The position numbers and the translations under genes are program-made. Shown here piece by piece: positions 1-64,000 of a stretch of 64,000 bases of DNA (the first letter of the stretch is position 1; every line of letters starts with the position of its first letter). The notes below the pieces were generated by a model that was not told where the DNA came from, searched no databases, and was given only the letters and a program-made list of their open reading frames with translations. The DNA comes from Oscillospiraceae bacterium (lineage in GTDB: Bacteria; Bacillota; Clostridia; Oscillospirales; CAG-272), in assembly GCA_015064395.1 (NCBI GenBank), contig SVSH01000012.1, positions 364-64,363 on the forward strand, in the 5' to 3' direction.

Positions 1-45
1 TTAGCGGTATGCTTTTTTGTTCACCACAGTGGCGGTGTTTAATAT

Positions 46-122
46 ACATAGGCCTCGTTTGCAAGCATGGCGTTAAAAGTCCGGTAGAACGCGGAACCTT
101 TTAGCTCCCATCATCGTCAAGG
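46..122. repeat. 77-bp direct repeat, copy 1 (partner 1340..1415)
   Basis: acataggcctcgtttgcaagcatggcgttaaaagtccggtagaacgcggaaccttttagctcccatcatcgtcaagg recurs at 1340..1415 with 4 substitutions and 1 indel. Internal stem gttaaaag/cttttagc is kept as gttaaaag/cttttaac in copy 2. Confidence 0.85.
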
Positions 123-145
123 GGGTAGTGTACCCTCTGCAAAAT

Positions 146-178
146 CCGTGTGCATCTAAATTGGCCACACACGGTTTT
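146..178 (+). terminator. terminator-like hairpin
   Basis: ccgtgtg (146..152) pairs with cacacgg (168..174), followed by TTTT. No upstream gene is visible in the window. Confidence 0.35.
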
Positions 179-305
179 GCATCTAAATCGGACACACGTC
201 ACAAAAAAGTCAATCGGCTTATGTCGGTTGGCTTTTTTGCTTTGATAGCCTGGTGAGAAACAGCGCGGAAGTTGCGCCAGCAACTTCTGCTGACCGCTCG
301 CGGTC

Positions 306-352
306 AGCGGAGTTCGAATCCAGCTATTGGAAAATATTATCTCCGCTTTTTT
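306..352 (+). terminator. terminator-like hairpin with GTTCGAATCC in the loop
   Basis: agcggag (306..312) pairs with ctccgct (341..347), then a T-run to 352. It is preceded by two tight hairpins (gaagttgc/gcaacttc and ctgacc/ggtcag). Confidence 0.4.
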
Positions 353-381
353 CGACTCTGAAGTTTTTCGAAATTTTGTAG

Positions 382-459
382 ATGCATTTCCGCGCGGAGC
401 TTTGCTCGCGCATCATTTCGGGTCTGTAGACAGATTCGAACCGGCGAAATGCATTTTTT
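382..459 (+). terminator. terminator-like structure with alternative 5' partners
   Basis: gaaatgcat (446..454) can pair with atgcatttc (382..390). Its core cgaaatg (445..451) can instead pair with catttcg (414..420). A T-run follows at 454..459. Confidence 0.4.
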
Positions 460-504
460 GATATATATTCCCCCAGGAGCAAAACCGTGGACAGATTCGA
501 ACCG
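429..504. repeat. two exact copies of the 15-mer gacagattcgaaccg, each in a hairpin loop
   Basis: Exact 15-mers at 429..443 and 490..504. Degenerate relatives ggagttcgaatcc (309..321) and gatagattcggact (583..596). The flanking stems differ in sequence (catttcg/cgaaatg versus aaccgtgg/ccac-ggtt). Confidence 0.7.
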
Positions 505-644
505 CCACACAGGTTGCGGAGCCTTTCAAAAATCCTTCCCTTTCAAAATTTATTTACAAAGCCATAGTGCATCGACGTTTTGGATAGATTCGGACTAACG
601 AAACGGCAATCAACCAGCGGTTAACAAAGTATATCAACCCTCTC

Positions 645-673
645 TTTACATTTTGCTAAATATGTGCTATAAT
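645..673 (+). promoter_or_regulatory. sigma-A type promoter with extended -10
   Basis: TTTACA (645..650), 17-nt spacer, TGcTATAAT (665..673), 43 nt upstream of ATG 716. Confidence 0.55.
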
Positions 674-715
674 ATAATCAGTTCCGGAGCAATTATTATT
701 TGGAGGAATCTTGAT

Positions 716-1333
716 ATGTCAGGTTTAAGAATCGGTGAGAAAATCAAAGCAAAAAGAAGAGAGCGCGATTTAACACAAGAAGAACTTGCCAACATACTTG
801 GTGTAAGCAAAGCCGCTGTCAGCAAATGGGAAAATGAAGAGAGTTATCCTGATATAACTTTGCTTCCGCAAATAGCACAGTTGTTTCATATAACAATGGA
901 CGAACTTTTTGGCTATGCACTTGAGTACAAACCGTTAGTTATTGTGAACGAATACCATTTTGGGTTAGCACTTGAAGATTTTGATAAATGCATTTTGAAT
1001 CATGGTATCGCAAAAGAATGCGAAGTTTGTCAGAAACGTGAATATCTCGGCGGAGATGTTATTGAAGGTGAATGGGAAGTACGTATCCATTTCGTATCAA
1101 CTGAGGAAAACATACCGTATTTGTTACAAAAACACATTCGTCCCGGAGTACTTATCGACGGTTACAGCATAAGGATTGCCGATGGCAAGGCTATTATCGA
1201 CGATAAGCCAAATAAACATTATGTATGTAGCGAAAAGGTTTGGGAATACAACACCAAAGATAGAAAATATCTGCGTGAAATGCTTAAAGAGCAGGTTGCT
1301 ATGGGTTTGATTGGAGAAGAAGACGTATTTTAA
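716..1333 (+). CDS. XRE-family HTH transcriptional regulator with a ~140-aa C-terminal domain of unknown function
   Basis: ORF 653..1333 trimmed to ATG 716 behind GGAGG (703..707). N-terminus IGEKIKAKRRERDLTQEELANILGVSKAAVSKWENEESYPDITLL is a canonical XRE helix-turn-helix. Visibly AT-rich versus neighbours. Confidence 0.85.
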   Translation: MSGLRIGEKIKAKRRERDLTQEELANILGVSKAAVSKWENEESYPDITLLPQIAQLFHITMDELFGYALEYKPLVIVNEYHFGLALEDFDKCILNHGIAKECEVCQKREYLGGDVIEGEWEVRIHFVSTEENIPYLLQKHIRPGVLIDGYSIRIADGKAIIDDKPNKHYVCSEKVWEYNTKDRKYLREMLKEQVAMGLIGEEDVF

Positions 1334-1339
1334 ATAGTT

Positions 1340-1415
1340 ACATAGGCTTCGTTGCAAGCATGGCGTTAAAAGCCCGGTAGAACGCGGAACCTTTTAACTC
1401 CCATCATCGCCAAGG
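1340..1415. repeat. 77-bp direct repeat, copy 2 (partner 46..122)
   Basis: See 46..122. Weaker similarity continues about 40 nt further (ccctctgcaaaatccgtgtgcatctaaat versus cccttgcgagaaaagctgcgcctccaaat). Confidence 0.85.
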
Positions 1416-1469
1416 AATAATTCTGCCCTTGCGAGAAAAGCTGCGCCTCCAAATCATATGCTCCCGACA

Positions 1470-1508
1470 GCAATCCGAACGCTTTGGCCTTCGGATTGCT
1501 TGTTTTAT
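1470..1508 (+). terminator. intrinsic terminator after the XRE gene
   Basis: gcaatccgaa (1470..1479) pairs with ttcggattgc (1490..1499), then ttgtttta. Confidence 0.7.
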
Positions 1509-1520
1509 ATGCAAAGGTAG

Positions 1521-1549
1521 TTGCTTTTTGGTCATTTGCGTGGTATAAT
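1521..1549 (+). promoter_or_regulatory. sigma-A type promoter with extended -10
   Basis: TTGCTT (1521..1526), 17-nt spacer, TGgTATAAT (1541..1549). Confidence 0.55.
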
Positions 1550-1595
1550 CATATCGAAAAAACACGATAGCACATCAAAAAAAGGAGACCTACCA

Positions 1596-3050
1596 ATGAT
1601 CAAGTTCGGCACGGGCGGTTGGAGAGCCATCATCGGCTCGGATTTTATCGAGCGAAACGTTTGTCTTGTCACCGAGGGCATCTGTGCCTTGATGCAGGAG
1701 CAAGGAAAGGCGGACAAGCCGGTCATCATCGGCTACGATCACCGTTTTCTGTCCGACGCAGCCGCCGGCTGGATGGCCGAGGTGTTCGCCGCCCACGGCA
1801 TCACCGTTTGGATGATGCACCGTTCCGCGCCCACGCCGCTGGTCATGCACACAGTCAAACGCCAGGACCTCGATTTCGGCGTCGAGATCACGGCCAGCCA
1901 CAATCCCTCCTGCTACAACGGCATCAAGCTGATCGTCAAGGAGGGGCGCGACGCTCCCATTGAGACAACGACGCGTCTGGAGGCGCTGATCGCCGACATC
2001 GAGCAGCGCAGTCTTCCCTCTCCCCGTCTCCCGCTGGACGAGGCCACCCGGATGGGCCTGGCAGTCTATCTGAAAAATCCCTTCAACGACTTTATTGACG
2101 ACATTTTAAGCGTTCTGGACGTTGAGAGCATTCGCAACCACGGAGCGCGGGTGCTGTTTGACCCCATGTACGGCTCGGGTACTTACCCGCTGATGGTCAT
2201 TCTCTGCACGGCTCGGTGCACGGTGGACATGATCCACAACACCCGCGACGCTCACTTCGGCGGGCATCACCCTGCCCCCTCGGTTTCGGGTCTTGCCGAG
2301 CTGCGCAACCGCGTGGTGGCCGGCAAATACGAGCTCGGTATCGCTTTTGACGGCGACGGCGATCGCCTCGGCATCATCGACGCAAGCGGCCGTTATCTGA
2401 GCGCCAACGAAATTTTAGTCATGCTGTATTGGTATCTCCACGAGATCAAGGGCTGGCGCGGCGGTGTCGTTCGCAACCTGGCAACGACGCATATGCTGGA
2501 TGTGATGGCGGCGGATTTCGGCGAGGTCTCTTACGAGGTGCCGGTGGGCTTTAAGCACATTTCCTCCAAGATCGACGAGGTCGATGCGGTGCTGGGGGGC
2601 GAGTCCTCGGGAGGACTCACCGTTCGCGGGCACATTCACGGCAAGGACTCCATTTACGCGGCCTCGCTGTTCGTGGAGATGATTTCGGCGGTAGGCAAGT
2701 CCCCCTCGGCCATCATGGACGAGCTGGAGCACAAATACGGCCATTTTGAAATGATCGAGGACAACCTCTCCTTCACTCAAGAGGAAAAGGAGCTGGTTGA
2801 CCGCCTTATTTTCGAGCAAAAAATGCTTCCCGGCTTTGACAAGCCTGTCCGCCGCGTCAGCTATGCCGACGGTTGTAAGGTCTACTTTGAGGACAACAGC
2901 TTCGTCTCCTGCCGCTTCTCGGGCACCGAGCCTCTGCTCCGCATCTTTGCCGAGGCATCGTCTGCCGCCGTCGCTCGCAGCTACATAGCGGCCTTCCGTG
3001 AGCTGTTCACGCTCCACCAAGAACAAGCGCTTCCCGCCCTCATTTCTTAG
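1596..3050 (+). CDS. phosphoglucomutase/phosphomannomutase family (alpha-D-phosphohexomutase)
   Basis: ORF trimmed to ATG 1596 behind AAGGAG. TASHNPSCYNGIK phosphoserine loop and FDGDGDR metal loop. Confidence 0.9.
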   Translation: MIKFGTGGWRAIIGSDFIERNVCLVTEGICALMQEQGKADKPVIIGYDHRFLSDAAAGWMAEVFAAHGITVWMMHRSAPTPLVMHTVKRQDLDFGVEITASHNPSCYNGIKLIVKEGRDAPIETTTRLEALIADIEQRSLPSPRLPLDEATRMGLAVYLKNPFNDFIDDILSVLDVESIRNHGARVLFDPMYGSGTYPLMVILCTARCTVDMIHNTRDAHFGGHHPAPSVSGLAELRNRVVAGKYELGIAFDGDGDRLGIIDASGRYLSANEILVMLYWYLHEIKGWRGGVVRNLATTHMLDVMAADFGEVSYEVPVGFKHISSKIDEVDAVLGGESSGGLTVRGHIHGKDSIYAASLFVEMISAVGKSPSAIMDELEHKYGHFEMIEDNLSFTQEEKELVDRLIFEQKMLPGFDKPVRRVSYADGCKVYFEDNSFVSCRFSGTEPLLRIFAEASSAAVARSYIAAFRELFTLHQEQALPALIS

Positions 3051-3076
3051 GATATTCTTAAAAACCGCCGTTTTCT

Positions 3077-3105
3077 TTGACAAAGACGACAAGATGTGAT
3101 ACCAT
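3077..3105 (+). promoter_or_regulatory. sigma-A type promoter with extended -10
   Basis: TTGACA (3077..3082), 17-nt spacer, TGaTACCAT (3097..3105). Confidence 0.45.
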
Positions 3106-3150
3106 AAGACAAGAACTCTTAAATCTTTGTTTCTTAAGGAGAACATTGTC

Positions 3151-3927
3151 GTGAGAGAATTTTTTGGATTCGGTGGATACGAGCGTCCTGCCGAGGGCTT
3201 TCTGTCCTGGCAACACTTGACTTTCGTCGGTCTTTTGATGGCGATTATGGTCGTGCTTGGTGTAATGCTGGGGCTTCGCAACAAAGAAAAAGAGCCTTAT
3301 GTCAAAAACAAGGTTTTGATCGTAGCGGCCATTTTGATCGACGCCCTGGAGCTGTTCAAGATCGTGCTGTTTTGCGTGCGTGCGAGCGCCCCTATGGATT
3401 GGCTCTATAACCTGCCCCTGTTTTTGTGCAGCGTTCAGCTCATCACCCTGCCCCTGGCGGCCTTTTCCAAGGGACGCGTGAGAGAGGCGGCACTGGATTT
3501 CGTGTTCATCTTTGGTATTTTGGGTGCGGTAGCAGGCACCATCGGCGCAGGACAGAATTACAACGCTTATCCCGTGCTTTCGATGGATAACGTCGTCTCG
3601 GGTCTGACCCACTCCATCTCGGGCTTTGCTTCGCTCTATATCGGATTTGCCCGCATGACCAGCATGAAGAAACGAAACATCGGCATCACCTTTACGATCT
3701 TGCTTTCCGTGTGCGTCCTCGCCTACGTTGCCAACGTTCTTTTGCCCTACAACTATATGTTCCTGATGCAGGGAGACGGAACGCCCTATGATATTCTCTA
3801 CAATCTCGTCGGCGGAAGTCCCGTGTGGTATCCTTTGGGTGTGGTTGCGCTGTTCGTGGTGTATATCGTAGCCTTCTATTGGATCTTCTTCCTCATCACT
3901 CACAGAAAAAGCAAGCAGAACGCTTGA
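3151..3927 (+). CDS. YwaF/TIGR02206-like polytopic integral membrane protein
   Basis: GTG 3151 lies 9 nt after AAGGAG (3136..3141); the TTG 3127 start would bury that RBS. Multiple hydrophobic helices. The family assignment is from memory of N-terminal FGxGxxxxFSxxH-type proteins. Confidence 0.65.
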   Translation: MREFFGFGGYERPAEGFLSWQHLTFVGLLMAIMVVLGVMLGLRNKEKEPYVKNKVLIVAAILIDALELFKIVLFCVRASAPMDWLYNLPLFLCSVQLITLPLAAFSKGRVREAALDFVFIFGILGAVAGTIGAGQNYNAYPVLSMDNVVSGLTHSISGFASLYIGFARMTSMKKRNIGITFTILLSVCVLAYVANVLLPYNYMFLMQGDGTPYDILYNLVGGSPVWYPLGVVALFVVYIVAFYWIFFLITHRKSKQNA

Positions 3928-3940
3928 CGGCGGTATAAGA

Positions 3941-3972
3941 AAAAAAGGCATCCGATATGGATGCCTTTTTTC
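3941..3972. terminator. bidirectional intrinsic terminator between convergent genes
   Basis: A-run, ggcatcc (3947..3953), loop gatat, ggatgcc (3959..3965), then T-run. Confidence 0.75.
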
Positions 3973-4002
3973 TATTTTATGTTGAAAAATCGCACGACTA
4001 TG
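3962..4002. repeat. left copy of an imperfect ~40-bp direct repeat bracketing the AT-rich islet
   Basis: tgccttttttctattttatgttgaaaaatcgcacgactatg versus 5001..5044 tgccccttttttcttattttctgttgaaaaatcgcgcgcgatatg. The core attttNtgttgaaaaatcgc matches 19/20. Confidence 0.7.
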
Positions 4003-4007
4003 CCGCA

Positions 4008-4256
4008 TCATTCTTGCTCTGTATCAAGAAGCCAAGATGTCGTAACCTGCAAACATTTCGCAATGGCCACAATTTCATAATCAGCAACAAATCTTGTCCC
4101 GATTTCAATACGGCTAACACTGTCTCTTTCAATAACTATCCCATTCACCTGTAGTCTTGCCGCCAAATCCGCTTGCGACAATTTCAGTCGTTTTCTTGCT
4201 TCTTTGACACGTTTACCGCAAATATTCTTTTTCCCATCATAATCGTATATTTTCAT
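4008..4256 (-). CDS. small XRE-family HTH regulator (82 aa)
   Basis: KRVKEARKRLKLSQADLAARLQVNGIVIERDSVSRIEIGTRFVADYEIVAIAKCL is a typical Cro/CI-type HTH. Divergent from 4377..4934. AT-rich. Confidence 0.85.
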   Translation of the reverse strand: MKIYDYDGKKNICGKRVKEARKRLKLSQADLAARLQVNGIVIERDSVSRIEIGTRFVADYEIVAIAKCLQVTTSWLLDTEQE

Positions 4257-4295
4257 AGTCTCCTCACAAAAAATGTTAAAAATCAGAATTTACAC

Positions 4296-4324
4296 TTGAC
4301 TTTATCATTTTTTGACGCTATAAT
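4296..4324 (+). promoter_or_regulatory. consensus sigma-A promoter for 4377..4934
   Basis: TTGACT (4296..4301), 17-nt spacer, TATAAT (4319..4324). Confidence 0.6.
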
Positions 4325-4336
4325 TGTGTTAAAGAT

Positions 4337-4356
4337 AAGAATTTCTGAAAATTCTT
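4337..4356. promoter_or_regulatory. perfect 8-4-8 inverted repeat, candidate operator
   Basis: aagaattt-ctga-aaattctt between the -10 box and the RBS of 4377..4934, next to the divergent XRE gene. Confidence 0.45.
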
Positions 4357-4376
4357 GGAAAGATGAGGAAAAAGAA

Positions 4377-4934
4377 ATGAAAATCTACTCTATGTCTAAA
4401 GCAGATGTTATGGATGAACTTAATTGTCACCCCCACTTGTTACACAAAACGGTTGCCTTCTGTAAATCAAAAAATAAAAACTTGTCCGATGAGCAAGCTC
4501 GGTTAATGGCACAAGAATTAATATACCAAGAGTGCAGAAAAAAATTTGATTACAATGAATATGTGCGATCCGCCAGTGATGCGTTAAATCACATCAGTAA
4601 AAGCACTTCTAATTTCTCAAAAATGTTAGATGATGCTGCAACCGCTGATGAAATTGGACAATGGCTTGATAAACGGCAGGAAAAAGCACGTGATAAAAAC
4701 CTCAACCGACTCAAAAAGAAATGTAACCGTAGCGGTTTAGATTTTAATCAAGAACAAAAAAAATACGTTAAAAAGCAAAAAATACTTGACTTTATTATAA
4801 TTTGCACTTGGATAATTTCTTTTGTCGGCTTTCTTGTTTCGTTGTTCATAAATGGGATTGCCGCTTTGATCTGTGCAATATTATCATTTGGACACACCAT
4901 ATATTATATGTGTTTTAAGGACAAATACCTATAA
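4377..4934 (+). CDS. hypothetical Lys-rich protein with two C-terminal TM helices (185 aa)
   Basis: ORF 4173..4934 trimmed to ATG 4377 behind gaggaaaaag; the longer form would overlap the divergent XRE gene and the promoter. C-terminus ILDFIIICTWIISFVGFLVSLFINGIAALICAILSFGHTIYYM is hydrophobic. I recognise no family. Confidence 0.65.
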   Translation: MKIYSMSKADVMDELNCHPHLLHKTVAFCKSKNKNLSDEQARLMAQELIYQECRKKFDYNEYVRSASDALNHISKSTSNFSKMLDDAATADEIGQWLDKRQEKARDKNLNRLKKKCNRSGLDFNQEQKKYVKKQKILDFIIICTWIISFVGFLVSLFINGIAALICAILSFGHTIYYMCFKDKYL

Positions 4935-4937
4935 TGA

Positions 4938-4968
4938 AAAGGCTGAGTCAGCAGACTCAGCCTTTAGT
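4938..4968 (+). terminator. intrinsic terminator
   Basis: ggctgagtc (4941..4949), loop agca, gactcagcc (4954..4962), then tttagt. Confidence 0.6.
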
Positions 4969-5000
4969 CATCTGTAATATCAAGAAGGTACACATTTATC

Positions 5001-5044
5001 TGCCCCTTTTTCTTATTTTCTGTTGAAAAATCGCGCGCGATATG
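5001..5044. repeat. right copy of the direct repeat bracketing the AT-rich islet
   Basis: See 3962..4002. This copy carries the complete promoter of the mannosidase gene. Confidence 0.7.
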
Positions 5045-5051
5045 TTATAAT
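5023..5051 (+). promoter_or_regulatory. sigma-A promoter with extended -10
   Basis: TTGAAA (5023..5028), 17-nt spacer, TGtTATAAT (5043..5051). Confidence 0.6.
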
Positions 5052-5112
5052 AGATCAACTAAAATTTTCCCTCTCGGCGCGCGTCCCTGCGGTGCCGAAA
5101 AAAGGAGATTGT

Positions 5113-7488
5113 ATGAAAAAAATGTACTGGATCGGAAACGCACATCTTGACCCTGTCTGGCTTTGGCGCTGGCAGGACGGATACTCGGAGGTACTGGCCA
5201 CCTTCCGCAGTGCCCTGGACCGCATGAAAGAGACCCCCGACTTCAAATTCACCAGCGCTTGCGCGGTGTATTATCAGTGGATCGAAAAGAGCGATCCCGA
5301 GATGTTCGCCGAAATTCAAGAGCGGGTCAAGGAGGGACGCTGGAGCATCACGGGCGGTTGGTTCCTACAGCCCGACTGTAACATCCCCACGGGCGAGAGC
5401 TTTGCCCGCCATACCCTGCTGTCCCAGCGCTATTTCAAGGATAAATTCGGCGTGACTGCCAAAAGCGGCTATAACGTAGACTCGTTTGGTCACAACGCCT
5501 CGCTTCCCATGATCCTGCGGGCGGGCGGCATGCAAAACTACGTTTATATGCGTCCGGGCCCTCACGAGAAGGCACAGGACTTCGATCTGTTCCGCTGGGA
5601 GAGCGCCGACGGCAGTGCCGTCACCGCCTTCCGCATCCACGATTGCTACAACCTGGACGAAAACCAGACCAACCTCGAGGACAAGATCCGTGAGGACATC
5701 AAAAAGGACGGTCAGCCCCGCATGGCCTTCTTTGGCGTCGGCAACCACGGCGGCGGTCCCACGGCCAGAACCATTGATTACATCAAGGGCAAGGGGGATC
5801 CCGACGACCTGTTCTCTACGGTAGACGAGTACTTCACCAACGTTGACAAAACCAATCTTCCCGTAGTCAAGGAGGAGCTGCAGCATCACGCTCGCGGCTG
5901 TTACAGCGCGACCTCTTACGTCAAGACGATGAACCGCCGTTGCGAGGAAAATCTGCTCACGGCCGAGCGCTTCTGCGTCATGGCCAACCGTCTCGTCGGT
6001 TATGCTTACCCCCGGAAAAAGCTGAATAAGGCTTGGAAAAACGTGCTGTTCAATCAGTTCCACGATATCCTGGCGGGCTGCTCGATCGAGAGCGCCTACA
6101 CCGATGCCTCTTACCTCTATGGTGAGACGATGAGCATCACCGATCAGGCCATCAACGGGGCTCTGCAGGCCATCTGCCGCAAGATCGACACGGGGGCTGG
6201 CTCGGAGACGGGCTACAAGCTGCTGGGCATGGAGCATTTCCTCGTTTGGGAGCACGAAAAGCTTGGTATGCCCATCGTGGTCTTCAACCAGCACGCCTTC
6301 CCCGTCAAAGATACTGTGACCGTCCGCGTCAGCGCCGCGCGCATCACGGATGACAAGGGGGTTGAGGTTCCCTTCCAAAACGTCCGAGGCGAGCACCTCA
6401 ACGGCAGCGATATTTACGTCGTTACCTTCCCGGTCGAGATCCCGGCCTTTGGCTATCGCGTCTACCGCGTATTCCCGCTGGGTGAGAGTCAAGCCGAGTT
6501 CCCCGCCCTCACCGCCACCGAGCACAGCCTGGAAAACGACAAGCTACGGGTGGAATTCGATCCTGCAAGTGGTGAGATCGCCCGCATTACGGACAAGGCA
6601 AGCGGACATATCCTTGCCGAGGGCGGCATGAGCACCGTTCTGACCGACGAGACCGATTGCGACACCTGGGCGCACGGTCACGACGATCTGGGCGAGGTCT
6701 GCGGACAGTTTGGCAATCCCACCTTTAAGGTTCTGACCTGCGGGCCCGTCCGCGCGACACTGCGCGTCACCACGACCTACGCCTCTTCTACCTTGAGCCG
6801 CGATTACACGCTGAAAGCAGGCAGTGACGAGTTGCTTGTACATGGTGAAGTGGACTTCAGAGAATGCCACAAGGCGCTCAAGTTCACCTTCCCCGCCAAG
6901 GACAACGTCGTATGCGACATACCCTTTGGCACCGTCACAAGAGCGCTTGGTAAGGGCGAGGAGCCCTTCTCCAAGTGGTTTGCGTCGGGTGGTCTTTGCG
7001 TCGCCAACACCAACAAATACAGCTACGACTCGACGCCCGATCAGCTCCGTCTGACCGTTCTGCGCGGCGCCATCTACGCCGACCACTACGGACAGCCCTA
7101 CCGCGACGAGGTCTGCCACTTTATGGACAGAGGTCCGCAGACGTTTGATTATTCCCTGTTTGCTTACAACGGTGCCTCCGACGCGCACCGCCGCGCAGCT
7201 CTGTTGCAGGCGCCCCTTCGCACCGTCAACGACACCTTCCACCACGGTCCCTTGGGCGAGTGCTTTGAGGGTATGAAGGCTCCCGCTGACAACGTCATCG
7301 TCACCGCCATCAAGCAGGCCGAGGACAGTGAGGCTATGGTCGTTCGTTATTTGGAGGCCGACGGACGGGCTTGTGACGACAGCATCACGCTGATGGGCAA
7401 GAACATTCCCGTCTGCCTGTCGCCTTATGCGATCGGCACGGTGGACGAGAGCGGAACGACGCTGAACCTGATGGAATGGGAGGCATAA
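5113..7488 (+). CDS. glycoside hydrolase family 38 alpha-mannosidase (cytoplasmic)
   Basis: Trimmed to ATG 5113 behind AAAGGAG. N-terminus MYWIGNAHLDPVWLWRWQDGY is typical of GH38 catalytic domains. About 790 aa, no signal peptide. Confidence 0.85.
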   Translation: MKKMYWIGNAHLDPVWLWRWQDGYSEVLATFRSALDRMKETPDFKFTSACAVYYQWIEKSDPEMFAEIQERVKEGRWSITGGWFLQPDCNIPTGESFARHTLLSQRYFKDKFGVTAKSGYNVDSFGHNASLPMILRAGGMQNYVYMRPGPHEKAQDFDLFRWESADGSAVTAFRIHDCYNLDENQTNLEDKIREDIKKDGQPRMAFFGVGNHGGGPTARTIDYIKGKGDPDDLFSTVDEYFTNVDKTNLPVVKEELQHHARGCYSATSYVKTMNRRCEENLLTAERFCVMANRLVGYAYPRKKLNKAWKNVLFNQFHDILAGCSIESAYTDASYLYGETMSITDQAINGALQAICRKIDTGAGSETGYKLLGMEHFLVWEHEKLGMPIVVFNQHAFPVKDTVTVRVSAARITDDKGVEVPFQNVRGEHLNGSDIYVVTFPVEIPAFGYRVYRVFPLGESQAEFPALTATEHSLENDKLRVEFDPASGEIARITDKASGHILAEGGMSTVLTDETDCDTWAHGHDDLGEVCGQFGNPTFKVLTCGPVRATLRVTTTYASSTLSRDYTLKAGSDELLVHGEVDFRECHKALKFTFPAKDNVVCDIPFGTVTRALGKGEEPFSKWFASGGLCVANTNKYSYDSTPDQLRLTVLRGAIYADHYGQPYRDEVCHFMDRGPQTFDYSLFAYNGASDAHRRAALLQAPLRTVNDTFHHGPLGECFEGMKAPADNVIVTAIKQAEDSEAMVVRYLEADGRACDDSITLMGKNIPVCLSPYAIGTVDESGTTLNLMEWEA

Positions 7489-7489
7489 T

Positions 7490-8437
7490 ATGAAGCAATA
7501 CATCGGTGTAGATATTGGCGGCACCAAGATCGCCATCGTCAAGGGCGATGAGCTTGGCAACGTCACCCAAAAGATCCGGTTTGAAAACAACGGATGCGTC
7601 AAGGATTGTCTGGACCGTATCCTTGCGGCAGTCAAGGAGATGGGAAAGGCAGATGCCATCGGTATCAGCTGCGGCGGCCCCCTGGATGCGCAAAAGGGGC
7701 TCATTCTCTCCCCGCCCAATCTGCCCGGTTGGGATGAAATCGCCATCGTAGAAATGCTTGAAAATGCAACCGACACCCCTACCTTCTTGCAAAATGACGC
7801 TGATGCCTGCGCGTTGGCTGAATGGAAATTCGGCGCGGGGCAAGGCACAAAAAATATGATCTTTCTGACCTTCGGCACCGGTCTTGGCGCAGGGCTCATT
7901 CTGGGCGGTGCCCTGTATTCAGGCACTTGCGGCATGGCGGGTGAGGTCGGCCACATGGCACTGGAGAAGGATGGTCCCGTCGGCTACGGCAAGGCAGGCT
8001 CGTTCGAGGGCTTCTGCTCGGGCGGAGGGCTGCGTCAGCTGGGCGTTGCCAAAGCGCGTCAGATGCTTGACGCAGGTCTGACCCCTTCCTTCTGCCCCGA
8101 CGAGTCCGCATTGTCCGCTGTCACCGCACAGCGCGTGGCTGAATGTGCCAACGAGGGACATGAGGATGCGCTTGCCGTCTATCGGCAGTGCGGAGAAATG
8201 CTGGGTCGAGGCCTGGCCGTTTTGGTCGACATTCTCAACCCCGAGCGCATCGTCATCGGCTCTATCTATGCCAGAGCCGGACATCTGTTGGATGAGGCAA
8301 TGTATAAGACTCTCGCCGAGCAAGCGCTTCCGCAATCGCTGAAGGCTTGCACCATCGTTCCCGCCGCGCTTGGCGAATCCATCGGTGACGTCGCCGCTCT
8401 GTCGGTCGCCGTCAACGGCTTACAAAGGAGAAATTGA
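7490..8437 (+). CDS. ROK-family sugar kinase
   Basis: IGVDIGGTKIA phosphate-1 motif and CGMAGEVGHM ROK signature. Starts 2 nt after the mannosidase stop. Confidence 0.85.
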   Translation: MKQYIGVDIGGTKIAIVKGDELGNVTQKIRFENNGCVKDCLDRILAAVKEMGKADAIGISCGGPLDAQKGLILSPPNLPGWDEIAIVEMLENATDTPTFLQNDADACALAEWKFGAGQGTKNMIFLTFGTGLGAGLILGGALYSGTCGMAGEVGHMALEKDGPVGYGKAGSFEGFCSGGGLRQLGVAKARQMLDAGLTPSFCPDESALSAVTAQRVAECANEGHEDALAVYRQCGEMLGRGLAVLVDILNPERIVIGSIYARAGHLLDEAMYKTLAEQALPQSLKACTIVPAALGESIGDVAALSVAVNGLQRRN

Positions 8438-8438
8438 C

Positions 8439-9038
8439 ATGAACCATATTCAAAATCTGATCGAGCGCTACCCTGCCCTTGCCGTTTGTGAGCAAGACGT
8501 CACGGCAGCAGCAGACTTGATGATCGACACCTATCGCCGCGGCGGCAAGGTGCTGCTTTGCGGCAACGGCGGGAGTGCTGCCGACTGCGATCACATCGCA
8601 GGTGAGCTGCTTAAGGGCTTTTTGTCCCTGCGTCCCGTGAGTGACACCACCATTCCCTCGCCTCTGCGAGAGAATCTTCAGGGCTCGCTCCCTGCCGTCT
8701 CGCTCCCCTCGCTGACGGCCGCTCTGACCGCGAGCCTCAATGACCTCGATCCCACCTACGCCTACGCACAGCTTTTGTACGGTCTGTGCAAGGAAGGAGA
8801 TCTGCTCATCGCCATCTCCACCTCGGGCAACGCCGCCAACGTCGGCCACGCCGCAACCCTGGCTCACGCCCTTGGCGGCAAGGTGCTCGCTCTGACGGGT
8901 GAAGGCGGTGGAAAGCTGGCCGGTCTTGCTGACGTTACCATCCGCGTCCCCGCCAAGCAGACCTATCAGATCCAGGAGTTCCATCTTCCCGTCTATCACG
9001 CGCTGTGCGCCGCTGTTGAGAGCGCACTGTTCGACTGA
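8439..9038 (+). CDS. SIS-domain sugar-phosphate isomerase (GmhA/DiaA-like)
   Basis: Trimmed to ATG 8439 behind AAAGGAG. Motifs GNGGSAADCDHIAGEL and ISTSGNAANV. Confidence 0.85.
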   Translation: MNHIQNLIERYPALAVCEQDVTAAADLMIDTYRRGGKVLLCGNGGSAADCDHIAGELLKGFLSLRPVSDTTIPSPLRENLQGSLPAVSLPSLTAALTASLNDLDPTYAYAQLLYGLCKEGDLLIAISTSGNAANVGHAATLAHALGGKVLALTGEGGGKLAGLADVTIRVPAKQTYQIQEFHLPVYHALCAAVESALFD

Positions 9039-9079
9039 TCCATCCATCACTGTCGGTCAAAACCGAGAAAGGAAATACG

Positions 9080-10237
9080 ATGTCTCTCTCTGATCGCGTT
9101 CAAAATCTGTTGCAAACTCGCACCATGGGCTCTCCCCTGAAGAAAATGTACAGCGACTACGTGTCCAACTACACCCAGCGCCAACTAATCAGCTTTGATA
9201 GCCTCGGTCTTCCCGGCCTTTGCGCCGTTCCTGAGGCGACCATTGACACTGAAACTCAAATCGAGGGCACGGGCGCGCTTCGCTGGGTCCTTCTCGAGGA
9301 GACGAGGGGACTTAAGCAAATGTGCTGGGCAAGCGGTCCTCAATTTGATCTGTGTGTCACAGACCGCAAAAAGACGACGCTGAAGCTGTGGCTGTTTCTT
9401 GACAGCACCGACGGCATCGTCTGCGATCACGACGCCATTTACGGTGCACAGGGCGGACAGGCGACCTTCTTCTTCCGTGTGATCGATCAAAACGGCGGCC
9501 AATACTGCTGGAACCACACACTGACGGGCGACGGCTGGCATGAGATCGAGCTGTCCTTTAACATCCACAACGGTTATTCCCCCGACTTTGATATGCACCA
9601 CATCACCGGCTTCTATATGATGTTCGACGGCCACGCCGGCACGGTCATCGAGCTGGATGACCTGCGCGTGGTGGAATATCAGACCGACTACGTCCCCTCT
9701 CCTGCGCCCGACGGCGGCAGACTCATCACCGAGAGTGAATATGATGCCCTCGACGGCGCCATCGTGCAGGAGTGGTACGGTGCGTCCTACGATACGACGG
9801 ACAAAATGAGCGGTAAATCCTCGCTTCGCTGTATCGGCGACGCAACGGTCAACGACTTCCGCACCAACGTGACTAATCTTGAAATTCCCATCACCTACGC
9901 CGAGGACGTGCTGGTGGTCTGGGCCAAGATCAAGGATCTGGACACCGTCAACAGCATTTTCATTGAGCTCAACGAGGTGCAGGACGTACACGAATACGAG
10001 ATCAGCATTCCGCGCGCGAAATTTGCGCACTACGGTCTTGCCCAGAGCGACACCTGGAGCCGCCTGATCATCCCGCTGTCCGATATGCGCCGCAATCTGC
10101 GTCCCGCTCAGTTTGGTGACGGCGAGAGCATCACACTACGCAACTTCCGCTACGTGCTGACGGCCAATGGAAATGCTACCTACGATAGCCATATCGATCT
10201 GGTTTATATCACAACAAAAGCGGCGCTTGGGCTATAA
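9080..10237 (+). CDS. hypothetical protein, two tandem beta-sandwich (CBM-like) halves, no signal peptide
   Basis: Good RBS (gaaagga). Each half ends in a ...W.(E/R).(I/L)...L(D/R)... pattern: GWHEIELSF...VIELDDLRVVEY and TWSRLIIPLSD...ITLRNFRYVL. The domain call is pattern recognition only. Confidence 0.55.
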   Translation: MSLSDRVQNLLQTRTMGSPLKKMYSDYVSNYTQRQLISFDSLGLPGLCAVPEATIDTETQIEGTGALRWVLLEETRGLKQMCWASGPQFDLCVTDRKKTTLKLWLFLDSTDGIVCDHDAIYGAQGGQATFFFRVIDQNGGQYCWNHTLTGDGWHEIELSFNIHNGYSPDFDMHHITGFYMMFDGHAGTVIELDDLRVVEYQTDYVPSPAPDGGRLITESEYDALDGAIVQEWYGASYDTTDKMSGKSSLRCIGDATVNDFRTNVTNLEIPITYAEDVLVVWAKIKDLDTVNSIFIELNEVQDVHEYEISIPRAKFAHYGLAQSDTWSRLIIPLSDMRRNLRPAQFGDGESITLRNFRYVLTANGNATYDSHIDLVYITTKAALGL

Positions 10238-10261
10238 CACGGGCTTTTTGCCAAATTTTTC

Positions 10262-10290
10262 TTGACAACAGCGCAAGATTATGATATAAT
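10262..10290 (+). promoter_or_regulatory. consensus sigma-A promoter with extended -10
   Basis: TTGACA (10262..10267), 17-nt spacer, TGaTATAAT (10282..10290). Confidence 0.7.
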
Positions 10291-10316
10291 ACCATCTGTA
10301 ACGAAAAACGCCCTTT

Positions 10317-10405
10317 CATAGGGGAGTAGTCAGCGCACACTGTGCGGTTTAAGTCAACATCCTGGCCAATTTTGGCTTGGCTTAAATGAAATGACCAGAC
10401 CTATG
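10317..10405 (+). promoter_or_regulatory. yybP-ykoY (Mn2+) riboswitch aptamer
   Basis: P1 cataGG/CCtatg encloses the hallmark GGGGAGUAG (10321..10329), GUCAACAU (10363..10370) and ...ACCAGACC before the 3' P1 strand. Same layout as the L. lactis element (GGAAAGGGGAGUAGC...UUGACAUA...AGCAAGACCUUUCC). Confidence 0.8.
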
Positions 10406-10438
10406 TACAGCAAATGCCTGTACATAGGTCTTTTTATT
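10398..10438 (+). terminator. riboswitch expression-platform terminator
   Basis: 13-bp stem gacctatgtacag/ctgtacataggtc, 7-nt loop, tttttatt. The 5' arm overlaps the P1 3' strand, which gives ON-switch logic. Confidence 0.8.
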
Positions 10439-10487
10439 CAGGTTACAATAATAAAATAGACATAAAACAAGAAAGGAACGCAACCAC

Positions 10488-13151
10488 ATGAAATTCTATT
10501 GCTCCTCCGTTCCGGACGTCATGCAACAGGTGCAAACCTCCGATACGGGGCTTGCCGCCGCCGAAGCGCAAGCACGTCTGGAAAAGAACGGAAAGAACAA
10601 GCTTGCCGAAGGCAAAAAAGAATCCCTGCTTCACCGCTTCTTCAAACAGCTGGCAGAGCCTATGACCATCATTCTCTTGGTCGCGGCCGCCATTTCCGCC
10701 GGCCTTGAGATCTATGAGGGCTTACAGCACGGCTTCGAGTTCCCTGCCGACGTCGTCATCATTCTCGCCGTCGTACTCATCAATGCGATCCTGGGCGTGT
10801 TCCAGGAAAGCAAGGCTGAGCAGGCGATCGAGGCCCTGCAGCAGATTGCCGCGGCGACGAGCAAGGTCATCCGCGACGGCAAGCAGATCAGCGTTAAGAG
10901 CGAGGACCTCGTCGTAGGCGACGTTATCGTGCTCGAGGCGGGCGACTCCGTCCCTGCCGACGCCCGTATCATTGAATGTGCCTCGATGAAGATCGAGGAG
11001 GCGGCCTTGACGGGCGAGTCGGTCCCCGTTGACAAGAAGGTCGAGGCTCTGACTGGCGGTGCCGAGGGCGACGTGCCCCTGGGAGACCGCAAGAACATGG
11101 TATTTATGGGCTCGACCGTCGTGTACGGTCGCGGCAAGGCCGTTGTAACGGCCACGGGCATGGATACCGAGATGGGTAAGATCGCCGACGCACTGGCCAA
11201 CGCCGAGGAGGGCAAAACGCCCCTTCAGATCAAGCTGGCAGGTCTTTCCAAGATCCTGACCTACCTTGTCATCGGCATCTGCGTGGTCATTTTTGCCGTT
11301 CAGCTTCTGCGCCACGGCTCCTTTGACTTTGAGCCTATCATTTCGTCCTTTATGCTTGCCATCTCGCTGGCCGTTGCGGCAATCCCCGAGGGTCTGGCAA
11401 CCGTCGTGACCATCGTGCTGTCGATCGGTGTCACCAACATGTCAAAGCAAAATGCCATCATCCGCAAGCTGACCGCCGTTGAAACACTGGGCTGTACCCA
11501 GATCATCTGCTCGGATAAGACGGGTACGTTGACCCAGAACAAGATGACCGTCGTCGAGCACTACGGCGAGGACGAGATCCTCTTGGCCACCGCCATGTCC
11601 ATGTGCTCGGACGCCGAGTTTGACCGCGAGGCAGGCACGGCTGTGGGTGAGCCCACCGAATGTGCGCTGGTCAACTACGCACAGACGCTGGGTTACGATA
11701 AAAACGATCAAAAGCAAGAATACGTCCGCGTGGGCGAGGTTCCCTTCGACTCCATGCGCAAGATGATGACCACCGTTCACAAAACCGCTGACGGCTCACT
11801 CGTTCAGTTCACCAAGGGTGCGCCCGACGAGATCCTCAAGAGATGCTCGACGGCGCTGGTCAAGGACGGCAAGACCATCACGCTCAACGACGCAACCCGC
11901 GCGATGATCCTGGCCGCCAACAAGAGTATGGCTGACCGTGCGCTTCGCGTACTGGCCGCCTCCTACAAAAAGCTGGACGCCGAGCCTTCTGTTTACGACT
12001 CCGACAACGTGGAGAACGACCTGTGCTTTGTAGGCTTGGTCGGCATGATCGACCCCGTTCGTCCCGAGGTAAAGCCCGCGATTGACGAGTGCCGCTCGGC
12101 CGGTATCCGCCCCATCATGATCACGGGCGACCACAAGGACACCGCCGTGGCGATCGCCATGCAGCTGGGTATCATAACGAGTGCTTCGCAGGCCATCACG
12201 GGATCGGAGCTTGACAAGATCTCGGACGAGGAATTCGAGAATGCCGTAGAGCAGTATTCGGTCTACGCCCGCGTTCAGCCCGAGCACAAGACCCGCATCG
12301 TCAACGCTTGGCGCAAAAAGGGCAAGGTCACCGCTATGACGGGGGACGGCGTCAACGACGCGCCCTCCATCAAGAACGCTGACATCGGTATCGGCATGGG
12401 CATCACGGGCACGGACGTGACCAAGAACGTGGCCGACATGATCCTGGCGGACGACAACTTCGCCACCATCGTATCGGCCGCCGCCGAGGGCCGCCGCATC
12501 TACGACAACATCCGCAAGGCCATTCAGTTCCTGCTTGCCTCCAACCTCTCCGAGGTTTTGGCGATCTTCTTTGCGACGCTTTTGGGTTTTACCATCTTCC
12601 AGCCGGTACAGTTGCTTTGGATCAACCTGATCACCGACTGCTTCCCTGCTTTGGCGCTGGGCATGGAGCAACCCGAGGCTAACGTCATGAAGCGTCAGCC
12701 CCGCGACTCCAAGGAAGGCATCTTCGCCGGTGGCTTGGGTGCGGCGGTCACTTACCAGGGCATTTTGGTCACAGCCATCACCATGATCTCCTATTTCGTA
12801 GGTCACTGGTATGAAACGGGTGACTTCGAGATCACCAACAGCGTCCACGGCACGACCATGGCCTTCTTGACGCTGGCCATGTGCGAGGTGTTCCATTCCT
12901 TCAATATGCGCTCGTTGCGCGGCTCCATTTTCGCTCTCAAGCGTCAGAACGCTTGGCTGTGGGGCGCGGGACTGCTCTCGCTCGTTCTGACCTCGCTCGT
13001 CGTTCTCATCGCACCCGTGGCTGACCTGTTCGGCATGGTCGCCATCGGCATCGACGAGTATCTCATTGCCATGGGCCTGGGCCTTTGCATCATTCCCATC
13101 GTGGAAGTTGTGAAGCTCGTGCACAGACTGATTGACAAGAAAAAAGCGTGA
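10488..13151 (+). CDS. P-type IIA cation-transporting ATPase (Ca2+/Mn2+ type)
   Basis: Motifs ICSDKTGTLTQN, MITGDH and TGDGVNDAPS; 887 aa with about 10 TM segments. Confidence 0.93.
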   Translation: MKFYCSSVPDVMQQVQTSDTGLAAAEAQARLEKNGKNKLAEGKKESLLHRFFKQLAEPMTIILLVAAAISAGLEIYEGLQHGFEFPADVVIILAVVLINAILGVFQESKAEQAIEALQQIAAATSKVIRDGKQISVKSEDLVVGDVIVLEAGDSVPADARIIECASMKIEEAALTGESVPVDKKVEALTGGAEGDVPLGDRKNMVFMGSTVVYGRGKAVVTATGMDTEMGKIADALANAEEGKTPLQIKLAGLSKILTYLVIGICVVIFAVQLLRHGSFDFEPIISSFMLAISLAVAAIPEGLATVVTIVLSIGVTNMSKQNAIIRKLTAVETLGCTQIICSDKTGTLTQNKMTVVEHYGEDEILLATAMSMCSDAEFDREAGTAVGEPTECALVNYAQTLGYDKNDQKQEYVRVGEVPFDSMRKMMTTVHKTADGSLVQFTKGAPDEILKRCSTALVKDGKTITLNDATRAMILAANKSMADRALRVLAASYKKLDAEPSVYDSDNVENDLCFVGLVGMIDPVRPEVKPAIDECRSAGIRPIMITGDHKDTAVAIAMQLGIITSASQAITGSELDKISDEEFENAVEQYSVYARVQPEHKTRIVNAWRKKGKVTAMTGDGVNDAPSIKNADIGIGMGITGTDVTKNVADMILADDNFATIVSAAAEGRRIYDNIRKAIQFLLASNLSEVLAIFFATLLGFTIFQPVQLLWINLITDCFPALALGMEQPEANVMKRQPRDSKEGIFAGGLGAAVTYQGILVTAITMISYFVGHWYETGDFEITNSVHGTTMAFLTLAMCEVFHSFNMRSLRGSIFALKRQNAWLWGAGLLSLVLTSLVVLIAPVADLFGMVAIGIDEYLIAMGLGLCIIPIVEVVKLVHRLIDKKKA

Positions 13152-13160
13152 ATATTTTTG

Positions 13161-13308
13161 TGGGGGAAACTTCTTGAAAGAAGTTTCCCCCACACCCCTT
13201 TCAAGAACTTTATTGAGGGAATATTTATTGTCAAATAGGGAAAGTATGTACGCTAACCCTTAGGTACTGCCGCGAGAAGCGGGGCCCCCTCCCCCATCTT
13301 CTCCACAA
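13161..13308 (+). repeat. stop-proximal hairpin repeat element, copy A
   Basis: tgggggaaacttcttgaaagaagtttccccca (13161..13192), box cccctttcaagaactttat, then second box taggtactgccgcgagaagcggggccccctcccccatcttctccacaa. Starts 9 nt after the ATPase stop. Confidence 0.8.
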
Positions 13309-13328
13309 CAACTGTTAGCCATAGAAAA

Positions 13329-13360
13329 CGGGAGACCCCGCAAAGGGTTCTCCCGGTTTT
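13329..13360. terminator. bidirectional terminator (serves yebC on the minus strand)
   Basis: cgggagacccc / ggggttctcccg-type stem with one mismatch, T-runs on both sides. Confidence 0.6.
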
Positions 13361-13364
13361 ACTA

Positions 13365-14096
13365 TTACTGCTCGTTTTCCCAGTTGTGGTAGACGTTGAT
13401 CACGTCGTCGTTATCGTCAAGGTACTCAAGGAGCAGCGACATATGCTTGATGTCGTCTTCACTCGTCAGCTCGACGTAGGTGTTGGGAAGCTTGGTCTGC
13501 TCGGCCGAAGCGATCTTGTAGCCCTCAGCCTCCAGCGCCTCCTTGATGTCGTAGACGTCGTCGACCTCGGTGGTGATCTCGTAGACGTTGTTCTCGCCCG
13601 CGAAATCCTCCGCGCCCGCCTCGAGTGCCTTTTCCATCAGCACGTCCTCGTCGATCTCCTCATCCTCATCCTCGATGATGATCAGACCCTTGGACTCAAA
13701 CATATAGCTGACGCAGCCCGTCTGACCCATATTGCCGCCAAATTTATCAAAGTAGTGGCGAACCTCGCCGGCGGTACGGTTGCGGTTATCCGTCGTGGTC
13801 TCAACGATGACGGCAACGCCGGCAGGGCCGTAGCCCTCGTATACGATCTCCTCGTAGTTGACGTCCTGTGCGCCCAGCGCCTTTTTGATGCAACGCTCGA
13901 TGTTATCGTTGGGGACGTTGTTGGATTTTGCCTTGGAGATCAGATCGCGCAGCTTGGAGTTGGAGTTGGGGTCGCCGCCGCCCATCTTGACGGCCACGGT
14001 GATCTCTTTACCGATCTTGGTGAAAATTTTCGCTTTTTGCGCGTCGGTCTTTTCTTTCTTGTGCTTGATATTCGCCCATTTGCTATGTCCGGACAT
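13365..14096 (-). CDS. yebC: YebC/PmpR-family DNA-binding regulator
   Basis: MSGHSKWANIKHKKEKTDAQKAKIFTKIGKEI is the invariant family N-terminus. Confidence 0.93.
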   Translation of the reverse strand: MSGHSKWANIKHKKEKTDAQKAKIFTKIGKEITVAVKMGGGDPNSNSKLRDLISKAKSNNVPNDNIERCIKKALGAQDVNYEEIVYEGYGPAGVAVIVETTTDNRNRTAGEVRHYFDKFGGNMGQTGCVSYMFESKGLIIIEDEDEEIDEDVLMEKALEAGAEDFAGENNVYEITTEVDDVYDIKEALEAEGYKIASAEQTKLPNTYVELTSEDDIKHMSLLLEYLDDNDDVINVYHNWENEQ

Positions 14097-14133
14097 ATTG
14101 TATACCTCGTTATCTCAATAAATTTTAATCAAA

Positions 14134-15885
14134 TCAGATCTGCTCGATCTTGCGCAGGCAGATGAGCTCAAATGCGTTGCCCAGCACCGTCTTGGTAGCG
14201 GCGGTGAGAGCCAGGCGCAGCTTGCGTACGCTCTCGTCCTCGGCTGAGAGGATGGGGCAATCGTGGTAGAAGCGGTTGAAGGCGGCGGCCACGTCGAGAA
14301 TGTAGCGGGTAATCTCGCTCGGCTCGTAGTCGCGGATGGCACCCTCGACACACTCGCCAAAACGGGACAGCGTCTTGAGCAGCTCCTTCTCCTGCGGCTC
14401 GGTCACGGCATTCAGATCTCCCTCAATCGTCACACCTGCATCATTGGCACGGCGGACGATGGAGCAGGTTCTCGCATAGGTGTACTGCACGTAAGGACCG
14501 GTATTACCGTCGTAGCTCAGGGCATCCTCCATGTTGAAGTTGATATCCTTGATGCGGTTGTTGGACAGGTAGTAGAAGACGATGGCACCCACGCCGACGG
14601 CCTCAGCGGCCTCGTCCTTATTCTCCAGGTTGGGGTTTTTCTCGTCCATGATCTGACGCACCTTGTCGATCGCGGCGGCGAACAGATCGCGAAGCAGCAC
14701 GACGTTACCCGTTCTCGTTGCCAGCTTGGCACCGTTGATACTCACCATACCGTAGGGCACGTGGACCAGTTGATCGTACCAATCGTAGCCCATCAGCTCG
14801 ACCACCTTGAACCACTGGGCAAAGTGCAGGCTCTGCTGGGCGGCGGTGACGTAGATGGCCTTATCGAAGTTATACTCATTCTTGCGGTAAACAGCGGCGG
14901 CGATGTCGCGGGTGGGATACAGGGTCGACCCGTCGCGCTTGAGAATGAGGCAAGGCGGCATGCCGTACGCCTCCAGATCGACGATGCTGGCGCCGTCGCT
15001 GATCTGCATCAGGCCCATATCGCGCAGCTTTTGCACCTGAGCGGGCATCTTATCGGTGTAGAAGCTCTCGCCCTTGTAGGAGTCGAAGGTGATACCGAGC
15101 TGACGGTAGGTCTGCTCGTATTCGGCAAGGCTGATCTCAACGAACCACTTCCACAGCGCGATGTTTTCCTCGTCACCAAGCTCAAGCTTGTGGAACTCGG
15201 CACGCGCCTCGTCGGCAAGCTGGGGATCGGGGGCGATGCCCTCGGCTTCGTTGCCCGAGATGGCGTTGTTGACCTTGACGTAAAGCTCGACCAACTTATC
15301 AACGCCGCCCTCCTCAATCATCTCGCGGTTGCCCCAACGGCGGTAGGCTACGATGAGCTTACCGAACTGGGTGCCCCAGTCGCCGAGATAGTTGATGCCG
15401 ACGCACTGGTAGCCGGCAAACTCGTGCAGCTTTTTGAGCGAATGGCCGATGACCGTTGTTCCAAGGTGGCCGATGTGGAAGGGCTTGGCGACGTTGGGCG
15501 AGGAGTAGTCCAGCACCACAGTCTTGCCCTCACCAAAGGTGGGTGCGCCGTATGTTTCGCCCTTTTCGAGGATCTCGGGCAGGACGCGAGCGGTCAGCGC
15601 GGTGGCGGACAGCGTCATATTCAGGTATCCATTGACGTTTTCGGCGTGGTCGATATACTCACAACCGCCGTTGAGTCCTTCTGCGATGGCAGAGGCGATC
15701 TGCACGGGTGCGCGACGCAACGTCTTGCTCAAACGGAAGCAAGGAAACGCAAGGTCGCCCATACTCACGTCGGGGGGATACTCCAGCCAGCCGGCGATAT
15801 CGGCGGCGGCCATTTCCACGTTGGGAGAGATGTTCTTGATGCACTCCAGAATTTTTTGTGCGATAGTCGCTTTGATGTTCAGCAT
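14134..15885 (-). CDS. argS: arginine--tRNA ligase
   Basis: 583 aa, class I HIGH motif (PFHIGHLG), ArgRS N-terminal and anticodon-binding architecture. Confidence 0.93.
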   Translation of the reverse strand: MLNIKATIAQKILECIKNISPNVEMAAADIAGWLEYPPDVSMGDLAFPCFRLSKTLRRAPVQIASAIAEGLNGGCEYIDHAENVNGYLNMTLSATALTARVLPEILEKGETYGAPTFGEGKTVVLDYSSPNVAKPFHIGHLGTTVIGHSLKKLHEFAGYQCVGINYLGDWGTQFGKLIVAYRRWGNREMIEEGGVDKLVELYVKVNNAISGNEAEGIAPDPQLADEARAEFHKLELGDEENIALWKWFVEISLAEYEQTYRQLGITFDSYKGESFYTDKMPAQVQKLRDMGLMQISDGASIVDLEAYGMPPCLILKRDGSTLYPTRDIAAAVYRKNEYNFDKAIYVTAAQQSLHFAQWFKVVELMGYDWYDQLVHVPYGMVSINGAKLATRTGNVVLLRDLFAAAIDKVRQIMDEKNPNLENKDEAAEAVGVGAIVFYYLSNNRIKDINFNMEDALSYDGNTGPYVQYTYARTCSIVRRANDAGVTIEGDLNAVTEPQEKELLKTLSRFGECVEGAIRDYEPSEITRYILDVAAAFNRFYHDCPILSAEDESVRKLRLALTAATKTVLGNAFELICLRKIEQI

Positions 15886-15930
15886 TTTATTGTTCCTTTA
15901 CTGACAGTAAATAATATTCATAACTTATAC

Positions 15931-15959
15931 ATTATACACGATTGTTTCTCGTTTCGCAA
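15931..15959 (-). promoter_or_regulatory. sigma-A promoter for argS
   Basis: Minus strand: TTGCGA, 17-nt spacer, TATAAT (plus-strand attata 15931..15936, tcgcaa 15954..15959). Confidence 0.5.
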
Positions 15960-16017
15960 GAGCAAAACGGGAGTAAAATCAAATATTTTTGCCCTTTCGG
16001 GGCTTTTTTCCTCAAAA

Positions 16018-16506
16018 TCAAGCCTCAGGCAGGCAAAAATCTGCCGTTTTGGCGTTCAAAAACGCAAGCAGCTCACGGACGGACAGGAGCAGTTGAATCC
16101 CCTTACATCCTGCGCTGACCGTGATCTTGTCATGGTCAAGGGCGGAGGAATGGACGATCGTTGGGAACTTCTTTTTCATGCCGATGGGCGAGCAGCCGCC
16201 GCGGATATAGCCCGTCAGGGCGAGCAGGTCCTTGACGTGCACCATTTCGATCTTTTTGTTGCCCGTCAGAGCGGCAGCCTTTTTCAGGTCGATCTCGCGG
16301 TGAACGGGCAGGCAGAACACCAAGGGACCCGTCTTATCGCCCGTAGCGACCAACGTCTTGAAGGTACGCTCAAAGGGCAGACCGATCTGCTCGGCGATAT
16401 GGACGCCCGAGAGGTCGTTTTCATCGACGATATACGTTTTGGGTTCATACGCGATGCGGGCGGCGTCAAGCTGGCGCATGGCGTTGGTTTTTAGGGGTTT
16501 TGGCAC
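16018..16506 (-). CDS. ybaK: Cys-tRNA(Pro)/Cys-tRNA(Cys) deacylase YbaK
   Basis: TNAMRQLDAARIAYE...FKTLV...TGYIRGGCSPIG pattern typical of YbaK. Confidence 0.85.
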   Translation of the reverse strand: MPKPLKTNAMRQLDAARIAYEPKTYIVDENDLSGVHIAEQIGLPFERTFKTLVATGDKTGPLVFCLPVHREIDLKKAAALTGNKKIEMVHVKDLLALTGYIRGGCSPIGMKKKFPTIVHSSALDHDKITVSAGCKGIQLLLSVRELLAFLNAKTADFCLPEA

Positions 16507-16507
16507 G

Positions 16508-16951
16508 TTATTTCAAGTCCTCCATTTGTTTCCTGATATGTGGCGGTGCATAGGCAAGGACGGCTCGCTTGATGGCTTTTCTGCGATCAAGGCGCAAGCA
16601 TGCTTTGACATCAACAAATCCGGGAGCGATCCGATCTTGCGTAAATTCATAGCAGCTACTTCTGTTATGATATGCCTTTCTCACCGATAAAATCTCCCAC
16701 CACGGAATATGTTCCAACTGCTTTTTGAAAAAATAGCGAGTAATGCCTCGTTCGTCAATCACAACGGTCTGTGCCATCCAGTACAAGCCGCATATGTTGA
16801 AAAACAAGAGCACACCAAACCAAAAAATAGCAATCAACGCAACATCGGGTTCGTCTGATAAAAAGAAAAGAAAGGACACACCGAGCATTACCAAATCCAT
16901 CACCAAGAATGGGATCATCTGAAAAAGATTTTTTAAAAAACGTTTTTTCAT
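16508..16951 (-). CDS. hypothetical 2-TM membrane protein with PH-like C-terminal domain
   Basis: Trimmed to ATG 16951 behind AAAGGAG. Two N-terminal hydrophobic helices. AT-rich. Stop codon 1 nt from the ybaK start. Confidence 0.6.
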   Translation of the reverse strand: MKKRFLKNLFQMIPFLVMDLVMLGVSFLFFLSDEPDVALIAIFWFGVLLFFNICGLYWMAQTVVIDERGITRYFFKKQLEHIPWWEILSVRKAYHNRSSCYEFTQDRIAPGFVDVKACLRLDRRKAIKRAVLAYAPPHIRKQMEDLK

Positions 16952-17040
16952 TGCGCAATCTCCTTTCAATTTTCGAACAACTTCTCCTACAGCCTCACAC
17001 AGCGCAACCTTGTTGCGCGCGTTCGGTATGCGATTTTTGA

Positions 17041-17294
17041 CGTTCATTCTTTGTCGTCCGACAAAGAACGAACCAAGAAAACGGACTTAAGGGCCTGATG
17101 CCCTTAAGAAACCCGCAAGACTTTTTGCTATCTGCGCCTGCCGCGCGTGTTGGCTGTATTTGAAGCACCACACAACAGTTTTTTATGTTTATCTCTTGGT
17201 TCTCTTTGTAGTGCGGCAATGCCGGGGGATCCAAGGGGGAACGCCTTGGCGCGCTTTCTTGGTTCGTTCTTTGCCGCGCGGCAAAGAATGAACA
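17041..17294. repeat. MITE-like element with 44-bp hairpin-forming terminal inverted repeats
   Basis: 17041..17084 cgttcattctttgtcgtccgacaaagaacgaaccaagaaaacgg versus the reverse complement of 17251..17294 tgttcattctttgccgcgcggcaaagaacgaaccaagaaagcgc (37/44). Each TIR is itself a hairpin, and the t14/a21 to c14/g21 change is compensatory. Third half-copy at 17194..17215. Confidence 0.55.
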
Positions 17295-17356
17295 ATTCAT
17301 ACAGCACAGCGCGGCGCAAAGCTGTACGCGCGTCAAAAGGAGAAGTCGTGGAGGAT

Positions 17357-19039
17357 TTAGTGAATACTATTTCTCTCCGCAATCATCTCCCTTGCCGCGG
17401 TGCGTTGCGTTTCGGTGACCTCAATACCACCCAAAATACGGGCAATCTCGTCCACGCGGTCCTCATCATCCAAGGGGCATATGCTCGTCTCCATGCGGCC
17501 GTCGATTTCATTCTTTTCAATCAACAGATGCGTGTCTGCAAGGGAGGCGATCTGCGCCGCGTGGGTGATGCAGATGACCTGTACGTTGCGTCCCATCTGA
17601 CAAAGCCGAATACCTACCTTGCGCGAGGTCTTGCCCGAGATACCCGTATCGACCTCGTCAAACACGACGCATCCCACGCCGTCGCGGTCGTTAAGCACCG
17701 TTTTCAGCGCCAGCATGAGTCGGGACAATTCACCGCCCGAGGCAATCTTGATCATGGGAAGCAAGGGTTCTCCCGGGTTGGTGGCGATCAGAAATTCGAC
17801 GTCGTCTTGTCCCGTGGCAGTGAAATCCTCCGTTTTGCGAATGGACACCGCAAAGCGCACCTTGGGCATATCGAGATAGGCAAGCTCGGAGCGAATACGC
17901 TCGGTGATCTCCTCTGCTACCGCGCGGCGGCGCTCGGTCAAGGCACCTGCCAGCAGTCTGCACTCCTCGCGAAGCGCACTTCTCTGCCGCTCCAGCGCGG
18001 CAAATCGCTCGCCTGCCGTGTCAAGGCCTTCCATGTCCGCTTTGGCGCGGGCCAGGAAGGAAAGGATCTCCTCCTCGGTCTTGCCGTATTTGCGTTGCAA
18101 GCGGGAGATCTGATCCAGGCGGCCTTCAATGGCGTCAAGACGCGCCGTGGGGTCGCCCGCATCGTCGTCCGACCAAGCACGCACCTCCTCGGCCATATCC
18201 CGCACGCGATACATCATATCGTCGAGCTGCTCGGCCATATCAGCCGCCTCGGGAATGACGTCGGCGATCTGGCGAAGCGAAGCGCTTCCCCTGCCTAACA
18301 GATAGGCGACCGACGCGCTTTTCTCGCGGCTGTCAAGCACCTGCGAGGCGAATTTAACGTGTTTTTCAATTTTTTCTATATTACGCAAGCGCTCACGCTC
18401 GCGGTTCAAGCTATCGATCTCGCCCGCCTTGAGCTTGACGGCCTCGATATCCTTGATCTGATATTCGAGCATCTCGCGCAGGCGCAGCTTTTCGGCGTCG
18501 CTCTGTCCCAGCGCTGCCAGCTCGCGCTCGCAGTCGCACAAGCGGCCGTACGCCGCGGCGTATGCTCTCTTTTCGTCCGCAAAATCGCCCATCGCATCCA
18601 AAAGGTGCAGATGCGTCGACTTCTGAAGCAGACGCTGATTGTCATTTTGTCCGTGAATATTGAGCAGATAGCGGCCGATCTCACGCGCCAGTGTGGCCGT
18701 AATGGGCTGGCCACCGATGCGTATGGTGCTCCTTCCGTCGGCGTGCAAGACGCGGCGGAGCAGTAGTGTGCCGTCCTCATCGGGGGCATAGCCAAGCTCG
18801 GCCAGTGCCGCGGCCGTCTCCTCCGTAAGGCTATCGAACACCGCGCTGACCGTTGCCGTACTCTCACCCGTCCGGATGATCTCGCGGCTGAATTTGCCGC
18901 CCAAAAGCAGCCCCAGACTGTCGATCAGAATGGATTTACCCGCGCCCGTCTCACCCGTCAGCACGGTAAGGCCCTCGTCAAAGGCAATATCCACGCATTT
19001 GATGACGGCAATATTCTCAATATGCAACGTGCGAAGCAT
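17357..19039 (-). CDS. recN: DNA repair protein RecN
   Basis: MLRTLHIENIAVI...LTVLTGETGAGKSILIDSL Walker A, SMC-like coiled coil, C-terminal signature ASGGELSR. Confidence 0.93.
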   Translation of the reverse strand: MLRTLHIENIAVIKCVDIAFDEGLTVLTGETGAGKSILIDSLGLLLGGKFSREIIRTGESTATVSAVFDSLTEETAAALAELGYAPDEDGTLLLRRVLHADGRSTIRIGGQPITATLAREIGRYLLNIHGQNDNQRLLQKSTHLHLLDAMGDFADEKRAYAAAYGRLCDCERELAALGQSDAEKLRLREMLEYQIKDIEAVKLKAGEIDSLNRERERLRNIEKIEKHVKFASQVLDSREKSASVAYLLGRGSASLRQIADVIPEAADMAEQLDDMMYRVRDMAEEVRAWSDDDAGDPTARLDAIEGRLDQISRLQRKYGKTEEEILSFLARAKADMEGLDTAGERFAALERQRSALREECRLLAGALTERRRAVAEEITERIRSELAYLDMPKVRFAVSIRKTEDFTATGQDDVEFLIATNPGEPLLPMIKIASGGELSRLMLALKTVLNDRDGVGCVVFDEVDTGISGKTSRKVGIRLCQMGRNVQVICITHAAQIASLADTHLLIEKNEIDGRMETSICPLDDEDRVDEIARILGGIEVTETQRTAAREMIAERNSIH

Positions 19040-19063
19040 AGGGCACCTCCTTTCGGTCAGGCG

Positions 19064-19528
19064 TTATTTTCTCTGTTGTTCAATGCTGGAGGCAAGAGCC
19101 AGGGATTCCTCTGTACTGCGGGTAACAACGATGATGGTATCGTCGCCCGCGACAGTGCCCAGCATCATGTCGTGGTTGGTATGGTCCAGCATCAGTGCCA
19201 CGGCGGACGCCATGCCGGGGGTCGTTTTAATGACGACGTTATTCATCGCATACTGCACCGACAAAATCGAATCGGCGTACGCTTTATGATAATTCAGTCC
19301 TGCCATCCCGCCCTCAGCACGGTCGTCCTTGTTTTGAGGCAAAATATAGCGATAGCTGCCATCCTCCATGAGCACCTTGATCAGCTTAAGGGCACGAATA
19401 TCGCGCGAAACGGTCGCCTGCGTGGCATTGCAGTCATATTCGCGCAGATAGGCGATCAGCTCGTCCTGGGTACCGATGGGATAGCGCTCGATCAATTCCA
19501 AAATCTTTTCCTGACGATTCTTTTTCAT
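19064..19528 (-). CDS. argR: arginine repressor
   Basis: RQEKILELI...TQDELIAYL...ATQATVSRDIRAL winged-helix N-terminus and GTVAGDDTI C-terminal motif. Confidence 0.9.
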   Translation of the reverse strand: MKKNRQEKILELIERYPIGTQDELIAYLREYDCNATQATVSRDIRALKLIKVLMEDGSYRYILPQNKDDRAEGGMAGLNYHKAYADSILSVQYAMNNVVIKTTPGMASAVALMLDHTNHDMMLGTVAGDDTIIVVTRSTEESLALASSIEQQRK

Positions 19529-19554
19529 GTTGACAGTTTCCTTTCGTGCCTTGC

Positions 19555-20433
19555 TTATTCTTTATTCATCTTGGAGCGCAGCTTGTGATAAAAGCTGTAT
19601 TTTTTGAGTCGGATGAGCGTGGTTACCATGGGCGAGCGCGTGATACGCACGATATTGCCACGGTACAGCTCGTAGTTGATGCGTCCGTCTACCGTGACGT
19701 ACAGCATCTTTTCCCGCTGGCAGGTGTTGCGGATCTCCAGCACGGCACTGTCCGGGAACACCAGAGGACGGGCCGCGAGCGAATGGGAGCAGATGGGCGT
19801 GACGCACAGGCAGTTGATGCGGGGGTCGGCAATGGGGCCGCCTGCAGACAGCGAATAGGCAGTAGAGCCCGTCGGCGTTGCCACGATGAGACCGTCGGCG
19901 CGGTAGTTGGTGATCAGCTCACCGCCCTCGCTCAGCTCCAGGTCGATGATACGAGCCACCGACGCGCCGCCCGTGATCACGGCCTCGTTGAGGGCAAAGG
20001 AAGCAATGCGCGTCTTCTCCTCGTCCAGAATTTCCACACTGATCATAGAGCGTTTTTCCTCGGTATAGTCACCCGTAAAGAGACCGTCCAAAAGATCCAG
20101 CTCATCCAGCTCCAGCTCCGCCATATACCCAAGGTGACCAAGATTGATACCCAAAATAGGGATCTTGCGCATGGCCGCGCGGCGGGAAGCCTCCAGGATG
20201 GTACCGTCGCCGCCCAGGATGATGAGCAGCTCCGCCTCGGAGTACATAGCATCCTGCGACACGTAAGTCAACTCCAGCTTGCCTCGTGCAAAGCGATGGC
20301 GGGCGATCTTCTCCCGATTGTATATGGGTGTGATGACCTCACACCCGTGCTGCTGCAGCTTTTGCACCACAGCGATCGCGGCGTTTACCTTGTCCGGAAT
20401 ATTAAAATTGGTGATCAGTGCGATTTTTTTCAT
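19555..20433 (-). CDS. nadK: NAD+ kinase
   Basis: GGDGT motif (LGGDGTILEA) and ATPTGSTAYSLSAGGP motif. Confidence 0.9.
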   Translation of the reverse strand: MKKIALITNFNIPDKVNAAIAVVQKLQQHGCEVITPIYNREKIARHRFARGKLELTYVSQDAMYSEAELLIILGGDGTILEASRRAAMRKIPILGINLGHLGYMAELELDELDLLDGLFTGDYTEEKRSMISVEILDEEKTRIASFALNEAVITGGASVARIIDLELSEGGELITNYRADGLIVATPTGSTAYSLSAGGPIADPRINCLCVTPICSHSLAARPLVFPDSAVLEIRNTCQREKMLYVTVDGRINYELYRGNIVRITRSPMVTTLIRLKKYSFYHKLRSKMNKE

Positions 20434-20451
20434 GATCGATAAGCCTCTTTC

Positions 20452-21267
20452 TTAGGTTGTCTTATATGCAAACAGTCCCGCCGGCAATTCCTCGACGGTC
20501 AGCGGACGGGTATCCGTCTCTGACGCCAAGCCAAACAGGGCCAGGTATTCTACGTTGCCGTCGCCGCCCTCAATGGGGGAGCGCATGACGCGAAGTGGCA
20601 CAAGGCCCACCACCGCGGCGCTCTCCAAGACACGCGACATTGCCATGCGACGGAAGCGATTTTCGCGCACGATGCCGCCCTTGCCCAGCCCTTCTCTTCC
20701 TACCTCGAACTGCGGCTTGATGAGAGTCACAGCACGTCCCCCGGGGCGCAGGTGGGAGGCCAATATCGGGTGGATGTAGGTCTGCGAGATAAAGGACACG
20801 TCCATGACGATGAGATCTGCGCCGCCGTGTGCGACAAATTCTTCTCCCAGCGCGTCGGGCGTCAGGTAACGAGCGTTGCATTTTTCCATGTTGATCACTC
20901 GGGCATCCTCAAGCAGCGCAGGAGCAAGCTGTCCCGAGCCGGAATCAATGGCATATACCCGGGAAGCCCCGCGTCGGAGCAGACAATCGGCAAAGCCGCC
21001 GGTAGAGGCGCCAATGTCCAGCGCCCACGCGCCCTCGACCGACACCGCAAAGGCATCGAGCGCCGCCTCCAACTTACAGCCGCCACGACCGACGTAAGGA
21101 ATGTCCTCTCCAATCTCCACGGTGTGTGTAAGATTTTCGTCCACTTGAAGGCTGTGCTTGGACACGGTCACACCGTCCATTTTGACCTGCCCTGCCTCAA
21201 TGAGTTGCTGTGCTCGGGCACGACTGGGCGCATGGCCGTATTGAGTTAAATATACGTCGATGCGCAT
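20452..21267 (-). CDS. tlyA: TlyA-family rRNA 2'-O-methyltransferase
   Basis: S4-like N-terminus MRIDVYL...SRARAQQLIEAGQV and FtsJ-type SAM motif ALDIGASTGGF. Confidence 0.88.
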   Translation of the reverse strand: MRIDVYLTQYGHAPSRARAQQLIEAGQVKMDGVTVSKHSLQVDENLTHTVEIGEDIPYVGRGGCKLEAALDAFAVSVEGAWALDIGASTGGFADCLLRRGASRVYAIDSGSGQLAPALLEDARVINMEKCNARYLTPDALGEEFVAHGGADLIVMDVSFISQTYIHPILASHLRPGGRAVTLIKPQFEVGREGLGKGGIVRENRFRRMAMSRVLESAAVVGLVPLRVMRSPIEGGDGNVEYLALFGLASETDTRPLTVEELPAGLFAYKTT

Positions 21268-21284
21268 GGTAGACGCTCCTTGCC

Positions 21285-22196
21285 TTAATAAATTCTTTTT
21301 GCCAAATATTCCGCTAAGGCCTGCAAATAGCCCTCATGGTCAATGGAAGCCACGGCTGACACAGCCTCGTCCGTCAGACGGTCGGCATACGCCTGTGCTT
21401 CCTCTACCGTATAGTACGTCAAAAAAGTGGTTTTGTTGACGGCTTTGTCCTTGCCCTTGGATTTACCGAGCAGGGCGGCATCCGCCGTTACGTCGAGCAC
21501 ATCGTCAACGACCTGAAAGGCAAGACCGATGCGGTTGGCATAGGTCGTCAGAGCCTTCCAAGCGGGACTATCCTCTGCCTCGCCTGCTGCGATGGCACCA
21601 AGCTGTACCGCCGCGCAGATCAAAGCTCCCGTCTTTTGGGCATGCAGCTGCAATAGCTCGTCCAAGGAAAGCCGCCTTGTCTCGCCCTCCAGGTCCATTA
21701 CCTGTCCCCCGACCATGCCCATGCTTCCCGCCGCCTGTGACAGCACGCGGACGGCTCTTTGCACCACCTCCGCACGGGGATTCGAGGCTGCCAAAAGGAA
21801 GGCGTCGGTCAGAAGGCCGTCGCCGGCTAAGATCGCCGTCGCCTCGCCAAAGGCCTTGTGCGAGGTCGGCTTGCCGCGACGCAGATCGTCGTTATCCATG
21901 CAAGGCAGATCGTCGTGTATGAGCGAATAGGTGTGTATCATTTCAATGGCGCAGGCCAGAGGCAGTGCGTCCTTGACGTCACCACCCAGCATTTTGCACA
22001 CTTCTATTACCAGGGCGGGGCGAATCCGCTTGCCGCCGGCCATCAGGCTATAGTCTTGCGCCTCCTTGAGAACGGGGGGGCATATTCCCTCTCCCTGACT
22101 GTTCACTAAGGAAAAGCGGGCAGAAAGTGCCTCTGTGACAAGGTCTGCATCTGCTAACAGTCTTTGCAGCAACTCGTTCCGTTGCATGATGCTCAT
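21285..22196 (-). CDS. ispA: polyprenyl (farnesyl/geranylgeranyl) diphosphate synthase
   Basis: First DDxxD block LIHDDLPCMDNDDLRRGKP and second block VVDDVLD. Confidence 0.88.
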   Translation of the reverse strand: MSIMQRNELLQRLLADADLVTEALSARFSLVNSQGEGICPPVLKEAQDYSLMAGGKRIRPALVIEVCKMLGGDVKDALPLACAIEMIHTYSLIHDDLPCMDNDDLRRGKPTSHKAFGEATAILAGDGLLTDAFLLAASNPRAEVVQRAVRVLSQAAGSMGMVGGQVMDLEGETRRLSLDELLQLHAQKTGALICAAVQLGAIAAGEAEDSPAWKALTTYANRIGLAFQVVDDVLDVTADAALLGKSKGKDKAVNKTTFLTYYTVEEAQAYADRLTDEAVSAVASIDHEGYLQALAEYLAKRIY

Positions 22197-22459
22197 GCTT
22201 CGCCCTCCTCGGCAAAGGGTACCAGATGGGCTCTCGTGCCATCGGACGATATTTGGAGCATCTGCACCCTTTGTTCCGCAGACTCCAGCTGCTCGTTGCA
22301 GGTGCGAAGCAGACCCACACCCTCCTCGTACAGCCCCATCAGCTCGTCCAGCGGCACGCCGTCCTTTTCCAAAAGGGCAATGATCTCGTCCAGGCGAGCA
22401 AGACCCGCTTCAAAGGACATCGTCTCGTTTTTCTTATGTTCAGGCTTTGCAGTTGCCAT
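22193..22459 (-). CDS. xseB: exodeoxyribonuclease VII small subunit
   Basis: Trimmed to ATG 22459 behind AAGGAG. MSFEAGLARLDEIIALLEKDGVPLDELMGLYEEGVGLLRTC is the XseB core. Overlaps xseA by 20 nt. Confidence 0.85.
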   Translation of the reverse strand: MATAKPEHKKNETMSFEAGLARLDEIIALLEKDGVPLDELMGLYEEGVGLLRTCNEQLESAEQRVQMLQISSDGTRAHLVPFAEEGEA

Positions 22460-23696
22460 ATTCGTCTCCTTTGATCGTCGCGTCCGGGTGGACCGACGTA
22501 ATGTGCGCGCTTGCCTGTCCGTCGACAAAGCGCAATCGGACGGCATCGCCTTCGCGAAGTCTCCCGACCGTAGATATGACTTGCTTGTTTTGTCCGTCTG
22601 TGACCATCGCGTATCCACGCGACAGCACCGACAAGGGGCTGAGTGCCTCGATTTGTGCGGCGCGGCGGGTCACGTCTCCCCGTACCTGCGCCAGCTTGGC
22701 CTCCGTCAAGCGAAGCATGCGCTCCTCACGCATACAAAGATGCATCCGTCGCTCGTCAAACAGCGCGCGGGGAGAGGTCAGCAGACGATGCCCCGCACGT
22801 CGATCCAACGCTTCGCGAGCACGGGCAAGATGCTGGGCCGCCGCGCGCCGCATGCGCGTCTCCATGCTTTGCAATACAAGAGAAAGCTCCTCGCAATCAG
22901 GCACGGCGATCTCGGCCGCACCGCTGGGAGTGGGGGCACGAAGATCGGCGACGAAATCGCAGATGGTCACGTCGGATTCATGCCCGACAGCGGAAATGAC
23001 GGGCAGGCGCGACGCGGCAATGCTTCTTGCCAGCCTTTCGTCGTTAAACGCCCAAAGATCCTCCATCGAGCCACCGCCGCGACCGATGATCATGGCGTCC
23101 ACCAGGTCAACAGAATTGAAAAACTCCACACCGGTGCAAAGCGAGGCGGGGGCGCCGCTTCCCTGCACGAGAGCCGGGAACAAAATCAACTCACACAAGG
23201 GATAACGCCGTCCCGTGATACGGATGATATCGTGGATAGCCGCGCCCGTGGGTGAGGTGATCACGCCGATGCGCCGAGGATACTTGGGAAGTGGCTTTTT
23301 ACGGGCGGAGTCAAACAGCCCCTCCGCCTCCAGCTTTTTACGCAGCTGCTCAAAGGCCACGGCGAGCGTCCCCGCACCGTCGGGCTGCATATCGCTGACC
23401 ACGATCTGGGTCTGTCCGTCACGGGGATAGGCGCGGATATCACCGCACACCAGCACCCGCATTCCGTTCTCCGGAAGGAAGGTCAAGCGGCTGTTGTTGC
23501 CCCGGAACATCACGGCGCGAAGCACACTCTGATCGTCCTTGAGGGAAAAGTAAAAATGCCCCGTTTTATAGTGATTGGTAAAATTGGAGATCTCGCCCCG
23601 CAGCCACACCCGACGAAGTCTTGGGTCGCTGTCCAGCAGCATACGGACGTATTCGTTGATCTCGGATACGGTAAATACGGCATCTGCCATTGGCAA
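22440..23696 (-). CDS. xseA: exodeoxyribonuclease VII large subunit
   Basis: OB-fold N-terminus VWLRGEISNF...GHFYFSLKD and catalytic core GRGGGSMEDLWAFN. Confidence 0.9.
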   Translation of the reverse strand: MPMADAVFTVSEINEYVRMLLDSDPRLRRVWLRGEISNFTNHYKTGHFYFSLKDDQSVLRAVMFRGNNSRLTFLPENGMRVLVCGDIRAYPRDGQTQIVVSDMQPDGAGTLAVAFEQLRKKLEAEGLFDSARKKPLPKYPRRIGVITSPTGAAIHDIIRITGRRYPLCELILFPALVQGSGAPASLCTGVEFFNSVDLVDAMIIGRGGGSMEDLWAFNDERLARSIAASRLPVISAVGHESDVTICDFVADLRAPTPSGAAEIAVPDCEELSLVLQSMETRMRRAAAQHLARAREALDRRAGHRLLTSPRALFDERRMHLCMREERMLRLTEAKLAQVRGDVTRRAAQIEALSPLSVLSRGYAMVTDGQNKQVISTVGRLREGDAVRLRFVDGQASAHITSVHPDATIKGDEYGNCKA

Positions 23697-23717
23697 GTCT
23701 CCTTTCGTTGCTACTGA

Positions 23718-24689
23718 TTATGCTTTATGCTGTAATACTCTCCGGCAAAGCAGCGCGATGCCGGCGGCGTTGTCCGCCGAGAAGGCCGGCTCGGAAAAAT
23801 GAGTGCCCGAAAAGCGTGCGGCCAGCATGGACTGAATGCGGCGGTTGCTCATGACGCCCCCCGCATACACCATAGGTATATCGGGATAGCGGCGGCGCAC
23901 CTCGGCGCTGATCTCACACAGCGTCTGCCCGATGAAATCGAGCGTATACGCCGCCACAAGCGCTCGGTCGCCCGTCCTTTCATAGAGCGACAGCGCCAGA
24001 TTTTCCAGCCCCGACAAATGGCAATCCAAGCCCTTCACACAAGTGCGCGGCTTGGGTATCCTTTGGGTGTTGGAGGCCGCCAGTGCTTCCAGCTCACGGC
24101 CGCAGGGGAATTTCAGCCCCAGTGCTACGCCGACGCGGTCAACGGCCTGCCCGGCGTGGAGATCCAGCGAGGTTCCGATCATTTCAATGTCAAAGCGGCC
24201 GCCGTCGGGACGGACGTACAAAACGTCGGTCGTGCCGCCCGACACATGAAAGGCGACGAACTCGCGCCGAGTCAACTCGTCTGCCACTCCCGCCGAATAC
24301 AAAGCGGCCATGACGTGTCCTTCCTGGTGGGAAAACTCGCACATCGGAACCTCCTTTACCGCCTGCATGGAGGCCGCCGCCACCTTGCCCGCCAAAAAGC
24401 AAGGCATATACGAGTCGGCGCTCCGACGCGGCGTTGCGGAAAAGCCGATACCGCGAACGTCCGCCTTGCCCCCCTCCGGGTCATGCAATATCAATTTCAG
24501 CTCTGCCATCAAGGGCGGCAGGTTTTTGACGTGAGCAAACACGGCATCACTCTGACGCAATCCCCGCTCCCCTTCCTTGACAGGCAGAGGAGCCTTGAGG
24601 TTGGCAAGCACCGTCCCCTCCCCGTCGCACAGCGCAAGCGAGGTGGTATAGTTGCTGGTGTCGATACCGATATAAAGGTTCTTATTCAT
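23718..24689 (-). CDS. Kae1/TsaD (peptidase M22) family protein
   Basis: LYIGIDTSNYTTSLAL ASKHA-fold start and HQEGH metal motif. Trimmed to ATG 24689 (MNKNLY), overlapping the nusB stop. Confidence 0.7.
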   Translation of the reverse strand: MNKNLYIGIDTSNYTTSLALCDGEGTVLANLKAPLPVKEGERGLRQSDAVFAHVKNLPPLMAELKLILHDPEGGKADVRGIGFSATPRRSADSYMPCFLAGKVAAASMQAVKEVPMCEFSHQEGHVMAALYSAGVADELTRREFVAFHVSGGTTDVLYVRPDGGRFDIEMIGTSLDLHAGQAVDRVGVALGLKFPCGRELEALAASNTQRIPKPRTCVKGLDCHLSGLENLALSLYERTGDRALVAAYTLDFIGQTLCEISAEVRRRYPDIPMVYAGGVMSNRRIQSMLAARFSGTHFSEPAFSADNAAGIALLCRRVLQHKA

Positions 24690-25176
24690 TTTCTTCGGCA
24701 GCTTCAACGGGCGCTTCTGCATCGGCCAATGCCGCCTCGCAGTTGGCGATCACAGCCTCTGCCCCCCTGCTTTCGATCTCCCCCTTGATGCTGTTGAGCA
24801 CGCCGTTGACAAAGGCGCGCGCCTTGGGGTCATCGAACTTCTTAGCCAACTCAACGGCCTCGTTGAGAGAGACGTTGGTGGGAATATCCTTGCAATACAG
24901 CATCTCGTAGGTGCAAAGACGCAGTACGGCACGGCTGACCCGCGACATACGGTCCGTCTTCCAGCCGTGAGAGAATTTGGACAGCAGAACGTCCAGCACT
25001 CCGCGGTGTGCCATCGCGCCAAGATAGGTGGTCTCGACGTAAGAGTCCTCGCCAAGATCTCTGTCCTCACGCGCCAGGGCCAGTACCTCCTGTGGGGTGC
25101 GGTCCGTATCGAATTCCGTCTCGAACAACAGCTCAAAAACCGCCTCGCGTGCCTGTCTTCTTGTCATAGATGCCAT
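24682..25176 (-). CDS. nusB: transcription antitermination factor NusB with acidic C-terminal tail
   Basis: Trimmed to MASMTRRQAREAVFELLFE, with NEAVELAKKF..P.A.FVNGVL motifs. Confidence 0.88.
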   Translation of the reverse strand: MASMTRRQAREAVFELLFETEFDTDRTPQEVLALAREDRDLGEDSYVETTYLGAMAHRGVLDVLLSKFSHGWKTDRMSRVSRAVLRLCTYEMLYCKDIPTNVSLNEAVELAKKFDDPKARAFVNGVLNSIKGEIESRGAEAVIANCEAALADAEAPVEAAEENE

Positions 25177-25374
25177 AGTTAAAATACCTCTCTTTGGGAT
25201 TGATGGGCGTGCATATTGCACACTTTGCCTATTATAATGTATTATTATACCTTTTTATTGAATAAAAGTCAAGAGTGCCGCTTACTTTTTTGCATAAAAG
25301 TGGAACGATTTGCCCGAGGATATCAAAAAAAGCGGCCGTGCATCCGTTGTAAGAACACACGACCGCATCTTACG

Positions 25375-26292
25375 TTACAGGGGACGGCACAAATGTGCCG
25401 GGATTCCCTTTTGCTTCAAAGCATCCACGCACTGTTGTGCGTCGCTTTCCAGTTCAAACACGCCGAACACAGAGGGGCCGCTACCGCTCATGCGGACAAG
25501 CGTCGCACCGGCTTGCGTCATGGCATCCATCAGGTCTTGCACGGCGGAACGCGCGGACAGGACAACGCGTTCAAAGCAGTTATACGAAGCGTTAGCCAGC
25601 TGCGCCGGCACGCCGCTTATCAAGGCCGACAAGAAGGTTTGATACGAAGACTCTGCATCGGCATCGACCACGCCTTCTTCATCCAAACGACGGTACGCCC
25701 ATGGAGTGGACACGCCTTCTCCATGACAGGCGACAACCAGATACCACGTGGGTAAAAGTCCGGGGGCCGCCTCCAACACCTCCCCAATTCCTCGCGCCGT
25801 CATACTCGCACCGTCTCCGGTTATGCTTCTGACGCAGAACGGTATATCCGCTCCCAGCTTCACGCCGATTTCACACAGCGCGTCGGTGCTAAACGGGTGT
25901 CCGAGCAAGTCGTTCAGACCGCACAGCGTCGCCGCTGCGTCGGCGCTGCCGCCACCCAGGCCTGCCGCCATGGGAATCTGCTTTTCCAGATGGACCTCAA
26001 GGCATCCTCCGTATACATGTCCCAGATCGGTCAGCGCCGCAAACAGGGCACGCGCGGCGCGGCAAATGAGATTATGCTCGTCCGTGGGAACGTCGGGGCG
26101 GTCACAGGACAGATGAATCTCTATCTTGTCCCCCTCGCCTCTTTGCCAATACAGCGTCAGGGTGTCCTGCAGAGACACCGCCTGCATATGGGAAAGCAGG
26201 GTATGATAACCGTTCGGGCGCACACCCGTCACGGCCAGGTACGTATTGATTTTGGCATAAGCCGGCATGCACCGGGTCTCTCTTGCGTTCAT
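25375..26292 (-). CDS. ispE: 4-diphosphocytidyl-2-C-methyl-D-erythritol kinase
   Basis: AYAKINTYL start and GHMP motif IPMAAGLGGGSADAAA. Start set at the ATG 5 nt after GGAGG; 26295 is also possible. Confidence 0.88.
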   Translation of the reverse strand: MNARETRCMPAYAKINTYLAVTGVRPNGYHTLLSHMQAVSLQDTLTLYWQRGEGDKIEIHLSCDRPDVPTDEHNLICRAARALFAALTDLGHVYGGCLEVHLEKQIPMAAGLGGGSADAAATLCGLNDLLGHPFSTDALCEIGVKLGADIPFCVRSITGDGASMTARGIGEVLEAAPGLLPTWYLVVACHGEGVSTPWAYRRLDEEGVVDADAESSYQTFLSALISGVPAQLANASYNCFERVVLSARSAVQDLMDAMTQAGATLVRMSGSGPSVFGVFELESDAQQCVDALKQKGIPAHLCRPL

Positions 26293-26412
26293 CATTTCCT
26301 CCCACAAGATTACTCTGCGTTTATGATAACACAAAAGCGCGAAAAAAGCAAGTCATTTGTCTCTCGCGCGGGAATATAATATTAATTTTATAAAAAATAT
26401 ACCACGAAGGTC

Positions 26413-26441
26413 TTGACGGAAGGGTAAAAAAAGGGTACAAT
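26413..26441 (+). promoter_or_regulatory. sigma-A promoter
   Basis: TTGACG (26413..26418), 17-nt spacer, TACAAT (26436..26441). Confidence 0.5.
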
Positions 26442-26512
26442 ATACTGTGGTGATGTGTATACTGTCCATACCTTCACACGAGCTACTTTTTTGAATGGGA
26501 GGTGAGATACCG

Positions 26513-28228
26513 ATGAACCGACAGGACAAGCAAGGTCAGACACACCGCAATATTGTTTTTTCTGTATCAACCGTTGTTTTTGCGGCGCTTGTACTCTTTT
26601 TCTACGTCATCAGTAATCTCCCCGCTGTTTCCTCCTGGTTCAAGGGCATTTTCAGTGTACTTGCCCCTGTCATCGGTGGCGCGGCGCTGGCCTACCTTGC
26701 TAACCCCATTCTCAATTTCTTTGAAAGACGCGTTCTTCACCGCATCCGCCCTGATATTCCCCGGCGTATGCTCAGCATCTTTTGCACGTATCTGTTCTTC
26801 ATTCTGATCATCGCCGCTATCGGGTTGCTCATTATCCCCCAGCTGATCAACAGCGTCAGAGCCCTGGTGGCACAGTATGAGAACTACATGGCAAACGCCA
26901 TTACCAACCTCAATCAGTTCATCGCCAACGTCATGACCAATTTCCCCAACCTCCTGCCTGACGGCGTGGAGCAGGAATTCTTGTCATTGGATAAGATCAA
27001 TGCCCTGTTGGAAACGGTACTGGGCAATGCGGGGGATCTGTTCAACCTTCTTTTGGAAAACATCAAGTCCTACGGTGCCAAGCTGTTTTCCACCATCTCC
27101 AACGTGATCCTTTCCCTGTTCATCTCCTTCTACCTGCTTGCCTCCAAGGAAAAAAGACTGGCACAGGTCAAGAAGCTGACCACGGCAATATTGAACGAGA
27201 AGCAAAATTCTTTCATTTACAAGACGGCCAATCTGGCGCACTCCACCTTTGGCGGCTTCCTTGGCGGCAAGCTGCTCGATGCCCTGATCGTCGGTGTCGT
27301 TTACTTCATCGCCTTCACGATCTTTGGTATTCCCTACGCCCCCATGCTTGCAACCATCATGGGCGTGATGAATATCATTCCCTTCTTCGGTCCCATCATC
27401 GGTACCATTCCCACCGCCTTTATCGTCCTGATCTCCGCGCCTGAAAAGATCATTCTTTTGATCATTCTCATCGTCGTTGTCGGTCAGATCGACGGTAATA
27501 TCATCGAGCCCAAGGTGCTCAGCGACCGCACCGGCGTCAGCTCCCTGTGCGTCATTATCGCCATCTCCGTCATGGGCAATTTGTGGGGCATTTTCGGCAT
27601 GATCATCGGCGTTCCTCTGTTTGCCGTCATCATCGCCCTCATTCAGCAGTTTGCCGATGCCAAGCTGGGTCAGAAGGGACTGTCCACCGACCTGGACGAT
27701 TACTATGATGAGGAAGAGGGCACCTTTGCGCCGCAAAACCGCATGAGTAAGGTTCAAAAGCCCCGTCTTTCCCTCCGCTATTATCTGGCCTGGGTGTCCT
27801 TCCTGTTCACCCGCAAATCCCGCCGCGGTGCCAAGCCCTGCCGCGAGGATTATATGATCTATCCTCCCGTTGATGAAGTTGAAAACGCGGAGAACGTGGA
27901 ACCCGGAGAGCAAGAGATCGTTTCCGGGCAAGAGACCACAGACTCGGAGTCCACACAGACCTCCGCGGTGGAGGACACCGCAGAGCAAGAAGCCTCCGCA
28001 GACTACGCATACGACCCGTCGCTTGACGAGGAGACGCGAGAGACACTCGAGGAGCAGTACATGCTGGACGGTTTCGACGACCTCGATGCGTACGAGGACG
28101 AAGAGCTAACGGACGCCCCAGTGGCAGATCGCGTGGAAGCTGACGTGGCCGCTGCTATCGAGGGTGACACCGCCTGCGAGTCGACCGACGAAGACCGCAC
28201 CGCAAGCGGTGCAGACGAGGCCGAATGA
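26513..28228 (+). CDS. AI-2E (PerM/UPF0118) family transporter with ~185-aa acidic C-terminal tail
   Basis: Trimmed to ATG 26513 behind GGAGGTGA. About 8 TM core ending ...IIPFFGPIIGTIP...EPKVLSDRTGVSSL. Tail rich in D/E/T. Confidence 0.85.
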   Translation: MNRQDKQGQTHRNIVFSVSTVVFAALVLFFYVISNLPAVSSWFKGIFSVLAPVIGGAALAYLANPILNFFERRVLHRIRPDIPRRMLSIFCTYLFFILIIAAIGLLIIPQLINSVRALVAQYENYMANAITNLNQFIANVMTNFPNLLPDGVEQEFLSLDKINALLETVLGNAGDLFNLLLENIKSYGAKLFSTISNVILSLFISFYLLASKEKRLAQVKKLTTAILNEKQNSFIYKTANLAHSTFGGFLGGKLLDALIVGVVYFIAFTIFGIPYAPMLATIMGVMNIIPFFGPIIGTIPTAFIVLISAPEKIILLIILIVVVGQIDGNIIEPKVLSDRTGVSSLCVIIAISVMGNLWGIFGMIIGVPLFAVIIALIQQFADAKLGQKGLSTDLDDYYDEEEGTFAPQNRMSKVQKPRLSLRYYLAWVSFLFTRKSRRGAKPCREDYMIYPPVDEVENAENVEPGEQEIVSGQETTDSESTQTSAVEDTAEQEASADYAYDPSLDEETRETLEEQYMLDGFDDLDAYEDEELTDAPVADRVEADVAAAIEGDTACESTDEDRTASGADEAE

Positions 28229-29259
28229 ACCGCATGAAGCATTCGATCGATTCAAATGCCGCCCATGAGCGGCTGCAACAGAATATACGCGTGGAGATCG
28301 GCAATATGGACGATCTCCATCGCCGTATCAGCCGCCTTTTGGAGTGCGGCTACATCCATGCAGAGGAATTGGCAAAGGCCTGCTTTGAATCCATGCAAGA
28401 AACGGGCAAGGGCGCCGGACAATTGGACGTAGACGCCATTGCCGCCTTTCATGAAAAGACCGCTTTGCCCTCTCCCCCGATTCCCATGGAGGAGCACGAG
28501 CGACCTCTTGCACAACTGTATTCTCATCTGTCCACCACCGAGCAGATCTGCTTTTACAGAACGCTTGTGGAAAAGGTCCGCGACTCTGCCACTCTCGCCG
28601 GGCACCTGCTTGGGCGGACCGAGCCCATCGAGTCCTTTGCGCGTGGTGCCATTGCCTACCAGCACAGCATCTACGCCGACGAAGCCTTTTTGCATTTTTC
28701 CCGTACCCTGCCCTCGGCCCGTGCCGTCTATTCGGACAATTTCACCGGCGTGTGCGAGCAGGTGTTCAACGGTCTTTGCGAATATTGCATTCTTCCCTTG
28801 GAAAACACCCAGGACGGCAAGCTGGTTCGCTTTTACAGTCTGATCGAAAAATACGAGCTCAAGATCGTTCTGACCTGCAGCGTTACCACCTCGGACAACC
28901 GCCACTCCACCGTATTTGGCTTATGCCGTCGCGGGTTGACCTGGCCGGTGTCTCTGCTTCCCGAAAAGAGCTTTTGCTTTGAGTTCGTCTTTTGGCAAGA
29001 GCCGGAGCACGTCTCGCTCTCCAAATTGCTCACCGCCGCGTCCGCCTGCTCTCTGTCCCTCTTGCGAGCCGATTGCCGCCCCCGCTCGGACGATGAGATC
29101 CTGATAGGCGCCGGACATCCCTTTGACGTCTGCTTTGAGGTATCATACGAAAAGCAAGCGGGTCTTTTGGCGCCGGAACGAGAATTTTTAGCATTTTTGC
29201 TTTATTTATCCGTACACTCCCCCACTTATCTGCCTCTAGGCATATATCAGATGATCTGA
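28225..29259 (+). CDS. hypothetical protein with prephenate-dehydratase-like (PBP2-fold) region
   Basis: ATGA overlap with the upstream stop. AIAYQHSIYADEAF...VCEQVFNGLCEYCILPLENTQDGKLV resembles the PDT-domain pattern (VPIENS..G.V). The assignment is weak. Confidence 0.5.
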   Translation: MNRMKHSIDSNAAHERLQQNIRVEIGNMDDLHRRISRLLECGYIHAEELAKACFESMQETGKGAGQLDVDAIAAFHEKTALPSPPIPMEEHERPLAQLYSHLSTTEQICFYRTLVEKVRDSATLAGHLLGRTEPIESFARGAIAYQHSIYADEAFLHFSRTLPSARAVYSDNFTGVCEQVFNGLCEYCILPLENTQDGKLVRFYSLIEKYELKIVLTCSVTTSDNRHSTVFGLCRRGLTWPVSLLPEKSFCFEFVFWQEPEHVSLSKLLTAASACSLSLLRADCRPRSDDEILIGAGHPFDVCFEVSYEKQAGLLAPEREFLAFLLYLSVHSPTYLPLGIYQMI

Positions 29260-29289
29260 GGCATATTCTGTTTTTTGAGAGGTAATTTT

Positions 29290-29550
29290 ATGGAACACAT
29301 TTCGTACACACCCCGCGGGGTCTGCTCCCGCCATATTGAGATCGACGTAGAGAACGACGTCATCCGTGACGTGAAGATCACGGGCGGCTGCGCCGGCAAC
29401 ACACAGGGTGTTGCTCGCCTGCTCATCGGCATGAAGGTCGAGGAGGCCATCGAGCGCCTTTCGGGCATTCGTTGCGGCTTCAAGCCCACCTCCTGCCCGG
29501 ATCAGTTGGCATCTGCGCTTCGCCAATATCTGCAAGAAAAAACCGCATAA
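29290..29550 (+). CDS. TSCPD-domain protein (TIGR03905-like)
   Basis: YTPRGVCSRHIEIDVENDVIRDVKITGGCAGNTQGV...GIRCG.KPTSCPDQLA. Confidence 0.8.
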   Translation: MEHISYTPRGVCSRHIEIDVENDVIRDVKITGGCAGNTQGVARLLIGMKVEEAIERLSGIRCGFKPTSCPDQLASALRQYLQEKTA

Positions 29551-29598
29551 ATCCCCCACATTACTTCACAGTCGGCCCGGCCGACGGAAAGGATCATC

Positions 29599-31323
29599 AT
29601 GAGCAACGCCTATCTTGACAACTACAACCGTTGGCTGGCATCTGACAAGCTGACCGAAGAAGAACGCGCCGAGCTTCTGTCCATCCGTGAGGATGAAAAT
29701 GAGATCCGCCAGCGCTTTTCCTGCTACCTTTCCTTTGGCACGGCAGGTCTGCGCGGCACCATGAAGGTGGGCATGAACGCCATGAACGTTCATACCGTTG
29801 CCTATGCGACCCAAGGCTTGGCCGCCCTCATTCTCAAGGAAGGCCGCGCCGCTGACGGTGTTGCTATCGCCTACGACAGCCGCTATCATTCGGATGATTT
29901 TGCCAAGACTGCCGCGTGCGTCCTGGCCGCTTCTGGCATCCGCGCTTACTTGTTTGATGCCCTGCGCCCCACGCCCGAATTGTCCTTTGCCCTGCGCGAG
30001 CTGGGCTGTGTTGCCGGCATCAACATCACCGCATCGCACAATCCCAAGCAATACAACGGCTACAAGGCTTACTGGGAGGACGGCGCACAGCTGCCCCCCG
30101 AGCATGCCGACACGGTAGCCGCTTCCATGCAGGCTCTCGACATTTTCGAGGATGTTCATCTGGCAGACTACAACGAGGCTGTCGCGGACGGTCGCATCGT
30201 GATCATCGGTGCCGAGATGGACGAGAAATATCTGAGCGCTGTGTTGAAGCAGGCAGTCAATCCTGCCGCTGTGAGCGCCGTGGCTGACGATCTGGCTATT
30301 GTTTACTCTCCCCTGCACGGCACGGGCCACAAGCTCATTCCCGAGATCCTGCGCCGCCTGGGGCTCAAGAAGCTGTACACGGTCGACGAGCAAATGGTCA
30401 TTGACGGTGGCTTCCCGACGGTAGAAAAGCCCAACCCCGAATACCCCGAGGTATTCAAGCTGGGTCAGGCGATTGCTGACCGCGTGGGCAGTGATCTGAT
30501 CATCGCCACCGACCCTGACGCTGACCGCGTGGGCGTCATGACGAGAACGCGCGACGGTAGCTTTACCACCATCACGGGCAACCAGATGGGCGCACTTCTG
30601 ATCGACTATATCATCACGGCCTACGAGGACACGAACACCATGCCGCCCGATCCGTATGCCGTCAAGACGATTGTAACGTCCGAGATGGCCGCAAAGATCT
30701 GTGCTTCGCACGGTGTGACGATGTACAACGTGCTGACCGGATTTAAGTTCATCGGTGAGGTCATCAAGAACCACGAGGCCAAGGGTAATTATTCCTATCT
30801 GTTCGGCTTTGAGGAGAGCTACGGATACCTCAAGGGCTCTTACGCTCGCGACAAGGACGCAGTGGTCGCCACCATGCTGATCGTGGAAATGACGGCCTAC
30901 TATAAGGCCAAGGGTATGACGCTGTCCGACGCGCTGGAGGCTCTGTTTGAGCGCTACGGCTTCTGCTATGAGACCAACGTGGAGATCTACATGGAGGGGC
31001 TTGACGGCGCTGTCAAGATGGCGGCTCTGATGGACGGTCTGCGTAATGATCCGCCTAAGGCTTTCGGTGGCGTGGCCGTTGTCGAGCTGCGTGACTACAA
31101 GACGGGCCTGATCACCGACTGCGCGACGGGCGCACAGGTGTCCACGGGTCTGCCCAAATCCAACGTGCTGTACTACAAGCTCGAAAACGGCGACGTGATC
31201 GTGGCACGTCCCTCGGGCACCGAACCCAAGATCAAATTCTACTATCTCTTGGAAGGCGCCGACCTTGCCGACTGCTCTGCCAAGTGCAAGGCGTATCAGC
31301 AGACGCTGAATGAGATGGTATAA
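29599..31323 (+). CDS. phosphoglucomutase (PgcA-type phosphohexomutase)
   Basis: FGTAGLRG, TASHNPKQYNGYK and DPDADR motifs; 574 aa. Confidence 0.9.
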   Translation: MSNAYLDNYNRWLASDKLTEEERAELLSIREDENEIRQRFSCYLSFGTAGLRGTMKVGMNAMNVHTVAYATQGLAALILKEGRAADGVAIAYDSRYHSDDFAKTAACVLAASGIRAYLFDALRPTPELSFALRELGCVAGINITASHNPKQYNGYKAYWEDGAQLPPEHADTVAASMQALDIFEDVHLADYNEAVADGRIVIIGAEMDEKYLSAVLKQAVNPAAVSAVADDLAIVYSPLHGTGHKLIPEILRRLGLKKLYTVDEQMVIDGGFPTVEKPNPEYPEVFKLGQAIADRVGSDLIIATDPDADRVGVMTRTRDGSFTTITGNQMGALLIDYIITAYEDTNTMPPDPYAVKTIVTSEMAAKICASHGVTMYNVLTGFKFIGEVIKNHEAKGNYSYLFGFEESYGYLKGSYARDKDAVVATMLIVEMTAYYKAKGMTLSDALEALFERYGFCYETNVEIYMEGLDGAVKMAALMDGLRNDPPKAFGGVAVVELRDYKTGLITDCATGAQVSTGLPKSNVLYYKLENGDVIVARPSGTEPKIKFYYLLEGADLADCSAKCKAYQQTLNEMV

Positions 31324-31332
31324 AGAGACGAT

Positions 31333-31483
31333 GAGGGGGGACTTCTTGAAAGAAGTCCCCCCTCAAACTCCCCTTCAAGAACTTTATGGAAGAAAATGTT
31401 ATGGGCAAAAGTTGTTTCTTCATATTGCTTACCTAAACAATAGGTCCCGCAAGCTCGTGGGCCCCTTCCCACTCGCTCCATAA
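31333..31483 (+). repeat. stop-proximal hairpin repeat element, copy B
   Basis: gaggggggacttcttgaaagaagtcccccctc (31333..31364), box ccccttcaagaactttat (31370..31387), second box aggtcccgcaagctcgtgggccccttcccactcgctccataa (31442..31483). Starts 9 nt after the stop. Confidence 0.8.
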
Positions 31484-31570
31484 GATTAGATTGACTTGTA
31501 AGGACGGATTTCATATCCGCTCCATTTCATTGACTTTCCGTAGGAAAGGGTTTTGTGGCTCTATCCGGAA

Positions 31571-31611
31571 TGAAAAGCACCGCCTGCCGGTTTGACAGGC
31601 GGTGTTTCGTT
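31571..31611. terminator. bidirectional terminator
   Basis: caccgcctg (31578..31586) pairs with caggcggtg (31596..31604). tttcgtt follows on the plus strand and cttttca on the minus strand. It abuts the Nudix gene stop. Confidence 0.7.
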
Positions 31612-32539
31612 ATAGGTCGGTTTCAAACAATTTTTTAAGCGCCGGCGTGAACGGAATGAACTCCCCCTGTCTATCCATGCGCATAATTTCCTCTCGCGAG
31701 GCGCACTTGGCAGCGGTCGTTTCTCCCTCCTGCAGGATAGCGGAGGACACGTCAAAATTCTGCCGGAACAGCCAGATATCGCAAAAGCTGTCCGTCCACT
31801 GCTCACTTGCTACGACGCGACCGCAGGCGGGGTCAAGCTCGATGCCCGTTTCCTCCCGCATCTCGCGCAAGGCGGCGTAAAGGCTGTCGTCCCCCGCAAG
31901 CGCCGAGCCGCCCGTGAACTCCCACATATTGGGATAGCCCTTATTGGGGGCGCGACGAGTGATGAGAAATTCACCTTTATCATTTTGCAGAAGCACCAGA
32001 ACGACCAGATGGTAGTCACCCTCGGGCAGCGGCACGCCACGCGGGTGAGTGCGCCCGGTCGGCTGGCGATGCCCGTCCAGCACGTCCCACAGTTCCCGGG
32101 CGCTTGTGCTGATGTTCAGGCGGTACTGTACGCGCGAAAAGAGCTTTGGCTGGATGTCGGGATAGGTCAGCTCCTGCGGCAGCAGGTGAGTCGCCATTAC
32201 CTCGCCGATCTCGCTATCCTTGGGCAATTCTCCCCTTGCGCGGACACGCGCCAAAAACAGCATGCCATAGCTCGTCGCGCCGTCCTCGCGTGTGACGCTA
32301 TAGACCTCAACGGGAGTCAGCTCCGCGTCCGTCACGCCCGTTTCCTCGTACAGCTCGCGTCGCGCCGTCTGCTCGATGCGCTCCCCTGTCTCACGATGGC
32401 CTCCCGGGATCTCCCAGGTGGCACGCTCACGGTGGCGGCACAACAGCCACCTACCCTCCTCTTGCGCCATGATCACAGCATATTTCAGTTGATCGTCGGC
32501 AATATCGGTAATGGAGTGGAAGTTGACACCAACGATCAT
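31610..32539 (-). CDS. tandem-domain NUDIX hydrolase
   Basis: Two Nudix boxes: GGHRETGERIEQTARRELYEETGV and GGSALAGDDSLYAALREMREETGI. Confidence 0.85.
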   Translation of the reverse strand: MIVGVNFHSITDIADDQLKYAVIMAQEEGRWLLCRHRERATWEIPGGHRETGERIEQTARRELYEETGVTDAELTPVEVYSVTREDGATSYGMLFLARVRARGELPKDSEIGEVMATHLLPQELTYPDIQPKLFSRVQYRLNISTSARELWDVLDGHRQPTGRTHPRGVPLPEGDYHLVVLVLLQNDKGEFLITRRAPNKGYPNMWEFTGGSALAGDDSLYAALREMREETGIELDPACGRVVASEQWTDSFCDIWLFRQNFDVSSAILQEGETTAAKCASREEIMRMDRQGEFIPFTPALKKLFETDL

Positions 32540-32955
32540 CTCTCCACCTCAGCCTCACTTCCGTCAAGGGCATGGATAGTGGTATGGTAATATTTTTCCT
32601 GGAACTGCACTGCGCGGGCGATCTCCTCGGCTGTAAAGGTCACGCCCTCGGGCGCCATGATGAGCTTATCCTCCACGTCATTGGCGCGGTAGGCAATACC
32701 AATGATGCGTCCCGTAAATTCGCTCACGGGTTCATCCACACCCACAAGAAAGACATCCAGCTCCTCCTCGTCGCCACCAAGGACGCCGGGGATGTAGCCG
32801 TAATTGATGGGATAGACGAGCGTCTTCCCTCCCTTGTGATGAACGTAGCCAATCGGACGGTCGATGCCGATGGTGACTGTCTTACCAAGATACGACTGTA
32901 CCTGCGCGTGCCGCTCCTCGAGCGTCATAAATTCTTTTCCGTGATTGTCAGTCAT
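32536..32955 (-). CDS. family I inorganic pyrophosphatase-like protein (short, divergent)
   Basis: YPINYGYIPGVLGGDEEELDVFLVG parallels the PPase NYGFIP...DGDPLDVLV signature. 4-nt overlap with the Nudix gene. Confidence 0.7.
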   Translation of the reverse strand: MTDNHGKEFMTLEERHAQVQSYLGKTVTIGIDRPIGYVHHKGGKTLVYPINYGYIPGVLGGDEEELDVFLVGVDEPVSEFTGRIIGIAYRANDVEDKLIMAPEGVTFTAEEIARAVQFQEKYYHTTIHALDGSEAEVER

Positions 32956-32971
32956 ACATTTTCCCTCTTGT

Positions 32972-33025
32972 CAGTTTTTTGAAGGGGGCGCGGGGGGAAC
33001 TTTTTTTCAAAAAAGTCCCCCCCGC
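32972..33025 (-). repeat. stop-proximal hairpin repeat element, copy G (TTTTTT-loop variant)
   Basis: Hairpin gcggggggaacttttttt/aaaaaagtcccccccgc (32990..33025, one mismatch) plus box ttttttgaaggggg. It ends 6 nt from the MBOAT stop and is oriented with that gene. Confidence 0.75.
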
Positions 33026-33031
33026 ACACTC

Positions 33032-34489
33032 TTAGAATCTAAAGTAAATAAACGGATTGTAGTCCGAGCCGGTCAGGCAGAAGATGGAGAACAGCGTCAG
33101 GGTTAATGTAGCCGCACTGCCAATCGCAGATACCGCCGTCTCTCCCCAGGAATAGCTCTTGAGCTTCTCCCGCACGTAAGGCACAATAGGAAAACTGCAG
33201 ATGACACCAAGCAAAATGATGATCAGGGTGTATCCGCTTTGCAGTCCTTCGCTTCCCAGCTGGGCGATCGCCTTGTCCCATCCCCAGTTGGAGAAACGGA
33301 ACATGGAACAGACATACTGCCACGCCTTGGTCATATTCTCGGCGCGGAACAATACCCAGCCGATGATGGCAACGAGCATCGTATACACATGTCCAATCGC
33401 GCTCATGGCGATGCGGCAAGCCTTAGCGGCATGGGGCTTATCCTCCAATGCCTTGAAGTCCCCTGCCAGCACCTTCTTCAATCCCATACGCTCAATGACA
33501 AGGAAGAAGCCGTGGAACAGCCCCCAGACAAGGAAGTTCCACGCCGCGCCATGCCAAAAGCCGGTACAGGCAAAGACGATAAGCAGATTGATATAGGTGC
33601 GGACCTTGCCCTTGCGGTTGCCACCCAAGGGAATGTACAGATAATCTCTGAACCAAGAGGACAGCGAGATGTGCCACCGGCGCCAAAATTCCTGGACCGA
33701 TTTGGAGATGTAAGGGTAGTTAAAGTTCTCGATGAAGTTAAAGCCCATCATGTGACCAAGACCGATCGCCATATCAGAGTAACCGCTGAAGTCAAAATAG
33801 ATCTGCAGCGTGTAGGCGATAGCCCCCAGCCATCCCGTGGCGGAAGACATCAGCGTGGGATCCAGCTTGAAGATATTATCCGCCAAAAGGCCGACCGTAT
33901 TGGAAATTACGACCTTCTTGGCAAGACCGACCGAGAATCGGACCACGCCACGGAAGACCTTGTCTACGTCATAGGTGCGGCTCGTCAATTCCTTTTCGAT
34001 GTCGATATAACGGACGATCGGGCCTGCGATCAGCTGCGGGAACAAGGAAATATACAGCGCCAGCTTGAAGGGATTTCGCTGTGTCTTTACGTTGCGCAGA
34101 TACACGTCGATGGTGTACGACATGATCTGGAAGGTAAAGAAGGAGATGCCGATGGGAAGAATGATGTTGATGCGTCCACCCGTGAAGAAACCAAGGTACT
34201 TGAAGTAGAACAGCATCCCCAGATTAACCACGACAGAACCCGTCAAAACGATTTTGCGGATGCGCTCATGATCGTCGTATTTCTCCAACAGCAAACCAAA
34301 GACGTAGTTGAGCACAATCGACAAAAGCATCAGCAGCACGTTTTTCGGCTCGCCCCAGGCGTAGAAAATGAGCGATGCAATCAGCAACTCAATATTCTTG
34401 GCCATGACGTACTTTTTGGGGATGGCATAATAGATCAGTAGCGTCAAGGGCAAGAAGATAAACAAAAATAGCGTTGAACTAAATATCAT
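33032..34489 (-). CDS. MBOAT-family O-acyltransferase (AlgI/DltB-like)
   Basis: 485 aa polytopic protein. FWRRWHISLSSWFRDYLYIPLGGNR contains the catalytic His region. Confidence 0.9.
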   Translation of the reverse strand: MIFSSTLFLFIFLPLTLLIYYAIPKKYVMAKNIELLIASLIFYAWGEPKNVLLMLLSIVLNYVFGLLLEKYDDHERIRKIVLTGSVVVNLGMLFYFKYLGFFTGGRINIILPIGISFFTFQIMSYTIDVYLRNVKTQRNPFKLALYISLFPQLIAGPIVRYIDIEKELTSRTYDVDKVFRGVVRFSVGLAKKVVISNTVGLLADNIFKLDPTLMSSATGWLGAIAYTLQIYFDFSGYSDMAIGLGHMMGFNFIENFNYPYISKSVQEFWRRWHISLSSWFRDYLYIPLGGNRKGKVRTYINLLIVFACTGFWHGAAWNFLVWGLFHGFFLVIERMGLKKVLAGDFKALEDKPHAAKACRIAMSAIGHVYTMLVAIIGWVLFRAENMTKAWQYVCSMFRFSNWGWDKAIAQLGSEGLQSGYTLIIILLGVICSFPIVPYVREKLKSYSWGETAVSAIGSAATLTLTLFSIFCLTGSDYNPFIYFRF

Positions 34490-34549
34490 ATGGGGATTTC
34501 GGGTAAAGGTTCCGTCTTTTCCCTTCCTTTCTCCAGAGTAGAGATCTTA

Positions 34550-36142
34550 TCAATACTCACCCTCGTGAGCCTTGAGGTATTCGTACAGCGAGTCGTAGAC
34601 AGCGTTGTGGCCAAGGTGTCCGTTTTGCGACGCCTCTTGCCAGCCCATGCCAGCAGTCTTGTGAGCGCCGCGGATCTGCTGCTCCGTGGCCTCAAAAATC
34701 ACCAAGTCCTTACCGCGCAACCAATTTTCCCACACCTCAGGGCCATACATCCAGGGGCTGTTGTCGCCCAATGTATCATTCCCATAGTTATCATAGCCGT
34801 TGTAGTAAATCTGCGTCACGTTACCCACGCCGTATTGGTTGATGAAATAAACGATAGAGTGTGCAAACGAACCGCCCTGAACAAGCACGTTGATCTTTTG
34901 AGACCCGGTATTTTTCAGTCCGATATCCGGGAAATAGTAAGCCGAGTCTTTAATAGCCTCTTCGCGATACTTGGGATCCACCATGTCATACAGAATTTTG
35001 AACACATCTTGCTCATTGTTCACGGGACTGGGAGGCGAAGCGTAAGAAAGAACGCCCTTGGCATACGGCGTGACCGTCGTCTTACCCGAGATTTTCTGAT
35101 ACATCTGGATCAGCTTTGCCGTCGATTCAAAGGAGGCCAGCGCGTTCCAGTGGATACCCGTTTTGGGGAAAGTAACAAGAAGTCCGATCTCCTTATAATA
35201 CTCAGCGCTATCCAGATAATTGACATCACTCTCTGCCAGCATCTTGCGCAATCGTTCGATAGGACGAACGTATCCCGGCTTAGCAATGTGTGAATTTTTA
35301 TAGTGGTCAGGAATATAGTCACTATAAGCGCTGGCCTTGCTGGATGTGATGACGTACAGCATCGTTATGCCTCGCTTGGCCAATTCCGTTTGAATATACT
35401 CAAAGCGGTCAACCATCTCCTGCAATCCCTCATCCGTAACAGATGTGTAGGGATCGCTATATCCCATATATTCGTCAATATAGGTTGACTCATACAAATA
35501 TCCCGATTTACCGATCCAGACGCGGTTGTTGCCCTTAAAGCCGGTCGGTTCCTTCGGCACCTGCATCATTTCCAAGCGGTTGATCTGGAAGTAAATGTTG
35601 TTGGGATCCAGATAAACATTGACCGGGGGCTTTGGCGCGGAGGGGGTGTTGCCACCTTCATCGCCGCCTTCATCGTCGCCTTCATCGCCGCTCCCCTCGC
35701 CAGTCCCGTCACCGGGGATGATATCGGGGACGTCGTACAGCTTCTCGCCGCAAACGTCGCACACGCCATCAAAATCATCATCGGCATGCATATCACACAC
35801 GGGAGCCTCGGGGCCTATGTCTCCTTTGAGCACGTTCATGATCTGAACGATCACACCCGCATTTTCCACGTCGATCTGCATCTGTCGAAAGGTGGATACG
35901 ATTTTGGAGCGCAAAGGATAATATTTAGAAAGCCAAGCTTCAAAGGTCGATTGAAATGTTCCGCTCAAGTAGTTTTCAAAAGTCGGCGCTTCTATGCGAA
36001 CGGTGTCCTCTTGCATCTCTGCCTTTGCTTCATCGGGGCCGTCCAGTGCCATCAGGCACATAGGAAACAGCATCACCGCAAAAAAAGCCAGGATGACCGT
36101 AAGACGGATAACAAAATTGACATTCGACGGTTTTTTGTCCAT
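34550..36142 (-). CDS. DHHW/AlgX-AlgJ-like partner of the MBOAT acyltransferase, with acidic low-complexity insert
   Basis: N-terminal TM anchor, GIHWN motif region, position directly upstream of the MBOAT gene. Confidence 0.65.
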   Translation of the reverse strand: MDKKPSNVNFVIRLTVILAFFAVMLFPMCLMALDGPDEAKAEMQEDTVRIEAPTFENYLSGTFQSTFEAWLSKYYPLRSKIVSTFRQMQIDVENAGVIVQIMNVLKGDIGPEAPVCDMHADDDFDGVCDVCGEKLYDVPDIIPGDGTGEGSGDEGDDEGGDEGGNTPSAPKPPVNVYLDPNNIYFQINRLEMMQVPKEPTGFKGNNRVWIGKSGYLYESTYIDEYMGYSDPYTSVTDEGLQEMVDRFEYIQTELAKRGITMLYVITSSKASAYSDYIPDHYKNSHIAKPGYVRPIERLRKMLAESDVNYLDSAEYYKEIGLLVTFPKTGIHWNALASFESTAKLIQMYQKISGKTTVTPYAKGVLSYASPPSPVNNEQDVFKILYDMVDPKYREEAIKDSAYYFPDIGLKNTGSQKINVLVQGGSFAHSIVYFINQYGVGNVTQIYYNGYDNYGNDTLGDNSPWMYGPEVWENWLRGKDLVIFEATEQQIRGAHKTAGMGWQEASQNGHLGHNAVYDSLYEYLKAHEGEY

Positions 36143-36213
36143 CAGGATGTCCTCCGTTTCTCTTTTGTAAAGGGATTTTTACATACGGCAAACTTTGCCT
36201 TGTATGGTAGCAT

Positions 36214-36242
36214 ATTCTACCATATTAACAATAAAAAATCAA
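36214..36242 (-). promoter_or_regulatory. sigma-A promoter with extended -10 for the DHHW/MBOAT operon
   Basis: Minus strand: TTGATT, 17-nt spacer, TGgTAGAAT. The -10 lies inside the near-palindrome tggtagcatattctacca (36205..36222). Confidence 0.5.
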
Positions 36243-36320
36243 TAGATTCCGCTTCTTTTCTATATTTCGCCGAAAAATTTTCCTCGTGTTTTGTGCAACA
36301 TGACGATGGTGTTTTTGTGC

Positions 36321-36360
36321 AAAAAAGCAACGGCGAGACAGGCGTCTTGCCGTTGCTTTT
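36321..36360. terminator. bidirectional terminator after pncB
   Basis: A-run, gcaacggc (36327..36334) ... gccgttgc (36349..36356), T-run. Confidence 0.7.
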
Positions 36361-36381
36361 CTTCCTATTTGTAATATTGGT

Positions 36382-37833
36382 TTATTTGCCTTTTCTTGCC
36401 TGCAGCATATTGTGCTTGATGTCCCACAGCTTTTGCGACAGGTCAACGTAGTAATTGTGCGGATTGCTGAAGCGGCGCACCTCGTCCCACATACTCTCGA
36501 TATCACGGGCACAGTGTGCACGCACCTCCTCCAAGCAAGGCAGCTCATACACCTGCTCACCACTCTTGAACACCTGCACGTGCAGAGGCTTTGCGATATA
36601 ATTGGTCAGCATCTTTCTCTTCCAGGTGTGCTCGGGATCAAACAGCTCGTAAGGCTGGCTATCGTCCACCACCTCGTCGTACAGACAAAGCAGATCTGCC
36701 TCCGCTTTTCCGCTCTCACGGCCGTACAGGCGGTATACCTTTTTGTAGTGAGGCGTCGTGATCTTACCCACGTTCTCGCTGATCTTGATCTTGGGCAGGA
36801 TCTTTCCCTCTTCGTTTTCCACGGCGCACAGCTTGTACACCGCGCCAAAGACGGGATCGCTCTTGGCCGTGATGAGGCGCTCGCCCACGCCAAAGCCGTC
36901 GATCTCGGCGCCCTGACGAATGAGCTCACGGATAATATACTCGTCCAGCGAATTGGAGACGATGATCTTACATTCCGTCAGTCCCGCCTCGTTCAGCATC
37001 GCGCGCACTTTCTTGGTCAGATAGGTGATGTCGCCCGAGTCGATCCGCACGCCACACTTGGTGATGCCCTTGGGAAGGAGCACCTCACGGAAGGCGCGAA
37101 TGGCGTTGGGAACGCCCGATTCCAGCACGTTGTAGGTGTCGATGAGCAGCGTCGCGTTGTTGGGATAGATCTCGCAGTAGGTCTTGAAGGCCGTGTATTC
37201 GTCATCAAACATCTGCACCCAGGAGTGGGCCATCGTACCCGTGGCGGGAACGCCGTACACCTCGTCCGTGATGGTGCAGGCCGTGGCGTTGCAACCGCCG
37301 ATATAGGCCGCACGCGCGCCCAGAATGGCCGCATCCGCGCCTTGAGCACGGCGAGAGCCGAATTCGCTGATGACACGTCCCTTGGCGGCACGGGTCATAC
37401 GGCTGGCCTTGGTTGCGATGAGCGACTGGTGGTTGATCATCATGAGCATATACGTCTCAATAAACTGCGCCTCGATGGCACGTGCCCGCACGGTGATCAG
37501 CGGTTCACCCGGGAACACGACCGTTCCTTCAGGGATCGCCCACATATCGCCCGTAAAACGGAAGGTGCGCAGATATTCCAAAAATTCCTCGCTGAAGCAT
37601 CCCTTGCCACGCAGAAATTCGATATCCTCGGCGTCGAAATGAAGCGTATTGATATATTCCACGATCTGTTCCAGTCCTGCGGCGATCGCATAACCGCCGT
37701 TATCGGGGTTGTCGCGGTAGTACAGGTCAAAATAAACGATCTTATCCCCCATGCCCGAGGCAAAATAGCCATTGCCCATGGTCAATTCGTAAAAATCACA
37801 CAGCATGGTAAGATTGCGGGAAAGCTGTTTCAT
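36382..37833 (-). CDS. pncB: nicotinate phosphoribosyltransferase
   Basis: LTMLCDFYELTMGNGYF start and MAHSWVQ motif; 483 aa. Confidence 0.9.
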   Translation of the reverse strand: MKQLSRNLTMLCDFYELTMGNGYFASGMGDKIVYFDLYYRDNPDNGGYAIAAGLEQIVEYINTLHFDAEDIEFLRGKGCFSEEFLEYLRTFRFTGDMWAIPEGTVVFPGEPLITVRARAIEAQFIETYMLMMINHQSLIATKASRMTRAAKGRVISEFGSRRAQGADAAILGARAAYIGGCNATACTITDEVYGVPATGTMAHSWVQMFDDEYTAFKTYCEIYPNNATLLIDTYNVLESGVPNAIRAFREVLLPKGITKCGVRIDSGDITYLTKKVRAMLNEAGLTECKIIVSNSLDEYIIRELIRQGAEIDGFGVGERLITAKSDPVFGAVYKLCAVENEEGKILPKIKISENVGKITTPHYKKVYRLYGRESGKAEADLLCLYDEVVDDSQPYELFDPEHTWKRKMLTNYIAKPLHVQVFKSGEQVYELPCLEEVRAHCARDIESMWDEVRRFSNPHNYYVDLSQKLWDIKHNMLQARKGK

Positions 37834-37910
37834 AGTGGTACTCCCTTCACAAAAGAGTTTTGATCTTAGATGTGCTTATTGTACCACATTTATCTGCTTT
37901 TTTCAATAGA

Positions 37911-37947
37911 TCAGGGAAACTTCCGCGGAAGTTTCCCTGATTTTTTT
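37911..37947. terminator. GC-rich hairpin with T-run
   Basis: tcagggaaacttcc/ggaagtttccctga perfect 14-bp stem, ttttttt on the plus side. Lies 3 nt downstream of the spoIVA stop; related in style to the hairpin repeat family. Confidence 0.5.
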
Positions 37948-37950
37948 CAT

Positions 37951-39432
37951 TTAGAGCAAAATACAGATTAGCCCATTGCTTCCCTCATTGATGATACGCT
38001 CCAGCGTTTCGGAAATGCGCGAGCGGGAGTCGCCCGACATATGGGACAGCTTGGCGTGAAGCCCCTCGTTGACCAGCTCATACAGCGTCTTGCCAAACAG
38101 GTTGGACTGCCAGATGGAGGCAGGGTCCTCTTCGAACTCCCGCATCATGTACTTGACCAGATCCTCCGACTGCTGTTCTGTCCCCACGATGGGATTGATC
38201 TCGGTCTCGATGTTGGCGCGTATCATATGGATGGACTGCGCCGCCGCCCGCAGGTGCACGCCGTAGCCGCCCGCCTGCTTGACGATCTGGGGCTCCTCCA
38301 AGTGAAGATCACTCACCTCAGGCATTACGATACCGTAGCCGCTCTCGTTGGCCGAGCGCAGGGCGTCCGCGATCTTATCGTATTCCGTCTTCATTTGAGA
38401 AAGCGAGATCATCTGACGCATGAGCTGCTCTTCCCCTTCGATCGCAAGCCCCGTCAATTCCCCGAGCACACGGTAGTACAAGCCATCTGCCAAGGACAGC
38501 GAAATGAGCGCCTTGCCGCTCCCCAGATCCATCTGTTCAATGGTGAAGTCGTCCAGATATTCGTTGTTCATCAGGCTCTCAAAGGCCGTGGCAACGTCGC
38601 CTGCCCGTCTCACCTGACGGGCACAGGCCTCCACTGCGGCTGTGAGCGACTGGCAGATGCGGTGCTCCTCTCCCAGTGCTTGTGTCCAAGAAGGAACACG
38701 CACACGGATCTCACACACGGGAAATTCATGCAGTACCATCTCCAAAATGTGACGGATATCCTCGGCGTTCAGGTGCAGGCAGTTGACCAGCGCCACCGGC
38801 ACCTGATACTTGGCCTCCAGCTCATACGCCAGCTGCAATGCACTATCAGACGCGGGATTGGCGGTATTGAGAATGACGGCAAAGGGCCTGCCGATGCTCT
38901 TGAGCTCGCTCACGATGCGCTCCTCGGCCTCCACGTAGGAGGCGCGTGGGATCTCGCCGATGCTGCCGTCCGTCGTCACCAGCATGCCAATGGTGGCGTG
39001 ATCGAAAATGACCTTGCGCGTCCCCGTCTCGGCCGCCTGCACGAAGGGCATAGGCTCCTCCTGCCAAGGCGTGCGCACCATGCGGGGCTGGCCGTTTTCC
39101 TCAATGCCCAGCACGTCGGGAACGAGATACCCCACGCAATCCACCATACGAACCCGCGCGCTGACGCCGTCCGACAGCGTGACCGTCACCGCCTCATCGG
39201 GAATGAACTTGGGCTCGGTCGTCATGACCGTCTTGCCCCCTGCCGATTGGGGCAATTCGTCTCTGGCGCGGTCGCGCGCCTGCCCCGCCTCCATACCGGG
39301 CAGTACCAACGCCTCCATGAAGCGCTTGATAAAGGTGGATTTCCCCGTTCGTACCGGCCCCACCACGCCGATGTAAATGTCCCCGCCCGTCCGTGCGGCA
39401 ATGTCACTGTAGATGGATTGTTCAGGCGTCAT
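37951..39432 (-). CDS. spoIVA: stage IV sporulation protein A
   Basis: Trimmed to ATG 39432. IYSDIAARTGGDIYIGVVGPVRTGKSTFIKRFME Walker A region; 493 aa. Confidence 0.92.
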   Translation of the reverse strand: MTPEQSIYSDIAARTGGDIYIGVVGPVRTGKSTFIKRFMEALVLPGMEAGQARDRARDELPQSAGGKTVMTTEPKFIPDEAVTVTLSDGVSARVRMVDCVGYLVPDVLGIEENGQPRMVRTPWQEEPMPFVQAAETGTRKVIFDHATIGMLVTTDGSIGEIPRASYVEAEERIVSELKSIGRPFAVILNTANPASDSALQLAYELEAKYQVPVALVNCLHLNAEDIRHILEMVLHEFPVCEIRVRVPSWTQALGEEHRICQSLTAAVEACARQVRRAGDVATAFESLMNNEYLDDFTIEQMDLGSGKALISLSLADGLYYRVLGELTGLAIEGEEQLMRQMISLSQMKTEYDKIADALRSANESGYGIVMPEVSDLHLEEPQIVKQAGGYGVHLRAAAQSIHMIRANIETEINPIVGTEQQSEDLVKYMMREFEEDPASIWQSNLFGKTLYELVNEGLHAKLSHMSGDSRSRISETLERIINEGSNGLICILL

Positions 39433-39492
39433 AAGTATTTTCTCCCTTCCTCTGCTTGCGCTCGGCGATTTCCGATCGCGTCTATTCAATGC

Positions 39493-39523
39493 AATGTATG
39501 CGCCGGGGGAGAAGATTATGCGA
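39493..39523 (-). promoter_or_regulatory. sigma-E type sporulation promoter upstream of spoIVA
   Basis: Minus strand: tcgCATAat, then CATACAtT with 16 nt between ATA and CATACA. Matches the B. subtilis SigE consensus (ATA-N16-18-CATACAnT). Confidence 0.5.
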
Positions 39524-39540
39524 CAGAGAGAAAAATTGTG

Positions 39541-39568
39541 AAAAAGAAAACACCGACTCGCGTCGGTG
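39541..39568 (-). terminator. intrinsic terminator after the AlaX gene
   Basis: caccgac/gtcggtg stem, followed on the minus strand by ttttcttttt. Confidence 0.7.
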
Positions 39569-39590
39569 CTTCCTTACGTTATTATCAGCA

Positions 39591-40763
39591 TTATGCAAAG
39601 AATGCTTCGATCTGTTCTTTCGTCGCACCAAGCGTGCCCTGGATCATGGCGTCAGATCCTCCGCCGCGACCGGAGAGCTGTGCGTTCATGTCCTTGCCGA
39701 GCGCGCGCAAGGGCTTACTTCTGCTGACGCAGACGTAGCGATAGCCGCTCTCGGTTGACGAGAACACGGCGCAAATGCCGTCCGGCACGCGATCCGCGCC
39801 GCCATCCGCCATACCGCGCTGGATGTTGGCGTCCATGTCCCCTTCAAAGAACAAGAGATTTCCCTGTTCATCGGGGGTGGCCGCCGCCAACTTGACCGCG
39901 CAAAGTTCCCGTTTGGCCGCACTTAAAGCGGCACGGATCATGAGCAGGTCATCCGTCAGCTTATCCATCGCCTCGACCGCCTGCCAGGGCTTGACGCTCT
40001 GACGGCGTGTGATGGTCAGAATATCCTCATGCTTTTTCGTATAATCCGCCAGTGCCCAACCGCCGCACAGCACCCACAGACGCATACCACCCTTGTGGTG
40101 AATGGCACTGACGATTTTGATCAATCCAATCTCGCCCGTGCGCTTGACGTGAGGCGCACAGCAGGCGCAGGCATCCACGCCCTCGATGGTCACGATGCGG
40201 ACGTTCTCCGCCAGATCAAGCTTACTGCGGTAAGGCAGACTTGCCAGCGTGTTGGCGCCAGGATAGTCGGCGTGGATTTCGGTGTTGGCAAAGACAGCAC
40301 GGTTGGCCGCGAGCTCCAGTTCGCACAGCTGCTCCTCGGTCAAGGGAATATCAAGATCCATGGTCATTTCCCGGTCGCCCAAGTGAAAGCCGACGTTCTC
40401 GGCGCCCCATTTTGCGTGAGCAATGCCGCACAAAATATGCTCGCCCGAATGGTTTTGCATACGGGCAAATCTCTCCTCGGCATCCAGAATACCCTGCACA
40501 GTCGAGCCCACCGCAAATGCGGCGTCCGTGATGTGCACAATACGGTCATCCACGATCTGCACGTCGTATACCACTGCGCCGCTGATCGTACCGGGGTCGG
40601 CATACTGTCCCCCACCCTCGGGAAAGAAGGCGGTGCGGTCCAGTTCAATGGCGTATCGCCCCTCGTCCACGGGCTCGCAAGCGATCACGCGGGCGTCAAA
40701 GGCGTAGCATTCGCTGTCGATCTCATACAGCTTATGGGTGGCTGTCTGCGACTTGCCGATCAT
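39591..40763 (-). CDS. alanyl-tRNA editing protein (AlaX-L type)
   Basis: HSGEHIL and CCAPHV zinc motifs of the Ala/Thr-RS second additional domain, plus a DHHA1-like C-terminus. Confidence 0.85.
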   Translation of the reverse strand: MIGKSQTATHKLYEIDSECYAFDARVIACEPVDEGRYAIELDRTAFFPEGGGQYADPGTISGAVVYDVQIVDDRIVHITDAAFAVGSTVQGILDAEERFARMQNHSGEHILCGIAHAKWGAENVGFHLGDREMTMDLDIPLTEEQLCELELAANRAVFANTEIHADYPGANTLASLPYRSKLDLAENVRIVTIEGVDACACCAPHVKRTGEIGLIKIVSAIHHKGGMRLWVLCGGWALADYTKKHEDILTITRRQSVKPWQAVEAMDKLTDDLLMIRAALSAAKRELCAVKLAAATPDEQGNLLFFEGDMDANIQRGMADGGADRVPDGICAVFSSTESGYRYVCVSRSKPLRALGKDMNAQLSGRGGGSDAMIQGTLGATKEQIEAFFA

Positions 40764-42016
40764 TTCTCTTGTGCCGAGCCACCCTCGGTCTTGTTACTCT
40801 CCGCAGGAGTCACCTCGATGGTATACCCCTCGATCAAGGTATTGTAAGCGATCTCCTCCAGCGTTTGGAGAACGATGGTCTGCTTTTCTTCCTTATCGAA
40901 GTACTCCATCGCGCCCTCGCGGGTGTAGGTCTCTTTGTTGGCAGCGGTCATCATTTCATTGAGCTTTTCCAGGTTTTCATCCGTATACAGCTCCAGCGCA
41001 CGCTGATACTGCTCATCGGTGTAGGTGTAATTTTCAGCCGCAAAGACGGCATAATACACCATCTCATCCTTTACGATATTGCGGCAAGCCTCAAAGATAC
41101 CGTTCAAGGAAATTTGCATATACATCAGATAAATATCCAGCGTCATCCCATAATATGCCGCATAGTAAGAATACGTATTATAGTAATAACCGTAGTAATA
41201 CATGATCGCGTCCTCGTGGTCCTTTTTCAGGGCCGCGTTCTCGCTGATCTTGCTCCAGAATGCAATTCTCACAGCCAGATCATAGGCGTCCGTCTGCATC
41301 TGCGCCTTGAGATCGGCCTTGTAGTCAGCGGCCGTGGTAAACTTGCCCTCGGTGTAGGTGGCAACAAAATCGTCCGTCAGCTCGGGATTACCCACGATAT
41401 AGTGGATGGTAAAGGTAAAGACCGCGTCCTTCCCTGCCAGATCGGCAGAGTGATAATTATCCGGAAACTTCACAGGCACGTCGATGGTCGTACCGGGTGT
41501 AGCACCTACCAGACCCTCGACAAAGCCGGGGATGTAGCCGCTATTCTCTTTCACCCCGATGGTCTGCATCTTCGCAGAGCCGCCATCAAAGGCAACACCG
41601 TCCTTTTTACCGACGTAATCGACAACGACAGTATCGTTCCAGGCGATGGGACGATCCGTGATTTCAGCATCCGGGTGGTTTTCCTTCAAAATGGTCTTGA
41701 TGCGGTCTTCAACCATAGCATCCGTGATAAGAAAATCCTTCTCGGCGATGGTCAGGGTCAGGTTCTTATAGCGACCGAGCGCCACATAATCAGTGATAGT
41801 CAGCTTGCTGTAATCGGGCAGCTGATAGTCCTTTTTGGGATCGTAGTCCAATTCATTGAACACGCCGTCGGTAGCGGGATCGACCTTGGGCTGATCATTA
41901 TTTTCGTTATTTGTACCGCCCTGCTGGTCATCCGGCTTCTGACAGCCCGTGACGCACAAAAGCATCAGTGCCGCCAGTATAAAAGCAAGCACACGTATGG
42001 TTATTGTTTTCATCAT
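40760..42016 (-). CDS. lipoprotein, trigger-factor-like FKBP-type peptidyl-prolyl isomerase
   Basis: Lipobox LLCVTGC after the signal peptide. VVVDYVGKKDGVAFDGGSA...GYIPGFVEGLVG matches the TF/FKBP PPIase core. Confidence 0.65.
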   Translation of the reverse strand: MMKTITIRVLAFILAALMLLCVTGCQKPDDQQGGTNNENNDQPKVDPATDGVFNELDYDPKKDYQLPDYSKLTITDYVALGRYKNLTLTIAEKDFLITDAMVEDRIKTILKENHPDAEITDRPIAWNDTVVVDYVGKKDGVAFDGGSAKMQTIGVKENSGYIPGFVEGLVGATPGTTIDVPVKFPDNYHSADLAGKDAVFTFTIHYIVGNPELTDDFVATYTEGKFTTAADYKADLKAQMQTDAYDLAVRIAFWSKISENAALKKDHEDAIMYYYGYYYNTYSYYAAYYGMTLDIYLMYMQISLNGIFEACRNIVKDEMVYYAVFAAENYTYTDEQYQRALELYTDENLEKLNEMMTAANKETYTREGAMEYFDKEEKQTIVLQTLEEIAYNTLIEGYTIEVTPAESNKTEGGSAQEK

Positions 42017-42051
42017 TTCATATCCTTCCTTGTTGTTTGGTCACGATAAGG

Positions 42052-42089
42052 AAAAAGACTCGTCGCATCATCACTGATGTCCCGAGTCC
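42052..42089 (-). terminator. terminator after rpmF
   Basis: gactcg/cgagtc outer stem with inner catca/tgatg, ttttt on the minus strand. Confidence 0.5.
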
Positions 42090-42117
42090 TTTCCTTTGAA
42101 CGCTTCAAAAATCGGAC

Positions 42118-42312
42118 TCATGCCTCTTCCTTGACGTTCAGAACCTTCTTACCGTTGTAGTAGCCGCAAACCTTGCAAACGCAGTGGGGACGGATGGTCT
42201 CACCGCATGCCGGGTTGGAGCACTTTACCATACCGGGCAGGGTCAGCTTGCTGTTGTTGGAGCGACGCTTATCTCTGCGAGCGCTCGATACCTTTTTCTT
42301 TGGTACTGCCAT
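42118..42312 (-). CDS. rpmF: 50S ribosomal protein L32
   Basis: MAVPKKKVSSARRDKRRS... with two CxxC pairs. Confidence 0.93.
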   Translation of the reverse strand: MAVPKKKVSSARRDKRRSNNSKLTLPGMVKCSNPACGETIRPHCVCKVCGYYNGKKVLNVKEEA

Positions 42313-42368
42313 TGACGTACACCTCCTTATATTCCGTGAGCTATGCCCACTTCACTGTATATTTTTAA

Positions 42369-42887
42369 TTATTCATTTTCATTTTCATCCAGCAAGGTCT
42401 GAAGGATGGCCAGGCGCGGGTCGATCTCACGCGTGGGGCAACCGCATTCTCCCTCGCGGCGGGGCTTGCCGCATTTGGGACAAAGTCCCGGACAGTCCTC
42501 CTCGCAAAGCAGTCGCATGGGGAAGGACAGGATCAGCGCCTCGCGCAGCTCCTCGTCCAGGTCAAGCTCGCCATTCTGAATGATGACGTACTCGTCCACA
42601 TTGTCCTCAAGCTGCTCGTCCGTCAAGGTTCCCTCGTCTGCCACCGTTCTCTCGAACTGCATGGTAAAGACGTCCTTGACCGGGGAGAGGCATCTGGCGC
42701 ACTCGCCCTCATAGTCAAGCGTCGCTTCCAGGATCAGGCGCATATAGCCGGCTTCGTTGGTGATCTCGCCTACAACGTGCGCGTCGCCCATAAAGGTCAC
42801 GCCGTCGAGTGCCTCGGGAGAGAGCATATAATCCACGGAAATACGAGAGACCTCGCCGCGCAGCATAGGGCGCATATCCAGCGTCAT
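42369..42887 (-). CDS. yceD: YceD/DUF177 family protein
   Basis: Directly upstream of rpmF. C-terminal CxxxCxGLCxxCG motif (CEEDCPGLCPKCG). Confidence 0.85.
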   Translation of the reverse strand: MTLDMRPMLRGEVSRISVDYMLSPEALDGVTFMGDAHVVGEITNEAGYMRLILEATLDYEGECARCLSPVKDVFTMQFERTVADEGTLTDEQLEDNVDEYVIIQNGELDLDEELREALILSFPMRLLCEEDCPGLCPKCGKPRREGECGCPTREIDPRLAILQTLLDENENE

Positions 42888-43140
42888 AGCTCACACCTCC
42901 AACGTTTTTTGGGGCCTTTTCAACCCTTGCCATAAAAGAACACAAAATGCGACGCTATATATTATAACGGATAATCCTAAAAAAGTCAAGTGTTTTTTGA
43001 AGTTTGCATAAAATTCTTTTTTATTTTTGATCCGTTTTGATCCCCTTGTCGCAACTGAATGGCTTTTGATGCGGCGAGCGTTGACAAATGGGGGCTTTTC
43101 CTGTATAATAGGAGTGATATTTTGGGAAAAGAGGGATGGT

Positions 43141-43668
43141 ATGACGCCTCATAAGCGTACGGCAAAAGAATTATTTGAGTCGGGAGCTCACTGTGCCCAG
43201 GCTGCTTTGGGGGCGTTGTGTGACGTCACGGGGCTGTCGCTTGAGGACTCCCTTGCGCTGTCCGCTTCGTTTGGCGGAGGCGTGGGCCGTATGCGAGAGA
43301 TGTGCGGGGCTTTGTCGGGCATTCTCATCGCGGTTGGGCTGCAGTTCGGCCGCTACCCTTTGGGTGACGAAGACACAGCCGCCAACAAGGACCGCCACTA
43401 CCGCCTGACGCAATACGTCTGTGCCGAGTTTAAGCGCAAGACAGGCTCGGTCTTTTGCTATCGGCTTCTGGATCTGCCCCACGCGGCGCAAGTTCCCGTC
43501 AGCCAGCCCCGCACGCAGGACTTTTACCACGCTCGCCCCTGCCTTGACCTGGTATTAGCCGCCGTCGAGGTGTTTGACGAATTACTCGAAGCCGAACAAA
43601 ACGGCACGCTGGAGGATCTGATCTCGACCGAACGAGCAGCAGATACAACGGCGTATTTGAACGAATAA
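43141..43668 (+). CDS. C_GCAxxG_C_C family redox-type protein
   Basis: Trimmed to ATG 43141. GAHCAQAALGALCD and MCGALSG motifs. Confidence 0.75.
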   Translation: MTPHKRTAKELFESGAHCAQAALGALCDVTGLSLEDSLALSASFGGGVGRMREMCGALSGILIAVGLQFGRYPLGDEDTAANKDRHYRLTQYVCAEFKRKTGSVFCYRLLDLPHAAQVPVSQPRTQDFYHARPCLDLVLAAVEVFDELLEAEQNGTLEDLISTERAADTTAYLNE

Positions 43669-43688
43669 AATTGCGAAAGGAGTCCCAC

Positions 43689-44888
43689 ATGAAGCCAGTC
43701 GGTATCATATGTGAATACAACCCCTACCATGCGGGACACGCTCGCCAGTTGTCCGCTGCCCGCCGAGAGGCCGGAGCTGACGTAGTGATCGCCGTCATGA
43801 GCGAGCACACGACACAACGCGGTGAATTGGCCGTCGCAGACGGCTACGTGCGCGCCGAGGCCGCCTTGCGGTGTGGCGCCGACCTGGTCATCGGTCTTCC
43901 CTTTCCCTACTCATCTTCTCCCGCCGAGTTTTTTGCACTGGGCGGCGTTCGCATTCTGAACGCACTGGGCGCTGACGCATTGCATTTTGGCAGTGAGAGC
44001 GGCGACATCGATGCATTGCGAGATGCCGCGAGCCGAGTCTATTCCCCCCCTTTTTTGGACGCGTTGACGCAGTACCAGCAAGGGAATCCCGAGTGCGGCA
44101 TCATGCAATGCCGCGCGACGGTATATGAGCAGTGCTACAGTACACCCCTGCCGGGCGGCTCCAACGATCTGCTGGCGATGGCCTATCTTGCCGCCCTGGA
44201 CACGACAGGGAGCACGATGTGCCCCTTGACCATCCGGCGGCGAGGACAGGCCTACAACGAGACGAACGTGCCGATGGTGGGTCAATATCCCAGTGCGACT
44301 GCCCTGCGCGCGCTTTGGCAGACGGGAGGCTTGGAGTCGCTCCGTCCTCACCTTCCCTCGCCTGTTTTGGAATGCTTGGAGGAGGCGATGGCACAGGGAC
44401 TTGCGCCGCTTGACATAGACCGCCTGACGCCCGCTATTCTGGCCTTTTACCGCACGGCAAGCGCTGACAATTTGACACTGTGTGCCGAGGTAGACGGGGG
44501 CCTTGCCGCCCGCTTGATCGAGGCCGCCAAGGCTGCTACGACGCTGAGCGAATTTTTCTCGCTGGCCGCCACCAAGCGCTACACCACCGCTCGCTTACGC
44601 CGCGCGGTGTTGTTTGGACTCTGCGGTGTTCGCTCCGAGGATCTTCGCACACCTCCCTCCTACGTTCGTCTGTTGGCGGCAAGCCATGCAGGATGTGACT
44701 ATCTCTCCTCCATCCGCAAGACCTGTCCATTGCCCATCCTCACCAAGCCTGCTGATATTCCCGCCTCCCCCGAGGCACAGCGCCAGCGAATGATCGAAGA
44801 GCGCCTTGAGGCCCTGGTCACACTGACCTATCCGACGCCCAAGGCGGCATCTTACCTGATAAAGCAGCATCCAACCATCCAAAAATAA
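43689..44888 (+). CDS. tmcAL: tRNA(Met) cytidine acetate ligase (UPF0348 nucleotidyltransferase)
   Basis: Trimmed to ATG 43689 behind AAAGGAG. GIICEYNPYHAGHARQL HxGH-type motif. Confidence 0.8.
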   Translation: MKPVGIICEYNPYHAGHARQLSAARREAGADVVIAVMSEHTTQRGELAVADGYVRAEAALRCGADLVIGLPFPYSSSPAEFFALGGVRILNALGADALHFGSESGDIDALRDAASRVYSPPFLDALTQYQQGNPECGIMQCRATVYEQCYSTPLPGGSNDLLAMAYLAALDTTGSTMCPLTIRRRGQAYNETNVPMVGQYPSATALRALWQTGGLESLRPHLPSPVLECLEEAMAQGLAPLDIDRLTPAILAFYRTASADNLTLCAEVDGGLAARLIEAAKAATTLSEFFSLAATKRYTTARLRRAVLFGLCGVRSEDLRTPPSYVRLLAASHAGCDYLSSIRKTCPLPILTKPADIPASPEAQRQRMIEERLEALVTLTYPTPKAASYLIKQHPTIQK

Positions 44889-44918
44889 GTGCCTTTTGCA
44901 AAATAACTGCACCGCCCC

Positions 44919-44947
44919 TTGACTTTTCCCAAAAGATATGGTAGACT
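44919..44947 (+). promoter_or_regulatory. sigma-A promoter with extended -10
   Basis: TTGACT (44919..44924), 17-nt spacer, TGgTAGACT (44939..44947). Confidence 0.45.
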
Positions 44948-45000
44948 AATATGGTATATATGAGATCGTATCAGCCGCCAAGCGGCGAAAGGAGAATACA

Positions 45001-45294
45001 ATGGCAAACGAAGAATTGAATTTGGTCAGTGGCAAATATCTGGAATACCGCGGCAAGCCCCTGGTGCGCGAGGGCGACACCATTTGCTACGGTGACATGA
45101 ACGAAAAGTGCATTCTGATCCTGGAGATCATCTCCTACAAGGAGGTCGAGGGCAAAAAGCTGCCCGATAAGATCATGATCCAGGTCATCGACTCCAAAGA
45201 CCCCAACAAGATCATCCGTCAGGGCTCCTACAGCGGCCTTCACGACGCCTTTACCATGGGCGAGATCTGGTTGGATCAGGCGCTTCAGCAATAA
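45001..45294 (+). CDS. hypothetical 97-aa protein
   Basis: Strong RBS aaaggagaataca before the ATG, genome-typical codon usage, no recognised motif. Confidence 0.6.
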   Translation: MANEELNLVSGKYLEYRGKPLVREGDTICYGDMNEKCILILEIISYKEVEGKKLPDKIMIQVIDSKDPNKIIRQGSYSGLHDAFTMGEIWLDQALQQ

Positions 45295-45300
45295 AGAACG

Positions 45301-45531
45301 AGGGGGAGAACTTCTTGAAAGAAGTTCTCCCCCTGTCCCCCCTCTCAAGAATTTTTAAAGGGGGAATATCAGGGCAAAGTGGGAATGTTTGTGCGCTGTT
45401 CCATAGGGTGGACCTTTTCGTTCGCGCCTGCGCGATGCCCGTGTTGAGCGGGCAAGCAAACGCTCTGAATTTCGGCGCAAGCCGAGATAGGCTGCCGCAA
45501 GCTCGCAGGTCCCTCCCCACTCGCTCCACAA
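45301..45531 (+). repeat. stop-proximal hairpin repeat element, copy C
   Basis: agggggagaacttcttgaaagaagttctccccct (45301..45334), box cccccctctcaagaattttta, second box aggctgccgcaagctcgcaggtccctccccactcgctccacaa (45489..45531). Starts 6 nt after the stop. Confidence 0.8.
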
Positions 45532-45596
45532 AAGTTGATAATGACAAAAAGGCGGCAAAAGCGGACTTCTCATAAGGAAGTTTGCCTGGTGCACTG

Positions 45597-45644
45597 GTAG
45601 GGGCGAACTGTGTTCGCCCGCGGGCGTTCAAAAAACGCCCCTAC
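45597..45644. repeat. nested GC-rich palindromic (REP-like) unit
   Basis: gtaggggcg ... cgcccctac 9-bp outer stem encloses ggcgaac/gttcgcc and gggcgtt/aacgccc options. Confidence 0.5.
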
Positions 45645-45765
45645 GGATAACAAAAATTGAACCGCAGAAAACAAACAGTAAACCTCGACAGACCTTAAAA
45701 ATCTGTCGGGGTTTAGTATTTATATGAAAACAGCCATCATGCCGTCTTTCCATTCCCTTTTCCAA

Positions 45766-45873
45766 GTTTTTTGAAAAGGGGCGCGGGGGAAACCTTTTTT
45801 CTCATTTTGTGCCGAGAGGGAACCTTCTTGGAAAGAAGGTTCCCTCCCCGCCCCCTCCCTCCAAGAACTCCAC
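45766..45873. repeat. hairpin repeat copies F (half copy) and D
   Basis: F: ttttttgaaaaggggcgcgggggaaacctttttt lacks the 3' arm. D: gagggaaccttcttggaaagaaggttccctc (45816..45846) plus box ccccctccctccaagaactccac. Confidence 0.7.
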
Positions 45874-45930
45874 AGTCAGCAAGAATTTTCGCTTTCACGC
45901 AAAACCTACTTCTTGTTCTTTTCTTTGGAT

Positions 45931-45983
45931 TTTTTTGAAAAGGGGTGCGGGGGAAAACTTTTTTCAAAAAAGTTTTCCCCCGC
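45931..45983 (-). repeat. stop-proximal hairpin repeat element, copy E (TTTTTT-loop variant)
   Basis: gcgggggaaaactttttt/aaaaaagttttcccccgc 17-bp stem (45947..45983) plus box ttttttgaaaagggg. Ends 16 nt from the hydA stop, oriented with hydA. Confidence 0.75.
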
Positions 45984-45999
45984 CTTTATTTTTTACCCA

Positions 46000-47745
46000 T
46001 TAATACAGACCACGCTTGACGTAGGTGGTGTGCAGGATCTCGTGAGCCTTATGGCTGTTGGGCTCGCCCAGGAACTCGTCGTAGATCTTCTGGACAGCCA
46101 GGTTGTCCTGAGAGGTACGAATGTCAGCGTTCGCATCATCGTTGTACAGAACGGAAGCACGAACCTCGCGCAGATCCATGTTCATACGAACGGATGCAGG
46201 CTGAATGGGCTGACCGCCGCCGTTGACACAGCCGCCGGGGCAAGCCATGATCTCGATGAACTGAACGTCCAGTTCGCCTGCCTTGACCATGTTCAAGAGC
46301 TTCTTTGCATTACCCGTACCGGATGCAACAGCTACGTTGATGGTCATCTCTCCTACCTTGTAGGATGCCGTCTTGACGCCCTCAACGCCACGAACCTCGT
46401 TGAATTCCAGTTTCTCCAGCTTCTTGCCCGAGATGACCTCTGCAGCATAGCGGAGAGCGGCTTCCATAACACCGCCGGTAGCGCCGAAGATAGCGCCTGC
46501 GGAGGAGCCGATGGCAAAGGGATCGTCGAACTTCGCGTCATCCAGTGCGCGGAAGTTGATGCCGGCCTTCTTGATCATGCGGCCGAGCTCGCGGGTGGTG
46601 ATAGCAACGTCAACGTCAGGTACACCTGCCGCGGACTGATCTGCTCTGCCAACCTCGAACTTCTTGGCGGTACAAGGAATAGCAGATACCATAAAGATAT
46701 CCTTGGGATCCCAGCCCATCTTCTGTGCGTAGTAGGTCTTAACGATCGCACCGAACATCTGCTGAGGCGACTTGCAGGAGGACAGGTTGTCGATCATCTC
46801 CGGGAAGTAGTGCTCGCAGTACTTGATCCAACCGGGCGAGCAGGAGGTGATCATAGGCAGAGCGCCGCCGTTCTTGACACGGCCGAGCAGCTCGTTGGCC
46901 TCCTCGACGATGGTCAGGTCAGCCGTCAGGTTCATGTCGTATACGCCATCAAAGCCAAGAGCCTTGAGAGCGGCAACCATCTTGCCCTCGCAGTCAGTGC
47001 CGGGCTGATAGCCGAAGCACTCACCGATCTGGGCGCGGACGGAAGGAGCAGTGCAGATAACAACGTGCTTGCTTTCATCTGCCAGGGCCTCGAACACCTG
47101 GTCGGTATCGTCTCTCTCATACAGAGCACCAACAGGGCAAGCGACGATACACTGACCGCAGTTGATACAGGGGTTGTCCACCAGCTTGGACTCGAAGGCA
47201 CAAGCGATGTGGGTGTCAAAGCCACGGTCAACCGCACCAATAACACCGATCTGCTGAACCTTTGCACAGGTTGCTACGCAACGGCGGCAAAGGATGCACT
47301 TGTTGTTATCACGGATGATGGGACCGTCAGCCTCGATCTCGTAGTGGGTCATCTCACCGTTGAAGGTGGACTCCTCCACACCGTAGTCGCGGCACATCTG
47401 CTGCAGCTCGCAGTTGGTGGAGCGCACGCAGGTCAGGCACTTCTTATCGTGATTGGAAAGCAGTAGCTCCAGGTTCATCTTTCTGGAGGCAGCGATCTTG
47501 GGAGAGTTGGTCTTAACGACCATGCCCTCACTGACGGGGAATACGCAAGCGGTGACCATACGGAAGGGTCTGCCGCCCTCGGAGACCTCAACCAAGCACA
47601 GGCGGCATGCGCCGATCTCGTTGATGTCCTTCAGATAGCAAAGGGTCGGGATGTCAATGTGAGCAGCTCTTGCCGCTTCCAGAACCGTGGAGCCCTTCGG
47701 TACGGCATAGCTTGTGCCGTTAATAATAACGTTTACAGTTTCCAT
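46000..47745 (-). CDS. hydA: [FeFe] hydrogenase catalytic subunit (HydA, multimeric NuoG-like N-terminus)
   Basis: Trimmed to ATG 47745 behind AAGGAG. N-terminal 2Fe-2S and 4Fe-4S Cys motifs. H-cluster motifs TSCSPGW (variant), IPCTAKKFE, EIMACPGGCVNGGGQP. Confidence 0.9.
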   Translation of the reverse strand: METVNVIINGTSYAVPKGSTVLEAARAAHIDIPTLCYLKDINEIGACRLCLVEVSEGGRPFRMVTACVFPVSEGMVVKTNSPKIAASRKMNLELLLSNHDKKCLTCVRSTNCELQQMCRDYGVEESTFNGEMTHYEIEADGPIIRDNNKCILCRRCVATCAKVQQIGVIGAVDRGFDTHIACAFESKLVDNPCINCGQCIVACPVGALYERDDTDQVFEALADESKHVVICTAPSVRAQIGECFGYQPGTDCEGKMVAALKALGFDGVYDMNLTADLTIVEEANELLGRVKNGGALPMITSCSPGWIKYCEHYFPEMIDNLSSCKSPQQMFGAIVKTYYAQKMGWDPKDIFMVSAIPCTAKKFEVGRADQSAAGVPDVDVAITTRELGRMIKKAGINFRALDDAKFDDPFAIGSSAGAIFGATGGVMEAALRYAAEVISGKKLEKLEFNEVRGVEGVKTASYKVGEMTINVAVASGTGNAKKLLNMVKAGELDVQFIEIMACPGGCVNGGGQPIQPASVRMNMDLREVRASVLYNDDANADIRTSQDNLAVQKIYDEFLGEPNSHKAHEILHTTYVKRGLY

Positions 47746-47764
47746 GTTCCACAATTCTCCTTTC

Positions 47765-49591
47765 TCAGTGTTTGGAAATGGCATTGAACTTACAGTTGGT
47801 CATACAAGCACCGCACTTCACGCACTTCTTGGTGTCGATGGTGAAGGAAGCAAGCTTGTGACCGGGAGCGATGTAGTCGGTTCTGGTGATGCAATCTGCG
47901 GGGCAGTTCTTTGCACACTTGCCGCAACCGATACACTTCTCGGGATCAATGACGTACTGAACCAGCTTCTTACATACGCCTGCGGGGCACTTCTTGTCCA
48001 CAATGTGAGCGATGTACTCGTCGCGGAAGTAACGCAGGGTGGAGATAACAGGGTTGGGAGCCGTCTGACCGAGGCCGCACAGGGATGCGCTCTTGATGTA
48101 GTTGCACAGCTCTTCCATGCGATCCAGGTCTTCCATCTCACCGTTACCGGAGATGATCTTCTCGAGGATCTCGAGCAGTCTGCGAGTACCGACACGGCAG
48201 GGCGTACACTTACCGCAGGACTCGTCGACCGTGAACTCCAGGAAGAACTTTGCGATGTCGACCATACAGTTGTCCTCGTCCATGACGATCAGACCGCCCG
48301 AGCCCATCATAGAGCCGATAGCCAGCAGGTTGTCATAGTCGATGGGAGTGTCGATCAGGTGAGCGGGGATACAACCGCCGGAAGGACCACCCGTCTGAGC
48401 AGCCTTGAACTTCTTGCCGTTCGGGATACCGCCGCCGATCTCCTCGACGACCTCACGCAGGGTGGTACCCATGGGGATCTCAACCAGACCCGTGTTCTGG
48501 ATCTTACCGCCCAGAGCGAATACCTTCGTACCCTTGGACTTCTCGGTACCCATGGAGGAGAACCAGTCAGCACCTTTGAGGATGATCTGAGGAATGTTCG
48601 CGTAGGTCTCTACGTTGTTCAGAACGGTAGGCTGACCAAACAGACCCTTGACTGCAGGGAACGGAGGACGGGGACGAGGCTCACCGCGGTTACCCTCGAT
48701 AGAAGTCATCAGAGCCGTTTCCTCACCGCAAACGAATGCACCTGCACCCAGACGGATCTCCATATCAAACTTGAAGCCGGTGCCGAAGATGTCCTCACCC
48801 AACAGGCCCATCTCTCTTGCCTGCTTGATCGCAGTATTCAGACGGTGAACGGCGATGGGATACTCTGCACGGACGTATACGTAACCCTCGTCAGCACCGA
48901 TCGCGTAAGCGGCGATCGCCATAGCCTCGATCAGTGCGTGGGGGTCACCCTCCAGGATCGAACGGTCCATGAACGCACCGGGGTCACCCTCGTCTGCGTT
49001 ACAAGCAACGTACTTCTTGACCTGGCCACGGTTGTTGGAAGCAAACTTCCACTTAAGCCCCGTGGGGAATCCGCCGCCGCCACGGCCGCGAAGACCCGAA
49101 TCCAGAATGGTCTGAATAACCTCATCGGGGGTCATTTCGGTCAGCACCTTGTGCAGAGCGAAGTAACCGTCCATTGCGATATACTCTTCGATATTTTCGG
49201 GGTTGATCACACCGCAGTTACGCAGAGCAACACGGTGCTGCTTCTTGTAGAACTTGGTTTCGCTCAAGGAAGCGGCGACAGCCTCTGCCTCGGCCTTTGC
49301 ATCGCCCGTGTCGTTGTAGACCAGACGGTCAACGATACGGCCTTTGATCAGGTGCTCGTCCACGATCTCGGGAATGTCTTCCGTGGTAACGCGGCTGTAG
49401 AAGGTGCCTTCGGGGTAAACGATCATGATAGGACCAAGTGCGCAAAGACCGAAGCAACCGGTCATAACGATCTTGATCTCATCTTCCAGGCCCTTGGCCT
49501 TGAGTTCCTCTGCCAGCTTGTCGCGCAGAGTGGTACTGCCGGACGAGGTACAACCCGTACCGCCGCAGATAAGTACATGAGAACGAATCAT
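47765..49591 (-). CDS. hydB: NuoF-like flavoprotein subunit of bifurcating hydrogenase (HydB)
   Basis: GRGGGGFPTGLKW FMN/NADH site, C-terminal 2x[4Fe-4S] motifs, N-terminal thioredoxin-like 2Fe-2S domain. Confidence 0.9.
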   Translation of the reverse strand: MIRSHVLICGGTGCTSSGSTTLRDKLAEELKAKGLEDEIKIVMTGCFGLCALGPIMIVYPEGTFYSRVTTEDIPEIVDEHLIKGRIVDRLVYNDTGDAKAEAEAVAASLSETKFYKKQHRVALRNCGVINPENIEEYIAMDGYFALHKVLTEMTPDEVIQTILDSGLRGRGGGGFPTGLKWKFASNNRGQVKKYVACNADEGDPGAFMDRSILEGDPHALIEAMAIAAYAIGADEGYVYVRAEYPIAVHRLNTAIKQAREMGLLGEDIFGTGFKFDMEIRLGAGAFVCGEETALMTSIEGNRGEPRPRPPFPAVKGLFGQPTVLNNVETYANIPQIILKGADWFSSMGTEKSKGTKVFALGGKIQNTGLVEIPMGTTLREVVEEIGGGIPNGKKFKAAQTGGPSGGCIPAHLIDTPIDYDNLLAIGSMMGSGGLIVMDEDNCMVDIAKFFLEFTVDESCGKCTPCRVGTRRLLEILEKIISGNGEMEDLDRMEELCNYIKSASLCGLGQTAPNPVISTLRYFRDEYIAHIVDKKCPAGVCKKLVQYVIDPEKCIGCGKCAKNCPADCITRTDYIAPGHKLASFTIDTKKCVKCGACMTNCKFNAISKH

Positions 49592-49611
49592 ATCTGTTTA
49601 TTCCTCCTAAA

Positions 49612-49983
49612 TTACTTCTTCAGCGCACCAATGGTGTACTCGGTGACGACCTGGCCGCCCTTGATGTGCTTTTCGATGATCTCCTTGGCCTTGTCAGCCG
49701 TCATCTTTACGTAAGTAACCTTTTCTGCGTCCTTGGTGAACACCTCGACAACGGGCTCGTACTGGCAAATGCCGATACAACCGGTCTGGGTAACCATAAC
49801 GCTGTCGCCAAGTCCTGCCTCTGCAACGCCCTCGACGAACGCATTGAGAACGGGACGGGCACCTGCAGCAATTCCGCAGGTAGCCATACCGACTACGATA
49901 CGGGTATCGCCGCTGGAAGTACGCAGAACGACCTTGTTCTGCATTTTTTCCTTGATAGCTTTCAACTCTTCAAGTGACTTCAT
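49612..49983 (-). CDS. thioredoxin-like (2Fe-2S) ferredoxin domain protein
   Basis: Trimmed to ATG 49983. VGMATCGIAAG ... TGCIGICQYEP Cys pattern. Confidence 0.8.
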   Translation of the reverse strand: MKSLEELKAIKEKMQNKVVLRTSSGDTRIVVGMATCGIAAGARPVLNAFVEGVAEAGLGDSVMVTQTGCIGICQYEPVVEVFTKDAEKVTYVKMTADKAKEIIEKHIKGGQVVTEYTIGALKK

Positions 49984-50014
49984 GGTAGTAATCCTTTCGT
50001 TTGTTGTGTATTTT

Positions 50015-50575
50015 TTATTTATTAACTCCAAACATCGTTTGATACTGCTCTTTCAGATTGTCTCCGATCCAGGACAGTATCTCGGGCTCATTCAAGGGGA
50101 TGCCCTCAAGCACCTCGCGAAGCTCTTGGCAATCCAAGGACACTTCCCCGCTCTCCGTTTTGTGTCGATACACAAAATCGATCTCGGGGGAGCCTTGAAT
50201 GAGTGTTTTTACGGTCTCGACCATATCGCCAAGCGGAAGGAAATCAATGTGATCCTTGCCAAATCTTGCCGTTGTGGTCGTGCCGTGGTCGGGACCCCTC
50301 GACTCATGGACAGAGGTGATGGTCACCTCGCCCCCCGTCATCTCGGCCAGCATCTTCAAAAATGGGATGCCAAGTCCGACCTTTCTTGTTTTTCTCGTGG
50401 TAAAAAAGGGATCTGATAGCCGCATCAGCTGCTCTTCCGTCATGCCACAGCCGTTATCACGCACGAAAAACGTCAGCCACGGGCCCTCCTCGATCAGATC
50501 AACGCAAATGCGCGTCGCGCCTGCGCGAACTGAATTCATGGTGATATCCAGCACGTAAAGTGACAATTCATCCAT
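50015..50575 (-). CDS. GHKL/histidine-kinase-like ATPase domain protein
   Basis: NSVRAGA...VRDNGCGM...GLGIPFL N, G1 and G2 boxes. No TM segment or DHp domain seen. Confidence 0.75.
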   Translation of the reverse strand: MDELSLYVLDITMNSVRAGATRICVDLIEEGPWLTFFVRDNGCGMTEEQLMRLSDPFFTTRKTRKVGLGIPFLKMLAEMTGGEVTITSVHESRGPDHGTTTTARFGKDHIDFLPLGDMVETVKTLIQGSPEIDFVYRHKTESGEVSLDCQELREVLEGIPLNEPEILSWIGDNLKEQYQTMFGVNK

Positions 50576-51335
50576 GCGCTCCCCTCCCTTCCCTCGATAG
50601 ACCGGACAGGTAGTCGATCAGGCGATTGGTCACAAGCGATGACGAATAGGGCTCGTCGTCAAGCTCGATTGCAAAGCCGTCCTCGGCAATGTCAGTCAAA
50701 TAGTGGGCATCCGAGGACGCCACGAAAACCAGCTCTCGCTCGGTCAAGATCGGAAACCGTGCACGGCAATCCTCCAGCGAAGTAATGTCGTTCAACTCGA
50801 AGGCTGTGTAGGCCGGCTCGGGGGGGAAATCACCCAGCATGGCAATGATGCCGTTAGACGCGCGGTCGATATGAGCGGGATAACAGACGCCGCCGCGGGC
50901 ATGAACCTGTGCGAACGCCTCCTCCAGCGTAAGATCTACGGCGTTGATGAGCAGATACGGCTCCTCGCCGCACACCTCGTCCTCATCGTCGATGATGTAC
51001 TGGTGGCCGAAAATATCCGGCTCGTTGGGGATGCGCATCCGCTTCTCCTCGATCAGGTCGCCAAAGGACATAGCCGACTCCAGTGTACGGAACAGGCAGA
51101 CCACGTGGACGTCCTCCGCCGTTGTCAGCTCGACTCCCGCCACCGGAATGATGCCGTTGGCTCGGGCCAGCTTGAAAAAGGCGGGGCAATTCTTGACAGA
51201 ATTGTGATCGGTCAGGGCCACGATGCCGAGGCCGTTGAGCAGTGCCATTCCGACGATATTGCCCGGCGTCATGTCGTCATCTCCGCAGGGAGACAGACAG
51301 GAGTGGACGTGCAGGTCGCAGCGGTAGCGGCTCAT
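50568..51335 (-). CDS. PHP-domain phosphoesterase
   Basis: CDLHVHSCLSPCGD ... ALTDHNS ... SSDAH metal-ligand motifs. Confidence 0.8.
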   Translation of the reverse strand: MSRYRCDLHVHSCLSPCGDDDMTPGNIVGMALLNGLGIVALTDHNSVKNCPAFFKLARANGIIPVAGVELTTAEDVHVVCLFRTLESAMSFGDLIEEKRMRIPNEPDIFGHQYIIDDEDEVCGEEPYLLINAVDLTLEEAFAQVHARGGVCYPAHIDRASNGIIAMLGDFPPEPAYTAFELNDITSLEDCRARFPILTERELVFVASSDAHYLTDIAEDGFAIELDDEPYSSSLVTNRLIDYLSGLSREGRGAHG

Positions 51336-51676
51336 GCTTTTCTCTCCCCAGTCACGCAGGACACCCGCGCACAGATCTCATAGGCGGAAAGCCCCGTGGT
51401 CAGCACCGTGATGTCGTTGGCCCGGGCATTCCCCAGAGCCTCCTCCGACAGACGCACGTCCTCGGCCAGAATAATGGCCGCGGGCTCGGTCAGCGTTGCC
51501 ACCGCGATCACGTTGGTGTTGGACATAATGGTCACCCACAAATTGTCGTAGCCCACGTGGCTCATCGCACGGCTGAGAAGATCGCCGACGTACACGCCCT
51601 CAAAGGGCTTTTGGTCGTCGCCGCAGATCACTTCCGCCTCTATGACTTGGCTGATATCACGAATGGTCATCGCCAC
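51332..51676 (-). CDS. DRTGG-domain protein
   Basis: VGDLLS...VTIMSNTNVIAVA...AIILAEDV pattern. Paralog of 53465..53815. Confidence 0.7.
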   Translation of the reverse strand: MAMTIRDISQVIEAEVICGDDQKPFEGVYVGDLLSRAMSHVGYDNLWVTIMSNTNVIAVATLTEPAAIILAEDVRLSEEALGNARANDITVLTTGLSAYEICARVSCVTGERKA

Positions 51677-53003
51677 ACTTCCCTTTCTTTTCCGGACTCG
51701 GCCAAATGCGCTCGAACTCCCGCTCCAGGACCTCCGAATGGAGCTCCTTTTCCTTCAAAATGCGTTTGAGGATCACGGTGCACTCGTCGGCTCTTGCCTG
51801 GCACTTGACAACGTCCTCGGCAAACGCCATACAGCTGGGCGCGCCGCAGGAGCCGCAATCAAGACCGGGCAATTTACCCGTCAGCTCTTCGATCTCGCAC
51901 ATCATACGCATCGCCGTTTTTCTGTCGGGTGAGAGCGAGCTGTAGGGATTGTACTCCACCTTCTTCTCGTGAAAGTACTGATCCGGGATCCAGTCGCTGG
52001 CCGGACGGTTGGGAGACACGGGCAGATAGCGCTTGAGCGATTGCAGTCGCGCCTGGGCGATGTAGGGGTTTGCCACCGTCATCGCGCCGCCGACGCATCC
52101 GCCGCTGCAGGCATTCAGCTCAACAAAATCCAGAGTGGTAATATCCGCGCTGTCGATACGATCCAGAACACGGATACAGTTTTCGATACCGTCTGCCGCC
52201 AGATAGCGGTCATTGAGTATCGCGGAGGATTCGCCACCCGTTGATGCCCAACCGATACCGACGATGCCGGCCTCGGTGGTCTCCAGGGGCTCCTCCTTGT
52301 ATTTGTTCATTTTCTCAAGTATTGCGAAATACACGTCCCGGACGGAGACCGTCGCAGAGATGTAATTTCTCTCTCCTGCAAAGTTGTTTTTAACGTAACT
52401 GACCTTGGCAGGACAGGGCGAGATAAAGATAATGCCAATGTCTTCGGGAGACAGCTCCGGATGCTCCTCCATCACCTTCTCTCTTGCCAACAGAGCGGCA
52501 ATGTCGATGGGAGGGAGGATGGGCATGATATTCTCGCACAAGTAGGGGTAATTGGTACTGATCAGTCTGGTAATGGTGGGGCAAGCCGAACTGATCACCG
52601 GCTTTTTGATGTTATCTCGATTGATATACTTGCGAGTATAGGCGCTCACAAGCTCTGCCGCGCAGGCAACCTCGAACACGTCGTCAAATCCCAGATCCAA
52701 AAGGCCCCGGATGATATAACCGATATTATCGAGATTGTTAAACTGTCCGTAGAAGGACGGTGCGGGGAGCGCGACAGTATATTTGTAATCATTCAGCACA
52801 GAGAGACTGTCGTGCGTGGCCCGTTTGGCCTTCGAGGAGCATACCTTGATACACTCGCCGCAGTCGATGCACCTGGCGGAATTGATCACCGCGTGCCCAT
52901 CGTGGATACGAATTGCTTCGGTCGGGCAACGCTTCAGGCAAGCCGTGCAGCCTTTACACTTTTCGATATCCAACGATACCGAATGCTTGTAATCTGCCTT
53001 CAT
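51657..53003 (-). CDS. sensory-type [FeFe] hydrogenase-like protein (2x[4Fe-4S] + H-cluster domain + C-terminal Cys motif)
   Basis: Start set at ATG 53003 behind GAGGT (53024 possible). CKGCTACLKRCP / CIDCGECIKVC; H-domain motifs SSACPT, SPCPAKVSY, ELNACSGGCVGG; C-terminal CGSCGAPSC. Confidence 0.75.
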   Translation of the reverse strand: MKADYKHSVSLDIEKCKGCTACLKRCPTEAIRIHDGHAVINSARCIDCGECIKVCSSKAKRATHDSLSVLNDYKYTVALPAPSFYGQFNNLDNIGYIIRGLLDLGFDDVFEVACAAELVSAYTRKYINRDNIKKPVISSACPTITRLISTNYPYLCENIMPILPPIDIAALLAREKVMEEHPELSPEDIGIIFISPCPAKVSYVKNNFAGERNYISATVSVRDVYFAILEKMNKYKEEPLETTEAGIVGIGWASTGGESSAILNDRYLAADGIENCIRVLDRIDSADITTLDFVELNACSGGCVGGAMTVANPYIAQARLQSLKRYLPVSPNRPASDWIPDQYFHEKKVEYNPYSSLSPDRKTAMRMMCEIEELTGKLPGLDCGSCGAPSCMAFAEDVVKCQARADECTVILKRILKEKELHSEVLEREFERIWPSPEKKGKCGDDHS

Positions 53004-53040
53004 ATGTACCTCGATCGCTTTCATTAATATTTCGGATGGT

Positions 53041-53463
53041 TCAGAGCAAAACCTTCATGGTGACGGTCGTTCCCTGCCCGACGACGGTATCGATATGCAA
53101 TTCATCCGTATACTTTTTCATATTCGGGAAGCCCATACCGGCACCAAAGCCGAGATTGCGGATGTTGTCCTTGGCAGTCGAGTAGCCTGCCTGCATGGCC
53201 AACTCCACGTTGGGAATACCGGGGCCCTTGTCGGACAGGATGATCACGATCTCCTCATCCGAGACAATGACGTCCGCCGTACCGCCGTTTGCGTGGATCA
53301 CCATATTGATCTCGCCTTCATACATGGCGATTGACACCTTACGTATGACCTCGGGATCATAGGAGAGCTGGCGCAGCTTTTTCTTGACCATGACCGACGC
53401 TTCGCCGGCGCTGGAAAAATCCGAGCCGTCGATATCGAAATGGAATTTCAAGACCTCTGCCAT
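53041..53463 (-). CDS. anti-sigma-type serine kinase-like ATPase (HATPase_c_2, SpoIIAB/RsbW-like)
   Basis: Trimmed to ATG 53463. LSDKGPGIPN...AMQAGYSTA...GFGAGMGFPNM. Confidence 0.7.
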   Translation of the reverse strand: MAEVLKFHFDIDGSDFSSAGEASVMVKKKLRQLSYDPEVIRKVSIAMYEGEINMVIHANGGTADVIVSDEEIVIILSDKGPGIPNVELAMQAGYSTAKDNIRNLGFGAGMGFPNMKKYTDELHIDTVVGQGTTVTMKVLL

Positions 53464-53464
53464 A

Positions 53465-53815
53465 TCAGCCCTCAAGGTGTCTGGACAGGCCGGCCAAGTA
53501 CAGAATGCCGCTTGCTTCAAAGGCACGCTTATCGGTGCACATCACGGCAATGCCGAACTCTTGGGCCAGCGCAACCATATCATCCGTGGGTTTTTTGCTT
53601 CTCACGAAGACGATGCAAACCATGTCCATCATATTCGCGGTGCGAATGACCTGGGGGTTTACCAGTCCCGTGATCAAAACGCCCTGGTCCTTGACGTATG
53701 CCAGCACGTCGCTCATCATATCGCTGCAGCAAGCAGACGACACCTCATGGGTCAGCGTGGATTCATCCGTCAAGATCTCGGCGTCAAGAAGATCTCTGAT
53801 CTCACTGATTTTCAT
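53465..53815 (-). CDS. DRTGG-domain protein
   Basis: Trimmed to ATG 53815 behind GGAG. SDMMSDVLAY...VLITGLVNPQVIRTA... Confidence 0.7.
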   Translation of the reverse strand: MKISEIRDLLDAEILTDESTLTHEVSSACCSDMMSDVLAYVKDQGVLITGLVNPQVIRTANMMDMVCIVFVRSKKPTDDMVALAQEFGIAVMCTDKRAFEASGILYLAGLSRHLEG

Positions 53816-53863
53816 ACTTTGTTCTCCAAAACACACGCGGACAAGCCGCAGAATCAAAGACGA

Positions 53864-54361
53864 TTATTTCTGATACTTTGCCAGAATACCGGCAACGTCA
53901 GCCTTGGTCAGACGACCATAGACCTCGCCGTTGACGGTCAGGACGGGAGCCAGACCGCAAGCGCCGATGCAGCGGGTCGCCTCCAGAGAATACTTGCCGT
54001 CAGGAGAGGTGCTGCCAACGGGCAGACCGAGTCTGTCGGAAAATTCCTGAATGATGTCGCCCGAGCCCTTAACGTAGCAAGCCGTACCCAAGCAAACGGC
54101 GACAGCAACCTCACCGTTGGGGTTGAACTTGAACTGCGCGTAGAAGGATGCAACACCGTAAATCTCTTCCAGCGGGGTTCCTGTCTTTTCGGCGATGATG
54201 CGCTGAACCTCGATGGGCAGATAGCCATAGATTTCCTGCGCTCCCTGAAGGATGGGCATCATTGCGCCCTTCACGCCGTCGTACTTCTCGATCACTGCGA
54301 GCAGCTGTTGTTCCTGCTCTGCCGTGCCGTGGAAATCGACCGTAGTCAATTTCTTCTTCAT
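53864..54361 (-). CDS. hydC: NuoE-like 2Fe-2S subunit of bifurcating hydrogenase (HydC)
   Basis: MPILQGAQEIYGYLP and CLGTACYVKG...CIGACGLAP motifs. Confidence 0.88.
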   Translation of the reverse strand: MKKKLTTVDFHGTAEQEQQLLAVIEKYDGVKGAMMPILQGAQEIYGYLPIEVQRIIAEKTGTPLEEIYGVASFYAQFKFNPNGEVAVAVCLGTACYVKGSGDIIQEFSDRLGLPVGSTSPDGKYSLEATRCIGACGLAPVLTVNGEVYGRLTKADVAGILAKYQK

Positions 54362-54450
54362 AGCTTTGAGACCTCCTCAATGATTGAATTTTTGCGTGGT
54401 AAATTCGAATTGTATCCGCCCGCTCTCGCGAGCGCATACGCATACACTGT

Positions 54451-54459
54451 ATTATAACA
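54451..54459 (-). promoter_or_regulatory. extended -10 element upstream of the hyd operon
   Basis: Minus strand TGtTATAAT about 90 nt upstream of the hydC ATG. Only a weak -35 (TGGACT). Confidence 0.35.
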
Positions 54460-54560
54460 TATAAATTTTGAAAAGTCCATAGGGAAAGCGCAAAAAAACA
54501 AGGAAATTTGTCAAAAATTTGTCAGAGGAATACCAAAGTGGAGACAAGTAGCCGAGAAAA

Positions 54561-54594
54561 CGAAAAAGAGGCGGTCATTCGCCTCTTTTTTCTT
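54561..54594. terminator. bidirectional terminator
   Basis: aaaaagaggcg gtcatt cgcctctttttt, directly after the stop of 54595..55482. Confidence 0.75.
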
Positions 54595-55482
54595 TTATTT
54601 TCTCAACATCTTTTCCAGCTGAGCGACCTTATTCTGCGAATACTCGTAGGCCCCGCGAAAATCCTCGATCTCGCGGCAGCAAATCTCCAGGTCGCAGAAA
54701 ATGGCGTACATCAGCACCTCACTCCGGCAGTCGTCGGAATTCAGCAGATGGAGCAGTTCTGCCCGGGCGGATGCAAAATCTCCCCGGCGCATGGTAAGCT
54801 CGGCCTCCAGGTGCGTGTGCCAACCGTCTCCGCCCGTCTCGCGCAAATACGCCTCTGTGCGGCGCATCTCCCCTGCCTCCAGCGCCTCGCGCGCCAGGAC
54901 GTAGCGGGCAAAGGGGTCGGTGCTCCCGGGAAAAGCCTCCTCGCCGTCGGCCAGCACGTCGGAGTACAGCATAGCGGACAGGCCGTGCATAAATCGAAAA
55001 TACAGCGCCGCCGTTTGACGGATCGCCGAGGTGTCATACAGCGTGCGCCCTGCGTATTCGAGTGCTTCGTCCAGCGCCTCGCTTGCGCGGTGCAACGAGC
55101 CGCGGTGAAACTCCTCCTTGGCAATGGACAGAGAGCACTCGGCCATGATCAGATAGATCTCGTCGTCGGCCTCCTGTCCGTCCTCGCGGCAAAGCTCCAG
55201 ACAGATGCGGGCATCGCCCGAGCGAAGAACGCGGCGGATGCTGTCGATGCGGTTCATTTTGCGCCAGATGCGGTCGTCGTCCCCCTCGGCCAAGAGAAAG
55301 CCTGCGGGAACCCCCAGGCGCTCTGCCAGATACCAAACGGTAGGGAGCGAAGGAAGCGCCGCGCCGTTTTCGACCCGACTGAGCATATTACGGGTGATCT
55401 GATCTCCCGCCAGATCCGACTGCGTCATATTCCGGTTCAGTCGAAGTCGCTTGATCTTTTCCCCAATATCCGTCTGTGGCAT
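54595..55482 (-). CDS. XRE-family HTH regulator with TPR-like C-terminal domain (RNPP-like architecture)
   Basis: ORF 54595..56130 trimmed to ATG 55482 behind GGGAGGGAG. IGEKIKRLRLNRNMTQSDLAGDQITRNMLSRVENG HTH, followed by about 220 aa of helical repeats. Confidence 0.75.
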   Translation of the reverse strand: MPQTDIGEKIKRLRLNRNMTQSDLAGDQITRNMLSRVENGAALPSLPTVWYLAERLGVPAGFLLAEGDDDRIWRKMNRIDSIRRVLRSGDARICLELCREDGQEADDEIYLIMAECSLSIAKEEFHRGSLHRASEALDEALEYAGRTLYDTSAIRQTAALYFRFMHGLSAMLYSDVLADGEEAFPGSTDPFARYVLAREALEAGEMRRTEAYLRETGGDGWHTHLEAELTMRRGDFASARAELLHLLNSDDCRSEVLMYAIFCDLEICCREIEDFRGAYEYSQNKVAQLEKMLRK

Positions 55483-55505
55483 AACGCTCCCTCCCGACAA
55501 AAAAA

Positions 55506-55585
55506 CATCCCTTTTGTCACCGTTCGTTTGGTAAATGGCATTTACCATTTGCGCTATTTTAGCACACCATGCGACAAAAGGGATG
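55506..55585. promoter_or_regulatory. 13-bp perfect inverted repeat pair enclosing a 7-bp palindrome in the regulator leader
   Basis: catcccttttgtc (55506..55518) and gacaaaagggatg (55573..55585). Inner ggtaaat-ggc-atttacc (55530..55546). Confidence 0.45.
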
Positions 55586-55622
55586 AATAAATTGTAAATT
55601 TTATTTAACATGCAAGAGCATT

Positions 55623-56585
55623 TTAAGCCAAAAACGGCAGCAACAGGCACATGACAGGCAGCGTCAAAAGGCAAGAGATGGTCGACAGGAGAACGACGTT
55701 TGCCGCCGTTTTCTGCCCTTCTCCCAGCCGTTCGGAAAAGGAAAGAACCATATTGGCCACGGGACAGCAGCAGATGATAAACAGCGCCTGCTTGAGGTAG
55801 CCCTCCACCGGCACAAAGTACAACGACGCAAAGGCGAACAGCGGAAATCCGATGTTTTTCACCGCGATCACCACGTATTGCTTGAGGTTGCAAAAAAGAT
55901 CCTTCGCATTGACCAGGGCCAATCGCATACCCAAAATGATCATACACAAGGGCGTCGCAAAGGTGCCCAGCGTTGCCACCATTGACAGCACGCCGTCGGG
56001 CAGCACAAAGGACAGACACAGCATGACAATGGCGATCATGGCCGAGACGGTATTGGGATTGAAGAACACCTTTTTGAGGCTGATATGCTTTTTGTCCCGG
56101 GTAATGATGGCCGAGACGACCGTCCAGCACATGGTGTTCATGATCAAGGAAAATAGGGCCGAGAACATAGCGACCTCGGGATGCTCCTGTCCCATAACGG
56201 CCTCCAGGATAGGCACACCGAAAAATCCGCTGTTGCCAAACGAGGCGGCAATGGCGAAAATGCGGTACTGCGCCGCCTCTTGCTTGTTGCGCAAAACGAA
56301 ATAGGAAAGCGCCAGGAAGGACGCCTGCAGGAAAAGGGCCAACAGAAAGATGAGCGCTCCGCGCTCGAGCATTTTTCCCAACGGCACGACACCGTCCCGC
56401 ACGAGAACCGTCGCCTTTTGGAAGGAATAGGCGGTCAGGCAGGGTTGGCTGACGTATAACAGCAGTGTGACGAAGACGGAAATCGAGCGCTCGTCATACT
56501 TTTTGAAGCGCATGAGCAGAAAGGCCGGCGCGGCAAAGGCCAGCATTTGCGCCACGGCAAAAAAGGTGATATAAAAGTTTCCCAT
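55623..56585 (-). CDS. AEC (auxin efflux carrier) family transporter
   Basis: 320 aa, about 10 TM, typical AEC N- and C-terminal repeat pattern. Confidence 0.85.
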   Translation of the reverse strand: MGNFYITFFAVAQMLAFAAPAFLLMRFKKYDERSISVFVTLLLYVSQPCLTAYSFQKATVLVRDGVVPLGKMLERGALIFLLALFLQASFLALSYFVLRNKQEAAQYRIFAIAASFGNSGFFGVPILEAVMGQEHPEVAMFSALFSLIMNTMCWTVVSAIITRDKKHISLKKVFFNPNTVSAMIAIVMLCLSFVLPDGVLSMVATLGTFATPLCMIILGMRLALVNAKDLFCNLKQYVVIAVKNIGFPLFAFASLYFVPVEGYLKQALFIICCCPVANMVLSFSERLGEGQKTAANVVLLSTISCLLTLPVMCLLLPFLA

Positions 56586-56597
56586 AGAGCGCCGTCG

Positions 56598-57608
56598 TCA
56601 AGCGTGAACGCCGCCCGACGCCTTCAGGATCGCATCGACCAGCGCCTGTGTCAGGAGAGCCTCCTCCATCATCCAGCGCGCCCGGCTGCCGTCGACGTCA
56701 TCGTAAAAATCAGCGATCTGAATGGCATGCGAGGAGCCGTAGCAGGCCTTCGCACCGCAATTCCGGGCTCGCTCCTCGTCACTGGCATGGACAGAGCGAC
56801 CATCGCGGTAAAAGATACAAGAGTCCCCTGCTCTGCTCTCCACCCGCGCGTTTTCGCACTTGATGGTGACGCGAATGTCCTCGTCCTCCATGTTGTTGAT
56901 GGAGAAGAAAAACAGCGCTCTCGTGCCATTTTCAAAATAGATCACGCCCTCGGCGGTGTCCTCTACCTCAGCCGTCGTCTCGCCATGGTGTGAGACGGTC
57001 GCCTTGACGTCCACCACGGGCGAGCCGGCAAAATAGCGAAGCAAATCCAGTGTATGAATGGCCTGATTGATGATAACGCCGCCACCTGCCGTCGCATAGC
57101 GGGATCTCCACTCGCCCGAGCGATAGTATGCCTCGTTACGGCACCAGCAGACCTCACCGTGAAGCGAGATCAATTTACCCATCTCGCCACTGTCCAGTGC
57201 CTCGCGGATGGCGCGGTTTTCGGCGTTGTAGCGGTTCTGGAAAATCACGCCGAGGCGCCGTCCCGTCTCGAGCGAGACCGCCTTCATGCGCTGAGCCGCC
57301 TCCAGGGAGGCATCCATGGGCTTTTCGCACAGCACGTCGACGCCGGCTCTCATACAGTCGATGGCCACCGGAGCGTGCAGATAGTGGGGCAGGCACAGAT
57401 GCACCGCATCGGGGTGCACCGCCTCCAGCATTTCGTGATAGTCGGTATAATAGGCACAGCCCGCCATAGCGGCACGGGAGCGGGCACGCTCCTCGATGAT
57501 GTCGCACACGGCGACAAGCTCGGTCTTTTCGTTTTCCATCAGGGCTTTGATGTGGTTGGGGGCGATCACGCCGCAGCCAATGATACATACACGGAATTTT
57601 TCAGACAT
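56598..57608 (-). CDS. Gfo/Idh/MocA family oxidoreductase
   Basis: Trimmed to ATG 57608. FRVCIIGCGVIAPNH Rossmann start and EKP motif (LCEKPM). Confidence 0.88.
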   Translation of the reverse strand: MSEKFRVCIIGCGVIAPNHIKALMENEKTELVAVCDIIEERARSRAAMAGCAYYTDYHEMLEAVHPDAVHLCLPHYLHAPVAIDCMRAGVDVLCEKPMDASLEAAQRMKAVSLETGRRLGVIFQNRYNAENRAIREALDSGEMGKLISLHGEVCWCRNEAYYRSGEWRSRYATAGGGVIINQAIHTLDLLRYFAGSPVVDVKATVSHHGETTAEVEDTAEGVIYFENGTRALFFFSINNMEDEDIRVTIKCENARVESRAGDSCIFYRDGRSVHASDEERARNCGAKACYGSSHAIQIADFYDDVDGSRARWMMEEALLTQALVDAILKASGGVHA

Positions 57609-57725
57609 ATGGGACACCTCGCGCATCGGTCATAACTTCACGCCGTCCGGGTAGACGGATATGATGGCTTATTATACCATACTGCGGGGCGAAAAGCAAG
57701 ATGATTTGACGAAAAAGAGTTTCTT

Positions 57726-58886
57726 TTAGTGGGCGTCGGCCGCAAGCGGAGCGTCCCCTTTGCCCTTCTCCGCCATAAGGCGAAGATACAAATCCTCGAT
57801 CTGTCTGACCATAGCGGGGGCTGTGAATTTTTCGTGATACAGGCGGAGCGCTCCTTGGGACAGCACGTCCCTTTGCGCTCGATCGGAATACAGGCACAGG
57901 AGCGTCGAGGCCAGTGCCTCGTCATCGTGCGGCGGGAACAAATAGCCGTTTTCCCCCGGGGTGACCATACGGGGATTTCCCCCGTAGTCAGAGGCGATGG
58001 CAGGCACGCCCGCGCTCATGCCCTCGGACAGGGACAGGCTGGAGGTCTCCGTTCCGAAGGAGGCATTGACGTTGACGTCCATCAAGGCATAATAGGGCGC
58101 CATGTCCTCGATAAAGCCGGTAAAAATGACGGTATCCCCCACCCCCAACGATTGCGCCAACGCGCGGTAACGGTCCAGCTGTGAGCCGTCGCCAAGCAGC
58201 AAAAAACGCATATTGGGGGCTACGCTTTTACACCGCGCCGCCGCTCGGATGACCGTTTCCTGCCCCTTATAATGCTCCAGTCTTGCCGGCATGCCCACCA
58301 CAAAATGCGAGCGCTCCAGCCCCCATTTTGCTCGCACGGCGTCCACCTCGCCCGCCTCGCACGTCCGCACGGGGAGCACGCCGTTGATGATGACCTCGAT
58401 CTGCTCCCCGTCCATGCCGAGCAGCAAAAGATTCTCCCGCGCGGCATCGGCCACGGCGATCACACGGTCGGAAAGGAACCGGCTTCCATAGCGAAAGGCC
58501 ACGCGAAACAGTCCGTTTTTCTGCCAGGCGCTCAAGGGAAAGACGCAGTGGCGCGTCTGAATACACACGGGAACGCGGCACACCCTCCCTGCAAGACGGG
58601 CCGTGAGTGCGGCGTGCGTGTGCAGAATATCGGGGCGCTCTTCCCGGATCACTCGCACGTATTCGCCCAGTGCTCCCCATTCCATCGAACGGTCCTGCCC
58701 GCACGCCACCGTTACGACACGGCAAGGCAACGAGCGAAACCGCTCGACGAGGCGACTGCCCCGGGGCAGTACGACAACGTAGGCAAACCGCTCTCTATCC
58801 CCACAGCACACGGCGTTATAAAGCAGTGTCCCCGCTCCCCCGATGTTGGTATCGGTCAGAATGTGCATCACTTTGATCTTGGACAT
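57726..58886 (-). CDS. family 4 glycosyltransferase
   Basis: Trimmed to ATG 58886. GGAGT near the N-terminus and C-terminal E..G....EAMS-like block (SLSEGMSAGVPAIASDYGGNP). Confidence 0.85.
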   Translation of the reverse strand: MSKIKVMHILTDTNIGGAGTLLYNAVCCGDRERFAYVVVLPRGSRLVERFRSLPCRVVTVACGQDRSMEWGALGEYVRVIREERPDILHTHAALTARLAGRVCRVPVCIQTRHCVFPLSAWQKNGLFRVAFRYGSRFLSDRVIAVADAARENLLLLGMDGEQIEVIINGVLPVRTCEAGEVDAVRAKWGLERSHFVVGMPARLEHYKGQETVIRAAARCKSVAPNMRFLLLGDGSQLDRYRALAQSLGVGDTVIFTGFIEDMAPYYALMDVNVNASFGTETSSLSLSEGMSAGVPAIASDYGGNPRMVTPGENGYLFPPHDDEALASTLLCLYSDRAQRDVLSQGALRLYHEKFTAPAMVRQIEDLYLRLMAEKGKGDAPLAADAH

Positions 58887-58963
58887 AAAAATAACCCCTC
58901 CCATTCGGTAAAACCAAGGCATAGTTTTTACCCAAACGGGCGGGGTTATTCGGATCGTGATAT

Positions 58964-60187
58964 TTACTTGGCGTGCTCGCAGGACATGACGTGGAGCTCG
59001 TAATACGCCTTTATCATATTGATGAATTTCATTGCCAGCTTGCCATCCTCCAACATACAGCGATAAATGTTATCGCCATGCTGAAGCTCCAGGTATCGGC
59101 CGGGACTGAAGGGCAACGAGGCAAAGGTAGCCGTAGACACCGATACGTCCAGCGCCTGGCCTCCGACCTCTCCCACAAGCAGCATATGATCGGGCGTCAG
59201 CGTAAGCCGGCCCTCGCCCGCATGCACAAACTTGTGTCGCTTGGGATCCACCACAAGGATCTGTGTTTGGGCGGACAGTTCCGTCTCCTCGCCGCTCTCG
59301 ATCCTTTGCTTTTGGGCATCGTAGATCATGCGGCTCCAGTCGGAAACGTAGCGAATCTCCTCGCCCACGTCACCGTTGTGATGCAAGAAGCCGTATTCGT
59401 CGCTCTTTTGCGTAAAACCGCATTCGGTACAGCAAATGACGCTCTCGTCCTTGACCTGCATGACAAACTCGCGCTTGCAGTGCGGACACATATACAATAC
59501 GTGTTGCAGTCCTTCGATCCGGTCGTTCTTTTGATATTTGACCAGTAGTTTTTCCTGCTCGCGGTAGGCGTCAAACAAAAGCGCCTCGTCCGTTTTTTGC
59601 TTGATCACCTCAACGTCGGTCTCGGCCAGCTCCTCCGCCGAGAAGAGCTTGTATACATCCATATAAGTACGTCCCGACCGCATGCCACGCGTCCATTTGG
59701 GCATGACAAAATAGCTGCCGCTGACGCGAGCAACATAAACGTCGGCCCGCAACCATTTCAAAAACGGATAGGTCGCTACGGGGATAGGTGTGGAGAGTCC
59801 GTCCTCACACATGAGCCCTGCCGGGTAGATCACCAGTGCCTCCCCGTCGTCAATGACGGATTTCATGGCGCGCATGTCCTTGAGCGTCGTCTGAAACTGC
59901 TGCTTGGGAATAACGCCTATCTTGGTCATAAACCACTTGACCGGCGAGGACTGATAAAAGGACTGGCTGATGACAAAATTGAGCGGGGTGCGCGTCATGC
60001 CGATCAGATTGACAAAATCGAGCGACGCCTGATGGTTGGCGATGACCACGTAAGGGCCCTTTTTGCCGCGGATCTCGTTGCGAAGGATCTTTCGCTTAAA
60101 AATGAGCTTCGATACGATCTGCGAGAGAAATCGCACGAAGCGATATACGATCATGCTTCTATTCGTTTTTCGATTGGCCTTTTTCAT
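58964..60187 (-). CDS. lysophospholipid (PlsC-type) acyltransferase with extended C-terminal domain
   Basis: NHQASLD (HX4D) and IYPAG motifs. The C-terminal part carries CPHC...CTEC. Confidence 0.8.
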   Translation of the reverse strand: MKKANRKTNRSMIVYRFVRFLSQIVSKLIFKRKILRNEIRGKKGPYVVIANHQASLDFVNLIGMTRTPLNFVISQSFYQSSPVKWFMTKIGVIPKQQFQTTLKDMRAMKSVIDDGEALVIYPAGLMCEDGLSTPIPVATYPFLKWLRADVYVARVSGSYFVMPKWTRGMRSGRTYMDVYKLFSAEELAETDVEVIKQKTDEALLFDAYREQEKLLVKYQKNDRIEGLQHVLYMCPHCKREFVMQVKDESVICCTECGFTQKSDEYGFLHHNGDVGEEIRYVSDWSRMIYDAQKQRIESGEETELSAQTQILVVDPKRHKFVHAGEGRLTLTPDHMLLVGEVGGQALDVSVSTATFASLPFSPGRYLELQHGDNIYRCMLEDGKLAMKFINMIKAYYELHVMSCEHAK

Positions 60188-60300
60188 GATAAACCCTCTG
60201 AGATCTTAAGAAAGTCTTAACCTGACGACTCATTATAACACAGTTTTCACAAAAAAGCAAAGGTTTTATCAAAATTTGTTAATAATTTTCGGAATGCTAC

Positions 60301-60326
60301 GAAAAAGCCCGGAAAAATCCGGGCTT
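60301..60326 (-). terminator. intrinsic terminator
   Basis: agcccgg/ccgggct stem, ttttc on the minus strand, after the stop at 60348. Confidence 0.65.
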
Positions 60327-60347
60327 TAGGGGTTACTCGGCGTCTGC

Positions 60348-60968
60348 CTACTCCTCCTCGCTCGCGGGGCGCGGCGGAATATCGGGCAGAGTTGCCAGTA
60401 TCGTTTCTTTGTTCGGTGAATCGGATTCCTCGACCGCGCGGTACAAATTCTCATACGCCTCGATCAGGTCGAGCTGAGAAAATCCGATGGAACGAAGCTG
60501 GCCGAGTATAAACTCCTTTTCCTCGTCCGTGGCTGTTGCATCCAAAGCATAGATCACACAACATTCCGTAACAGGATAGCGCTTCAGCAGGGCTGTTTTG
60601 GCGTTTTCCGTGCGGCACGATGAAAGATCCCAGTATTCATAAAATGCCTTGGTTCTTTCCGCACGATGCCATGCCTCCGAGTTCTTATTCTTACCCAACT
60701 GCTTTTCCTGTTCCGCTACGACCAGCCGTTCAAAGTCCTCCTTGAGCATGATCACGGGAACCTCCTCGAGCGCCGGCTCCTCCTCGGCGGAAATGGTCAA
60801 GCCCACCGTCAGAGTGATCAGCGCGATCATGGCGGCGGCCACCGCGATCATGCCCTTATGAAACCGCCGGGGACGGCGCCGGGATGTGGAAATAATGGTA
60901 GTAGCGGCCTCGGTGACGTAGTCGGGAGATACGCCGCCCAGTGCATCAAACAATCGCTCGTTTTTCAT
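60348..60968 (-). CDS. single-pass membrane protein, putative anti-sigma factor
   Basis: ATGA overlap with the sigma gene stop. One TM (MIAVAAAMIALITLTVGL). No zinc anti-sigma motif, so the call rests on position only. Confidence 0.5.
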   Translation of the reverse strand: MKNERLFDALGGVSPDYVTEAATTIISTSRRRPRRFHKGMIAVAAAMIALITLTVGLTISAEEEPALEEVPVIMLKEDFERLVVAEQEKQLGKNKNSEAWHRAERTKAFYEYWDLSSCRTENAKTALLKRYPVTECCVIYALDATATDEEKEFILGQLRSIGFSQLDLIEAYENLYRAVEESDSPNKETILATLPDIPPRPASEEE

Positions 60969-61522
60969 AGGTAAATGTCCTCCTTTTCCAGATATTGCTT
61001 GAGTTTCTTGCGCGTTCGGCAAAGAAGCACGTTCACGTGGCCCTCACTCATGCCAAAATCGGCGGCAATGCGCGAGACGTCCTCGGCAAACCAGTAGCGG
61101 CGCATAAAGATCACGCGCGTGCGCTTGGGCAATTCACCCAGAAAACGGTTGAGTGCGTCGCGCAACGCAATGTCGTCGGCGCTTGGTACGTCCCCCAGGT
61201 CACTGATGCACTCCTGCAATTCCTCCAGCACAAGCGGTACGTCCCCACCGCCCCGCTTGGCACTCTTGTTTTGCCGTAAGCGGTTAAGCGAGAGCTGACG
61301 CGTCAGCATGCCCATATAGCTTGCCAGTGATGCCGGCCGCCCGGGCGGTATGGTGTCCCACGCCTTGCGATAGGCATCGTTGACACATTCCTCGGCATCC
61401 TCCCTTGATGACAAAATGCGCTCGGCGATGGTGCGGCAGTAAGTACCGTATTTTTTCTGTGTTTCGGCGACCGCCGCCTCGTCTCGCGCCTCAAACATCG
61501 CGATGATGTTGACGTCGTCCAT
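60965..61522 (-). CDS. ECF-type RNA polymerase sigma-70 family factor
   Basis: Region 2 (DAEECVNDAYRKAW) and region 4 HTH (VSRIAADFGMSEGHVNVLLCRTRKKL). Strong RBS AAAGGAGGG. Confidence 0.88.
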   Translation of the reverse strand: MDDVNIIAMFEARDEAAVAETQKKYGTYCRTIAERILSSREDAEECVNDAYRKAWDTIPPGRPASLASYMGMLTRQLSLNRLRQNKSAKRGGGDVPLVLEELQECISDLGDVPSADDIALRDALNRFLGELPKRTRVIFMRRYWFAEDVSRIAADFGMSEGHVNVLLCRTRKKLKQYLEKEDIYL

Positions 61523-61602
61523 GGTATCCCTCCTTTGCCTGATGTAAAAGGCCTTTCACCTATAGAAACAACAAATCCTCTCCAAATCTTACACCAAAAT
61601 CC

Positions 61603-61640
61603 AAAAATGACCGCTAAAATTTTTTTCAGCGGTCATTTTT
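61603..61640. terminator. bidirectional terminator separating the paralog operon from the sigma operon
   Basis: aaaaatgaccgct ... agcggtcattttt. Confidence 0.7.
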
Positions 61641-61649
61641 CGCGGTGAA

Positions 61650-62174
61650 TTAGGGCTTGTAGCAATACAACTGCGAGGAGTAAAAGGTATACAGCGTCTG
61701 CTTGGGGTCATCCAGCACGACCACATAAAACATACTGCCTATGGGGCCGTAGCCGCGCGTTCCCTTGTCCTCGGGGATCGAGCCGTAGCTTTCAAAATAC
61801 AGCATATCGATGGTATAATGACCGCCGTATCCCGCTACTTTCCTGCGGCGCATGACCTCATCCTCGCCGACGCCGATAAGCTTATCCTCCACAACGTAGA
61901 AGCGTCCCGGGGCAATATAGCGCCACCCTTTTATGGTGGGCATAATAAACATCATCCCCCAAAGAATCGCCATTCCCACGTCCAGCAAAATGAGCGGCCC
62001 CCAGATGATCCAGACGTTCGGCATTTGCCAATACGCAAGCGCGGTCAACCCGACCAGAATGCCCTCCGTAAAGACAAGCAAGACGATCATCAAAATCAGT
62101 TCTATCTTCATAGACCGCAAAAACTGCTTCCGTAGCTTTTCCTTGGTCAGAATTCTTCTTTTTTCTTCTTCCAT
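61650..62174 (-). CDS. 2-TM paralog 3 (hypothetical)
   Basis: Start set at ATG 62174, 10 nt after GGAGG; ATG 62183 is only 1 nt from it. Same architecture and C-terminal FYVVVLDD...FYSSQLY block as 62177..62725 and 62729..63256. Confidence 0.6.
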   Translation of the reverse strand: MEEEKRRILTKEKLRKQFLRSMKIELILMIVLLVFTEGILVGLTALAYWQMPNVWIIWGPLILLDVGMAILWGMMFIMPTIKGWRYIAPGRFYVVEDKLIGVGEDEVMRRRKVAGYGGHYTIDMLYFESYGSIPEDKGTRGYGPIGSMFYVVVLDDPKQTLYTFYSSQLYCYKP

Positions 62175-62176
62175 TT

Positions 62177-62725
62177 TTAGCATTCCTCCAAACGGTAGTA
62201 TCTAGAATTATATATGTAAGCGATCTTATTTTTGCGGTTGTTCAAAACGACAAGGTAGAACAAATCTCCTGCCGTTGCATGGTCGCGCGTGCGTTTGGAT
62301 GCGATAAAGCGGCGCTTGCCCGCAAAGTGAATGTAGCGCGCTTCGTTTCGCCAAAACAGGAGCCAAAGCCAGTCCGCAAAGATGTAAAGAACATCCCATC
62401 CCGTCGGCTCGTCATCATCAATTCGTCTTGCATAATCCTGCTCGACATGAAATTCTCCGCGCACGATCAAGCGACGATTGCACAGTGTTCCAATCACGCC
62501 TTCGATAAAGAAGACATAAAACAGACCTACAGTAACAACAATGAAGAATCCCCACAAAGGCCATATGTTAGGCGACAGCGCATACACCCCACTCGTGATC
62601 AGAACCATAAGGGGAACAACAATACATCCGGCTATCGTGCACTGTATGATATTCAGTTTGCATTCATCAAGCAGGGTGTTCTGTACTCTTGCTTTGCTCA
62701 TATACTCGCGATTGTCCTGTGCCAT
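62177..62725 (-). CDS. 2-TM paralog 2 (hypothetical)
   Basis: RBS GGAGG lies inside the 3' end of the upstream paralog. C-terminal FYLVVLNNRKNKIAYIYNSRYYRLEE. Confidence 0.6.
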   Translation of the reverse strand: MAQDNREYMSKARVQNTLLDECKLNIIQCTIAGCIVVPLMVLITSGVYALSPNIWPLWGFFIVVTVGLFYVFFIEGVIGTLCNRRLIVRGEFHVEQDYARRIDDDEPTGWDVLYIFADWLWLLFWRNEARYIHFAGKRRFIASKRTRDHATAGDLFYLVVLNNRKNKIAYIYNSRYYRLEEC

Positions 62726-62728
62726 CGA

Positions 62729-63256
62729 TCATTCCTCCAACTGAAAATATTTTTTGTTATAGATTCGCGCCACGCTGTGTTTTCTATCATCTAATACGGC
62801 AAGGTAGAAAACGTCTCCCACCGCCGAATGCTCGCACACTCGTTTGGTGGTCACCACCCGCCCGTAGCGGCCGAAATGTACCGAGCTTTCATATTTGTAA
62901 CGGCTATTGCGAAAGTGTCGCTCGATGCCGCGTCTGCGCAGTGTTTCCTCCACACGGATATCGACCACGGTGTCCTCCTCGATGCGGTAGCGTCCGGTTC
63001 TCACCATATACCACCGTAAAGCGCCGGGCACGGTATAATATATGCCCTCCCCCAGCCAAACGGCAATCAGCAGCACCAAAATGCCCCATCGCCAGCCGCT
63101 TGATATATGCAAGAAAAGCAATCTTGACAAAAGCACCACCGTAAGCAGACTCAGTGCAAACGTGATGGTATAGATCAGCATCTGCCGTCCGGATGTGCGC
63201 AACAATTCGCTATGGATGGATTCTTTGGTCAGGCGTGTTCTTTGGTCCTCGGACAT
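62729..63256 (-). CDS. 2-TM paralog 1 (hypothetical)
   Basis: C-terminal FYLAVLDDRKHSVARIYNKKYFQLEE. Two TM helices near the N-terminus. Confidence 0.6.
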   Translation of the reverse strand: MSEDQRTRLTKESIHSELLRTSGRQMLIYTITFALSLLTVVLLSRLLFLHISSGWRWGILVLLIAVWLGEGIYYTVPGALRWYMVRTGRYRIEEDTVVDIRVEETLRRRGIERHFRNSRYKYESSVHFGRYGRVVTTKRVCEHSAVGDVFYLAVLDDRKHSVARIYNKKYFQLEE

Positions 63257-63382
63257 AACAGTTCTCCCTTGTTTTCTTTTGTGACTTTATTTTACCATCA
63301 TTTGACCGCTTTGTCAATAGGCAATTTTGATTTTTATAGGGATGCACAGTTTTAGAGCAAAAAATTATTGAAAATTAATAAA

Positions 63383-63656
63383 GCGGAGGAGCAACTGCTC
63401 CGCGGCATGGGAGTGGAGAGCCTTCCCCTTGAGGGGAAGGTGGATGCCCAACGGGGCAGACGGATGAGGTGTTGCACCTCGCACGAGCGCGGACGGGGTC
63501 GGGTTATAGAAGGGCAAGCTTTCACACAAAATTCCACTCCGCAGCATGAGGCTCGAAACAAAACTATCCTATGGCAATATTCCGTTTTGGCACAAAACGG
63601 AATATTGGGAGCGGCGCAACCGGACTGAAAGCGCTTGCTATATGGTATACGCCGCA
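63383..63656. other. hairpin-dense non-coding region (candidate structured RNA, class unknown)
   Basis: Perfect or near-perfect stems: gcggag/ctccgc (63383..63403), ccttcccc-ttga-ggggaagg (63421..63440), tgccc/gggca (63445..63458), gaggtg-ttg-cacctc (63466..63480), 14-bp caatattccgtttt/aaaacggaatattg (63575..63607). Long-range ggagtgga (63410..63417) pairs with tccactcc (63533..63540). Confidence 0.4.
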
Positions 63657-63823
63657 GGGGCTCAGAACCCCTGCGTGCGCCGTCAGTTAACGCTTTTCCC
63701 TGCCTCAATAAGCGCACGCTTACCAAATTGCCGTCAAGCGGCAATTTGAGGGGTTCTTCGCGTAAAATCACACGAGAATACAAAAAGAGAACGGCCTAAA
63801 GCCGTTCTCTTTTTGTATTCTGG
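63657..63823 (+). repeat. 167-nt tandem repeat unit 1: three-way-junction fold plus terminator
   Basis: Identical to 63834..64000. P1 agaacccct/aggggttct (63664..63672 with 63749..63757), P2 gcgtgcgc/gcgcacgc (63673..63680 with 63712..63719), P3 aaattgccg/cggcaattt (63725..63747), then the terminator. Confidence 0.9.
63776..63820. terminator. 20-bp perfect hairpin terminator inside repeat unit 1
   Basis: gaatacaaaaagagaacggc-ctaaa-gccgttctctttttgtattc. GC core flanked by A5/T5, so it can act in both directions. Confidence 0.75.
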
Positions 63824-63833
63824 AGCGGATTAC

Positions 63834-64000
63834 GGGGCTCAGAACCCCTGCGTGCGCCGTCAGTTAACGCTTTTCCCTGCCTCAATAAGCGCACGCTTAC
63901 CAAATTGCCGTCAAGCGGCAATTTGAGGGGTTCTTCGCGTAAAATCACACGAGAATACAAAAAGAGAACGGCCTAAAGCCGTTCTCTTTTTGTATTCTGG
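63834..64000 (+). repeat. 167-nt tandem repeat unit 2 (runs to the window edge)
   Basis: Base-for-base identical to 63657..63823. Separated by the 10-nt spacer agcggattac. Confidence 0.9.

Follow-up and report, generated by a model that had tools for sequence, protein, structure and literature searches.

The 3′ flank of the tRNA operon

The window, i.e., the whole stretch of 64,000 nt that was analysed, ends within a tRNA gene. The contig L001 is 100% identical to window positions 52729-64000 over 11,272 nt and continues into tRNA-Gly, so that positions 63998-64000 can be identified as the CCA end of that gene. Beyond the window edge lie the rest of tRNA-Gly(GCC), then tRNA-Phe(GAA), tRNA-Asp(GTC) and their promoter, with tRNA-Gly(GCC) being the final gene of a minus-strand Asp-Phe-Gly operon. 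The whole operon is visible in the relatives L002 and L006, where its promoter agrees with TTGACA-17-TATAAT at 12/12 positions and has an extended TG. On the plus strand, past the antisense of the three tRNA genes, a response-regulator/kinase operon follows with about 180 nt of upstream region of its own. The boundary of the repeated unit described below falls where tRNA-Gly ends on its 3′ side, which assigns the repeat to the minus-strand tRNA operon, and the locus was shown to be the 3′ flank of this operon. Read in the tRNA sense, the layout is tRNA-Gly, a hairpin of the terminator type (T), a folded spacer (X), a copy of tRNA positions 57-76, a second T, a second X, a copy of positions 57-63, older hairpin modules and the promoter of the next operon. 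The features are, in that order:

63998..64000, minus strand: CCA 3′ end of tRNA-Gly(GCC), placed by the continuation of L001 into tRNA-Gly
63952..63998, no strand assigned: T, the copy adjoining the tRNA; inverted repeat I3, arms 63952-63972 with 63978-63998
63834..63952, minus strand: module X, the copy nearer the tRNA; 119 nt, 125.4 bits with the covariance model R1, folds; homologues in L009, L015, L016 and L030
63821..63840, minus strand: relic, an exact 20-nt copy of tRNA-Gly 57-76 (GAGCCCCGTAATCCGCTCCA) from the exact-match scan; tandem-duplication junction
63775..63821, no strand assigned: T, the distal copy, identical to the proximal T; inverted repeat I2, arms 63775-63795 with 63801-63821
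63657..63775, minus strand: module X, the distal copy, identical to the proximal X; 125.4 bits with model R1; direct repeat D1
63653..63675, minus strand: array end, an extended perfect hairpin CGCAGGGG-CTCAGAA-CCCCTGCG containing a truncated relic
63575..63656, minus strand: older decayed module, inverted repeat I6, resembling a module of L023 and L025
63383..63574, minus strand: lineage-specific hairpin-dense stretch that folds
63289..63317, minus strand: sigma-70 promoter, TTGACA-17-TAAAAT with an extended TG, from a promoter scan on the identical sequence of L002

The tandem repeat

Positions 63657-63823 and 63834-64000 are 100% identical (direct repeat D1), and Tandem Repeats Finder reported a single array at 63657-64000 with a period of 177 nt, 1.9 copies and 100% matches, which bears out the two identical units of the original prediction. 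The 10 nt that had been taken as a spacer between the units do exist, but a period of 177 nt makes them part of the repeat unit itself. With the 7 nt that open the unit and the terminator's final T added to them, they make up positions 63821-63840, which are the 3′-terminal 20 nt of tRNA-Gly in reverse complement. The 177-base block is composed of these last 20 bases of tRNA-Gly, the terminator and the conserved folded spacer, and in the tRNA sense each unit runs from T through the 119-nt X to the exact 20-nt copy of tRNA-Gly 57-76. At the end of the array, the relic is truncated to GAGCCCC, i.e., tRNA positions 57-63 (63657-63663), and the hairpin that contains it competes with stem P1 of X (see below). 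Strains with one copy share the same array ending.

Two units, or one unit and part of a second, were found in three independent assemblies (the window, L001 and L003, the last with at least 1.43 units), and the agreement of these assemblies means that the suspicion of an assembly artefact was not borne out. L002 and L006, at 99.6-99.8% identity, have one unit each, with small terminator differences of their own. It had also been thought possible that the array runs on beyond the window edge; L001 shows that it stops at two copies. Several contigs terminate within tRNA-Gly or within the unit, i.e., assemblies break at this locus because of the repeated tRNA-linked unit.

The terminator hairpin

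Each T is a perfect hairpin, as originally described, with arms of 21 bp rather than 20, and has a GC-rich 9-bp core (GAGAACGGC/GCCGTTCTC) between an A-tract and a T-tract; in the tRNA sense, the core is followed by TTTTTGTATTCT. This composition, together with the perfect arms, places T among hairpins of the bidirectional intrinsic-terminator type, as judged from sequence. Four T stem sequences occur across the relatives (GAGAACGGC, GGATGGC, GCACATGGC and GATGGACACCC), all of them paired, so that a GC-rich stem kept by compensatory change is combined with a U-tract, as is expected of a putative intrinsic (Rho-independent) terminator. T was not listed by a simple terminator scan, in our view on account of the pairing between its U-tract and A-tract. 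In the tRNA sense, a predicted intrinsic terminator thus stands in front of each X, and transcription would be expected to terminate at T, with read-through into X.

The folded module X

The topology that had been proposed for X, a three-way junction, was found again, with the 9-bp P1 (63664-63672 with 63749-63757) and the 8-bp P2 closing a 31-nt loop (63673-63680 with 63712-63719) as described, but P3 has 10 bp and not 9 (63724-63733 with 63739-63748, loop TCAAG), and the joiner between P2 and P3 is 4 nt long (TTAC) and not 5. On either strand, the junction of P1, P3 and P2 is the fold of minimum free energy, and z against mononucleotide shuffles lies between -5.3 and -6.7, -5.3 being the value for the plus strand. 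In the tRNA sense, X ends 3′ in a look-alike of a T-arm, GGGG-TTCTGAG-CCCC.

The same junction has been kept in at least four further lineages (L009, L015, L016 and L030), and five X variants fold into it with z = -3.8 to -7.0. The loops drift while the stems stay, and the length of the P2 loop is constant at 31-32 nt. Pairs were counted on a hand-registered alignment, since MAFFT misplaces the shortened P3 of L016. P2 shows a compensatory change from GCGTGCGC/GCGCACGC to GTTTGCGC/GCGCAAAC, one pair of P3 has changed from A-T to C-G, and in L016 the entire P3 stem has been swapped. The alignment of the unit that had been called for therefore shows stems that are kept, partly by compensatory changes, and this covariation is qualitative because there are only five distinct X sequences. 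Only one wobble is informative on the strand, a G.T pair that L016 has in P1, and it speaks for the tRNA-sense strand. Compensated hairpins can also be produced by template-switch mutation with no need for selection; the fixed P2 loop and the perfectly conserved stems, on the other hand, suggest a function that is not explained by insulation.

Across about 170 kb of sequence, every X that model R1 detected lay behind tRNA-Gly, and the scattering over unrelated loci that had been considered at the outset was not seen. A promoter scan found no promoter for X itself on either strand. Exact-pattern scans for the X core gave 0 matches in viral contigs and 0 in species-representative genomes, and in metagenome contigs re-found only the L009 contig, while a search of the representative genomes with a protein pattern for the 175-aa protein of the flank likewise found none. 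Such a near lack of matches for both patterns indicates that the lineage is poorly sampled. A coding function was rejected, the ORFs at 63352-63783 (minus) and 63368-63628 (plus) having no Pfam match and their frames being broken by loop-length differences in the homologues. Likewise rejected were a degenerate tRNA gene (ARAGORN was empty in the window, the Rfam tRNA model misses X, and no 5′ acceptor strand was found by eye) and a remnant of a group II intron, for which there was no Rfam intron match; class C introns insert after terminators.

The riboswitch hypothesis

The original prediction favored a plus-strand reading, in which tandem riboswitches, or a small RNA gene, would consist of an aptamer followed by a terminator, with a structured leader upstream and a target beyond the window. 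The order of junction and terminator on that strand is as this hypothesis requires, the fold is stable there too (z = -5.3), and the 3′ end of tRNA-Gly would be complementary to 20 nt of a plus-strand RNA. A structured junction with a terminator hairpin, twice in series, is also what the tandem transcriptional riboswitches (glycine, TPP) look like; unlike these, the locus lacks a regulated gene on the plus strand, a conserved gene linkage and a known aptamer class, and close relatives have anything from 0 to 2 copies. Where the regulated gene had been expected, past the window edge, the plus strand instead meets the antisense of tRNA-Gly, tRNA-Phe and tRNA-Asp. An aptamer tied to the gene is also at odds with L020, L023 and L025, which keep the tRNAs and the response-regulator operon and do without the module; L002, L006, L009, L015 and L016 keep both with one copy. 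The scan found no promoter-like site on the plus strand, on which the informative wobble of L016 would moreover be an A.C mismatch. The suggested alternative pairing between P1 and the terminator (agaac/gttct) is possible only with the GAGAACGGC type of stem and is not conserved, the stems of L009 and L030 being GGATGGC. Rfam contained no match at the gathering score in the whole window, as the failure to recognize a riboswitch or RNA family had foreshadowed, and a permissive search of the region gave only chance-level hairpin matches (MIR8008, ncS025 and SpF25). The structural description was sound and the junction is conserved, but the tandem riboswitch built on it was not supported; a riboswitch or small RNA gene on the plus strand is extremely unlikely. 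The second idea of the original prediction, a small structured RNA that comes with a terminator, may still apply.

Copy number and origin of the duplication

Comparison of the relatives revealed no X unit in L020, L023 and L025, one in L002, L006, L009, L015 and L016, and at least two in the window, L001 and L030, with which L003 was grouped. The 57-76 relic lies 153-157 nt past the CCA, with 20 exact nt in L001 and L030 and 19 nt in L009; L015 has 16 exact nt at +155. At tRNA-Cys in L015 there is a further, independent relic, whose boundary is likewise 57-76. The junctions preserve information on how the duplication came about. In the window, the sequence on one side of GAGCCCC is of the X type (TTCT) and on the other of the tRNA type (GTAATCC), whereas in L030 the duplication junction lies in the loop of a hybrid terminator hairpin that combines the left arm of T2 with the right arm of T1, although this hybrid could be a chimera of short-read assembly.

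The explanation that we consider likely is that the repeat is a duplicated 3′ flank of the tRNA operon, made by unequal recombination or template switching, in which the terminators insulate and X is a by-product. On this view, the ancestral unit was single and would have become duplicated when the genuine T-arm of tRNA-Gly (GGGTTCGAGCCCC) exchanged with the look-alike that ends X (GGGGTTCTGAGCCCC), either by unequal recombination or by template switching during replication; the junction falls within the GAGCCCC common to both, and the same kind of event would have recurred in the terminator-hairpin loop of L030. In other relatives, recombination between the tRNA 3′ end and the 20-nt copy would have led to the loss of the unit. 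Each extra unit would place one more terminator behind the tRNA promoter, which is of consensus strength, and ahead of the next operon in the same orientation; so far as their sequence can tell, the repeated terminators probably insulate that operon. The tandem intrinsic terminators rrnB T1 and T2 are similarly repeated hairpins with A-tract, GC stem and U-tract behind a strong stable-RNA promoter and before a co-oriented operon; unlike them, the predicted terminators here are copies of a duplicated block that includes tRNA sequence and a conserved junction. X would be transcribed solely through terminator read-through, and would be a structured by-product RNA with a tRNA-like 3′ tail, by analogy with the E. 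coli RtT RNA discussed below, and not a ligand-sensing leader; its stems may be maintained by structural selection or else by hairpin-templated mutation.

Is the unit a mobile element?

A direct repeat of the 3′ part of a tRNA, starting in the T-loop (20 nt, 57-76), is the classic signature of integration into a tRNA gene, and the unit was therefore considered as a possible relic of an attachment site, or else as a miniature module that is non-autonomous and only an attP (core = tRNA 57-76, arms = T and X), which a tyrosine recombinase encoded elsewhere would insert and excise at the tRNA-Gly T-loop. The occupied locus of L015 and the empty locus of L023 differ by exactly one repeat-flanked unit, the relic at the L015 tRNA-Cys has the same boundary, the T-arm look-alike CGCAGGGG-TTCTGAG-CCCCTGCG resembles a symmetric core site, and T-types and X-types are reassorted across lineages. 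A size of about 175 bp falls within the size range of attP sites. The resemblance to att relics of tyrosine-recombinase elements and to CIMEs thus extends to the direct repeat, the occupied/empty polymorphism and the stacking of relics of different ages. In contrast to these, the insert is about 155 bp long and gene-free, and no integrase is nearby: there is no recombinase among the 29 scanned ORFs of the window (Pfam) or in the gene lists of L001, L002, L015, L016, L023 and L030. Nor does the unit have an attP partner, X and the 20-nt core being absent from the phage, plasmid and viral-contig collections; BLAST of tRNA-Gly with T and X against phages and plasmids matched only the tRNA-Gly part, and the 20-nt relic, with or without 3′ GAA, is absent from viral contigs. 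X is confined to a single locus, the overlap regions differ (TTCTGAG versus TTCGAGC), and T2, which follows the relic, is a paralogue of T1, which follows the tRNA, as a local duplication predicts. The crossover points also appear not to fall at one fixed point, being within the T-loop GAGCCCC in the window and in the terminator loop in L030 (if not an assembly chimera), which was argued to indicate general rather than site-specific recombination. An integrative origin is very unlikely.

Likeness to the E. coli tyrT repeats

The closest known system is formed by the repeats distal to tyrT and tyrV in E. coli (RtT RNA, rttR, Rfam RF00391; tpr). Both sets of units lie directly downstream of a tRNA gene on the tRNA strand, with a period of 178 bp (3.1 copies) in E. 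coli and of 177 here, and each unit has an exact copy of the tRNA 3′ end from the T-loop on, i.e., tRNA-Tyr 58-76 in E. coli and 57-76 here, at 156-159 nt and 153-157 nt past the CCA, respectively. They also share an outer helix that closes a two-hairpin junction and is followed by a tRNA-like tail ending in CCA; in RtT, this helix is built with the relic itself, whereas the 3′ strand of P1 in X is supplied by the T-arm look-alike, which lies immediately 5′ to the relic. The copy number of the E. coli tyrT repeats changes through unequal recombination, as the comparison of strains points to here. The two systems differ in that each unit here has a strong predicted intrinsic terminator directly after the CCA, whereas the E. 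coli tyrT transcript is terminated by Rho inside the repeats, and in that a tpr-like ORF is absent here, where loop indels break every reading frame. The two systems also have no similarity in sequence or by covariance model. In the E. coli positive control, RF00391 scored 133-137 bits (family threshold 45 bits), but it found nothing in L009, L015, L016 and L030 at E <= 1 or in window 63200-64000 at E <= 10; conversely, model R1 had no match in the E. coli tyrT/tyrV region. To our knowledge, RtT is confined to Gammaproteobacteria, and the host here is an uncultured Clostridia lineage.

RtT is reportedly set free from the tyrT transcript when the tRNA is processed (PMC4986893, PMC3318445, bioRxiv 10.1101/2024.07.17.603846). 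By analogy, X with its tRNA-like tail might be a functional RNA of the RtT type, derived from the operon transcript or from read-through, trimmed by the tRNA 3′-end machinery, and acting in trans or in cis (e.g., in tRNA processing or the stringent response), with copy number setting the dose. The shared anatomy (position, 177 versus 178 nt, relic, and the three-way-junction topology of the Rfam consensus), the conserved and compensated stems with drifting loops around a P2 loop of fixed length, and the lone wobble that points to the tRNA-sense strand would all agree with such a function. The strong predicted intrinsic terminator that separates the tRNA from every X, unlike in E. coli, the lack of a promoter ahead of X in the scan, the absence of X from close relatives that have the operon (L020, L023 and L025) and the missing match to the Rfam RtT model do not agree with it, and the role of E. 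coli RtT is itself unsettled in the literature. A functional RNA of this type is unlikely, and the duplicated flank with X as a by-product is preferred; by analogy, the locus may be read as an RtT-like counterpart in uncultured Clostridia, made by unequal recombination at hairpin look-alikes.

The 57/58 boundary recurs in three independent cases (Gly, Cys and E. coli Tyr), which is not predicted by random unequal crossing-over. A broader idea, which is rather doubtful, is that there exists a recurrent, convergent class of tRNA-linked units of ~155-180 nt, with a 57/58-76 copy behind a three-way junction (Gly and Cys in Clostridia, Tyr in E. coli) and a common mechanism. Such a mechanism may involve a regulatory RNA matured by the tRNA 3′-end machinery, or a miniature attP-like module and a T-loop recombinase. 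If such a class exists, the Clostridial X would be its first non-proteobacterial representative, and if the shared features (57/58 start, ~155-nt spacing, three-way junction) reflect mechanism and not coincidence, the locus makes that mechanism testable. Apart from the removal of a false riboswitch candidate, the E. coli tyrT/RtT repeat, an enigma for decades, gains an independent counterpart from another phylum, which adds comparative data that are lacking in E. coli: empty, single and double sites, and covarying stems.

Beyond the array

The description of the sequence next to the array as a hairpin-dense leader was confirmed as far as its folding is concerned: for positions 63383-63656, z is -4.6 (plus strand) and -3.8 (minus strand), with 0/200 dinucleotide-preserving shuffles folding equally well. 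Its part nearer the array, 63575..63656, is 72-74% identical to a module of L023 and L025 that consists of a relic and two hairpins. Hairpin A pairs 63611-63616 with 63650-63655; the arms of hairpin B, 63575-63589 and 63593-63607, are 15 bp long. In L023 and L025, the stem of hairpin A is altered yet paired (GACGACG/CGTCGTC). The remaining part, 63383..63574, has no homologue in other lineages except for a short CCCATGCCGCG motif, and contains a sub-threshold minus-strand match to ncS025 in Rfam (29.7 bits, gathering score 46). In the tRNA sense, it is closed by a terminator-like hairpin at 63383-63403, after which comes a T-rich run. The promoter region at 63289..63317 is conserved in L009, L010, L011, L012 and L025, and the promoter precedes a minus-strand operon that encodes three paralogous proteins of ~175 aa and then an ECF sigma factor (Pfam).

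The repeat array and its position behind a tRNA operon

Tandem Repeats Finder resolved 63657-64000 into a single tandem array of period 177 (1.9 copies, 100% matches). The repeat units are real, and 63657-63823 equals 63834-64000 exactly, as the original prediction had stated; the 10 nt between them are likewise present, but lie inside the 177 period, and therefore belong to the repeat rather than forming a separate spacer. The predicted stems of the three-way junction and the terminator hairpin were all found in the sequence:

63664-63672 with 63749-63757: paired arms of stem P1
63673-63680 with 63712-63719: stem P2, enclosing a 31-nt loop
63724-63733 with 63739-63748: paired arms of stem P3
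63775-63795 with 63801-63821: terminator hairpin T, with 21-bp arms

The junction is the minimum-free-energy fold on the plus and minus strands (z = -5.3 to -6.7), and the 274 nt upstream of the array, described before as a hairpin-dense leader, are indeed so (plus strand, z = -4.6; minus strand, z = -3.8).

The surroundings of the array were followed past the window edge using public contigs with a gene for the last protein of the window (62729-63256, minus strand). One of these, L001, matches window 52729-64000 at 100% identity (11,272 nt) and extends 121 nt beyond it, the extension being a tRNA-Gly(GCC) gene on the minus strand of the window, with its CCA at 63998-64000. Two others, L002 and L006 (99.6-99.8% identity to the window), contain the whole operon context, i.e., a TTGACA-17-TATAAT promoter (12/12 matches and an extended TG) ahead of tRNA-Asp(GTC), tRNA-Phe(GAA) and tRNA-Gly(GCC), all three reading toward the window, with a divergently oriented operon of an OmpR-type response regulator and a histidine kinase past the tRNAs. 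The reverse complement of window 63821-63840 is GAGCCCCGTAATCCGCTCCA, which is tRNA-Gly positions 57-76. With X denoting the 119-nt junction-forming spacer and "relic" a copy of the tRNA 3′ end, the anatomy on the minus strand, in the tRNA sense, is:

array, minus strand: tRNA-Gly, T, X, relic (57-76), T, X, relic (57-63)
after the array: older hairpin modules, then a terminator-like hairpin (63383-63403)
63289-63317, minus strand: promoter TTGACA-17-TAAAAT, 3′ of the terminator-like hairpin
behind this promoter: three paralogous ~175-aa genes, an ECF sigma factor and further genes

What the array represents is a repeated tail of a tRNA operon, a variant of a kind of element already known but poorly understood, and its reading as a tandem riboswitch was wrong. 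A plus-strand riboswitch or small RNA is opposed by this context, by the dispensability of the unit in relatives, by the lack of conservation of the proposed alternative pairing of P1 with the terminator, and by the absence of a promoter-like site for such a transcript. T consists of an A-tract, a 9-bp GC-rich stem and a U-tract, the entire element being a 21-bp palindrome and therefore of the bidirectional intrinsic-terminator type. The 3′ end of X, GGGG-TTCTGAG-CCCC, mimics the T-arm of tRNA-Gly (GCGGG-TTCGAGC-CCCGT), and the 5′ half of this look-alike doubles as the 3′ strand of P1, so that P1 and the look-alike hairpin compete.

Downstream, window 60348-63256 (minus strand) holds the three tandem paralogues (~175-182 aa, without a Pfam family), after which come the ECF sigma factor (60965-61522) and a 224-aa protein; this arrangement and its TTGACA-17-TAAAAT promoter are kept in all relatives, and homologues of the 175-aa protein make up only 13 clusters among 5.8 billion proteins. 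Just upstream of that promoter, 63375-63470 (minus strand) forms three successive perfect hairpins and a T-rich run, seen only in the window's species and overlapped by a sub-threshold Rfam match to ncS025 (29.7 bits; gathering score 46); the trio could be a small RNA or merely one more terminator.

Layouts in relatives

The 175-aa flanking protein has few homologues, and none among the species-representative genomes scanned, a set in which the host lineage is not represented; the response regulator has many (77-91% identity). The homologues carry the labels "Clostridia bacterium" or "Oscillospiraceae bacterium" MAGs, the host being an uncultured Clostridia lineage. Layouts were read from the contigs of both sets of homologues:

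Elements following tRNA-Gly, in the tRNA sense (T2, a diverged paralogue of T1)
L009: T1, X, 19-nt relic, T2, short module, older relic GGGGTTCGAGTCCCGTACCGCG
L015: T1, X, relic, T2, inverted diverged tRNA 3′-end copy, more hairpins, promoter, tRNA-Cys
L016: T, X, thereafter GAGCCCC only
L030: T1, X, 20-nt relic, hybrid terminator (T2 left arm, T1 right arm), identical X, contig end
L023, L025: T2 immediately, X absent
L020: X absent

The unit is thus polymorphic in copy number, with 0, 1 or at least 2 copies among the loci. Several contigs (L003, L005, L017, L021) stop within tRNA-Gly or within the unit; short-read assemblers typically break contigs at repeats of this kind.

The Phe-Gly spacer is CCAATCT in L001 and CATAT in L002, whose flanking proteins are 100% identical, and all four combinations of terminator type and X type occur across the window, L009, L015 and L030. 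This reassortment in sequence suggests that lineages have recombined within the tRNA cluster. An inverted, diverged tRNA-Gly 3′-end copy flanks T2 in L015 (about 5300-5420) and L023 (about 1180-1275), forming a palindrome of ~100 nt, whereas the homologous piece is direct in L009 (about 300-420), which implies an inversion across the palindromic terminator.

Public gene calls overlay the tRNA genes and the promoter region (L025 398-922, L002 6471-6614), one being a 174-aa "gene" overlapping tRNA-Gly, tRNA-Phe and tRNA-Asp; such calls are almost certainly spurious. Minus-strand matches to the FMN riboswitch slightly below its Rfam gathering score of 66.2 (L015 10167-10279, 61.3 bits; L016 9462-9583, 55.8 bits) sit 5′ of an ECF-transporter S component.

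Conservation of the junction

Pairing in X is conserved: on either strand, five distinct X sequences (window/L001/L002, L009, L015, L030, L016) adopt one common junction fold, with z from -3.8 to -7.0. L009, with flanking proteins at 70% identity to those of the window, has all three stems and the P2-P3 joiner unaltered and the loops changed; past the relic, its alignment to the window is lost and resumes only at the promoter region of the gene downstream. In L016, P2 changes from GCGTGCGC/GCGCACGC to GTTTGCGC/GCGCAAAC, two double compensatory changes, and P3 is wholly replaced by AAAAGCGC/GCGCTTTT, still paired; L015 and L030 have C-G in place of one A-T pair of P3. The loop of P2 has a variable sequence but a length fixed at 31-32 nt. 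The exceptions are a single C.T mismatch in P1 of L030 and a single G.T pair in X of L016, legal on the tRNA-sense strand only. With five sequences the compensated changes are a qualitative indication, and hairpin-templated (template-switch) mutation, too, can yield compensated stems in the absence of selection. Scanning with a covariance model built on X recovered every known copy (86-129 bits); the rest of the 64-kb window, the other loci and the E. coli tyrT region gave no further match. X is therefore locus-bound and not dispersed.

Origin of the duplication

At the unit junction in the window, GAGCCCC has X-type TTCT on its left and tRNA-type GTAATCC on its right, and the exchange therefore took place within the 7 nt common to the T-arm and its look-alike, which match at 13/14 positions with flanks included. 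The two units are identical to each other, yet both show small changes in T relative to the lone unit in L002 (99.8% identity), which indicates a recent duplication. In L030 the duplication junction lies in the terminator loop; L023 and L025 lack the unit, precisely the segment from the tRNA 3′ end to the relic.

An integration relic or an attP-only mini-element could also account for the T-loop boundary and for the occurrence of occupied and empty sites. Such an origin conflicts with the presence of two differing duplication junctions and with the paralogy of T1 and T2; moreover, no recombinase was found among the 29 window ORFs scanned and the gene lists of related loci, and no attP partner in phage, plasmid and viral-contig collections. 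The varied junctions, at hairpin apices and short repeats, fit general recombination or template switching rather than one site-specific crossover, and units would be gained or lost through unequal homologous or microhomology-mediated recombination, or through template switching.

Comparison with the E. coli tyrT repeat and possible function

In E. coli (NC_000913.3, 1285500-1288000), rttR and tpr lie behind tyrT and tyrV, with an array of 178 bp x 3.1 in which each unit terminates in AATCCTTCCCCCACCACCA, i.e., tRNA-Tyr positions 58-76, 156-159 nt past each CCA. The Rfam family RF00391 (RtT), the consensus of which is an outer helix around two hairpins and then a ...CCACCA tail, matches this region four times (133-137 bits); it has no match in the window or in four homologues of the unit. 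Passages in PMC4986893, PMC3318445 and bioRxiv 10.1101/2024.07.17.603846 describe RtT as freed from the tyrT primary transcript in the course of tRNA processing, and passages in papers on RtT tie it to the stringent and stress responses.

The Clostridial unit shares position, period, relic boundary, spacing and topology with the tyrT repeat, its CCA-to-relic distance being 153-157 nt, although the sequences are unrelated and the Clostridial unit carries an intrinsic terminator right behind each CCA. It may work like the tyrT repeat and is at least built like it, but is not an RtT member. T would end transcription of the highly expressed tRNA operon, and added units would be added terminators ahead of the co-oriented operon, which is served by a promoter of its own. 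X would be transcribed through read-through only, as an RtT-like structured by-product, and it is unlikely to have a role of its own.

The tail phenomenon in the host lineage extends beyond tRNA-Gly. In L015 (4500-5010, minus strand), tRNA-Cys(GCA) is followed by its own terminator, a two-hairpin module and, 126 nt past the CCA, an exact 20-nt copy of its positions 57-76, and decayed tRNA-Cys tails are present in L023 and L020.
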